Below are positions 1-64,000 of a stretch of DNA of 64,000 nt, in pieces; positions within the stretch are counted from its first letter, which is position 1, and every line of letters begins with the position of its first letter. Both the position numbers and the translations under genes were made by a program. The stretch covers positions 3,301 through 67,300 of the forward strand of contig JAAOMT010000618.1 of assembly GCA_016748015.1 (NCBI GenBank), given 5' to 3'. Under the pieces are notes generated by a model. The model was not told the origin of the DNA, did no database searches, and saw nothing but the letters and a program-made list of their open reading frames with translations. The DNA is from Geosiphon pyriformis uo1 (taxonomy: Eukaryota; Fungi; Glomeromycota).

Positions 1-216
1 ATGAACCTGTCCGTGAAAAAAGACTTAATTCTGAAGAGATACAAGATGGTAACCATAACACGACAAGATATAAAAGTCAATTAATCTCGTCACTTAGAAA
101 AAGGGAATCTGCTTCTTTTACACATGGTAAGCCTTCCATTTAATTTATTCAACATTGAACGATTTTTTTTAATACGAACGCCTTTTTTTCAGATATGGAT
201 TGTGCCATTAGCCTAA
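1..216 (+). CDS. 3' end of an unknown intron-containing gene (partial)
   Basis: Open frame 3-126 (EPVREKRLNSEE...SLHM), GTAAGC...CAG intron 127-192, last exon IWIVPLA* ending at 216. Confidence 0.45.
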
Positions 217-559
217 GTTATTCATTCAATTAAAAATAGAAACGCACGAAATCAGTAAGCACTTGATATTCTTATTACTATTTATATTTATATTTATATT
301 TAACTATAAAATCGTTTAAACAGATAATTTTTTTTGGTTAAAATGATTTTGAAAAATTTAATATAATTCATATACCTATAAATACGCAAGTATTATTCCA
401 TCAGGCTACTAGTTTAGTTTTTATTCTCTAGAAGATAATCTATGTACGTAGATGTAATATTTATTCTAAACTGATATATTCAATAACTAAATTTCTGACT
501 TCTATTACATTTTCCATTTCTCAGATTGTAAAATTTAATAAAATCGTTATTCTTTAATG

Positions 560-1419
560 TATTTGATAATTTGACTTCTCAAATTATTTTAACTTATGAT
601 GACATATAAAAACAGCAAAATCACAAATTATGGATATTTCAAAGGAATGGGTTAGGGTTTTAAATCTTTAGAAGAATAAGAAATTTCCTCAGATCCCTAA
701 AACTCAAAACATTTTAATTCATTAAAATCAACAAAAACGGCGGGTAAGTATGATAATATTATAAGGTAGTGGAGGGTCTATTATGGCTTCTTAATTACAA
801 TAAAGAAAAGGAATCTCGAATCATATTAGATTTTTAATTTGTTCTTTATCTTAATTTGGTATTTAAAATAAGAAGCATTCATTAATTATTTAGAAAAGTA
901 TTACCCTCTAGAAATAATTAAGGTTGTCTAACAAAAATTGTAAAAAACCAGGGCATAGTAAAAGAAAAAAATTGACACTAGTATTTTATCATAATTGTAT
1001 TCTTATTTTGTTTTCTGTAGTGTTGCTACAGTGATACTTTTGAAATTTAGCTTTCTGATAAGATAAAATTTTTGACAATTAAATATTTTCCCAAAGGCTT
1101 TATCAGTTGAAAACTTTACTTTTAAATTTTCTATACCTAAGCGGCTGTTTTCTCTTCAATTTTTTATTATTTTTATTATTTGATGGTATAAAACTCTACT
1201 ATATTCTTTTATTTTTTTATAGTGTGGTGCTCATGAGAAATTCGTGGATTTGCTGCCTGCTAGGGTGCCGTGACGTGAATGTCGCGTCCGATTGTTTGTT
1301 AGATAATGATAACGTAGTGCTAGATCTAGTTTAGGTAGTCTTGATTGGGTTGCTGGCTAGTCACGTTTATATATGTAGATAGCGAAAGGGCTACACTATA
1401 TTTGGTATTAAAAAAAAAA
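560..1419 (+). mobile_element. 5'-truncated degenerate LINE 3' end with poly(A) tail
   Basis: ORF end (...LDNDNVVLDLV*) followed by GTCTTGATTGG...TAGTCACGT, resembling the LINE 3' UTRs at ~50280-50490 and ~54180, then an A10 tract at 1410-1419. The left boundary is approximate. Confidence 0.45.
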
Positions 1420-2671
1420 TTCTATTTTCAATGTTTAATTTGAATTTAAATTGAAAAAATTAAAATTTTTATTCTCAATCAAAGTTTTACTTATGATTTG
1501 GATTAAATTAAATATTAAGTGCCATTAATAATAAAATTTATAATACTATTAGTGTAAAAATTTTTATAGACTACTTAAATCAGAAACATGGCTAACAATT
1601 TAGCAAAAATTATTATTAATTTGTGAAATTCGTCATTTTTCTAATTTAGTTTGTATAATTCTGATTGAAAAATTAGAAAAGGATTTTCCCTTCCCAAAGG
1701 GGGTATATTATCGATAAAAATATTCGTTCATTCAACATTATTAATAATCATATTAGACGCAGTAATTTTTTCTACAACGGATGTCATATCTTTGAAATAA
1801 ATATTTCAATTTTATTTCTACACAAGGAATAGAAACAATTAAATAAAATTGTAAATTATAAAATTCCTCACCTTAAGGAGATTACATGAGTATCGAATGT
1901 ATAAAACTCATTGAAGACCACTGATTCGGCATTTATATTTAATCCCAAAAAATTTTAAAACCATTGCACATAAAGGATTCAGGTTGTTCTTTTCTGAAAC
2001 GAAGCTTTGCAATAATATGTTATCTTTTTTCTAAACCATTCTCCTTTAACTCTTAATTTTGCCAAAATCTAATTAAGTATATTATTGCATGAATTACTCT
2101 AAAGAGCTGAGATTTATGATTCGAACATGCTGCAATGAATTCCACTGATAGTTTCCATTATATCTAAATATAGCATTTCTATAAATGCATTTTTTGATCT
2201 TAAAATGAAATAATGACCAAATACCTAATTGTAACTGGTGAGCGAAACAGGGAAGAAAAATAATATTTGGATTTTATAGTCTTAACGTCATCTAAAATAT
2301 ATATAATATTATCATTATTAATATAAATAAAGAATATAGTATTTAGACTTCATATGAAGTTATAAATTAGCAGCAAAAAAATCTGTTGATTCAATATTAC
2401 TTTAACAATAATGAGGACAGCATCAATCAAATAAAATGTCATTGACTATTTTTGTAACAGTCTTTTTTAATATTCCCCATTTTGAATAGTGTTCACATTC
2501 ATTGGTGAAAGAACGTTTTAAAGCTTTCTCCTTTGCTAATAATTGTAATGTATTTGGTCAGTCTATATAAAAATTTATTAGTCAAATATCACGTGTTGAT
2601 TGTAAGATAACAATAATAATGATGAAAATTTGGATTTAGAATACAGATCCTCCATCTACTACATCTATATA

Positions 2672-3540
2672 TTAAAGGGATGAAGAATTTTTAATTAACT
2701 GTTCTTTAACACTGTCAACGCGATCTATCAACCCTTGAGTGAATTTCACTGCTTCTCTTCTTTTTAATCTGGCTGTTTCGAATTCTGGAGGACAGCCAAC
2801 CGAGTCAAGTGATAACAAAGATTGCATAAGCTTTTCGACGATATATTGATGTGCATCTATCAATTTCTGCCGAAGTTTATCATCGTTCGGAACGGAAGAA
2901 ATATGAGAGGCAACAGACATTTCAAAGGACTCAATTTCTGGCAGTAAGTTACCACTTATTCTTTCGACTGATTGAGAGATTCGTGTCAAAAGAGCATGTT
3001 CCTCGGGAGATCCCGTTGAAGTCTGGGCAAGCTCTTTTTGCTATTTCAAGTATTTTTGAAGGTTATCCTTATGCGTACAAAAAGCTGAAACTAACTAAGA
3101 AAACTTACATCCGGCTTTGAACCCATCAAGAGAACTTTCGAAGAAGGATGAAGCCCAAGTGAGGAAAGAATCGCTGTTTCATCTTTCATCACAGCTTTTT
3201 CAAATTGATTATTTAGTTACTATGTTCAAATCTAAAACAAAAACTTGACTGCAAAATTTTAATTAAATTACTTTAGCACAAACTTACCACCAGATAGTAC
3301 CAACTTTTGGCCGTTCAACGGTACACCAGTCATTTCCTTTAACCGCTCTTTTAATTCCTTTAAGGTTGTCCCCTCTAGCGATCCTGGCCCTTCTTTTTCA
3401 AACCCTACATTAAATTTTTCCCGTCCCCAAGTTATAAAGATCTCTGGATTGCTATGTGGATCTAAAAAATGAAAGCTTTAGACTTGGGAGGAAAATATCT
3501 GGGATTTCTAAGATAGGCTCTGTTTCACATCACCTTCCAT
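2672..3540 (-). CDS. BAG1: BAG1-like co-chaperone (ubiquitin-like + BAG domain), 4 exons
   Basis: Spliced reading MEDPHSNPEIFITWGREKF...TLKELKRAVKEMTGVPLNGQKLVLSG/AVMKDETAILSSLGLHPSSKVLLMGSK (UBL), then EKLMQSLLSLDSV...ARLKRREAVKFTQGLIDRVD (BAG). GT-AG introns start at 3533, ~3287 and ~3108. Confidence 0.85.
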
Positions 3541-3835
3541 TGTGTTCTTTGTGGATAAGAAAAAAACATAGGGTTTGGCGTATCGCCAGAGGACAACAAA
3601 GGGCAATGCAATGTCCACGGAAATTTTTGTTATTTGAAAAAGGGTAAGTAAAAAATTGAAGTTGAGAGAGGGGCAAAGCTAGTAAAGGCTGTGAATCTCA
3701 GGGAACTGTGTCACTTGATAAGATCAATTATCAAGCTAAACTTAAAAAAGCTACAATGATGATCCCCTAGTAAATTCTAAAACGAATTCAAAAGTCCCAC
3801 TAGTTTCAATTTACTGCACCCTTTTCCTGTATATT

Positions 3836-5704
3836 ATGGCAGCACGCGGAGGTAAAAATTCTAAAGGAGAAGCTGTTCCTCAACCGGTGAAAGTTCAGCG
3901 TTATTGGCCGGGAAAGATTCCTGAAGGTGTGAAAGAATATTCTTCGTCTGAGGAAGAGGACGAGGACGAACAACAACAATTCGAAAAACAAAAAGAGCGT
4001 GAACTCATAACTAGCGTCCAAAAGGTCGATCTTTCAGAGCGTGAGGTTGCTTCAGATCGACGCTTGCGGAGGCTGCAAGGCGCAAAAGAAGCGGGGACTT
4101 TTGAACAAATAGAGCGGAGACGTCATGCCGGAAAAACAGTGATTTCTGACCTTCAAAGTGTGGAAGGGCAACTTCTTTTACAAGAACCTGAAGATGAAAG
4201 TGAGATTGCTCTACGTCGTAAACTTTTGAGGGACCGAGCGATCGAGCAGCGTAGACAAGAAGAAGAAAGCCTAAAAGTCGAAGAAGCTCAAAGAAACATT
4301 TCAGAGAAGCTAAAGGACACGGAGAATGAGGAGGTAAACGACAATATCTCCTCGCCTTAAAGCTATCATGAAAGTGCGATTTTCTGACTAATGTGTAATC
4401 AAATGCTATAGGAAAGTGATAGTGAATATTCCTCTGAATATGAGACAGATACAGAGGAAGACGAAACCATAAATAGACAATTAAAAAAACCGATATTCAT
4501 ACCAAAGTACATCTCAAGTTCTAATACTTTCAAGATTTTCATGGTTCCTAATTTAGGTATTAAAAAATAACGCTGGTCTAAATTTATTATAGAGCTCATC
4601 GAGAGACTATAATGGAAAGAGAACGGTTAGAACAAGAAGCGATTGAGGCCGAAAGAAAACAGCAAGAAGCCCTAGAAGAACGCAGAAAAGAAACACATTC
4701 ATTGTTGGCTGAGAAAATTCAACAAGAGATGTTAAAAGAAGGTTTTTCTCAACTTAATCTCAGTCATCAATTACTTTTCCATTTTCTTGTGTTCTCATTA
4801 TTTGATATCAAATATACTATAGTAACGGAAGACGCCAACGGTTCTAAAGAAGTCGACGATACGGATGGAGTTGATGAACAGGCTGAATATGAAGCTTGGA
4901 AATTGCGTGAATTAAAAAGAATTAAAAGAGACAAAGAAGAGAGAGAGGCGTAAGAAAATTTTTTATTAATCAAATCGAGGTGCAAGTCGAAATTTAATCA
5001 AGTTTCTTTTAGAAGGGAGAAGGAACAAGAGGAAATAGAGCATAGACGTAATATGAATGAGCAACAACGCTTGAAAGAAGATTTGGAACGTGTCAAAAAA
5101 CAGCGCGAAGAAAAGCCGAAAGGAAAATACAAATTTTTGCAAAAGTATTACCATAAGGGTTCATTTTATCTCGTAAGTGTGATCGAATTCTCATTGTTTC
5201 CTTTTTTTCAATGAAACTTATTCTTAGATTTTCAAAATTCTAGGACCCAAATGATCTTCTTTACAAAAGGGACTATACGGAGGCAACACCTGATGAAGCC
5301 GGTAGGAATTTTGTCTAGGAAAATATTTTACATCAGATTCTAAGGTCTACGAATAAATTACTGACATCTACCTGATATTGATCTTATTTACAAAAGCTCA
5401 TAAGGAAATGTTACCAAAAGTTATGCAAGTCAAGAATTTTGGACGTGCTGGACAGACAAAATGGACCCATTTGGCTGATCAAGATACCTCAAAAGTTTGT
5501 TTTTCCTTTTTGACCTATAAGCTTCAACATATGAAATTTCCTCCTAAGGTTATATAATCTATAATAATGATTATCACTGACTTTCAGAGAGATTCGGCCT
5601 GGGTTCAGAAAACCGAAATCAATAAACGTACTATACAAAAGATGGCTGGTTTGCACCCTGGAGGGTTCGATAAACCTACGGCAAAAAAAAGAAGATTTGA
5701 TTAA
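3836..5704 (+). CDS. MFAP1: MFAP1/Spp381-type spliceosomal B-complex protein, multi-exon
   Basis: Motifs [83 protein letters not shown]. Stop at 5702-5704. Confidence 0.92.
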
Positions 5705-6551
5705 TGTCATTCTCGGATGGTGGAGGTTGTTCAACACTTTGGACTTTTGTCAGTGTTCGATCTCCAATTTGTCAATCTTATTGCTTAATCTTCTCAAATG
5801 CAATGGAAGATTATGGGCATCTTTTAAAATTATCGGAGAAAAGGTGGGTACCATGTAAAATGACCAGTTGTATAGGTCGAATGTGGATATGGTAAGTGTA
5901 AAATTTTCGTGTGTTCGTATTATTTAGAGGAAATTTCTCCTCTTGCCGATTACTTCCCCATTGAAAATCCATCTTGTCTGCTAATTCATATATTTTGGTT
6001 GACCAACAATTAAGGTGTAGAAATCTATAATTTCCATTAAGATCGATTATTATGAACGGGCAAGAATATTTCAGCATGATCAAAGGGAATTTTTGGTCTG
6101 ACGCCTAATCCTGGATTGAGGAGATCGGAAACACGTCAATGATTGGTCTGTGATTATCTATTAATCTGGTCAAATGAATATTCGTATCCCATTATAACTG
6201 GGACTTGAAAACAATGGAAAATGAAACTATTCAATATAACATTCCATTTAATGAAAATGGGAACAACAACCATTGATATAGGAAGCATAAATTTTGCCTT
6301 TTATTAAGACGGAAATGTAGAATTCGAAAGTGCTCTTATTTCTCGACCAACTTCACAGTATACAAGATTGGGACATCTTTTACAAAGAATGAGAAAATAT
6401 TTGGCTTGTACAATGCTAGCAATCTTCTATAATTTTACGAAGAAAAAATTCCAAGACAAAAGTTTTAGTCTATCCCTTTACATCTAGCTTGCAGTGTTTG
6501 AGTATTTTTTATCAATGGCAGTCGACCCACCAAATCCAAAACGGTACCAGT

Positions 6552-6815
6552 CTAAATCTTTCGACACTGTATCTCACTTTCGTTCGGGTTATGCGCTAGT
6601 GCACAATAAAAGCCTAACTTTTGCATTTCGGCAAAAATTTCTTTCTCACTCAACTCTCGTAAGCGTACACAGCTCAACCTCTTCTTGTCGTCGTTTTCGG
6701 AGGTTCGACATACCATACTCTGAGGGTCAATTGTATAATTCCCATTTGGTGTTTCTTGAACAAATGATGTAAGACGGGTAACTGCCGCGTGTTTTGGAAT
6801 GCTTGCCATTTTCAT
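6552..6815 (-). CDS. small hypothetical protein (85-87 aa), divergent from SPATA20
   Basis: Intact single-exon ORF in gene-like (CpG-retaining) DNA, with 4 spaced Cys. No family recognised. Confidence 0.5.
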   Translation of the reverse strand: MKMASIPKHAAVTRLTSFVQETPNGNYTIDPQSMVCRTSENDDKKRLSCVRLRELSEKEIFAEMQKLGFYCALAHNPNESEIQCRKI

Positions 6816-7043
6816 TTAATAATTCACGTCTTTATAAGGAAATCTTGATGATTCACTATTCAACGGCATCACCTCATAATTATATTCCTTACAAAAGCTA
6901 CCCTTCGATTTTATAAAGTTTTATATGACGCAAATTTTAAGTAATTACCGATAATATTGACATCATGATCAGCTTCCCACGTGTTTAGAAAACTCTAATA
7001 TTGTGACTTAGGTATTTTACCAACTCAGGAAAATAAATTTAAC

Positions 7044-10000
7044 ATGATACTCCTCAAAAATTTAAAAATATCTAGTGTCCCAATTTATACTTTCTTGTCT
7101 GCTACTTTATCAAAGAAACCAATATTTCCTCAAATAGCAACAAGATTCGTCTCCAATATATCGAGGGAGTCCGGTGATTTAAGATTTTCATTTATTGAAG
7201 AGAACCCCTTGTTTTTTTATCAATGACAGTACGGTGACCAACTTTTATGTAGACTTTTCTGCTCATAATCTCAAAATACGTTTCCAGGGACGACACGACT
7301 ACAAAATATCCAGCAACTATTTTGTCTCAAATTAACTACTAGAAATATGGCCACAACTTCAATTTCTAGTCCCCGTACCAACCGTTTGGCTAATGAAAAA
7401 AGTCCATATCTTTTGGTAAATAATTTTTTATCAATTATTTTAATTTTACAATTGTGCCGTGAAATTTCTTATTGATTGCGGATTTTTTTCCCCAAATAAA
7501 GCAACACGCTGATAACCCAGGTGCGCGTTCAATTTTTAAAATGCGACATTTTATCGATCCATCATAATTTTGGAAAATACATAATCTGAATAAATCTTAA
7601 CTTGCCTAGTCGATTGGTACCCCTGGAGCGAAGAAGCTTTCCAAAAGGCCCGGCGTGAAAATAAGCCAATATTTTTGAGCGTTGGATATAGTACTTGCCA
7701 GCAAGTCACTTTTTTTTATCCTTGGAGATTATTTTACCTGAAGTTTCTCAAAGATTTTAATTTTTAACTTTTCTTCAATTTCAACATGTGATAATTTCCT
7801 TTTGATATAACTGTGACTATAGCTGGTGTCATGTAATGGTATGACATTGTTTTTATTATTATTTCTATTTATATTTGAAATTTACTCAGATTCTCTTACA
7901 TTTAGGCTCATGAGTCCTTTGAAAATAAAGAAATTGCTAAACTCATGAACGAAAATTTTGTCAATGTTAAAGGTAATGAATGTTTACTATAATTTCTGTT
8001 TGAAATGTAATTTATATTTCTTTTTCACCCAACAATTTTTTTATTTTAGTTGACAGGTATTCTTTTCTAAAGAATAACTTGATTTTTCCTGATTTCTTTT
8101 CTTAAATATTGATTTTTTTTAATTCCTCTCCAGAGAAGTTCAACCTGATGTTGATCGGATGTATATGGTATTTTTAGTTTAGTATTTTATAATTCATCTC
8201 TACTTTGACAAGAATTAAAGCTATTTCTTCTTTTCACCAAAGACATTTGTACAGCTTACATCTGGTGGCGGGGGTTGGCCTATGTCGGTCTTCTTAACGG
8301 TAGAGAATCATCATTTTTAATATGTTTATCTCAAAATATTCTTAATTAACATACGGGAAGCTATTATCAAAAATAGCCTGATTTGTACCGTAAGTCGATA
8401 AAATTATTTTAAATTTTGGTACTTACACTTCAAAGCCTTATTAACCAGAGATAAAAAATTATTTCAGCGATATTTGGTGGCACTTATTTTCCTCCTAAGG
8501 ATCAATTCGGCAGGTATGAATTTTAAATTACACAATATTTTTAAACCTTGTGATTTCTAATTTGATCAATATAATGATTGCAGGATCGGATTCCCTTCCT
8601 TGTTAAAGCGTGTAGCCAAGATGTACGAACGATTTCGATGCTGTAATAATATTGAAAATATAATTAGATTCTAATCCTTCGAAATTCCACCAGGTGGAAA
8701 GAAGACCCTGAAGGGTTAAAAAAATCCGGAGAGAGTCTCATTCAACAATTGCGTCTGTATTCCAACGTAAGCTGTGTGCTTTATTCCACGTTTTTGTGAA
8801 AAATAATCAATGGCTGATAATAGCCTTTATTAAAGGCCGATGCTCAAGGTGTTAGCAAAGATGTACTTAATATTAATGTCGCCCATAAATGTTACCAGCA
8901 TTTCTTCAGTACCTTTGATGAGAAGGAGGGTGGTTTCGGCGGTAAACGCAATTCTTCTTCCCTGCTTGGCACATGTTATATTGTCTCAATTAAATATTCC
9001 CAATTACTCTGCTGACTTTAGGTGAGCCCAAATTTCCAACGCCCGTTCAATTCCACTTTCTCCTTCGTTATTACTTTTACATCAACTCCGATCTTGGAAA
9101 CATGGACGGAGATACTTTTGGTAACATGTCAGTTGCCGAAATTCGTGTAAGAGGAGATCGTTTAGGGATTGATTTTAAAGGATGTTTAGAGAAAGTTGAT
9201 TTTGTGAATAAAATTCGAAAAGTTGTGGGGAACCGACGTCAAGCAGCCCAAAAAACTATCGAAATGGTGAAATTTACATTGACGGTAAGTTTATCAATGG
9301 GCGGATTTTCAATCCTTTACTTTTGGAGCCAATATGTGAGTAATTGATTAAAAATTGTCATCTAGAAAATTGCCAAAGGAGGCATCCATGGTAGGCATGA
9401 AGTTTTAACTTTGTCATACTGATAATCTTTCCGTTTCAAATATTATTCTTTAACGGATTTTTTTATACACATAGATCATATAGGCAATGGGTTTCACCGG
9501 TAATAACACATCCCAATCATTAATCTTGGCGCATTAGTTAATCAATATATTAAAAGCAATTTTTGACATTACAGTTACTCTACAGATCGTTACTGGCACG
9601 TTCCTCATTTTGAGAAAATGGTGAGCGTATTTTAAAAGTTTTTCCTATAAGTGCAGTAATTTAACTTTCATCTCTATCGACTTCAGCTTTACGATCAAGC
9701 TCAACTACTTTCGACCTATATCGAAATGTATTTGATAAGCAAAGAAGATTATTTTGCTGAGGTAGTATTAAGTCTTATATCATGTGGATGTGCTTGAACT
9801 TTTTATCGACCTAAAAGCTGTTTTTTTAGGTTGCTCGTGATATTGTGAAATACGTCGAACGCGATTTGAGAGATCCTGTTGGAGGAGGTTTTTATTCTGC
9901 CGAAGATGCTGATTCATATCCCCATATTGATGCCGAGCATAAACTTGGTAAGATAATATCTTTACATAAAATATCCCCGAGAAATTTAACTTTCGCGAGT

Positions 10001-11827
10001 ATTTGGTAAAGATTACCTTTTTTTTGTATTTAGAGGGCGCTTTTGCAGTTTGGGAAAAGTCTGAAATATACAATATTCTTGGGCAAGAGGACTCGGAAAT
10101 ATTCTGTTGGCATTTCGGTGTTGAAGAGAAAGGGAATGTTCCCAGCGAGAAAGATATACAGGGCGAGTTGGTTAACAAAGTATTTATCTTCGGTTTTTCA
10201 AGGCTTCATAAGATATCAATATATTAATGGATCGGACTACGCTAATAAGCACTTACAACTCCTTTTTTGGTTGCTATTCTTTACTATTTTATTCATTTGG
10301 ATTAGAACGTTTTAATTGAGCGCCACACGATTGAAGAAACCGCAAATCAATTCAAAATTTCCCTCGAAAACTTGAATCAAATTCTTACGAGATCCAAGGA
10401 AAAGTTGGCAAAACATCGATTTGAGAAGCGGCCAAAGCCTCACAGAGATGAAAAAATTCTTACTGCCTGGAATGGTAACAAGTCACCCAGAACAAAGAAT
10501 ATGGTCTTGCAGAGATTGGTTTGTTGATGCTTAGTTACTTTTTGAACTCTTAGGCCTGATGATATCGGCCCTCGTGCGAGCCTATGAAGCATTAGGTGAA
10601 AAAAAGTATCTTGCTCTAGCTATAAACTCGGCCAAATTTTTGAAAGAGAAGATGTATGACCCAGACCGTAAGGTGCTGCGTCGAAGTTTTTTAGGAGAGC
10701 CCAGCAAAGTTGATGGGTTTTCAGATGACTACAGGTTATTAAGGATTCTAATCTAAGATATTTCAATTAAGTTGAATATATATTGTATATTTACTGATAT
10801 TCATCTTTATTAGTTTTTTAATTCAAGGTACATGCTTCGATTCGAATTGATCAATTACTATAAGTCCCAATTGTATTCAATTTAATGAAAATGGACTTGA
10901 TCTTTCATTTAGGTCTCCTTGATCTTTACGAAGCCACATTAAATGAAGAGCATCTTGCTTGGGCCATCGATCTTCAAAACACACAAAATGAATTGTTTTA
11001 TGATCGAGAAGGTGGAGGCTTTTTCAATGCTCCCGCGGGAAATAAGAATATCCTCCTCAGGATGAAGGATGGCGAGTAATAAATATTTTAAGATCAATAT
11101 ATTTATACTACATAAGATTACTTATTTATTTTTTAATAGAACATGATGGAGCCGAACCTTCATCGTATGTGTTTCTGGTTTTTCTAATTTACGCACTCCA
11201 GTTGCTGATATTATCAAAATTCTTTTTGAACCTTAATGTAATTCCTATTATTTACCAGAAACTCGGTCTCCGTGAGCAACTTGGTTCGATTATACACTTA
11301 CATTCAAAATCCAGACTATAACTCGAAAGCAGAAGCAACTTTATTATCCAATGTGAAAACATTACAACAACATCCATATGCGATGCCTGCATTGGTTGCC
11401 AGCATGATCCTTTATTTAAAAGGCATTAAACAAGTAAGTCAATAGTGAAACTCAAAATCTTGATCGCTGAGATGGAGCATCTTCCATCTTTACGATACCA
11501 AAGTTTCTTATAAGTTCCTTCTCATTTTCGTAGATCGTGATTATTGGTTCTCCTGATCATCCTACTGTTGGGAAATATCTAGAGATCATTCGACAGCGTT
11601 TCTTGCCCAACCGCGCATTGATTTTGACTCCAACTTCCTCTGATATAGGTTCTTCTATTTTGGCTAAGAGAAATGATGTAGTGAAAAGTATCTTACAAAT
11701 AGATGGGGGAATTAGCAGCGGACAAAATGAAGCATCACCTGCCATTCATATTTGCGAGAATTTCACATGCGGCTTGCCAATTCAAGAACCCGCAGTTTTT
11801 AAAGACCAACTAGAGAAATCCCTTTAA
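7044..11827 (+). CDS. SPATA20: SPATA20/YyaL thioredoxin-like + six-hairpin glycosidase-like protein (~26-27 introns; core ATG 7347, possible upstream ATG 7044)
   Basis: Spliced motifs [126 protein letters not shown]. Confidence 0.93.
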
Positions 11828-12189
11828 GCCAGGAGCAATTATCCTTTTTTCAAAGCCTCGTTGGAATCAGGAGTCTTTCTTTTTGTATCACCAAACTTCT
11901 TGGTTTTTGTTGGAATCTTGAATAAATATTTTGTTTAGTATTATTATTATTAACCTATAGAGGGTTTGCATTTCTTACGTTCCCAAATAGATTATGTCAA
12001 AAATAATTCAACCTTGACAGAATATGTATTTCTCAATTTCAAATCTATTTTTGAAAATTTCTGCTTTATAAAAAAATAAAGAACTCGATAAGTAAAAACT
12101 TTAAACAAAAAAATTTTCAAAGACTGATAGATTAATTTATGATTAAAACTAGTTTATTCAAATAACCATTCAGCTTTTATTATCAAATT

Positions 12190-12700
12190 ACAAGTGTTAA
12201 ACATTATGATTATACTTTACCAAGTTTACTTATAACATTTGGTGTTCTTTGTAAGGTTATAAAATTCATAAAAACAAAGCACCTGAAAAACTCACAAAAT
12301 AATAATTATTGGAACTGTTAAAAAAAATCATTTGTTTTTTAAAAAAGTCTTATATCAACACTTTTAAAATATCAAAAAAGATATTTACTACTAAAAATGA
12401 TTTTTTTTATTATATACAAGTTAAAATTGACTATTATTTAGACAAAACAACTAATATTAAAAAACTTAAAATTATAACTACCAAAAGAACAATAACAGAG
12501 ATCTTTTTTTTATTAACAAGAAAATTGAGTTATATACTAAAAATCAATATTTACAATTATAAAAAAACCATAATATAAAATCCAATTCCAAAAAATCAAA
12601 ATCTAATTTAGAAAGTAATACTCAATAATAGTCTGTACAAAAAAAAACCACAACCTACTATTAACAAGAAATCAAGATTTTTTTGGTTTGTAAATTTGTT
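12190..12700 (+). mobile_element. old degenerate LTR-retrotransposon remnant (LTR end + PBS + gag start)
   Basis: TAACA-TTTGGTGTTCTTTGTAAGG at ~12233-12256 matches the PBSs of A, B and C. The peptide IFTTKNDFFYYIQVKIDYYLDKTTNI resembles B gag ISAESAFNFYVNKRIAYLLGTSINI. Confidence 0.5.
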
Positions 12701-12802
12701 TTTAATTTATAAACTTAAGTATAAGTTTTTATAATTTTAATATTACACAATATATTAATTTAATTATTAATTTTTGTCATTAAATTAATAATTAAAAAAT
12801 AC

Positions 12803-13481
12803 TATTATAATTGAAATTTATATTTTTTATTAATTATTACATGTATTAATTACTAATGTTATATAATTAGCTACTCTATTTTTAGATAGTAATCATTAAC
12901 CTAATTAATGACTTAACTATTAATCTAATCATTAACCTGATCATTAACCACTTTTGATAACTATATAAGCAATAAATTTCTTAGCTATAGAAATACATAT
13001 CAGAAATTAAGGAAATTAAATAAATAAAATAACAACTTTCATTTCAATTTTTCTTTTATCACTAATTTCTCTTTCTCTACTTTCAATTATTTAAACATCT
13101 TAGAATAAAAGATTACTTATTGGTTATTTCCTACTTTTTTTCTGAAATGTGTAATTGTAATATTTAAAAATTATTAAATAAAACATGACTGAAGAGTACA
13201 TCTAATACCTGATATTGAATTCTAAAAGTGTTAATATAAAGCATAGAATTATACCAGTATGTAATCATTTGTTAACAGTACAGACTATTTCTCTACTTTT
13301 AAATTTTCTGGTTATTTTTTAAAAAGTATAGCAACTAAGATATTTTATGAAACTGATTTCACATATTGAATCCATACTTATTTAATTCATTTTTTAAAGT
13401 TGAATTCTTTTTAATTCCTTTATTACTCTATAATTCTGTTCTCTTTTGCTATCTATTAACTTATTATTTTAATTCATAACA
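12803..13481 (+). repeat. 5' LTR of element A
   Basis: Direct repeat of 19772-20555, ends TAACA, followed by the PBS. Confidence 0.9.
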
Positions 13482-13989
13482 TAAAAGTGGTGCTCCTTGT
13501 GAGGTTGTCAAAATCTATTTTGTTTCTTATTATATGAATAATTATTTATATTTGTCACAATAATCAGAAGAATACTTTAAAGCACACAATAAAAATAATC
13601 TAGACTTTATTAAACTTAATTCTTTGCCCTTTTGCTTGATTTGCTTCTCTATTGAAAAACAATCTAGTAGACAATTCCAAAACTTTTAGAACTTGTTCTT
13701 AAACAAGTATTTAACTAAAACTTATACAGCTTATACAACCTATTACTTTAACCAAGCTTATCTTGAAAACAACTTTAAAGAAAAAACAACAGCATTAATC
13801 AGCTTTTATATTAAACAATAATATCCTGATTTTGAATATCTAAATTACCAAATTTACATCTGGATTGCTGCTCACCACTTAACTGAAACTTTCTTTGAAA
13901 CAGAAGAAGAAAGTTATCAAATTGCTCTTGTTTTTGATTTTTTTTTAAGTAAATCAGAACACTCTACACAAACAGTTATTTCTAAACCA

Positions 13990-16900
13990 ATGGCTAATGA
14001 CCCTATACAACAAAATATTTTAGTCACTCTTCAAAACATACAAACTGCTTTAAGGCAAAAAAACAATATCTCATTACTATTATTCAGAAGTAATACACAA
14101 GATCTAATTAAATGGTTGGATGACTTTGAAAGAACTGCTACAGCCAATCAATATAATAATAAATACAAATTCAAACTCATTGATGGCTATCTTCAAGGCT
14201 CTTCTGCTACTTGGTTTTTACAAAAAACCAATGCTAATGCTCAGCAAAGAATTATTAAATGGACATCAACAAATACTAGAGAAAACAACACCTCTTTTAC
14301 TATCTGGTTTGAAATAAAATTTAGAACTCTTATTTTAATATCCAAATAATACATGAAATTAGAAAGAAAAACTCAAGATCCTGGTGAAGTTGTAACTAAG
14401 TATGTCAAAGCAATCAGAAAGTTAATTAAGCAAATAGACTTTGGAAAGAATTAGACAAAAAAACAAAAGATTTATTCCTTTACAAAAAGATTAAAAACTG
14501 ATCTTTCCTATGCTTTTTGGTCTCTTCTGGCTCTAAAAAATAATCTTACAATAGATATGGCTATTGAACTTGCCCAGAAAATAGAAGACAATCAAAAAAT
14601 ACATCTAAGATCTATACTTCTAGTTTTTGTTTTTGCTCTTGTTATGGCTCCTGCTCCCCAAATAGTTGCTACCTCTTTTGCTGTCCAAATTCAAGACCCA
14701 AATGAACAGTTGATAGATAAACTCACAGCCAATCTTGTCTAGTTACTGGAACTCTTAGTCCAAGCAATCAAAAATAATTAACAATCACAAAGACCCAGAT
14801 TTGAACCCCATTTTAATCAGCCTCAGCAACTTCCTTATCAAAGACAATAAAATTGTGGCCCATTTGTATGTTATCACTGTAAATTAACTAAACATTTTTT
14901 CAGAAATTGTAACAATTTTTCTTTGTCTTTTCCAGCTTCCAAAAACAATAACAATCAAAACAACAGAATCATTAATAACAATGTCTCTAATCAAAGATCT
15001 AATCATGCCAACATTAATTTCTTTGGAAAGAATCTCTTAGTTAAAGCCACTGTTTATTAGCCTTTAAACTAGTAGACATATCTTCAAAGGGTAAGAGTAC
15101 AAGCCAACCAAAAAAAAACTCTTTTTATGCTTTTAACTTAACTGATGATAATCATAACATGAATGAACTAGTAATCAACACTTCTGAATCAACAAAAAAA
15201 AAAAAAAGGCCAAGATTAATTTCGTTTTAGACTCAAATAAAGCATTTACATCAACTGCTAATAACAATAAGCCACCAAAGACTAAAGTTTTTAAGAATTT
15301 TTCAAAGCTAGAATCCTTAAAAATTGTACAAAAATCTGGTCTTTATTCAGTTGTCAAAGATCTTATAAAAACCCCAGTTCACATTACTTTTGGCCAATTA
15401 ATGATTCAGAAAAGACCTTCACAAATCCTTGATCTTAAAAAAAAAGACACTAAAAACCAACAAACACTCTTGTCAAGCTGAACTTACTGACAACAGCAAT
15501 ATTATCTTTCTTATTTGCAAGACCCAAATGGCTGGTTATTTTATTGACTTGATCTTAAACAGTGAATCATTTGTCAGTATAATTGCCAAATACTTTCTAG
15601 AAACTATTAGAAGAAAGATTAATAAATCTTCTATCTAGCCTATGATCAATGTATATGGTAACAAGAAAAAAGACCTGGGCATAGCCAAAACTGTTTCTGT
15701 TTGGATTAACAGCATTAGCATTAAAACTGACATAGAAGTATCTAAAACAAAAGAGTATACTATAATTGTTGGCAATAAGTGGCTTAAGAAAACCAAAGTA
15801 CTACTTGACTATAAACTTTATAAGCTAATCATCAGATATGATAAAAATCTCATTGTGGTTAAGTATTATTATTGGACAACTCTTTCAGTACCCAAACAAA
15901 ACCAAGAAAAAAAACAATTAGATGAATCAGATAATAATGAGAGCGATAAAGAAAAAGATCAAAAAGAACAAGAAAAAACTGCTGAATTCATCTATACTAT
16001 TTTCACCAATAATAACAAGTCATTAGATAAAATTAAAGCTGACAAAAAAGAAATTATTGTAAATGGCAAGCTGATTTACTGCTCTACTATAATGTTTTCA
16101 GAAAAACTTTTGATAGAAAATCTGGCAAAAAAGCCAAATACAGTTATTAGTAGTATGGTCCTTATGTCAAGTGCTAATACAATAAATCTTTGTATTCTCC
16201 TAGTAATGAATATAAGTTCTGCCTAATCTATTATAAATATTGGGAGCCAATTAGTTTAATACCCAGAAAAAAAATAAAAGAAATACAGAAGTCCTTTGAG
16301 AATAAATTATCTAAGATCTAATCACTTACAATAAAATAAAAAGAACTCTTTTCTAAAGAAAAAAAAGTAGACATTGAAAATCTGTTGGCTAAAAATAGTC
16401 CAGTTATCTCAAAACAAGGTAATATCTTTAGATAAACTCATGTAATACAATACACTATCACCATTAGAGAAACTCATCTTATCTATTTGAAGTTTTATTA
16501 ATTCAATTGACACAATAATAAGTTTATCAAAAAAGAAATAACCTGAATAAAAAATCTTGGATTTATACAAGAAACCAAATGGGCTTTTCCAGTTGTAGTA
16601 ATATCCAAGAAAGATAAAACCCTATGTTTCTGTGTTGATTATTATCAATTAAATGCCATTACTATAAAAGACATATATCTACTTTTCAAAATTAATATAA
16701 TGCTAAACAAATTTAATAGTGCTGCTTTTTTTTCAACTATTGACTTAACTACTGGATTCTGCCAAATAGAGATAGATCCAGAAAGCAGAAAGAAAACTGC
16801 TTTCATTATTAAGTATGGTATCTATGAATTCACAGCTATGTCTTTTGGTTTTACCAATGTCTCTTTTATTTTTCAATGCCTAATGAACAAAGTGTTTAAA

Positions 16901-17737
16901 TCAGTAAAAAAAAACTTTGTTTTAGTCTATTTGGATGACATAATTGTATATTTAAAAACTTGGGATAAACATCTAGAATATTTACAAAAGATTTTTGACC
17001 TCCTAAAAAATGCTGGTCTTAAGATAAATCCAATCAAATTTTTCTTTAGATAACAATCCACCCAGTTTTTTGGTTATTTTATTACAAAAAATGGAATCTT
17101 TCTTGATCTAGCTAAAGTTGAAAAAATTCAAAACATTAGACAACCAATGAATGTTCCTGAACTATGCTCTTTTTTTGGTTTGGCTTCTTACTATCACAAA
17201 TTTATCAAGGATTTTTATAAAATTACTTTTTCTCTTAATTAGCTACTCAAAAAAAATGTTAATTATTACTGAAGCACTTATTAACAAAAAGCTTTTAAAA
17301 CACTGAAGAAAAAACTTGTTACTGAACTAATCTTTAAGCAATCTAACCTAAACCAACTTTTTATTCTCTATATTAATGTATCTGGCTATGAACTTGAAAC
17401 TGTTTTCTCACAAAAAAATGAAAATAGCAAGGAACATGCTATAGCATATGTTAGTAAATCTCTTACATCAGCAGAAAAAAACTATTCAGTTACTGAACAA
17501 AAATGCTTAGTAGTAGTTTGGACTACTAGTTATTGGGATCAATATTTTTTTGGTGTGAAATTCCTAGTAGTAACAGATCATCAAGCCTTGGTTTGGCTGT
17601 ATAACAAAAAAAAGCTGGAATATAAATAGATAACTTATTGAATACTCTATCTAAATGAATTTAACTATAACATTTAACATTACAAAGGAGCTAATTATCA
17701 AAATGCCAATGCTTTCTCCAGACTTACCATTCAGTAA
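13990..17737 (+). pseudogene. element A gag-PR-RT-RNaseH
   Basis: Gag DLIKWLDDFERTATANQY, PR LILNSESFVSII, RT KTAFIIKYGIYEF...VYLDDIIVY, RNaseH ...NANAFSRLTIQ*. Confidence 0.85.
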
Positions 17738-17801
17738 TAGTACAACTTTTCAACCAAACCAACTTAAATTATTAGTAACTCCCTTATAAACAAACACAAT
17801 A

Positions 17802-19080
17802 ATAGACTTAGACAACTACTCTGCCTTAATAAAATTTTTGGATAAAAGACAATACTCACCAGACTACACTCAACAGCAAAGAGAACATTTGTGTAAACAA
17901 TCAAATTTTTATTTAATCTACTAGAACCAGTTATATAAAAGAAACAAAAAAGATCTTGACTATTTCCAAAAAATTATCAGATTTGAAAAATGAGAAATTG
18001 TAATATATAATATGCACATTAACTCATTAATTAGACACTTTAAAAAAACAAAAACAATTCAGAAAATCTTAACTCACTATTATTAATCTACCTTGGGAAA
18101 AGACATTGCTAAGTACATTAAAATCTATGACATCTGCCAAAGAAAAGACAAATCCAATCAAAAAAAAAATATCCATCCAATTTCTGTTGGTCAACTATTT
18201 GATAAAATATTGTTGAATCTTTAACAATAACTTCTAAAGGCAATAAATATATTATTATAACTACTGACTATTTTACAAAGTGAGTAGAAGCAAGAGCCAC
18301 TCCAGACTAAACAGCAGTTTCAATAGCCAATTTTATTTATAAAGATATTATTTGCTGTCATAGCTGCTCCAAAAAACTTTTATCTGATAGAAAAAGAGCT
18401 TTTCTTAGTACACTAATTAAAGAACTTTGTAAAAAAATAGAAATATGTCATAAACTTTTCTCTTTTTACCACCTTCAAAAAAATGGTTTAATGAAATATT
18501 TTAATAAAACATTATGTAAAACCTTAGCCAAAACCAGTAAAAAAACAAACTTATAAAACAAAGTACTGTCTTTAGCTTTGTTTGTTTATAGAACTGTAAA
18601 TTATAACATAACAAGTTATAAATTTTTTTATCTGCTCTATGGACATATAACAACACTATCAATAGAAATTGATATTGAAACAATATTCTTTAAAGAAATC
18701 ACAATAGAGAATTATAAAAACATTTTGCAAAGAAAACTTGATACCATTCTTAACTTATTGATAGAAGCACAAATAATTGCCTTTGAAAAGATAAAACAGT
18801 TCTAAGAAAAGCTTAAGAAAAAAAAAACTTATAAAACACTTTTTTTAAGTATTGATGACTTGGTTTTGGAATATTGCTTAAACAAAAACAATGTTTATGA
18901 TAATAAATTCTCTAGCCAGTAGAAAAAATCTTTTATAGTTAACAAAATTTTAAACAATAGTTCTTATATCTTACAAAATTAATATGGAACAATCTTCAAT
19001 GATTGTCTTATTCATAATACATAATTTAAGAAATATTATAAACAATTTGATTAGTTGTTTATTGTGGTAATACCAATTTA
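17802..19080 (+). pseudogene. element A integrase (separate reading frame)
   Basis: Zinc-binding remnant, YIIITTDYFTK, LLSD and YHLQKNGL motifs. Frame is +1 relative to the RNaseH stop at 17735. Confidence 0.8.
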
Positions 19081-19109
19081 AATAATCAGCAAAAATCAAG
19101 TATAAATAA

Positions 19110-19802
19110 ATGCACCATTCCCAAAACAGAAGTATCTTCAATTAACATAAATAATTATTTTCTGGATCAAAACATTTAAAACACTTTCTATACTCTCCAT
19201 GAGTATTAAATCAAAAACTATTCAAATGCTATTCTGACCATTAGAAAACAGACCATTATAACTAATAATAGTGGAACACATACTGTTATTAGATCTAAGA
19301 AAACCACTACCAGAAAAAAAAAATTGGTAACAAAATAGATAAATATTTATTGAAAAATATAACAGCAGTTATACTCTCACTTTACAGCACAATTAAAAAA
19401 ACAATTCAAAAAATATTGTACATAGACAAAAACTTGTCATATAAAAAGCAACTAGAACTTTATAATCACTTTAGTAAAATTATAGAAAATATGAAACTCT
19501 TGAAAAAAACAACTTTAGAGATACAGATAGAATTTTTGAGCATTATATGGTTAGATATTCTAAGAGTTTTAACTATTGCTAAAAGAGCTAAAACTCTAAT
19601 ACAAAGATTTGGTCTCTTGGATACAAAATTTATTTCACCTCAAGTATTATATACTTTATTTACAAAAGGCTTCAACAAACTAGTTAGCTTTAAGTTAAAC
19701 AAAACTTTTCAAATAGATTACATTATAAATAACTTGATTTTGCTGGAACTCAATCTCTTTGAAAAGAATGATATTATGATTGAAACTCATACTTTTTATT
19801 AA
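19110..19802 (+). pseudogene. element A ORF3 (unknown protein downstream of IN)
   Basis: A 150-codon open stretch (19350-19802) runs through the PPT into the 3' LTR and ends ILLELNLFEKND..., like ORF3 of D. Confidence 0.55.
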
Positions 19803-20555
19803 TTATTACATATATTAATCACTGATGTCATATAATTAGCCACCTTATTTTTAGATACTGATTATTGATCTGATCAATAACCTGATCATTAATCTAATTA
19901 TTGACCTGATCATTAACTTGATCATTAATTTGATTATTGATCTGATTATTAACCTAATCAATGACCTAATTATTGACTTGATTATTAATTTGATTATTGA
20001 TCTAGTCATTAACTTGATCATTGACTATTTTTAATAGCTATATAAACAATAAATTTTTTAGCTATAAAAATACATGTCAGAAATCAATGAAATCAAATAA
20101 ATAAAATAATAACTTTTATCTTAATTCTTCTCTTATTGCTAATTTTTTTTTCTTTACCTTCAAATATGCAAACATCTTAGAATAAAAGATTGTTTGTTAT
20201 TTTCTACTCTTTTTTTGAAATATGTAATTGTAGCATTTAAAAATTATTGAATAAAACATGACTAAAAAGTATATCTAATATCTAATATTAAATTTTAAGA
20301 GTGCTAACATGAAACATAGAATTATACCAATATGTAATTATTTATTAACAGTATAGACTATCTTTTTACCTTCAGATTCTACAGTTATTTTTTAAAAAGT
20401 ATAGCAATTGAGATATTTTATGAGATTGATTTCACACATTAAATCTATACTTATTCAATTCACTCTTTGAAGTTGAATTTTTTTTGATTTCTTTTATAAC
20501 CCTACAATTCTGTTCTCTCTTACTATTCATTAGCTTATTACTCCAACTTGTAACA
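19772..20555 (+). repeat. 3' LTR of element A with expanded 12-bp tandem array
   Basis: Matches the 5' LTR. TGATCATTAACC-like units span ~19858-20026. Confidence 0.9.
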
Positions 20556-20617
20556 ATATTAAGCACCAAGTTATAAGTTTGTTATTTGTTTTAACACCCC
20601 AAATAATTATTTGTAAT
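20556..20617 (+). repeat. remnant 3' end of a B-family LTR
   Basis: AGCACCAAGTTATAAGTTTGTTAT...TGTAATA matches the B LTR end at ~46312-46368. Confidence 0.6.
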
Positions 20618-21693
20618 ATTAAAAAACTATTACTAGTTGTTAAAAATTTACTGGATGAGTTATTTTTACTCTAGTACTTGGTGATACTTTCAAGATCAAA
20701 TTGGTTCATGTTAAAACTGTTTTTTGGTCTGTACATAGTTTTTTGGGTATGAAGTTAGTATTAAAAGACAATGTAAAACTTTTTTGTATAGAGTTTGCTT
20801 CTTAAAGTTCTTTGAATACTGTATTTCTGGTTGAACTTACAAGCTCTGTTTGTTTTGTCACTCTTAAAATTGCCAAGTTTTTGGTAGTTTCTGAATTTGG
20901 TTCTTTTTTTGCTGCTGTTGTGCTGCATAATATGCCCTTGAATATATCTGCTATTAATATTAAGTCAGTTTTTAGTGTTTTCAATAAGGTTTTTCATGTT
21001 GTACTAAAACTTATTGGTGTTTAACAATACATAGTTGTTTACTTTAATAAATTAGATACTGCTGCATCTGTTCTTAATTACTAGTTAGCATTAGTAAACA
21101 AAGATAGTATTTAAATTTTTTTTTTCATAAATTAAAAAGAAACTATTCTGTTTTATGATAAGTTTAGGACCAAGTTGGTCAACTTTTCTTTTGACTGTAT
21201 TGCTTTTAAGATTAGTAATATGATTTTTTAAGTTGGTAGTTGGGCTTGTTTTATTCTTTGTTTATCTGATTTTGGTCATCATTTTCAGTTTGCTCTGGTT
21301 ATATTTGGCTCTTAAGTTGATTTGAATTCTGTAATTGTTAAGACTAGTATGCTAAAAAAATGTTATACTTAGTAGTAAAACTTTTGGTTGTTGGTATTAC
21401 TTTAAATGTCAAAAGATAAATTATTTGGCTATAAATTGTACAGTTTTTTTATCTTCTTCTTTCATGGCTCTCAAGATGTTTAAATTGTATTTTGTGAGTA
21501 ATGTTTTTTATGCTAAAGTTTCTGCTTATCCAGATTTTTTTAAGTTTCCTTTTTTGATAGCTTTTGTTTCTTTTTTTGTAATTGTTAGTAATCTTCTGTT
21601 TTTCTTTTGGCTGGCATCTTTGGAATCTGATTTGGTTAAGTTGTCAGTTTTGGTAAAATTAATTTTTAAATCTGTTAATGTATTGGTTATTGT
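20618..21693 (+). mobile_element. degenerate LINE, ORF1 part (continues at 46369)
   Basis: T/G-rich RRM-like ORF1 remnant with a CCHC-like knuckle near 21390-21440. Interrupted by element B with TSD TTGT/CTGT. Confidence 0.7.
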
Positions 21694-22538
21694 TGTTACT
21701 CATAGAAATATAGAGAATATATATTAACATAGTTATTAACCAATTAGAAATAGATGTAATAAAATGTGGAATTCCAGGATTCCTCTCAGGAATTGCAAAA
21801 TTCTAGGAATTACAAGATTCTCACAAGAAATTGCAGAATTCCAGAATTTCAAGATTCCTCTTAAAAGAATTGCAGGATTCTTGTTGTGAAGAATTGAGGA
21901 ATTTCAATTATGTATATATAGCAGTAGAATTAGAAGCTAAAAAAACAGACCTCTCAGTTTAGATTTCATCTAGACAACTTTTCAAACCACAAATAAATAA
22001 CTGTTTGTTATCTCAAATCCGCTGCCACTATCAACACTTCATGTTGATAGTAATTGATACTTAACCACACTGGAACAATAGCTCTTGATCACAGCTATTG
22101 ACAGAATACTAACTTGTAAATCGCCTTGGCTTATTTCTTTTCTTTTTTTATTTCTTTTTTTTTCTTTATTTCTTGCTTTGATTTTATTGTTGTTTACTAA
22201 CTTTATTGAGGATTAATGTGTGGGGTACTGACATCAGAATAAACATAATTGGTAAAAGACCCAGAAATAAGGGTAGAACACTTAATTGAGGATAGCTTAC
22301 CAGGAGGAATACCAGCCATCAAGCTGAGAAAAAAATTGACAAAATTGTGGTTTTGGGAAGCTACGGATAAAACTATTACCATTGAATCTCTGTCCATTAT
22401 ACAAAGAACTCAACCAAACCCTTCGAATACAAACCTGTCAGACACAAATCTTCAGATTACTATTAACTGCAACTAGATTTGAGCACTAAGTTATGGGTTT
22501 GTTATCTAATTCAACACCAAAAATAGTCACCTGTAACA
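21694..22538 (+). repeat. 5' LTR of element B
   Basis: TGTTAC...GTAACA, direct repeat of 45527-46368. Confidence 0.92.
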
Positions 22539-23712
22539 TTTGGTGCTCTCTGTAAGATATAATTCTACAGAAAACCAGCACCAACACAAATCTAAAAGTG
22601 GCAGAATCAGAAAACATAGGAGCAAATTATCTAGAATTCATGAAATCCTTATTTCAAATCACAACCACATATCAGCAGAATCAGCTTTTAATTTCTATGT
22701 CAACAAAAGAATTGCCTATCTGTTAGGAACATCAATAAATATTGAATCGGCAAGAAAAGCCTTTTACAGTGAATTAATTCAAAATACCAACCTGCCAACA
22801 AATCACAATTTCGCCTCCATTATCATGGAAATCAACAAAGAATTTGAACACCACACACAGCAAAGATATCTCATTACTTATGTAAACAAAGGCAAAGGAA
22901 AACTGCAAACACCAGCAGTAACACCCAAAAAAATACAACCACCTACTTGGAAGAAAACAAAAGTTGAGTTCTCAACTAATCCATTATACCACTATACACC
23001 CGGAAGTGCTATTAATATTATATTTACTGGCATGGTGTTATTCATAAAATATAGAAAGTATATTAGCATATAAATTAGCCAATCATAGGTAGATGTAGGA
23101 AATGTGGAATTCCAGGATTCTTCTCAGAGAAATTGCAGAATTCCAGGAATTGCAAGATTCTCACATGAGGAATTACAGGATTCCAGAATTCCAGGATTCT
23201 TCTCAAAGGAATTGCAGAATTCCAGAAATTTCAGGATTCCTGACATGAAAAATTGAGGAATTGAGGAATCTTAAATACGTATATATAGCAGTAGTATCAG
23301 AAGTTAGAAAATTAGTCAATGAGACTTAGAGTCAATTGATTTGTGGAGTCAATTAGACTTATAGAATCAATTAGACTCGCAAAATCATAATTATTAAAAT
23401 TACAAAAAAAAAATCCTTTAGTGAAATCTTGTAGTTTTAGATTTGATCTAAGCAACCTTCTAGTTCCCAATCATCAAATAAATAATTATTCACTATTCCA
23501 ATCCCCTTGTCACTATCAACACTTCATGTTGATAGTAATTGATACTTAACCCCACTGGAACAATAGCTCTTGATCACAGCTATTGACAAAATACTAACTT
23601 GTGCATTGTTTTGGCTCATTTCTTTATTTTTTTTTCTTTTATTTTCTTTCATTCTTTGATTTTATTATTGTATACTAATTAAGTAAGGATTAAAGCACTG
23701 AGTTATTGACGT

Positions 23713-24695
23713 TGTTACCAGAGGTTTTTGGTTTTTTCTTAACTCTTGTATGTTTTTTGTAATGCTGTTAATTCACGACTATGGGAAGTGTTTGAACCTC
23801 TGATAACTGAATTTTATCTTCAAATTATAGAAGATAATTTGAACTGCTGGGCTTATAAATAGAATGGCCAATTCCATGCCAGTTGCTTTATGTAGTTACA
23901 TTGTAGTAAACGTCAACTCTTTTCCAAGAATTGCTCATCTGGAAGCTCACTAAAAATGTGTAGTTACTTTGCTGTGAAAGTCAACTCTTCTACAGGAATC
24001 TTGTCTATAGGCTACCCTAATGATTATAATAAGAAAATAAAAGAAAGAAAATAAAAGAAATGTAAAAGAAATAGAATTCTGTCAAGGGAAACATTTTCTA
24101 TTCAGGCCTGGAGTCACTAACAGTTTACTGAAATTGGTAGCTAATCAATTTCAAAACATTAGTTGGGTTTTGGAGATTTTTCCAAGTGCAATAATTAAAA
24201 AATTTGGTTTTTTGAATTATTTGATATTTATTTCTTTTTGTGTGTGTAGAAATGGTTTTAAGTAATAAATCTAAAGTAAGATACATTTTTTTGAAGAGAG
24301 AAGCTCTTCTTTTATACAACTTATTGTAACACTATTCTATGAACTTGAACTGTGTTTTTTTTTCTACAATTTCACTGAACTAAAGATACATTTCGGCAAA
24401 CTATAAGTTATTTCTGTAAACTATTAGATATTTCAGTGAACTGTCAATTATTTCGGCAAATTTCTACAAATTTTGGCAAACTTTTGAATATTACATATTT
24501 TAGGGTATTGCATGATTGATCATCGCACTTAGATTACATTTGTGTTATGTACAAATTGGGTTATTAATTAAATAATAATTTCGGACATTTTGCTAATGTA
24601 ATAGGTAATAACTTGAAATAATAATATATGCTAATTAATGATAGGAATAAAGATAATTTCATGCTAAATAATATTTCTAATTTCGTCTGATAACA
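23713..24695 (-). repeat. 3' LTR of element D
   Basis: Near-identical to 32600-33581 and 38148-39135. Confidence 0.93.
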
Positions 24696-25383
24696 TAACC
24701 TCCTCCTCAAGACTGAGCTCTGTTAAAATCCAAGTACTGTCTGTAATTTCCAGATAATAATCCAAAATTATTGAAGAAATTTGGTCTGAAAATTGTTGAA
24801 ATTTCAGTTCTGTGAGCTTTCCAATGTATTGAATCTTCAAAGGTTGTAAAATTGGGTTTTGTAGGACGTTTTCACAGGTGTGAAATAGGTCATAAAGTTT
24901 AAGAGCAGTTCTTAGTTTATAATGACTGTTTGTAGGTCCAGCTGTTGTCTTAAATTCATTGTGAAGTTGTTTCCAAATAGCTTTTTTTGTGAGGTTTGCT
25001 GCTGTAAGCTCCTATTTTCATTTGTAAAGTGTTTTTTCAATGTAGAAATATCTATATATTGGAGTATAGTTGTAGTTTTTTTCATTAAGACACAGTTGAA
25101 GTTTTTGTTGAATAGTAGCATTTGGTGGAATACTAATAGGAATGAGCATTAAGTTTTCTCTTAAAGCAAGCTTTAAAAGTTCTGGCAGGTGAATTCCAGA
25201 ATAACTTCTTGTGTTCTTCTTATACAGGTGATATTTTCGTGAATTTGGGGCTAAATTTGTAACTATTTCTGTTTGGGTATAATTAATGTGGTTTTCAGTA
25301 ACAGTAATGGATAATTCGGATATTGTTTTTAAAACTAACATTAGTTTTTGGGATAATTGTTGAATGTTTTGAGGAATAGTCAT
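24664..25383 (-). pseudogene. element D ORF3 (~239 aa, two in-frame stops)
   Basis: MTIPQNIQQLSQKL...YRYFYIEK...TALKLYDLF...IGKLTELKFQQF...WILTELSLEEEVMLSDEIRNII*. The only interruptions are TGA/TAG codons revertible to CGA/CAG. Confidence 0.7.
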
Positions 25384-25499
25384 TATAAGAGATTTGAAAA
25401 TAAAAGAAAATTATTTTTGGTGTATGGGTTTTTATTATTTTTGCTTTGTTTTTGTGAGATTGTTTCTAAATTATAAGAAGATAACTATAATAATAAATT

Positions 25500-26888
25500 T
25501 AAGTTAAGTGTTCAAGTTGGGAGATTGTTCAATGATGACTATTGGTTCTAAATTTCAGGGAATATCTTCAGGATTGATTAAAGAAGAATGTGTACCAATT
25601 TGTGGAATTAATAGTTCAGGATTGTTTCTGGAATTATAGTGTTTCAAACAATCTCTATGTGCAACTTTTGTTAGGATTTTGTCATTAAGTTTTAGCTTGT
25701 ATGATCCATTGCCTAAGACTTCATGGATAAAGAATGGTCCATTCTATTTATTTTCAAATTTCCCACTCTATTGTTTTTTAGCTTTAGTTCTGTGTAAAAG
25801 AACTTTGTTTCTAATTTTAAATCCATTGGTAACTAGAGACAATTTGTCATCATGCTGTTCTTTTTGTTGAGCTTGGGAGTGTTTAATATGGGTGGCTACT
25901 ATTCATTATTTTCCTTCCAATGTGCTAAGCAGTGTATAGGTTTTTTGTTGTAGTGTTTCCTGAAAGTTGTCTTTATTAATTGGTTGTACTGGGTATGTTT
26001 CCATTGTAAAACTAATTGGTAACATTGCTGTCCTTCCATAAGTTAAATCAAATAGTATGTGTTTTATGATATCTTGTTTTAGTGTTCTATATACTAGTAA
26101 CACTGATGGAATAAAGAAATCCTATTCTTGCTCAAAATCGGTTGAGACTTTGGTTAATGATTTACACAATGTTCTGTTGAAACATTCTACAAGTCCATTT
26201 GTTTGTGGATGGTAGGGCAAAAATAATGGTCTCTTGATATTAAATCGTCCACAAATTTCCTGGATTAAATTGTTCAGAAATTGTGTTCCTTGATTAGATA
26301 AAAGTTCTATTGAGTATCTATGTCTACAAATGATGTCTTTGTAGATAAAGTTTGCTACTGATTTTGCATCTGCTCATTGAATGGCTTGGGCTTCAGGCCA
26401 TTTGGTGAGATAGTCTACAGCTACTGCAATATAATGGTTTCCTTGGTTTGTGATAGGGAGTGGTCTGACTAAATTGATACCAACTCAGTTAAAAGGCTGT
26501 TCAACTTTAATTGGGTTTAAAGGTTCTGTAGGGCAAATTCCTTTTTTTTTTGACAACTATCACAAGACTTAACATATTCATAAATGTCTTTTTTCATTTG
26601 AGACCAAAAATAATATTCTAGTGTTCTCTGGGTGGTGCTGTCTTTTCCTAGGTGTGCTGATAAAGGATCTGAGTGCATGTTATATAAAATAGTTTCTTTT
26701 TTATGTTTTTGTATTAATCTGAGTGGATTGTCTAAGTTTCTGAAGTTTTGATAATAAATCATGTTGTTGTGTAAGAAGTATTGTTTGGCTTGTTGTTGTA
26801 ACCAATGTTTTTTATCTAAGGACCAATCTGTTGGGATTGTTAATGTCTTCAAATATTGTTTAAGATTGTTGTAGTTTTCAGGATTCAT
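25500..26888 (-). pseudogene. element D integrase (own ATG at 26888)
   Basis: MNPENYNNLKQYL...HSDPLSAHLG...CDSCQ, VDYLTKWPEA, SNQGTQF, YHPQTNGLVE, GPFFIHEVLGNGSYKL. Confidence 0.88.
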
Positions 26889-26934
26889 TGTTTGTTGTTT
26901 TGTTGTTAATTCAAATAGGTGTTGGTTTTGTATT

Positions 26935-29900
26935 CTAATCTTGTCTTATTCTTGAGAGACAATCAACATTGGTGTGGAGTTTTCCTGGTTTGTGGTATAC
27001 AATGTATCAGTAATTGGCTAGAAATTCTGTCTATTGAGTTTGTTTTGCGTTTAGCTAAGTGTTTTTGTTCTGAAGCCATTTGAGTCCAATATTATTAGTA
27101 ATAATATCGAATTCTTTGGGTCTGAAGTAAAGGTTGAAGTGATGTAAGGCCCAGATTACTGCTGTAGTTTTTAATTCTGTTGCAGGGTAGTTCTTTTCGG
27201 CTGGTTTTAATGTTCTGTTAGCATAAGCAATTACTCGCTCATTTCCATTGTTATCTAACTGTGATAGGATGACACCAAAGACAGTATAAGAGGCATCTGT
27301 TGCTAACTGAAATCAGTTACTGAAATCTGAGTAGGCAAGAATTGGAGCTGTCATTAGTTTTTCTTTGAGAATTTCAAATGCATTTTGGTATTCAGCAGTC
27401 CATTTGTATTTGACATTTTTGGTGGTAAGCTGGTTGAGAGATTTTGCGATTTCTGAGAATCCTTTGATAAACTTCTAATAGTAGGAGACTAACTCTATGA
27501 ATTCTCTTAGTTCTGTAGTGTTTTGAAGAGTTTTGAAGTTTATGACAGTGCTGATTTTTCCAGAGTCTGGTTTGATTCCATCTTTACTAATGATGTAACC
27601 AAGAAAAACCAAGCTTGTTTTTCCAAAGTAGCATTTTTTGATGTTGAGTTTCAGTCCTGCTTTTTGTAATCATTAAAAAACTTCTCACAGATGTTTTAAG
27701 TATAATTCGAATGATAAAGAATAAACATCAGTATCGTCAAGATAAACAACTACTGACTTCCAAAGAAGTCTTTTGTACACAATATCCATTAATCTCTGAA
27801 ATGTTGCTGGTGCATTGTATAATCCAAAAGACATTACATTGAATTTGTAGTTTCCTCCTTGGATTGTGAAGGCTGTTTTGGGACAATCTTTGGGGTCCAT
27901 GGCAACTTGCCAGTATTTGCTTTCTAGATCTAGTGTTGAAAAGTATTTGGCCTTTCCAAGGGCATCTAACATATTATCAATTTGGAGAAAGAGATAGGCA
28001 TCTCCAATGGTGATACTGTTAAGTTGTCAATAATCAACACAAAATCGTATCTTTCCATTTTTCTTTTTAACTAAGACCACAGATAAGGCCTATAGACTTA
28101 TTGATGATTAGATAAGCCCATTGTTGAGCATCTGTTATATTTCTTTGCAGATAAATTGGTGGCTTTCTGGAGCAACTTGGTAGGCTTGCTGTCGCCTTGG
28201 TTTGGCATCTCCTGTATAGATTTGGTGTTGGACCAAATCAGTTCTTCCTAAGTCATTGTTGTTTTCAGCAAAGATATTAACAAATTCTGCAATTAGCTCT
28301 TTGAGCTGGCTCTGTTGTTGTGGTTCAAGTTGTCTCATATTGATTCGAGATAGTTTTTCTATGCCAACATAGTAGTTTTTAGAGCTGGGGTTTGGGTTGA
28401 TTTTTGGTAGTAAATGTCCAATAATTTCAGAGAAATTGGGGACTGTTTGGGGTAATTTTTGTTGAAAGATATTATTGTGAATAACTCCAATTTCTAAGTT
28501 ATTTAATAAAACTATGGGGAAATTGTTGGGATTGTAAAAAGTAACTCAGATTTTCTTTGTTCCTTCTGGAATATAAATGTTTGGGATCGAGATATTATGT
28601 TCCAAGCAGATTTGTTTGTTGGACTCAAAAATTTGTTGTGTGGTTGTTGGCTTTTCACAAGTGTAAATTTCAGAGTGTTCTCCAAAAAGTGAAATAGTAA
28701 TTGGTTGTGAAAGTCATAAAATCTGGTGAGATTCTTTCTGTTTATTGAGGGCTATATTTACTGGAACTGTGAATCGTCCAGTTGAACCAAAACCTTGGAT
28801 TTTTCTTTCACTTTTTTCCAATAGTTTTCTTTAATTGACTAATTGTAAACCCAAAATGTTGATTAAGAGTAAATAAATGGCTTGGGCAATTTTCTTGGCA
28901 TGTTTAATCTTAAATGACTTGTCAGCTTCATTTTAGAATATTACTGTTATGTCACCAGTATATCCAGCATCAATTATTTTTTCTCTGACATTGATTTCTT
29001 TGCTTGCCAGAGAAAACCAGGAGGCGATTTGAATCATTGCTCCTGGCAGGATTTCGAGAGCAATTTTGAGGTTGATTTTTGTGAAAGATTTGGGTTTGAG
29101 AACAAGAGTATCCTTGTCTGGATATCTTAGGTTATATCCAGCATCAATTTCATGTGCTTTTTCAGGTTTTATTCTTTGTTCATTGTTGTTGAAGTATTTG
29201 AGTTGTAAGACAGGCTGATTTTTAATGAGATAGATGTGTGTTGTTTCAATTTCTTCTGTTGCTTCAGGTTCTCCAAATTCAATTTCATATTCATCATTTT
29301 CACTGGGCAAAAGGATGCTAAAAGCATAGCATTCAGAACACCATTGTTCATCACAAGGCATTATGTATTCCTTACATAATTTAATGTTCATTTGTTCTAG
29401 CTGTTGAGCTTAAGCTTTTTTAGTCGGGTAGATGTGACTTGCGATTTGATGGTGCACTTCTACTTCATCTTCATAATCAAATCCAGCTAATTCTATGGTG
29501 TATTCAATGTATTTTGCTTCTTTTATTTGACAAACATCTTCTTTGGTAGCTCCATTAACTAATGTCATTGTTAGGTTGAAAATCATCTCAGCATCATGGA
29601 GGTAATGATAAAGTTTGTTAAAAGCATTGTTGTATGCTGCATCAAAAGGTGTTCCTCTTTTGACTTTTTCTGAAATTGATAAAGCATATTGGCAGGTTTG
29701 ATCGCAGACTCCTCCTCTTATTGCTATATCAATCCAATTGCATTCTTCTGGTAGCATATTTCCACAAGTCAAACAAGGGGTATTGTCCCATTTTCTACTT
29801 CTTTTTATTAGATGGCCCCATTATTCTCTGTGGCAAGTCTTGCAGTAATAACAAGTATAATTTTCATATTTTTCTTCAGGTGAAATGCAGGCTCCCATTG

Positions 29901-32554
29901 AGAAGAGTTTCTTGTGGCAGTCTTTGCATTTGAGTGGAATGTAAGGATGTCATTTTTTTGGTTCTGGTATAGAATATGGGATGTTTTATCCAGGGGTTTC
30001 TGGTTCCTCTGGATATGAGTTTGTTGCAAAATATGTTTGCTTAGTTTCTTCAGCCCAGTTAGATGTTAATTTAAGTGCCATAAATGTTTCAACTACAGGC
30101 TTTTTTTCTTCTTTTTCAAATTCGAAGACAGAGGTTTTTTCTGATCATTTGTTGAATGTACCACAAGTAGCGGGTACTTGGGCATGTTGTTCTTGATAAG
30201 AGAGTTGTAATTCTTGGGTTTTCCAGTCTAATTTTATATTGGCTTTTTGGAGCCAATTATTTCCAACAAGGGCTTGATATTGGGACGTGTTCATTACAAG
30301 AACTTTAACTGGAATAATGATTCTATCAAGAGTGAATGGAAAATTGTCAATTTTTTCTACTGGAGTCTTTTTCATGCCATCAGCAGTAACAATTACTGTT
30401 TAAGCTGGTCAGTTGACATTTCTCTTTAATTGTTGTATTAACTGGTAGGTGATGATGCTTTTGGCGGATCCACTATCTAAGATCAAGCAAATTGCCTTTT
30501 TTTCAACTTCTGCTTTAGTGTATATAGCAGTAATTGCTTTTTGTTTGTTGGTGGCTGCATTGCTAAGCAGAAATGGTGACTCATTTGCTTTGAACTTAAA
30601 AGAAAATATATCTGAAAGATTGGCATTTTCAGCAATTTTGGCTGGTGGTAGGAGTATAAGAAAAGTTTTGTTGTTGTGCTGCAGCTCTACCTTCCAAGAG
30701 TGCAGTATGGTAAAAATTCTGTTCTTCAGGTATTGTAAGATAGCTAGGTTGAGTATGATAATGGGTGAGTCTTGGCTGAACTGAATTTCAGAAAACTAAT
30801 TGGTTATTTGGGTTGATTTTGTTGTTGTTTGTTGTAAATCGATTTTGTGGTGCAAATTGGTTTTGTTGAACCAATCTTTGAGCAGGTACTTGGTAATATT
30901 GAATGGGTTGTTAATACTGTTGTTGCATTGGCTGTGAAGCAGATTGATAGTAGTCAGTTTGATATTGTGGTCTTGGTGGATAGTAAGCTGATGGTAGTGG
31001 TGGTTGGTAATAAGATTGTTGTGGTGAAGGGTAACATTGATTACTCCTGTTTTGTTGGTCTCATTGTAGCTTTCTGCAATCTTTTTTCCAGTGGCCAAGG
31101 ATTCTACAGTAATAGCAATTCTGAAGCTGGTTATTAGAAGATGATACGAAGTTGTTTTGATTCTGTCTTTGAGGTGGTTGATATCTTTGGGGTTGCTGTT
31201 GTTGTTGGTTGGTGAAATAGTTTTCGACTTTCTTTGTGAGTTGGTCAATTTTCTCTTCAGCTGCTGAGCTGGTCTCTCCAATAGCTAAGTTCATGAGTTT
31301 TATATGATTGGCTTCTTCCATGACCATTTCATATCTCTTTGCATGCTAAATGGCAGAGTTTAAATTTTCTAGGGCATGTAGGCAAACCTTTTTAATCAGT
31401 TTATCCTTTAAACCAGTGATAAATTGATCCAAGATTTGAGCATCGAAATAATAATCATTAGTTTCAAGTTGGCAAATTTGTTTGAGAAGTTTGTTGAATT
31501 TCCCAATATAAGTCATGACAGATTTAGAGAGTTCTTGTTTGATATTGTGAAAACGATTTTGAAGTGTGATTGAGGTGTTGTTATTGGTGAATTGTTCTAA
31601 AAAGGCAGTTTTGAAAGCTGTTCAGTCATTAAAAGGGGTGGTCAAGTTTTCGAACTATTTGCCTGCTGTTCCTTTGAGAAAGTAGAGAATTGTTCTTAAC
31701 ATTCTGGCAGCATTCCATTCATTTGCATCTCCAGCTTTAGTAACTTGGTTGAGCCATTCTTGGGAACTGGTCTCAATGTCTTCTCTATTAAATTCAGAGA
31801 TTTTTGTGATGTATGCTGTCATTTTGTCTTTTTCATTTTCACTGTCTATTAATTCTTCTTTAGATATTTCAGAGTCGTTTTCTTTGTTCGCTGCTGTCTC
31901 AAAGTGTTCACTTCGATTTTCAGCTAGAAAGTCAAGAAGATTGGAACTAGTTTGAAGGAGTTCTTGTTGTCTGGTGGAACTTCTAAGTGATGTAAAATCT
32001 TCTAGTCTTGCAAATCAATTTAAGGGTGAATTAGGTGTTTGTGCTTGTGCAAATGAAGCTGGAAAAAATGTGATAGTAAGTGGAAGTTTTGAACTGGTTC
32101 CTTGTTCAGGTGTTTGTAAGTGTTTGGCAGTTGTTTTTAGTAGTATTGAAGTATTTGGGGTGGTTTTTGAGTATTGCTTCAATTTTTGTTTGCCTTTGTT
32201 GTTTGTTTCTGTCTCTGATTCAAAATCAATAGAGTATTGAGACTGCACTGGATATGTTTCTTTACAGTACTTGATAATGTTAAAATTAAGTTCTTAAAAG
32301 TAAGTGGCAAGTGTTTCACTGTTAAGGTCTTCAGTTCTCAACTGTGAATAGTGTACTAAATTATTGTAAAGATTGCTTCTAACTTCTGAGATATTGTAAT
32401 TTCCAAAAAAATAATTGTTGATGCGGTTTTCAATGTATTGGTATACTGATTTCTTAACAACTTCAATTCCATCTGGAATGTTGAATCTTTGCTTGCAGTG
32501 GGTGTAAATTGACTGGTAATACTCTAGAGTTGTTGCATTTGGTGTGGTCGCCAC
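26935..32554 (-). pseudogene. element D gag-PR-Cys-rich-dUTPase-RT-RNaseH
   Basis: CCHC knuckle CYYCRILGHWKKDC, PR LILDSGSA, RT YLDD, RNaseH ending LSRIRQD*. Confidence 0.88.
28770..29200 (-). pseudogene. dut: dUTPase domain of element D
   Basis: PEKAHEIDAGYNL, QIASWFSLASK, IIDAGYTGDI, KIAQAIY and GFGSTG correspond to dUTPase motifs 1-5. Confidence 0.88.
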
Positions 32555-32599
32555 TTTGAAGTTGTTTTTGCTGTGTTGTTTCTGTGGGAAAGCACCAAA

Positions 32600-33581
32600 T
32601 GTTACTGGAGGTTTTTGGTTTCTTCTTAGCTCTTGTATGTTTGTTGTAATGTTGTTAATTCAGGACTATGGGAAGTGTTTGAACCTCTGATAACTAAATT
32701 TTATCTTCAAATTATAGAAGATAATTTGAACTGCTGGGCTTATAATGGAATGGCCAATTCTATGCCAGTTGCTTTGTGTAGTTACATTGTAGTAAATGTT
32801 AACTCTTTCCCAAGAATTGCTTGTCTAGAAGCTCACTAAAAATGTGTAGTTACTTTGTTGTGAAAGTCAACTCTTCTACAGGAATCTTGTCTGTAGGTTA
32901 TCCTAATGATTATAATAAAAAAATAAAAGAAAGAAAATAAAAGAAATGTAAAAGAAATAGAATTCTGTCAAGAGAAACATTTTCTATTCAGGCCTGGAGT
33001 TACTAACAGTTTACTGAAATTGGTAACTAATTAATTTCAAAACGTTAGTTGGGTTTTGGGGATTTTTCCAAGTGCAATAATTAAAAAATTTGGTTTTTTG
33101 AATTATTTGATATTTATTTCTTTTTGTGTGTGTAAAAATGGTTCTAAGTAATAAATCTAAAGTAAGATACATTTTTTTGAAGAGAGAAGCTCTTCTTTTA
33201 TACAACTTATTGTAACACTATTCTATAAACTTGAACTTTGTTTTTTTTTCTACAATTTTGCTGAACTAAAGATACATTTCAGCAAACTACAAGTTATTTC
33301 TGTAAACTATTAGATATTTCGGTGAACTGTCAATTATTTTGGTGAATTTCTACAAATTTTGGTGAACTTTTGAATGTTATATATTTTGGAGTATTGCATG
33401 ATTGATCATCACACTTAGGTTACATTTGTGTTATGTACAAATTGGGTTATTAATTAAATGATAATTTCAGACATTTTGCTAATGTAATAGGTGATAATTT
33501 GAAATGATAATATATGCTAATTAATGATAGGAATAAAGATAATTTTAAGCTAAATAATATCTCTAATTTTGTCTGATAACA
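32600..33581 (-). repeat. 5' LTR of element D
   Basis: Direct repeat of 23713-24695, adjacent to the PBS. Confidence 0.93.
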
Positions 33582-34649
33582 ATATCATGGATAGTCTGGT
33601 AAAAGACCCAGAGATAAGGGTAGAAGTATATATATTATCAGATAGCTTATTAGAAGGACACAACTGCCAGAATAAATCCAGCCACCAAGCTGAGAAAGAA
33701 ATTGGGAAACAACTTACCAACAATGACAACACCAATATTAAATCTCTGTCTATTATACAAAAGACTCTATCAAAACCTTCAGATACGAAAACTTTCAGAT
33801 TACTAACATCCACATCAAGATAGCTTTTGAGCATCAAGTTATGGGTTTGTTATTTAATTTCATAGCAGAAATAATCACCTGTAACATTTGGTGCTTCCTG
33901 TAAGGTAAAATCCTACAGAGAACCCACACCAACAAACACCATCTAAAAGTGGCAGAATCAGAAAATATAGAAGCAAACTATTTAGGATTTGCAAAGTTCT
34001 TATTTCAACACTATTGTTAATACTTGGGATTAAACCACAATCATATATCCACTGAATCAGCCTTCAATTTCTACATCAATGAAAAGATTTCCTCTTTGTT
34101 AGGAACACTAGTGAATACTGAATCAGCAAGGAAAACTTTCTATAGGGAATTAATTCAAAACACCAACCTACCAACAAATCATAATTTTGCATCTATCATC
34201 ACTGAGATCAACAAAGAAATTGAACATCACACCCAACAAAGATATCCAATTACATACGCTAGTAAAGACAAAGGAAAACTACAAACACCAGCAATAACAC
34301 CCAGAAAAATACAACCACCTACTTGGAAGAAAAACAGAATTGAATCTCTAAGCAACCCATCCTACTATTATATATCTGGAAGCACTATCAACATATCATT
34401 AATAGACGTGTCCCCATCAACTACAACATCAGCATTTGGATGATTCTCATTCCAAAGTAGACAAAGGAAAACAGAATTATTAGGACTATACAGCAAATAC
34501 TTTGAGGGATTTAATTCACAATTATCAACCCCATCAGGACTTTGATTACTACTGTTTTCACCAGATTTCAGAATTTTTAATCTGTGGGAAGTAACGGAAT
34601 CAGAAAAAGAGGAAGAAGAATCAGAGGATCAAGAATTTACTTACCAACA

Positions 34650-35060
34650 CCTGATCATTAAAACTCGAAAATTACCATTGATAAATTTGTTAAAAACTCG
34701 TTAAATTAAAAAACTCCGTTTATTCAAAATCCGATCATTAAAACTCCAACTATTCGAAATGTACTATTGATAAATTCATTAAAAACTTGTTAAATTTCCG
34801 ATTATTCAAGACCCGATTGTTAAAACTCCAAACATTCAAAAATTACCATTGATAAATTTGTTAAAAACTCATTAAATTAAAACTCCGATTATTCAAGACC
34901 TGATCATTCAAAAAAAAAAATCTCCCAAACATTCAAAACCCAATAATTCTAACCCCACTATTGTACAAAGAAACTTACCATCAATAAAACTCATTAAACC
35001 TCTAGCAATTTAAACTCCAGGAATTATAAAAAAAAACCGAACATTTGAAGTCCAATAAAT
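34650..35060 (+). repeat. degenerate minisatellite inside element C
   Basis: Recurrent AAAACTCCGATTATTCAAGACCCGATCATT and AAAATTACCATTGATAAATTTGTTAAAAACTC units. Confidence 0.75.
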
Positions 35061-35266
35061 TCCAAACCCTGCTATCATACAAAGAAACTTACTTCTAATA
35101 GCCCAATAAAACCTAATTTTCACAGTACTAATAAATCAGCAAAACTCACCTGATGGCTCTAAGTCAGAATATTGAGACATAATCACAATCCACTCCCATG
35201 TGTCATATATTCAAAGAAGAGCCAATCAGCGAGAACAAATGGGAATCGAAATTGGAACTTAATCCT

Positions 35267-35440
35267 GATTCAAACTCCACTGATGACAGCAACAATTCAA
35301 ACTCTGCTAATAACAGCAATGATTCAAACTCCACTGATGACAACAACAATTTAAACTCTGCTAATGACAACAACAATTCAAACTCCACTAATGACAAATG
35401 ACAATTTAAACTCCACCAACAACAATTCAAACTCTGCTTT
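35267..35440 (+). repeat. 27-bp tandem repeat x6 inside element C
   Basis: ATTCAAACTC(C/T)(A/G)CT(G/A)ATGACA(A/G)CAACA units. Confidence 0.85.
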
Positions 35441-35713
35441 AAACACCAAACAATATATCACACTTTTAGATCTTACAATGAAGCAGGAATTAATTCAATT
35501 CAGTGATAATAATGAGAGCATTATGTTTAAACATGCATATAATACAGACGCAAGATTTGAACGTGGATATTCTGGACAGACCACTACAGTTAAAAATCTC
35601 AATCACGTATAAAATTAGATTTACAAATAGCAATAGAAATTACCACAACAACATTGATACAAAAGAAAAATTTAGAAGATTTTGCAGAAGCTCAATATTA
35701 AAGAAGAGAATAA

Positions 35714-36676
35714 TGTTACTCATAAAATATAGGAAGTATATTAGCATATAAATTAGCCAATCATAGGTAAACATAGTAAATATGGAATTCCAGGATTCCT
35801 CTCAGAGGAATTGCAAAATTCTAAGAATTGCAGGATTCTTACATGAGAAATTGCAGGATTCCAGAATTTCAGAATTCCTCTCAAAGGAATTGCAGAATTC
35901 CAGAAATTTCAGGATTCCTAACATGAAAAATTGAGGAATTGAGGAATCTCAAATATGTATATATAGCAATAGTATCAGAAGTTAGAAAATTAGTCAATAG
36001 AACTTAGAGTCAATTAATTTGCGGAGTCAATTAGACTCATAGAATCAATTAGACTTACAAAATCATAATTATTAAAATTACAAAAAAAAAAAGCTTTTAG
36101 TGAGATCTTGCAGTTTTAGATTTGATCTAAGCAACCTTCCAGTTCTCAATCATCAAATAAATAATTATTCACTATTCTAATCTCCTTATTATTATTAATA
36201 CTTCATGTTAATAGTAATTGATACTTAACCCCACTGGAACAATAGCTCTTGATCATAACTATTGATGGAATACTAACTCGTGCATTGTCTTGGCTCATTT
36301 CTTTATTTTTTTTTATTTTATTTTCTTTCATTCTTTGATTTTATTGTTGTATACTAATTAAGTGAGGATTAAAGTGCTAAGTTATTGATGTCATGGATAG
36401 TCTGGTAAAAGACCCAGAGATAAGAGTAGAAGTATATATATTATCAGATAGCTTACCAGAAGGGCACGACTGCCAGAATAAATCCGACCACCAAGCTAAG
36501 AAAAAAATTGGGAAACAACTTACCAACAACAATGACACCAATATTAAATCTCTGTTCATTATACAAAGGGCTCCATCAAAACCTTCAGATTATTGACATC
36601 CACATCAAGATAGCTTTTGAGTACCAAGTTACAGGTTTGTTATTTAATTCCACAGCAGAAATAATCACTTGTAATA
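35714..36676 (+). repeat. 3' LTR of element C
   Basis: Matches 23036-23712 joined to 33586-33886. Confidence 0.92.
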
Positions 36677-38147
36677 GTGGTCACATCAAACATGACATTA
36701 GCATTTGGACAATTCCTATTCCAAAGTAAACAAAGAAAAGCAGAGTTATTAGGACTATACGGTGTGTATTTTGAAGGATTTAACTCGCGATCATTAACAC
36801 CATTAGAACTCTGATCACTACTGCCTCCTTCAGATTTCAGAATTTCTGATCCATAGGAAATAATGGAATCAGAAGAAGCTGAAAATCAAGAATTCATTTA
36901 CCAGAACCTGATTGCTGAAAACCCGGAATTGAAAATTCCGAATCTTCAAACTCAGCAAAATCTAAACCCAAAAAATTTGGAAATCAAAACTCTAAACATT
37001 CAGACACTGCCAACTCAGGATAATCGAAACCCCAATTTAATAAATTAACAAAACTTACCTTCAGTAATCATTATCAATCAACTACCAATTAATTCAATAG
37101 CCAAACCCATACAACTGCCACTTCAACTACCACTCCAACAATCCGTGCAACAACAACCATTTCAACTACTACTACAACAACCCAATTTAGATCCAATGGC
37201 CTATGCACCAATCGCAAAATTTGACAATTTTATCAGTAAAGAGAATGACACCCAAATATGGCTCAATGACGTTGAAAAAGCCATAGTAGCCAACAAATGA
37301 AATGATGATAAAGCTCTTCAAGTGATCCCTTATTTTCTCAAAAATACTGCCAACTCATGGTATTAGAGCCTAACTGCCAAACCACAAACCTTCAATGAGT
37401 TTAAAACAGAATTCTTGAAATACTTTAGTAATAACAATAGTATTAATCACTTGACCAACACATTCACCATCATTAAACAAAAAGATACAGAAGCAGTTAC
37501 TACTTACTTGGGATGCTTCCATAGAAATTTGCACCAAATTCAGGCAATCCAAGCTGATTACTTTATGGCACCACAGATCTTGAACCAGTTTATCAGAGGA
37601 TTGTACAGTAGTATCCTTCAGCAAGTATGTTCAATGCATCCAGTTGATCTCCCAACTGTCATCACCCACGCCAGAGATTTTGAAGCAGCCGAGTTAGAAG
37701 CCAACCATACTCAAGCTGTAAATTTAGTAATAAACAGATCATCTGACTTGGATTTCAAACTAAAACAATTCAGTAATACAATCAATCAGAAACTAGAGAG
37801 ATACTTAACTGACAATCATGCAATCTATTAACCACCACAATGACGCAATAATTCAGGAAACACGAATCATTTCCAAAATCAGCTGCGTCCATTAACATCA
37901 TCATTACCCAATCAGCTATGGCAGCTAGAAATGTGTGTTTGCCACAACTGTGGTAAACAAGGTTATATTAGAGCCGACTGTTGATTTTATAGCAACAATT
38001 CATGATTGGGAAATCAATATCAAAACCCCAATTGCAGATTTCAGACTCCGAATCACTACCCAAATCAAGACCAATATCAAACCAATTACCTGCCAATAAT
38101 GCAGCAACCAATCTATTAACTGCCAGTATATCAACCACAGCCACCAG

Positions 38148-39135
38148 TATTACTGGAGGTTTTTGGTCTCTTCTTAGCTCTTGTATGTTTGTTGTAATGC
38201 TGTTAATTCATGATTTATGGGAAGTGTTTAAACCTCCAATAACTGAATTTATCTTCAAATTATCTCTTATAATTTGAACTGCTGGGCTTATAAGTGGAAT
38301 GGCCAATTCCGTGCCAGTTACTTTGTATAGTTATATTGTAGTAAACGTCAACTCTTTCCCAGAAATTGCTCATCTGGAAGCTTACTAAAAATGTGTAGTT
38401 ACTTTGCTGTGAAAGTCAACTCTTCTACAGGAATTCTTGTCTGTAGAATACCCAAATGATTTATAATAAGAAAAAAAAGAAAATAAAGGAAATGTAAAAA
38501 AAAAAGTAAAACTGATAATTTATAGAAGTTGTTTTGGATCCAGGCCTGGAAGTGCTTTAACAGTTTACTGAAATTGGTAGCTAATCAATTTCAAACTGTT
38601 AGTAAGAATTGGTTAATTTCAAGAGAAATAATTTTAAGAATTTGGCTTTTCAAATTTATTTGATATTTATTTTGTTTTTGTGTATAAAAGATGATTCTAA
38701 TTATTAAATCTGAAGTAAGATACATTTTTTTGAAGAAAAAAGCTCTTCTTTTATACAACTTGTTGTAACACTATTCTATGAACTTGAACTTTGCTCTTTT
38801 TTACAATTTCACTGAACTAAAGATACATTTCGGCAAACTACAAGTTATTTCTGTGAACTATTAGATATTTCGGTGAACTATCAATTATTTCGGCAAATTT
38901 CTATAAATTTCGGCAAACTTTTAAATGTTACATATTTTGGAGTATTGCATGATTGATCATCACAATTAGGTTACATTTGTGTTATGTACAAATTGGGTTA
39001 TTAATTAAATAATAATTTTGGATATTTTGCTAATATAATAAGTGATAATTTGAAACAATAGTATATGTTAATTAATAATAGAAATTATAAAGATAATTTC
39101 ATGCTAAATAATATTTTTAATTTCGTCTGGTAACA
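38148..39135 (-). mobile_element. solo LTR E (D family) inserted in B gag
   Basis: Full-length homologue of the D LTR with no internal region. TSD CCAG/CTAG. Confidence 0.9.
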
Positions 39136-41199
39136 CTAGTAATTTATCAGCCACAGCTCCAAATAATTTATCAGTCCCAACAACCAATTCAAACACCACT
39201 CCAAAATTCCACTCAAATGACATCAGAAAACCCAAGACCTAGAATCACTCAAAACTGGAGATTGGCAATGGTTGTTCATCAACCAATCCTCAGCTCTTCT
39301 CACCAATCATCAGACTCTTGACAGTAGAATCCAGGTACTGGTTCCACCCAAAACCCAAATTCCCAGAACTATTTAAGTCTCCTGGTTATCCCAGAAGATG
39401 CCACCACCAACAATTTGGAATCCAACCCATCCCAAACAACACTTACTAACAATATTCCACCAGCAATGGTCACCAAAAATGAATTTTTTGCAGCCATCTT
39501 TTCTTTCTAATTGGAGGAAACCATCAATTCACCTTTGTTTAGTGGAGCAGCACTCGAGGAGAAACCCATCACCATGATGTACACTAATGCAAAAGTTGAT
39601 AGTCACTTCATCAAACTAATTCTAGATAGTGGATCAGCTGGCAGCATCATTACAAGACAACTCATGGATCAATTAGGTTATCGAGTTGATCACACTGCTA
39701 GCACCAAGATTATTATAGCCGATGAAGCAACCAAAACACCCATTGGAGAAATTGATGATTTCCCCATAGAAGTCAATGGCATCATAGTACCAATCAAAGT
39801 ACTCGTCATGGAAGCCACTTAATACCAAGCACTCATTGAGAATGACTGGCTGTCCAAAACCAACATGACCCTAGATTGGAACATCTAAGAGCTCCAGCTT
39901 AGCCAGAATGGCCGATACACATGGGTACCAGCCACATGTGGCCACTTTAAGCCCATCACCATGTCATCAACACCACTTATCAAATTCAAGGAAGAAAAAG
40001 CAAAACCCACCTGGGAAGCATATCAAGTCTCATGGGCCAACATTGACTACAACAAACTGCCGCCAATACTCACCTGAGACAACAACGACAATGGAAAGAA
40101 GAAACAAAGAAAAAAACTTACCTGAGAAGCCACTATCAACACTTAGACCAACAACAACCAAAGCAAGATGCCACCAATTCTAGATTGGGAAAAAAAGAAC
40201 AAGAAAAAAGAGAAAAGAAGGGAAGAAAACACACCTGAAGAAACCACCACTGCAGAAGAAATAACTAGTGGCTGGGAAAGAGAATACTCACATGAACCAA
40301 TAAAAAAGCTGCCATATATACCTCTCAAATACAAGGACTTTGAGAAAAAACTGTCTTCAATGGGAGCTTGGGTAGCACTAGACAAAGACTACTGGATGTG
40401 AACCCATTACTATTGCAAGTCCTGTCATAGAAAATGATATGGCTACCCAAAAAAACAAGACAAGTAAGACAATGAACCATGTCTCGCTTGCTGTGAACAA
40501 TTACTCGATGAAGAAATATGGAATGACATTCCTGGTTGAGGAAGAACATGTGACATTTCGTGCCAATACACAATCCTCATCAGCGACTGGGTGAGTCATA
40601 ATATGCTCATTACAGCAGTCTGGTACCAAGCTATATCCTACTTAGATGGCTATCTACATGACAAGAACAAAATCTGGTGAATGACCAATATCAAAGTAGA
40701 AGACACTTTGCCCAGTGAAATTCTGGAGATTAAGAATAACCCTCCAAAACCAACAGACATTGTTTTGGTTCTTAACCCAGATGCTTTTATCAACTTAGAA
40801 AACAGCCCAGAAGAATTCCATAAACACTATCAGAATCTAACACCCATGAAAAAAGAGTAAGAGCAATGCTTGGAAGAAATTAACACCCAATTATATGACC
40901 ACTGTTTGATTCTATGTGACTTTCAATTCTGTAATAAATGTGACCTTATCTACAATCCACCACCACACATGATCTACACAATCCCCAAAAAGGAAGAACC
41001 AATCAGCAGCTGTGCATCAGAATTGGAATCACTGTTTGATCCCAATTCAAACTCTGACAATGACAACAACAAAAACACTAGTTCCAGCTCTGTCCAATAT
41101 GACAATAATGATGATGGCAATTTCCATTCAGATTCAAACTTCGATTTAAAATATGAACAATATATCATAATCCCTAACCTCACCAGAAAATTGGAACTA

Positions 41200-41640
41200 A
41201 AATGGTTCAGCAATAATAATGAAGGTATCATGCCAGAACACACACATGATACTGATGCCAGATTTGATTTGAGATATTCAGGAAAAGATGTTATTGAATT
41301 GGAACCACATTTGCACACTTGCATAGATCTCAAAATAGCCTTGGAAATTCCAGCAACAACAATGGTTCAACTAGCTTTGAGGAGTAGTTTAGTGAAAAAA
41401 GGGATAAACATCAGAGGAGGAATAATTAATATAGGATATGTAAGAAATATTATTATCATGCTACAAAATGACTCAGAAAAGACCTATATTATAGAGCCAA
41501 ATGAAAAGATAGCACAGGCAATATTCCTGCCTCTGGTTAAAATAGCTCAGTTAGTATCAGTGGGAAATAGGGAAGAATTAGGGATAACAGCAAGAGGGAT
41601 ACAGAGATTTGGATCAATGGGTAGAATAGATGTACCAGTC
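41200..41640 (+). pseudogene. dut: dUTPase domain of element B
   Basis: PEHTHDTDARFDL, QLALRSSLVKKG, GGIINIGYVRNI, EKIAQAIF, RGIQRFGSMG. Confidence 0.88.
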
Positions 41641-43517
41641 AATATGGTGAAGAAAGAAATTATTGGCCAAGGAGAAATTATTTCAACTGGTCAAACAATT
41701 TCTATTCTACCATATAGCTAATACATGTTAACAATAGAAAAGAGAGAGAAGGAGCAAGAACAGATTTTTGAAGCAGAAGCAACTCTTTGTAAATCAGGAG
41801 AAATTGGACTTATCAATCTACACATACCAGCCAAGAGCCATAACCATATCAAAATTTCCATCTACAACAACACTGAAAATGTTGTAGAGATACCAGAAGA
41901 AACCACTCTTGGATATTTAATCATGGAAATTGAAGATCAAGCACCAAGCAGCATTCCAGATTTTCTACAGCTTTGTGAATATGTGGACATTACATCACAA
42001 ACCATCTACAGACAAAATGAATGTTATCTGTTACAGCCAGAACAATTGGAACAGATGAACATAGGAAACTTAAACCCACTTCAATGTATGCAGCTTAAGA
42101 TGTTGCTTAATAATTTCAATGATATCTTTGCCAGCAAAAACAAATTTGGCAGAACTGACATCATCCAACACCAGATCAAAACTGGAAATGCAATGCCAAT
42201 TAAACAAAGAGCATACAGGGTACCACCAGCCAGCCATGAAATTATCCATTAAGAGATCAACCGAATGCTTAACAATGGATTAATTCAGCTATCAATGAGC
42301 TTATAGTTGTCACCAGTAGTACTCATCTGTAAGAAAAATAGAAAAATCTGATTTTGTGTAGACTACAGAAAACTCAATGGTGTAACTCATGGTAACAGCT
42401 ATCCAACTCCACAGATACAAAAACTATTCAATACTTTCGGTAAAAACAAATGGTTTTTAACATTAGACTTGAATAGTGGTTACTGGCAAATAGCCATAGA
42501 TCCAGCCAACAAAGAAAAAATGGCATTCACCACAAGAGAGGAAAACTTTGAGTTTAAAGTTATGCTATTTGGCTTAACCAACACTCTAGCTACATTCCAA
42601 TGGCTAATGGAAATTGTGTACACTGGCTTATTGTGGAAATCAGTAGTTGTATACTTGAATAACACTAATGTGTTCTCAAAAACATTCAATGATTATCTAC
42701 ATCATTTCCAATAAGTGTTCAAAAGACTACAACAAGCAGAATTAAAATTGAATACAACAAAATGTTTTTTTGGCAAAACAGAACTAAAATTCTTGGGACA
42801 TATAATTAGCAAAGACGGCATAAAAACAGATTCAAAGAAAATAGAGATAGTAAAGAACTTTCCAATACCAATCAATGTAACCGAACTGAAATCATTCTTG
42901 GAATTTGCTAGCTATTATCGACACTTTATTAAGAACTTTTCAAAGATAGCTCAGCCACTCAATTATCTCCAAACCAAGAATGTGAAATATAAATGGACCA
43001 AAACTCAACAAAAAGCTTTTGACACCCTAAGAAAAAAGCTCATTCAAGCTCTAATACTAATATATTCAGATCATAATAAACCATTCATCATTACTACTGA
43101 TGCATCAGATCAAGCATTGGGAGCAGTACTATCTTAGAGAGAATTGGATAGAAGAGAACATCCAGTTGCAAATGCCAGCCAAGGTTTGACTCCAGCTGAA
43201 AAGAACTATAAAACACCAGAATTAAAATATCTAGCAATCTATTGGGCAATTATGAAATGAAAAAAATACTTGAGCCAAAAGTTTGAGGTGTACACAGATC
43301 ACAAAGGATTGAAATTACTCCAAAAACAAGAATTTGGAAATGGAAGACAGTCAAAATAGAAAATAACACTTGTGCCATATACTTATACTATACATTATAA
43401 AAAGGGAAAAGACAACAGAAATGTCAATGGTTTGTCACAAATGAGACAAATCTAAGAACATTTTAAACCCAAAAATATAACAAAACCAAAACAATACTCA
43501 CAAAAATATAACAAAAA

Positions 43518-44900
43518 ATGAACACACAAAAATATCAACAACTTCAACATTATATAGATACTTAACAGTTTAAAGAGAAATTATCTCAATCAGAACAAAA
43601 GAAGATCAAACAACAATCCAAATATTTTATTACTCACTAAAATATACTTTATCAGAAAAATAGAAAAGATTCAGATCAACCAACCAGAGTAATTACAGAA
43701 CCAGAAAAAGAGACAATACTGTTCAACATATACTCAGATCCAGCTACAGGACATTTTCATAAAGAAGCAACCATAGAAAGAACCAGAAAGAGATAATATT
43801 GGCCATTAATATATCCAGATATCATTTAATATGTGCAAAATTGTGATGTTTGTCAAAGAAAAGAAGGAACAAGACCCAGCAAACCATTGAGACCAATCAA
43901 AGTGGAACAACCATTTGACTGTATTGGAATCGATTTAGTCAGACCATTGACAATTACCAGCAGAAAAACAGATATATTGCAGTAGCTATGGACTATCTTA
44001 CTAAATGGCCAGAAGCCAAAGCAATTCAAAGAGCGAATGCAGAATCTATTGCCGAATTCATTCATCAAGATCTGATTTGTCAACATGGATGTCCAAAAGA
44101 ACTATTATTAGACCAAGGAACCCATTTTGTGAATAGAACATTAGCAAAACTAAGCTAAAGATTCGGAATTAAGAGACCATTATCATTACTATACCATCCA
44201 CAAACCAATGGATTAGTTGAATAATTTAATAGAACATTGTGTGAAGCAATAGTGAAACTCAGCCAAGAAAACCAGAATGAATGAGATTTGTTTATACTAT
44301 TAGTATTATTTGCTTATCAGACAATAAAGCAAGACACCACACAAGCAACACCATTTGAATTGATATATAGTAGAACAACAACATTACCAGTTGAGATAGA
44401 GGTTAACACATATCCAACTGAACCAATAACAGAAGAAAATTTCCAAGAAACATTGTTAAGAAGAACATATGACTTAATAGAAACATTGGAAAACAAACGA
44501 AAAAGAGCAGCTGATAATATACAAAAGTCACAAGAGAAACAGAAAGAAAGACATAATAATCAACTACCAGACAAACCAGTTGAATTCAAGATTGGAGACA
44601 AAGTACTCTTACATCATACCAAAGCGGAAAAACAATGGAGTGGAAAATTTGACTCCAAATAGGATGGACTATTTCACATAGAAGAAATTCTAGGGAATGA
44701 AGCTTACAAATTAAGACTGGATAACAAAATCTTAACCAAAGCAGTACATGGAGATTGACTGAAACCATACCACAACATTACACCACCATCCACCAGTAAT
44801 ATTCCACAATTAAGAGTACAGAAGATACTAGTCCAACCAGAGAAGATTCCATGAGATCTAGAACCAATCATTATCATTGACAACAACATGTTAAATTAAT
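43518..44900 (+). pseudogene. element B integrase (own ATG at 43518)
   Basis: MNTQKYQQLQHYI..., GHF...CDVCQ, MDYLTKWPEA, DQGTHF, YHPQTNGLVE, GPF/Y-like motif, ending EPIIIIDNNMLN*. Confidence 0.88.
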
Positions 44901-44953
44901 CCATCAAAAGAATATATAAAGACATGATAGATCCGACAAAAAATATCAGAAAA

Positions 44954-45530
44954 ATGGAAATTACAGACAACATCCACTCACTAGCACAACAACTCTTTCA
45001 ATTGATTCAACACCAAGAGATAGAAATTACAATTAATTAACAAACCATTCGATATCAAGACACTAAAAAGACATCACCACATAGAACACAGAAGAAAACA
45101 GAAAATACCATTGACAAAATCATTGCAAAAGTAAAATTAGCAATAAAAGAGTCGACAAAAGAGTCACTATACCAAGAGTTGACTAAAGAAACTTGAAATT
45201 GATGGATACAACAATTTCCAAGAAACTATTGTTATTTTTACTTGGGACAACATGTGAATATCCAGAATCTATATATAGATAAAACAAAGTGATTATTCAA
45301 CACCAGAATACTACAACAATTAGAACATTTTGTGGGAAAAAACAACTTATCCACACAGGCCCAAGCCATATACCGAATACACACAGCATTTCAAGATCAA
45401 CCAGAAATCTTACTTAACAAAGCAATGGACACGGTTATCAGTAATTAATTAGGAAAGATTACCAATGCTCAATTTGAAGAATTACAGACTCAAATAACAC
45501 AAGTAATTTTTGAAAATGAAATTCAGGAAA
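44954..45530 (+). pseudogene. element B ORF3
   Basis: MEITDNIHSLAQQLFQLI...YCYFYLGQH...AIYRIHTAF...LGKITNAQFEEL aligns by eye with D ORF3. Confidence 0.7.
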
Positions 45531-46368
45531 TATAGGGAATATATATTAGCATAATTATTAGCCAATTAGAAGTAGACATAGTAAAATGTGAAATTCCAGG
45601 ATTCCTCTTACAAATTGTAGGATTCCAGAAATTACAAGATTCTCACAAGAAATTGCAGGATTCCAGAATTCCAGGATTCTTCTCAAAAGAATTGCAGGAT
45701 TCCTGTTGTAAAAAATTAAGGAATTAAGAAATCTCAATTATGTATATATAATAGTAGAATTAGAAGCTAAAAAGACAAATCTCTTAGTTTAGATTTCATC
45801 TAAACAACTTTCCAAACCACAAATAAATAACTGTTTGTTATCTCAAACCTGCTGTCATTATCAACACTTCATGTTGATAGTAATTGATACTTAACTACAC
45901 TGGAACAATAGCTCTTAATCATGGCTATTGACGGAATACTAATTTGCAAATTGCCTTGGCTTATTTCTTTTCTTTTTTTATTTCTTTTCTTTTCTTTATT
46001 TCTTGCTTTGATTTTATTGTTGTTTACTAACTTTATTGAGGATTAATGCGTGGGGTACTGACATCAGGATAAACATGACTGGTAAAAGACCCAGAAATAA
46101 GAGTAGAACACTCGATTAAGGATAGCTTATCAGGAGGAATACCAGCCATCAAGCTGAGAAAGAAATTGACAAAACTGCAGTTTCAGAAAGCTACAGATAA
46201 AACTATTACCATTGAATCTCTATCTATTATACAAAAAACTCAACCAAACTTTTTGGATACAAATCTGTTAGACACAAACCTTCAGATCACTATCAACTGC
46301 AACTAGATTTGAGCACCAAGTTACAGGTTTGTTATCTAATTCAACACCAGAAATAGTCACCTGTAACA
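45527..46368 (+). repeat. 3' LTR of element B (first ~11 bp and PPT missing)
   Basis: Matches 21705-22538. Confidence 0.9.
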
Positions 46369-49300
46369 CTGTATTTAAACATTTTATTAAAAGTGATTTT
46401 ACCTCAAGCAGTATTCTTAGTTTAAAGATTAATAAGCTTATAATTTATTCGGATTCTTTAGCAAGGTTGTTGATAAGTTGAAAAAAGAAGTAGTTTTGAA
46501 AAAAAGTACTACATAGATAATATTGATATGTCTGGTAATTTGGAGTATTAAATTGGTGTAAATAATAATATGTTTTCTAACTTAATGTCTCTTTAGACTT
46601 ATAAGCCTATTAATATTAAAACTAATCCTTTAAAAACAGCTGAATAGCTGGTTGGATTGGTTTCTTGTAATATTACTTTATTTAATGTTATTTAAAAAAT
46701 ATCATCTTTGGATAAGTTTTCTTCTGTTGTATTAATTTAGCATAGTCTAAATTGGCTTAAGTAGCTGGTTACATATAAAAAATACATAAACTAAATTTAG
46801 TACTGAAATACTTAATTTGTTTCTAATTTCTAGATAGTAATTGAGTTTTGCTTATTAAATCTAATAATAATAATAAAATAAAGAATTTTAGTTCTAATAA
46901 AGGAAGCATAATAAAGAGTCTTTTAGAACAATCTTATTGCAAAATTGTTTTGAATTATTTGGTAGTTGAAAAGGAGTTAATTTTGAAACCAGATAAAATA
47001 AAGCTTGAGATGAATAATATTATAATAAAATAGACAAGAAAGCAGAAAGTGTTTTTAGTTTTGTCTGATTTGTGGTTTTATTAATATGTATTTTTAACCC
47101 ATATAAAAGTTAAAGTCTTTTTTGATGTAATAAACAATATCAACATAAAAAAATTAGGTCAAGTAATTAGTGGACTGCTTAATAACAAATCTGCTAAGTT
47201 TTTTAACATATTAAATAAATTTTGAAACATTGTGATAAAAAAGTAGTGAAATGTCTTTTGGATTTATTAAACTATTGTTTGGCTTTTAACAATATTTTAG
47301 CTCCTTAAAAAAAAACATAAGTTTTAATAATTCTTAAGTTTTATAAGTAAGATAACATTTTTATTAATATATAACTTATTGAATTAATTAAAACAACTAA
47401 GAAAATTTTGTCCAAAATTCTGTTAAATCAAATTTTTTTTATTTGTAATAAATTTAATATTCTTAGTGATAATAATTTCTTGGTTTTGAAAAGTATATTA
47501 ACTTAGTTTTTAGTATTTATTATTAGTTTAATAGTAAAGAATACTTTAAAGAAGAGCTAAAAAATTTGATTTGTTTTACAAAATATATATAAAGCTTATG
47601 ATTTGATTAGATAGCATTATTTAAAGACTAATTTAAGACATATTAAAATATATAACAAATTTATTAAATTTTTTAATAATATATATATGGACAGAATTAA
47701 CAAGATAATACAAATTTTGCTTTTTTAAATAATTATAGAATACATAATAAATTGAATTAAGATAAAGTATTTTTACTGTTTCTTTAAAAAAATTTTTATG
47801 ATTTTTTATAAATTAAAAAGCATAAGTATTTATATAGATATAAGATTAATACAAATTTTGTAATGAAAACAAACAAAATAAAAATTAGTAAGAACAAATT
47901 TTTATTTTTTGTAGTTAGTGCTTTTGTTGATAATATAATTTAGATAAAAAATGCTTAAGTTTTTATACAATACATTTTAGATATTGTTAGTAAATTTTTT
48001 AAAATTAATAATATTTATATCAACAATAACAAGACAGTAACAATTTTTATTAACCAAAGAGTTATAAAAGCTTCTTTGTATATTAGTAATTAACCAATTT
48101 TTATTGTTAAATATAGCAAATTATATAGATATCTTGGAATTTTTTGTTGATAAAAGACATATCTAAGCCAAGTTTTACTAAAGTATATTTAGATATTAAG
48201 TTTTTTTCAAATATAGTTCTTAGAAAAACATTATTAAATAAACAGTTTTTTTATTTAGTTTTAATAATTTGCAGCTTATTGTTAATTATTAAACATAATT
48301 TAACTTTATATCTAAAAGTATATATTAAAAGTAAGATATTATGTTAAGAAAAGAGCTTAAATTTAAAGCCAATTTGCCAAAGAATTTTCTTAACAAAACT
48401 TTGTATTACTTATCTTTGTATAGTTTAATGTCTTTTAAATAAGTATAAGCAAACCAAAATAGCTTTAGTAATTGATTTTTTTAATGCTATAGAGGTTTTT
48501 GGCTAGTTATTTGAATATTGTTTTTTGAATTTGCAAATTTTGAATTAGACATCTATAAATTTACTATAGTACTTAATCAAATTAAGAATCAGCTTAATAA
48601 ATAATTTTTTAATAAGAGTTGTGAAAATTTTTTTTGACAACAAAATTTCTTTAGCCAATAATTTGCTTAATGTGTTTAATAGTTCTGGTCGTTTTTTGAT
48701 GTTTAAAATATTGGAAAATTTCTATTATTTTTATATGGTTTGTTTTTTGAAGACAGTTTGCTAAATAAACATAGATTAATTATAAATTAAAAAACTTTTC
48801 AGTATTAAAAAAAATTAAGTTCAAAGAGTTTAATACTGTTGTAATTTAAGAAAGCTTTGGTTTATATAAGTAATATTACTGTTAAAACTGATGTAATTGC
48901 TATCAATTTTGGCTGTTTATATTTTTTTTGTTTAAGAAAATTTTCATATATTTATGAATATTTGCATGAGTTGTGGGCTGGAATAATTGGTATTTATATT
49001 AATAGTTTGTTAAAAACTTGGGCAATACAAAAATGATTAATAAGACAGTAGTTTATTTTTTTAATATTGAAATAAACATAAATGTTAAAGTATATAAAAT
49101 GTTGTTTTTAATAATGTTAAAACTACAAACAATTGTCTTAATATTAGAGTACATTTTCTTTTTTTATTTAGTAATTCTGTATACAAATAGCCAGGCTGTT
49201 ATAGATATATATGTATTAAAGCTTGGACTTTTTTGGTCTGATCTTTAAAACAAATATTAGATAAAAAAACATTATGTAGCTAATTTAATTAGATCAAAAA

Positions 49301-50390
49301 ACATTTTTGTAAAGTAAGTTAAAATAAAAGACCATTTAAGAAACACTAGTAATAATTAGATAAATGTTTTTATTTGTATTGCAGCACAGTCCTGTTTGGA
49401 TTTTTCTGTTAGAATTTATAAAAAATTTTTAATAGTAGATGATCAGATTATGTTAAACAATACTTATTATTTTGTTTATAATATTTATTATACTGTTTGT
49501 TGTATTCAATAAAAAGCAAATTCTAGTGCAAAAATTTTAGATGGCTTGGTTATTTAAATTATAGACTAAAGTTGTATTGTTTTAGTTAGATATTTAATTT
49601 TTTACATATTGATTAAATTCATCAGTAAAACTTTAACTGTTTTATACACATATTTAATAAAAACTGTTTATAAAAAATTATTAATTGCCATTTATAAAAA
49701 ACTTTATAACAAAAATTATTCAGATGTTTGTATTCTTAATATATAATAATGTTAAATTGTTTGATTATATTTTTATTTATTTAAAAAATGTCTCTGTGTA
49801 TTCTAAAATTTTTTTTGGTTATATTAAATTATGAAATTTTTTAGTTATGGTTTGTTCTCTGTTATTATTATTAGTATTATGTATTTTTTTAAAAAAGCTT
49901 TAAATATTAGTGTTTATGCAGTTTTATATAAAGACTTTGTTTTTAATAAATAAGTCAAAGAGACATTATTAATATTTGATAATAAGAAAAAAATTATATT
50001 AATAGTAGTTAATTTTGTTTGTTATTTGGTTAATAAATATTATAGTAAATTGTGATTATTTAGATCAAAATTCAAAATTAACATAAAAAAAGCAATCTAG
50101 TTAGTAATATAGATATAGTGTTTAATTTTTTATATAATTTATCTAATTTTTTGTTTATAAGAATAATTTATTTGCTTGGTATTATTAAATTTTTTGCTTT
50201 TAATTTTGGGTTGTATAAAACATGTTTGTTTTTTTAAGTGTAAACAATAGTGCAAAAGTTTTTATAAATAAATAGTATTATCTTAATTGGCCCAAATAGT
50301 TGATCATATATACAAAATATATAAGCTGTATTTAGTTAGAATTACTTAGTTTGTTTTTGTATATATTTTTTTTTATTAATTAATAAGTGC
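46369..50390 (+). mobile_element. degenerate LINE, end of ORF1 + RT/RNaseH ORF2 remnant and 3' UTR (continuation of 20618-21693)
   Basis: Collinear with the better-preserved minus LINE (NNKTVTIFINQ..., YRYLGIFL..., RNaseH region). Extremely AT-shifted. The endonuclease region appears deleted. Confidence 0.8.
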
Positions 50391-53120
50391 AGTCTAACCA
50401 CTAATTAGCATACAAAGATAAAACAAAATATCCCAAACTAAATGTGGCTCATGTACTTACTACACGTGACTGACCACTCAGGGCCATCAAGACAACACTA
50501 CACACTCACCAGAATCCTATTACTATTATTCAAACCAAAAAAGAACAAACAACATCTACGCGAACTGAAACTGACAGCAAAAGATTTCATTACATTTAGC
50601 ATGCGAACAACACTATTAGATAGCAGCCTAGGCAGACCACATAGCAGAGCAAAATTCCCATCATCATCGCAAAACAAACCAATTTTTTCCATACCAATCT
50701 TAAACTTAGATCTTAACAGTTACAGATGATTATGATGGTCACCTGTAAAATAGCAAACAAACTCAACGACTAGGCTTTTTTTCTGTTACCAAAAATGGAA
50801 ACAGCTTTACCAATCCAATCTTGAAAAACAAAACTCTTGTACAAAACAGCATATATATTGACATCCAAAGCATTTGCAAGTGTGTTTAGCATTGAGGACA
50901 AAGCAGGAAAATGAGACCCTACCAAAGATTTCTACAATCCAATGTAGTTGGCCATAACCTCCAATCATAAAAGTGAATTCATAGAACAAGTAAAAGCATA
51001 ATCAGAGAATTCGACGTTACCACACATCAGACACAAAACACTTAGATAACCAATGTCATATAATCTCTTATGGACAGCCACCAGCAATCTAGTGTGAACA
51101 GTCTTTATCAAATAAGTACACAGGACAGCTGACTTTTTATTAGTAAAACCCACCAGTATATGAGAATCTGGATGCCAAACAGAAGCAATATACTCCTAAT
51201 CAATGCAATAAAGAAATGAGCTGGCCAAGACACTCACACCAGAACCAGCTTTCCATAAGACATGGCACACAATTCTGCAAACATCATGAATAAAATGCCA
51301 AGCATTACCAAAAACCACTAGACCATCTGCCACAAAAAACCTATTATAAACTCCAACTAGAAGAAACAAGCTAGATCAAGATACAACATGGGCCATAGCA
51401 TTAGTCTGATTATTACCAAACACACCAAAATATTTCTTTACTTTAACCCATCTCACAGTAATGTTTTTTAATTTGATCAAATTAGCAATATAATATCATT
51501 TCACCCAGCATCTGTTGCAAAAATCTGGTCGATCCAACTCACATTCAGACATGTATACATCCAAAACTGCTTAACTATCAGAATGAATAACAACAAAACA
51601 GGATAATGGAACACATTTCAAAGCCACAGCAATTACTTGTAATTCTGCCAGCATAGAAAACAACAGACCTTGAACCCTAACACCAATACCCAAATCAATC
51701 TCAGAGAAATAAACAGCTGCTCCGCAAGCCACACCTAATATGTCCAGACCATTCAATGACCCATCAGTGAAAATATTCAACTTCCCTGTTTAGATTTCAT
51801 GTAGGTGCTCACAAACAACCAAGAAATCACTAGAACAAAAAAAACCAAAACCATCCAACACTTCATCATTGTTTAAATCTACTAGACTACCACACATGTG
51901 CACAGAAGCCCTACTAAACCAAACTGGCACTGGACCCTTAGGGCTCAACCTCTTCCAGCAACAAAAAGTCTTCCAATCCATGACTTGAACCCACTTAGTT
52001 AGCAAACAGTCACCAAAAGCAATACCAAAACGTTTCAACAAATAGACCATGTTAAAATAGCATAAAGCACTCAGAATCTCAGACATTGAAAAATGGCCAG
52101 GCTTACAAAATGCACTAAGTAATTTGTCAACCAAAAAAACACCCATATTCAAGAAAATCCTTACAACTCCAGCCAGAAAATTGTTCAGCGGACAAACTCT
52201 CAACTTTACTGGATGGTACAAGAGATTCAAAAGAGCCCAACCTAAAACTTGCAAGTCCAAAGTGTAGTGCTCAAACAGACAACTGAGAATCCCAGGTGCA
52301 TTGGAGAAATTAATCACTAAAGCAACCTTGGCTTCAGCTTGCACTTGCTCAAAAAGCTTCAAACCATATAGAGATAAATGGTACAATGTCTCAATAGAGA
52401 AATTCTTTGGCAAAAACACCTTAGCTCTAAGTTCTTTCCTGATCATAATATCCCATTTTTGACACACACTTTTAACAACAAAACTGAATTACATATGATA
52501 GCATATAATAAGCTGAAGAACTGCTGAAACCAGGTAAAAAAACTGCTTATCCAACACTGCCTTCCTAAGAACCAAATTAGAAAAGAACCTAACATCCACA
52601 TATGCCTTGGCAAGACTTGGTTTCGAAAAGCCTTCTGTAGACAAAAAAATACCAAGATATCTATGAGATTCACCTTTTTTCACAATAGAAATGAGTTGGC
52701 CACTGATATACAAGGAGGCATCTGTTATCCTCTGATTGATAAGAATTGCCACAGTTTTGTCATTGTTAATAGAAATATTATTTATATTAAAAAATTCACT
52801 TGCAATATTTAAAATGTACTGTGTCAAGATTTGGCCATTACCAATTCAGATTGTATTATCAACAAAAACACCTGCAGCAAAAAAGGATGACATGCCACCA
52901 CTAGATTCTATCTTGCCAGACTTTGCCACAAAATTTGAATTGATCCTATAGCTACACAAATGTTCTTGTCTTTTGATTTTGCACAACAGAGGATCATAAA
53001 AAATCCTCCAGAGAAGTGAAGAAAACACTTATCCTGATCCAAACCATTGTGAACAATGTAACCATTTAACAAACCAAAATTAGTCATAATTTTATTAATT
53101 CTATTCTCATGGATATTCCC
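50390..53120 (-). mobile_element. 5'-truncated LINE with RT, RNaseH and C-terminal Zn knuckle
   Basis: FSSLLWRIFYDPLL...AGVFVDNTI (RT), IFTDGSL...AELQVIAVAL...HSDS (RNaseH), CLMCGNVEFSDYAFTC. Confidence 0.88.
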
Positions 53121-54249
53121 AAATTATATATTAGATAGTAATTAAACTGTATTCATTAAATAAAATAAAATAAAATTACTTAATATTGCTTTTGTATTCA
53201 AAGTTCAAAATTTGTATATTTTAATTATAATATTTTATTATACTTATAAATTAAAAATATTTATTTTGTGTTAATTTAATATAAAAATTAAAACATTATG
53301 TTAATAATAATTTTTAATAAGATTAAAATAAATAAAATCTGTAAAATAATTTACAATATTAAAATTAAAATAATTTTTAATTTATAATATAATTTATAAT
53401 ATTAATAATTTTGGCCAAATAGTTTAATTTATTATTTTTGTAATTTTTGTAATTTTTAAACTATTTTTAATTGATAATATTGTTTTAATCTTTAATTGTT
53501 GTTATTAGTAATTATAATTTAATTTTTAATTAATAATACTGGTTTATATATTTATATTATAAGATTAAATTTAATTATAAAAAATTAATAATTATAATAA
53601 TAAAAAATTATATAATTTATTTTAGTTTATATTGTATATTTAATATAATATAATTAAATTATGCATTTATGTATTTAAAAAATAATATTATAAAACACAA
53701 AATTCTATAAAATTATTTTAAGTAATAAAAAATTTCAATTATAATTATAATTAATTCATTTTTGGTTTTTAAAATTTTGTATAATATTAAAAATACCAAC
53801 TTAATTTATATAAATATTTATAAAAATTTTGTTTTTAAAAATTAGTTTGTTAAATTTTTAAAATTTTTTAATAATTCCAATATTACAAATACCAAATTAA
53901 TTAATTTTTGTTTAAAGTTTGATTGTTTAATACCAAAAAAATTTATGTGCCAAATATTAATTGTTAAATATTAAATTAAAGATAGAATATAAAAAAAAGT
54001 TTTATTAAAGCTAATAGTTTTCTGTTTATTGTGATTAAAAGTTTGGTATTTGCTGTTAATAAAAAAAAATTGTATAAATTGAGTATTTTTAAGAATTATG
54101 TAATGTATTTTAGTTTTAAATTAAGCTGTTTATTTTTTTTTAATATTAATTATAATATTTTTATAATATTAAGTATATAGATTGTCTTAATTAGCCAAAT
54201 GGCTGATTATGTATTAAAATTACATAAGCCATATTTATTTTAAAACATA
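53121..54249. other. extremely AT-rich decayed TE sequence ending in a LINE 3' remnant that is split by the pogo element
   Basis: Almost no G/C. 53950-54249 resembles the LINE end at 50050-50340 and appears to resume after 58522. Confidence 0.5.
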
Positions 54250-54390
54250 CAGTGAACTTTCTTTATAATCACACTTTTTGGTTAGCACATTTGTGGTGAC
54301 AATAGAGAAATAGGACTATAAAAAATGATTAATATCTTATCACATAATCTATATATTACATGTATAATATAATAACCAATTATATATATT

Positions 54391-55950
54391 TTATTTAAAA
54401 AAGCTATCTATTTGCAACTGTTTTTTTTCTTCTTGAACTTTAAGAACAGTATTATAAATTAATGTTCTCAAAGTTTTAAAAAAGTTTGAATTAACTTTTT
54501 TACTATACTGCTCTTCACAATAGTGCAATGTATTTTCAAGTGCAGTTTTATCTTAATGTGTAGATAGCAAAAGCAAAGGTTTATCTTCATTTTCACTTTC
54601 TAAATCTTTATTTGCATTAGAATTTCCACTATACTTGTTGTTAATAAAATCCACAATTTCATTCTCTGAGGCATAAGTGAATAATGATTCAAACTTGTTA
54701 ATATTAATAAAGTCTATTGCCAATAGCTTGTCAATATCAACATGCTCAATAAAAACTTGTATTTCTTATAGGAGTTTTTGTTCAATATCTAATAAATGGG
54801 CTGGCATTTAACTATTATTCAGAATTTCCATATGATGCTAACAGTTTTGGATTGTAGTTGTTGTTACCACTGACCACACATTAATTAGAAAGTCAACCAC
54901 ATCCTTTAATGTTACTGTTGATATTGAAATCTTGTTATTATACTGATTAATAAGATAGAAAAAAAACAACTTTTGGTATTGTGTCTTAAAAAATGCAATA
55001 ATTCCTACATGTGATGGTTGCAAATGGAATGTTGTATTGGATGGTAGGTATCTAATCATAATATTAGATAATATAGAAGGTTCTCTACCATAAAAACCAG
55101 CATTATCAAGCAATAACAAAATCTTTTTTTTCTTGTAATGCATTTTTTTATTTAATGAATTAAGCCATTCACTAAAAATATCAGTTCGCATCTATGCTTT
55201 TGAATTGTAATGATAAGTGATTGGAAGTGCATTTATATTAATATTGCAAAAACATTGTGACTTTGCAGCTTTGCCAATAATTAAAGACTGCAACTTGATG
55301 CTGCCTGTTGCATTATAAACAAAAAATATGGTAATTTGACTCTTATCACACTTGGTGCCAGAGATAGATATTGTTGCCAAAGTTGTATTTGGTGGTATTC
55401 TAAAGAATAATGCTGTCTTATTGGCATTGTAAACATTATTTAGATCATATTTGCTGATAATCTCACCCAGTTTTTCTTGTTCCTCTGGTAAAATTTCTAA
55501 GAGAACACTTTTTGTTTTACCATGCATCTTAATGTGGTGCAAATTATGACGTTTTTTGAACTTTTCTAACCAATCATCTGATGCTTTAAAGTTATTTTCT
55601 TTCAGAAACTTTTCAGCAAACTTAAGGGCTTTTGTTTGTAAAATTTTTCCAGTAAAAATGCAGTTGGTAGCTAGTGCTCCAAACATCTATTCTCCCAGTG
55701 TATTATTTATCTTTAAAAATATCTCTTTTCTGTTTTTTGTTAATTGACCAGAGTTGTCAAATATATTCTTTTCAATCTATCAATCTGATTTTGCGAGTAT
55801 CTTTGTTACAGTAAAGCAATTAATCTTTAGATTGAATATTTCAATAAGTCTATTTGCTGAATAGTCAGGATGTTCTAGTTTGTACTGGCAAAGAGACTTT
55901 TTAATCTCCAAGAAGATTGCTGCTTGCTTTTGGTTTGCATTTTTTGGCAT
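54391..55950 (-). pseudogene. pogo transposase (HTH + CENP-B HTH + DDE_1), with stops
   Basis: FKASDDWLEKFKKRHNL, VYNANKTALFF, LLLLDNA, LPSNTTFHLQP, and C-terminal QLQIDSFFK*. Confidence 0.9.
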
Positions 55951-56199
55951 GTTAATAAGAATACACTTTTTATTGCATTTTGCTTTTATAATGCGTTGAT
56001 GTATTTATTATGTCTCAAACATTATTTTGCCTTATATCTAATCGAATATATGAGGTGTTTTATGTTATATAAAGTGCCTCAGATTATAAAAAGCAGCCAA
56101 ATTATAAAAATAAAGATTTTAATCCAACTTTAGGATTTTAAGTACAAATGACAGATTCTTGGTAAAAAAAACCTAATTTCAATAATGCATCTGTGACAC

Positions 56200-56520
56200 T
56201 TTTTGCCTCTTACCCCCAACTGATGATCAATAATAAAAACTGTCAATTTAATCCTCTGCATACTTGCATAATTACATAGAAGATAGCACAATGTCATGTT
56301 GTTAAGCCCCTCAAATACAGCAATGTCTATATCAATCATGTAAACATCACAGCTAATAGAAGTAGTTAACAATTTATTTTTCCATTCTAAAAACACTTAT
56401 TGACATGCTTCACAAGTTTATTAATTAAAAACATAATAATAAAACATAAAACATCACAATCCATTCTCGATGTTAATGAGACAACATATTGCAAATTCAT
56501 TTTATCAGTTATCTATAGTG
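56200..56520 (-). pseudogene. tilS: captured N-terminal fragment of TilS-like PP-loop ATPase
   Basis: IAVFEGLNNMTLCYLL...LTVFIIDHQL is a largely transition-decayed version of IAVSGGxDSMALxxLL...TVDHxL. Confidence 0.65.
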
Positions 56521-57009
56521 TTGTATTGGTATTCAATGGCTAAGTCAAGATTTGTTTACAATATAAGATATCTGGAAGCTATGAGAAAGAGCCAATTGAT
56601 TGGGCAATCAAAATACATAATATAATAATTGTAATTACAGAGGTGAAGCAGAAGATATCAATTAAGGTGTGGGTCAATATATGATTCAACTTTAAAGCAT
56701 TTATGCAATATAATAAAAAACATTCCTATGACATAGTCTTATGAGAAATTGAGATGTTTGGAATAATCACTGCAAGTGATTAGATAATTATCAAAGTGGT
56801 TTTAAGTGGGATCAATGATAATAGTAAAGTTGAGGTATTGTTAAGTTTGTGCTTCCCTCTTTCCTTGCCTATTAGTGAGGCAACATTGAATAAAAACCTT
56901 TTGTGTAGTCAACTTGAAAACTTGTTTGGTCAAATCAAGTGGGATTTCGACCAACAAATTAAGTCTTAGAGTTTAGGTAAACAACAACATATGGAATTTA
57001 CTCTTACTT

Positions 57010-57582
57010 AAATTGTATATTGTAGTAAAACTCCCTGCATTAACTGCTTTTTAATATAATTTGATCCCTTTACTCTTGTCCTATTGATGTTTTTGCCATA
57101 CTCATAGCAATAATCTAACTAATTCATTGTACCAGAATTCTCTGTATCAACTATGATTTGAAAAAATTTGACCATTTTACTCATGTCTTGATCAATGCAT
57201 TTGCCATTAAAGTAGCAATAACCTATCTAATTCATTGCTCTAGAATCTCTCACATTAGCCATCTTTTGATATAATTTGACAGCTTGATCTGTGTTCTGAT
57301 CAATGCATTTGCCATTAAAGTAGTAATGTCTTAATCAAGTTATTGCTTCAAAATTCTCTGCATTAACAGTTTTTTAATATAATTTAACCTCTTAACTTTT
57401 GTTCTAATTGATATTTTTATTATGCTAATAGCAATAACCTAAATTGTTTATTGTAGCAGAATTCTCTGTATCACTTGTCTTTTAATATAATTTAACAGCT
57501 TGACCTGTGTCCTAATTAACATCTTTGCCATGAAAGTAACAATTTCCTAATTTATCCATTGCTGTAGAGTTTCCAGCATTTA
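57010..57582 (-). pseudogene. Sel1-like repeat array (~5 x 36 aa), decayed
   Basis: 108-bp units such as AVKLYQKMANVRDSRAMN*IGYCYFNGKCIDQD. Confidence 0.85.
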
Positions 57583-57649
57583 AACAGAATAGATGATGAA
57601 AATCTAATTCAAGATTTTTACATTTTTAAAAAATATCTTCAAACATTTA

Positions 57650-58040
57650 TAACAATTAACATGGCAATAATATTTCAGTTTGCTTATCTCCCAATAGTCT
57701 TAATAATTGATGTAACAATAATAATTCAGTTACTTACCTCCTAATGGCTTTAACAATCAATACAACAATAATAATCAGATTCACTTATTTTTGAATGGTC
57801 TCAGTAATCAATACAACAATAATAATTCACTTATCTTTAGACAGCTATGACAATCTACATGAATATATTAATCAAATTCGCTTATCTCTAAATGGTTATG
57901 GCAATCAATGTGACAATGATAATCAGATTCACTTATTTTTGAATAGCCTCAACAATTAATGTAACAATAATAATTTATTTCACTTACCTTTAGATAGTTA
58001 TGGCAATTATCACAGCAATGCTAAATAAATTTACTTAGTG
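57650..58040. repeat. ~51-bp tandem repeat x7-8
   Basis: Unit approximately ACAATCAATGYRACAATAATAATCAGATTCACTTAYCTYYGAATGGYCTYR. Confidence 0.8.
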
Positions 58041-59053
58041 GCTTGGACAATTATTCAATATTTGCCACCAAGGCAAAGCAGAGCATGCTATTTTACACCA
58101 ATTTGCTTATTGTAACTTTTAAAATTATACCAATAAAATAATAAATTAATGAATAAAGCAAACAATGATAGATTAATATAAGTCTTATTATTGCAATACT
58201 TAAATGCAAAATAGGGTCGACATTTTATAATAATATTTGGAGCACTTTTTATAATCTGAGGTATCTTACATGTCTGATTAAATATGAGATGACATCTAAT
58301 GTTTATATCTAATATTATATAATTATAGTGTGACTATAAAGAGTAGAAATTACTTATATTCTGCTATCATATTTGTGGAAATAGGGACTATAAGGAGATA
58401 TATATAGTAAAAGTGACTATAAGGAGATAATATTATATATAAATGGTTTTGGTTTTTAAAAAAATGTGATTATAAGAAAATAGTGACTATAAACAGAAAG
58501 ACTATAGAGAGAGTTCACTATATATCTTATTGTATTATAGTAGATAGTAGTTGGATTTTACTTGTTTATAAATAAATAAATAAGTTTAAGTATTTTTGTA
58601 ATGTATTTAAAAAAATTTATATATATAATTGTTTTGTAATTAGGACATGAAAATAAAATTGAATAAATACCAAGAATTAAAAAAGCATATTTTATTTAAA
58701 TTAAAATAATTTTTTAATCTTTTACTTATCAAATCTTCCCATTATATCCACTACGATAGTACGATGATCATATGACTTAATTCATCGCACACCTCAAAAT
58801 GAGGAATTTTTGTCGTACTTTTATATAAAAAAAACCAGCATACTTTGCTGACTTCGCCACCTTAATCGAGATTTTGTAAGCTTAATTTTATTAATGATTT
58901 TTTTATCAAGTAATTGGTACAAAATATCCTCCCTCCTCTCAAAATGAGCTTCAATTCTGTCTTTATCTGCTATAACCTTTAATCTTTCGAAGGCTCTGAG
59001 TAACCTAAAGTGTCAAGACCGCGAGACGAACTCTGCAGCCCTATCTACCCTTG

Positions 59054-61056
59054 ATGGATACCCAGCAATTATTCTTTGCTCTACATGTCTCTGTAATCGC
59101 TTTAGTCGCTTTTATGGTGCATAAGAAAGTTCCTGAAGCTTATATGGTAACTCAGCTCCTTGAAGCAGTCACAGCTCTGGATTCTCCATAGAAAAGTTGA
59201 GTTAATGAGTGGTCCATATGGTTTATTTTGGATGTAGGACGAAGTATTTCACGTTCCTCAGGCTCAACGGTATTGTGCTTTAGACTACCGGACGTGGGAT
59301 CCCATGTTGACAACTCCGCCTGGCTTGTATATAGTAATCTAATATATCCTAAAATATTCAACGCGAGATATTATTTGATAAAAATTTTTCCTTTGTAGAT
59401 ATGTCATAAGCAATGTGTTATTTTCACCCTTCTTGTTTAGCTCAACCTCGAGATTCTGTTCAACGACATTACTCCGTAGCACCAATTTTGGATTTGCCAT
59501 TGGCTTACATCTTGTCATTAAAAGAATTCTTTTGCGACTACATCCTTATCAAAATAAACTGGAACGAGAATTTAATCCATTAGTCATCACACTATTTCCC
59601 ATTGTATGGTTCTACAATTTTCTATACTACACGGATCCAGGATCTACTTTTTTTGTATTGCTTGGATATTTGTTAGCGTTAGAATGCAAGTACAAGACTA
59701 GTGCTTTGGTGGGTAGAATGTATTAATTATGCGGAAAATCTTTAATTCTAATCTATTCAGAGATATTTATTTTTCTTGTTAATCATTAGGTCATGGGTAT
59801 TAGTATCTTGTTTAGGCAGACAAATATCACCTGGGTAGCGTTTATTTTGGGTGTTTCAACTTTAAAAGTTTTATCAAGCCAAAAAGACGCAATCTTAAAT
59901 CCCAAGGTAGCCGAAATTAAGACTTGGGGTAAGAAAATCACGCCTTTTGATATTGAACAAATCAATATTTACTATTGAATGATTTAATTGTCATTTACCA
60001 GGGCAAGGATTTAATCAAGTGGTCATTTTCATCATGTCGATATTCAAAAACTTTAGAAACGTTATGATATACTTTTTTCCGTTTTTTATCCTCTTTATTG
60101 CTCTTGGAATTTTTATCAAGTGGAACGATGGTATCGTTTTAGGTATGTTCATTTTGAATGAAAATTATTGCTTTTTAGTTTTTACTTAAGGATTTATGTT
60201 AATAAAAAAATAGGTGATCGATCCCACCACACGCCTATTTTCCATTTTCCGCAAATTTTTTACTTTGCATCTTTTACATTAATTTTCGGTGCACCTATTG
60301 TATTAAGTTTTGATCATATTGGTCCAATCTGGGATTTTGTTGATTATAGGTCCCCCAGGTTTTGCAAGTTCCACTTTAGCATTTTGACCAATATAGAATA
60401 GAGATTTAATCTTTGATTGGGTTCTATAAACACTTAGGAAACTGTTACTGTTCTGGATGATGATGACATATCTGATGTATATGATTCATGAATTCAGGTT
60501 GGTTAATCGAAAAAAAGTTTTGTTCCCCGAACTGATCTCCGGTTAAATTTTCATTTTTGAAATCTTTCGTGAAACCAGCTTTGAGCATCCTTACTTGCTC
60601 GCTGACAACCGACATTATTCCTTCTACCTTTGGAAAAATGTTTATCGGCGACACAAGAGCATCAAATATCTCTTGTTACCGTTCTATATTACTGCCATAA
60701 GGATTTTGGGAAAACTTTTAAGTAAATAATTTTTTTTAATTATTAAATTGTTCTTGAGCAGCCCCTCCATAATTAACATTGACTTTGGTATAGCTTCACA
60801 GCAGTCTTTTTTATGGGTGATTATCTATTTGAGTACAATATGTTTGGCACTCATCCCTTCACCTTTACTAGAGTTTCGATATTTTATTCTGCCTTACATA
60901 TTTTATAGACTGCATATACCACAACCAGATTTAAAGCGGCTGGGACTCGAATTCTTTCTTTACATTATTGTAAACATTGTTACTCTATACACATTCTTGT
61001 TACGACCATTTATTTGGAAGTCTGAAGAAGACAAATACCAAAGATTTATGTGGTAG
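59054..61056 (+). CDS. ALG10: Dol-P-Glc alpha-1,2-glucosyltransferase ALG10/DIE2, multi-exon
   Basis: [19 protein letters not shown]...[77 protein letters not shown]. Confidence 0.95.
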
Positions 61057-62092
61057 ATAAAACCACGCAGAAGTCAAGATATAGATTTTCTTGACGTAAA
61101 AGGCTTGTTAATTTTTCCGCCTGTCTGGGAGATTATTTTTCTGGATACTGAAATCTGTAAAAACCAAGATAAATTTTGATCTGGTTATAAACCTTTAGTA
61201 TAAACGTCATTAATAAAATATTATAAAAAGGGATCAAAGTGAAACCTGATGCAATGTTTATTCGGTACTGTCTGTCGACTTGCATGTGGTTAATATAAAG
61301 ATTAAGTTAGATGTGCAAATATACACAGAAAGATAGAGAGTGACAGGTCTCAGGAAGGAATAATAGCTATGACATAATACTAGAATTCAAAACATTTCAA
61401 TAGATTGTAAACACACAAAGTTCTAATCCATGGAAAAACATACACTTACTGAGTAATCAACATGTGGATATTTATCAAGAATGTTAAAGAATGATAAAAA
61501 TCGAGCTTGGGAAAATTTACAAAATAGTAAAAGGTTGGGTCACAGATTCATTATCTCCTAATTATCTTAAATTTTATGGAGAAATACTAAAAAGGAAATA
61601 ACTTGTGGTTGTGAAAGCTGTCATTCGATTATTGATTCATTATTTGGTTTCAAAAAAGGAAAAGTTCAAAGAAATAGTTGGGATGGAAAAGATGATGAAC
61701 GTTAAATAGCTTCTAAGGGTTATTCCACCGAATTCCGTCCACTGTAGCAGGAAGCAATAAAAACAAACTTTAAGAAAAAATCAACAGCGCAAAAATAGGG
61801 GTTTCAAGTTTATGGGTCGGCGCAATTTTTTTTGCCGGAAAAATTGGAATGGCTCAGATATTTGTTTGTATTACCAGAATTTTTTTTTTCAATTTATCTT
61901 TTTGGGCAGGCGGATTCCCTAGCAAACCCAGGATCTTAAACGAGTATAGTAATAAACAATATACATACAAAATAACCGAAAAAAACTATTTGTCAATGAC
62001 CTTTTTGAATTAAATACTCTTGTCCTGTTGTCAATGCGAGATTGACAGATTGTTGACGATGATAACTCAAGTTTTTTACTGTTCCTAGTTTA

Positions 62093-62138
62093 ATGAATTC
62101 ACAATGGCATGGCATTTGCCGTGCCATTGTGAATTTAT
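62093..62138 (+). other. near-perfect 22-bp inverted repeat (hairpin)
   Basis: ATGAATTCACAATGGCATGGCA-TT-TGCCGTGCCATTGTGAATTTAT. Confidence 0.7.
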
Positions 62139-64000
62139 GTCACAGCGGAAAAATGGGTTGAAAGATGCCCACGATATTAATGATATTGAATATCACTTTC
62201 CAATTAAAGCTTAGCATAATTTTGGGCTTAAAGAATCTGAGCCTCTTTCCTAATTTCCAAAAAATCAATAATCGTAACCATAAATAAAAAAATTTATCAC
62301 CGTCTTTTGAGAAAAATTTTTCAAGAAGGATGTGATCTCTCGTGAAAAGCCTAATATTCGATGTTCAAAAGTTTTTGATTTTTTCCGTTCATTTTTTTTT
62401 TTACGAAAATTAATAGAGGCACAATTATATAATTGCCCATGAAGCAGTGAAAGGTAAATCTTACCCAATCCCGAGATTCAGATCAGAAAGGTGCGCGATA
62501 TCCTCTATGAAATCCCGTTTCTCATCGGATTGTGGATCTAATGGTGTGTTGACTCTTAAAGTATAACCTTTGTTATAAACTTTACAATTTCATCACTTGA
62601 TAAATATTAAACACTTTGCTTAGCTATAATCTTTCTATAATAAGCTTACCAAGGCCAGAGTCAACTCCTCATCTCCATAATCTAAAATAAAGTTTTGACT
62701 ATTGTTGTGACGATATTGGGTATTAATGAATTCATCCTAATTAAGTTCTATTATTGGGAAGATCTTTTTTGAATTGTTATGATCATCTTGGTCGAGGATG
62801 CCACTTGAGCGTTTTTCCGCGATCTATGATGTAATAATGTGGCTCATTAGATATCAAGATAATGGAAACGAATTTCAGCTTTTAATACGCCACCCTCTGA
62901 CCACATGCAGGAATTTTACCAATTGCCAATACTCGAATATGTCATTTTAACTATTCGAGAATAAAAAACTTGGGGAAAAAGATAGTCTTTAATTTTAGAA
63001 ACACTGTATCACACACACATACTTAAACATATGGCATCGACCCTTCCAATGTTTCTATTAGTCTAACAAATAAGTCAGGAAAGCGAGAATGGTTTAGCTT
63101 TTTTGTGGATCGTTTCTATTTTGTGTGTAAATCTGTATAGTGTCGTGTTTTGTTTTTATTTTCGTGCACTGTCGGAATTTAATGGCGCATCCTAATATGG
63201 TCACTGATTAAACTTAAAGCAACGTAATAAGTTTATTACATAATTAAGATTTAGACCCGAGTCAAATAGTCTCCTTGATGTTTTGATCAGAAAATTTATC
63301 ATCGATAAGTGGGATATCCTAAATTTTTTTTTATTGATAGTGGGAATGGCATTTGCCGGTTGAATTATTTGGGAAAAAAAGAATCTGTAATTTTCTTTTT
63401 TGAATACTTTCGTCATTGTTTTTTTGGAACAGTAGTGATTCAAGATGTTATGATAAATTGATCATGAGGAAATATAATATAGTGGAGTTTAAAATTCATA
63501 TTTTTAATTGTGATAGATTGACTCAAAAAATTTCTTGGATGATTAATGAACACTGTGGTTGATATAGATCAAAATCAATAGAAACCATCGCCTACTGCAA
63601 TTAGGTAAACTATTGCAGAAAAGTTGGATTGCAAGGAATTATACCTGTTTGAAAATAATTAGCTGACATCGATAAACAATGTAAAAATTGCGATTAGAAA
63701 AAATGTTTTCCACGCGACATTCAAATCAAAAAATAATAAATTCTAACCAAGTATTACCTGTCAAAAAAAAAAAAACAAGAGAAAAAATGGTCTAAAATAT
63801 TTCTGGCACCATTGAAACACTATATCCGATAAATGCAGATCATCGAGAAAGAAAATTCAGAAGTACAATATGGGAAAAAAATTTACAGGTTTGAGATTAG
63901 CGGCAAATGCCGAATTTTTGTATGATTCTAATCTGCGAGAGTCGGTTTTTATGCATTTTTAAAGAAAACTTGGCAAATCTGTAATTGGTATAAATATTTC

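Follow-up and report, generated by a model that had tools for sequence, protein, structure and literature searches.

What is encoded between the integrase gene and the 3' LTR of a retrotransposon when that stretch stays open, and what could it do for the element? The question is raised by a 64,000-nucleotide stretch of the Geosiphon pyriformis genome (the window), which self-BLAST resolved into a nest of decayed Ty3/gypsy elements: element D (minus strand) lies inside the 5' LTR of element C, C lies inside element B, and element A is separate. The assignment to Ty3/gypsy follows from the paired LTRs, the PBS, the PPT and the order PR-RT-RH-IN. Element D reads gag, protease, dUTPase, RT, RNase H, a stop, an integrase (IN) with its own ATG and, behind it, the open reading frame in question, ORF3. 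Its features are as follows.

23713..24695, minus strand: 3' LTR of D, 94% identical to the 5' LTR
24664..25383, minus strand: ORF3 of D, 239 codons, internal stops at codons 122 and 124
24696..24708, minus strand: polypurine tract of D
24709..24735, minus strand: conserved pre-PPT DNA motif of D, IL-x-E-L in one frame and DF-x-G-A-Q-like in another
24754..25068, minus strand: conserved, predicted helical core of ORF3, codons 106-210
25216..25242, minus strand: basic linker with PY-type putative nuclear signal; the D copy has LY in place of PY
25264..25383, minus strand: predicted N-terminal helix and beta-hairpin module, codons 1-40, approximate, from a model made on the homologue P0269
25504..26888, minus strand: separate integrase ORF of D with its own ATG, decayed by a frameshift and stops
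26935..32599, minus strand: PBS, gag, protease, dUTPase, RT and RNase H of D, decayed; gag 5' boundary approximate
32600..33581, minus strand: 5' LTR of D

ORF3 of D opens with an ATG at 25383, 120 nt past the integrase stop, and closes with a TAG at 24664-24666. An earlier note had described it as an ORF of ~239 codons interrupted by two C>T-type stops, and stop counts, shuffles and intact copies all agree with that description. The frame holds 2 stops where 17.5 would be expected, each of the other five frames has 14-23, and none of 5000 shuffles gave a count as low. Where D has its internal stops (TGA at codon 122 and TAG at codon 124), intact copies carry Q/R and W/L/R, respectively, so that both stops are of the transition type; transitions account for 53 of the 57 differences between the two LTRs of D. 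Decay in D amounts to 2 of 239 codons in ORF3 versus 9 of 400 in RT/RH. Two side observations concern the upstream part of the element. A dUTPase appears to lie between protease and RT, behind a Cys-rich segment, in both D (28900-29200, minus strand; Pfam E 0.004, below the cut-off) and B (41200-41620, plus strand; recognised by eye), and dUTPases in fungal Gypsy elements are already described in PMC2864245. In addition, an open stretch at 32294-32659 (minus strand) begins at the PBS of D, ahead of the point (~31822) from which gag can be recognised, and has a counterpart in C near 34021-34443; it could be an N-terminal extension of gag or a fourth ORF.

Searches with the ORF of D returned 205 matches, and the 120 listed were all hypothetical proteins of G. 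pyriformis with up to 90% identity. A profile search across 1.84 billion representatives yielded 34 proteins, the distant members being P0267 (from ENA), P0269 (from JGI; its cluster also contains P0273 from ENA) and three Geosiphon proteins, and a further search added 49 matches, 48 of them from Geosiphon. The family thus comprises hundreds of G. pyriformis copies and two metagenomic types, which fall into seven groups (D1, D2, ENA, JGI, B, E and F); identity is 65% between D1 and D2 and 19-37% between every other pair of subfamilies. The JGI contig, L001, carries a near-intact element with the same layout as D: RT-RNase H is followed by an integrase ORF of its own with a single stop and, after a spacer of 319 nt, by an intact ORF3 of 230 codons, the PPT and the start of the LTR. 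E-type ORF3 sits behind an integrase tail in fused gene calls, and the C-terminus of P0267 implies that this protein, too, has the same place after an integrase. Many ORF3 variants were seen in Logan contigs (3807 contigs; among the 40 listed of 124 difference rows), and no relative was found in the viral contigs searched.

ORF3 homologues, or its C-terminal motif, had been noted in the other elements of the window as well. The relevant features are the following.

44954-45529, plus strand: ORF3 of element B (B subfamily), with five stops; a deletion has removed the ORF end, the PPT and the start of the LTR from this copy
19299-19802, plus strand: 3' ORF of element A, 167 codons, open, crossing its own PPT
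35670..35732, plus strand: pre-PPT motif, PPT and LTR start of element C; ORF3 absent

For B, the proposed homology was confirmed. The three motif pairs quoted in the earlier note do align, the profiles of the B and D families align across 180 columns (hhalign E 2.3e-5, probability 76%), the pair score is z 7.5 with 0 of 300 shuffles as high, and the B protein has 126 relatives of its own. Element A is more distant (its pol shares 33-39% identity with that of L001, compared with 47-55% for D and B), and its 3' region is stop-poor (9 of 230 codons are stops versus 20 expected). However, the suggestion that it encodes a distant ORF3 homologue failed: BLASTP gave no similarity, a six-frame scan of the window with the family HMM left the region unmatched at E up to 10, the hhalign score against the family fell inside the null, and the pair z was 1.7-1.9. 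The A ORF may belong to another accessory family or be a very distant member of this one. Element C, noted earlier for sharing the C-terminal motif, is not a further carrier: it is internally deleted and has lost the ORF3 region, and its "ILQKL" is preceded by a stop two codons upstream. Outside these features, we observed a GTAAG donor-like site right after the PBS in B and C (22539-22565 and 33887-33910, plus strand) and none in D; tandem 12-nt-type repeats within the LTR of A (19850-20030) and longer tandem arrays at 57006-58037; and an inverted pair of ~800 bp, 68% identical (47693-48487 and 52298-53102), which flanks a 232-codon ORF at 51790-52488 (minus strand).

The ORF3 proteins of D and L001 share 30% amino-acid identity (z 12.7), whereas the sole significant DNA match across the region is 41 nt at the PPT, a pattern that indicates conservation at the protein level without DNA similarity. 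We compared 72 of 73 near-full-length D-type proteins (45 D1 and 27 D2 copies) at the protein level. Fixed differences between D1 and D2 occupied 12 of 92 core columns versus 30 of 81 N-terminal columns (Fisher p 0.0003) and were more conservative than 219 private changes (p 0.005), the latter comparison being indicative only because post-insertion mutation bias differs from that of active lineages. Overall, these comparisons indicate that selection acts on the ORF3 protein. They bear directly on the idea that ORF3 was captured from the host or is a passenger without a role for the element. The nearest entries to the core in the ESM Atlas are unnamed Mucoromycota clusters of 127 and 190 aa (scores 0.93 and 0.92; the whole protein gave weak unnamed matches only), so the domain may exist outside these elements, as capture would have it. 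A passenger, however, would hardly be kept at the same place in subfamilies just 19-37% identical, with its core under selection and, in D, with decay no worse than that of RT/RH; we consider this explanation very unlikely.

Two further expectations concerned the C-terminus: that an IL-x-(E/K)-L motif is conserved in A, C and D, and that these frames read through the PPT into the LTR. The motif is present in all three. However, the neighbouring frame in D, A, C and L001 reads (D/F)F-x-[GRE]-[AT]-Q, with which intact B- and E-type ORF3s terminate before the PPT, and the pre-PPT DNA is conserved in D, A, C and L001 irrespective of which frame is open. The motif is therefore a cis element, readable in two frames, and not a conserved piece of protein. 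Read-through was confirmed for D, whose 3' LTR begins at 24695 and whose ORF3 crosses the PPT to end 29-31 nt within the LTR, and for A, which crosses its PPT; it was not for C, because of the upstream stop, nor as a trait of the family. The IL-x-E-L frame continues into the LTR and the (D/F)F-x-[GRE]-[AT]-Q frame halts before the PPT. The 316 fetched proteins include 227 that extend into the C-terminal part; of these, 90 read through, 63 terminate ahead of the PPT, and the ends of the other 74 are of different kinds or chimeric. In a 14-row tree, B, E and F stood apart from the read-through groups D1, D2, ENA and JGI (support 100/99; long branches raised a warning, and the natural end of F was not seen). 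The read-through tail is probably dispensable, and the PPT overlap would be a by-product, one clade's frame crossing a cis element kept in all clades.

We then asked what kind of protein ORF3 is. Its position and sense are those of an env gene, and the host fungus is coenocytic, which would suit either an env remnant or a movement protein that spreads the element between nuclei or hyphae. The absence of transmembrane segments and furin sites noted earlier was borne out in all nine family proteins analysed: no transmembrane segment was found in any (maximum Kyte-Doolittle 19-residue mean 0.27-1.29), none contained R-x-K/R-R and each had just 1-3 cysteines. As to a signal peptide, hydropathy is low and the predicted N-terminal helix is amphipathic. 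The hydropathy, furin-site and cysteine results, together with the soluble, helical predicted fold, largely refute the env version, and movement between nuclei, raised earlier as a role, gained no support; an env or movement function is accordingly the least probable of the explanations we weighed, by our estimate extremely so.

An AlphaFold2 model of P0269 made with an 18-sequence alignment (pLDDT 79, pTM 0.65) has a helix and beta-hairpin at residues 7-38, a disordered linker (residues 42-51 at low pLDDT) and a helical domain at 80-205 with pLDDT of about 90. An earlier model from a narrow alignment was poor (pLDDT 47) and was set aside. The hydrophobic pattern of the N-terminal module recurs in 7/7 subfamilies, and the modelled helix-hairpin possibly serves self-association. 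The linker is basic and contains R/K/H-x2-5-PY in six of the seven subfamilies; among homologues covering the linker, the motif occurs in 51/79 (D1), 10/32 (D2), 8/16 (E), 7/8 (F), 1/1 (ENA) and 2/2 (JGI) proteins, compared with a chance expectation of 1-4% per subfamily, and in 0/69 of B. Because the groups are related, this represents conservation of one motif, not six independent hits. Such a motif in a basic, disordered segment corresponds to the PY-NLS consensus as given in PMC2408616, and ORF3 is a soluble and probably nuclear protein.

The core runs Y-x-x-I-G, helix, G-[KP]-x-N turn, basic helix, K-[IL]-T-x-x-x-F, and keeps Y104, K131, G142, N145, R155, F160, L167 and K-[IL]-T (P0269 numbering); K131, R155 and the basic positions 149/151 are conserved across seven representatives. 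In the predicted structure, two helices joined by the G-[KP]-x-N turn carry the conserved basic residues. With isoelectric points from 5.4 to 9.7, not all members of the family are basic. Library comparisons gave this core no name. No Pfam family, HTH included, reached its cut-off in any of 18 members; PHROGs gave scattered weak matches in 3 of 18 (best E 4e-4); the best PDB match by sequence had E 0.12; and Foldseek against PDB and BFVD returned nothing at E up to 0.001. VIA-align reached a best Z of 4.5 among 48,161 chains (4.7 on a second look), which is background level, and its rows cover the core alone, so that the N-terminal module was barely tested and the absence of a match does not amount to a new fold. 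At the same background level stand the DNA-binding domains of the ParB family (Z 3.3-3.7), including Spo0J 1vz0 (Z 3.7, rmsd 4.7, 84 aligned) and KorB 1r71 (Z 3.4, rmsd 5.1, 95 aligned). The Y-x-x-I-G...G-x-x-N pattern also aligns with DUF1016_N (PF17761) in a trimmed comparison; untrimmed, hhalign gave a non-significant E of 0.15, with no Pfam match, and after post-hoc trimming E was 0.027 at a probability of 1.9%, beating 60/60 column shuffles locally and not globally. Both resemblances are no more than leads. A literature search, with Repbase outside its scope, gave no account of the ORF3 family or of a Gag-Pol / IN / ORF3 layout. Conserved across elements and absent from the libraries searched, ORF3 is a real, apparently undescribed accessory gene family, and the earlier description of a soluble, non-env accessory protein stands.

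The layout itself suggests one candidate function. A separate integrase ORF, preceded by an A/C-rich leader, is present in 4/4 elements (D, B, A and L001), starting at its own codon past the RNase H stop in D, B and L001; the same seems to hold for A, whose ATG is no longer preserved. The integrase ORF is in frame after the TAA in L001 and out of frame in D, B and A. The RNase H/integrase junctions lie at the following positions.

26888-26947, minus strand: junction of D
43381-43600, plus strand: junction of B
17681-17900, plus strand: junction of A
731-900 of L001: junction of the metagenomic element

Gag-Pol / IN / ORF3 is the layout of D, B and L001. The co-occurrence of ORF3 with split integrases that had been proposed as a check thus holds for these three and breaks at A, which has a split integrase and no detectable ORF3 homologue. 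An integrase with its own ORF cannot ride in Gag-Pol, which makes an integrase cofactor attractive: ORF3 would accompany IN into the particle or nucleus, or would stand in for a chromodomain by anchoring it to target chromatin. ORF3 lies directly behind IN in D, B, L001 and, by the fused gene calls, subfamily E, it has a predicted import signal, and the IN C-termini of D and L001 gave no chromodomain match, with only SH3_Tf2-1 found on both tails (in D, rve and SH3_Tf2-1 both match below curated cut-offs). Chromoviruses without a chromodomain do exist. Against this function stand element A and the target sites, which are 4-bp duplications in 4/4 insertions (ACGT/ATAT, ATGG/GTGG, TTGT/CTGT and CCAG/CTAG), all compatible with a central CG after deamination.

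23709-23712/33582-33585: target duplication
23032-23035/about 36677-36680: target duplication
21690-21693/46369-46372: target duplication
about 38144-38147/39136-39139: target duplication

With n=4, these sequences suggest CpG-centred integration. Ginger1 DNA transposons target CCGG and CCGT/ACGG, and their integrase groups with YPYY-type Gypsy integrases (PMC2836005); because the CG-centred sites here resemble those of Ginger1, IN alone may set site choice. The likeness to Ginger1 and the YPYY Gypsy elements (Gypsy-1_RO, DGLT-A1, Athila/Tat and Cer1) extends to TGT-type termini, a Y..L..[YF]L...P...YF-like IN N-terminus and 4-bp TSDs that, allowing for CpG decay, fit CCGG, CCGT/ACGG or ACGT, whereas the present elements differ in having LTRs, RT and a separate ORF3, the Ginger1 transposase being fused with OTU or Ulp1 domains. 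We therefore regard an integrase cofactor as unlikely, and hold to be equally doubtful the broader proposal that the lineage has abandoned the single Pol polyprotein, leaving IN a free protein and ORF3, for which no fold match was found, its dedicated escort.

The same layout could instead point to RNA. ORF3 might act as a factor of the Rev or CERV kind that exports or stabilises full-length genomic RNA where the IN and ORF3 messages arise by splicing, perhaps by binding the pre-PPT sequence, given that three ORFs require subgenomic or reinitiated translation, that both reading frames of the pre-PPT motif are maintained and that CERV of Cer1 (PMC10309623) offers a precedent; the Cer1 group, too, has a YPYY-type integrase. 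However, Pfam found no RNA-binding domain in the 18 members, the donor-like GTAAG of B and C is missing from D, and the A/C-rich leaders before the IN ATG would suggest reinitiation over splicing. This role is, in our judgement, as improbable as that of an integrase escort. As for replication, LTR stretches searched for self-priming contained no clean match to the PBS (8-9/11).

Our preferred reading, to which we assign a probability of about 0.4, is that ORF3 is a nuclear trans-regulator that binds the LTR DNA or chromatin of its own element and sustains its transcription. Its translation would begin at the ORF3 start codon, on a message that is subgenomic or reinitiated, and its import would follow the transportin/Kap104 route; its core would bind nucleic acid, and the protein would raise expression of the element, by transactivation or anti-silencing, in a host that methylates repeats. 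Binding to LTR or chromatin is favoured because the core has a helix-turn-helix-like arrangement and because CpG loss is heavy (observed/expected 0.18 in D and 0.21 in L001) in a lineage that methylates its transposable elements, as CG methylation of TEs in the related fungus Rhizophagus indicates (10.1101/2021.03.30.436303). Against a regulator count the B subfamily, which has no PY motif, the LY of the D copy, the absence of a Pfam HTH and the isoelectric points; all copies in the window, moreover, show heavy deamination, from which any anti-silencing failed to shield them. The evidence behind a trans-regulator also fits RNA binding or integrase escort.

Proteins of comparable standing are known from other systems. 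VANC proteins of the Arabidopsis VANDAL DNA transposons are sequence-specific, transposon-encoded counters to methylation, and may be like ORF3 in the role proposed for it; they belong to a different element class and kingdom, and no similarity was found. Insect and plant elements are known to carry additional sense ORFs in the interval from pol to the 3' LTR, and the fungal element Boty an antisense one (PMC7264820). The env-like sense ORFs of plant Athila and Bagy2 share the position, orientation and conservation across copies of ORF3 (PMC7264820), and the Athila/Tat group has YPYY-type integrases (PMC2836005). However, some of these plant ORFs have transmembrane segments and ORF3 has none, ORF3 belongs to a fungal host and a split-integrase element, and no sequence link between them was found. 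CERV of C. elegans Cer1 is an element-encoded, non-env nuclear accessory protein, as ORF3 probably is, but it is translated from a spliced mRNA and its export of genomic RNA was shown by experiment (PMC10309623).

LTR sequences make up 41% of the G. pyriformis genome (PMC11952901), whose annotation lists hundreds of ORF3 copies as hypothetical host genes, so that recognising ORF3 corrects the gene catalogue of this fungus. The function of conserved non-env accessory genes in LTR retrotransposons is mostly unknown, and ORF3, being small, soluble, well modelled and available as intact natural copies, is directly testable. The three-ORF layout, finally, raises the question of the route by which an integrase outside Gag-Pol reaches the cDNA.
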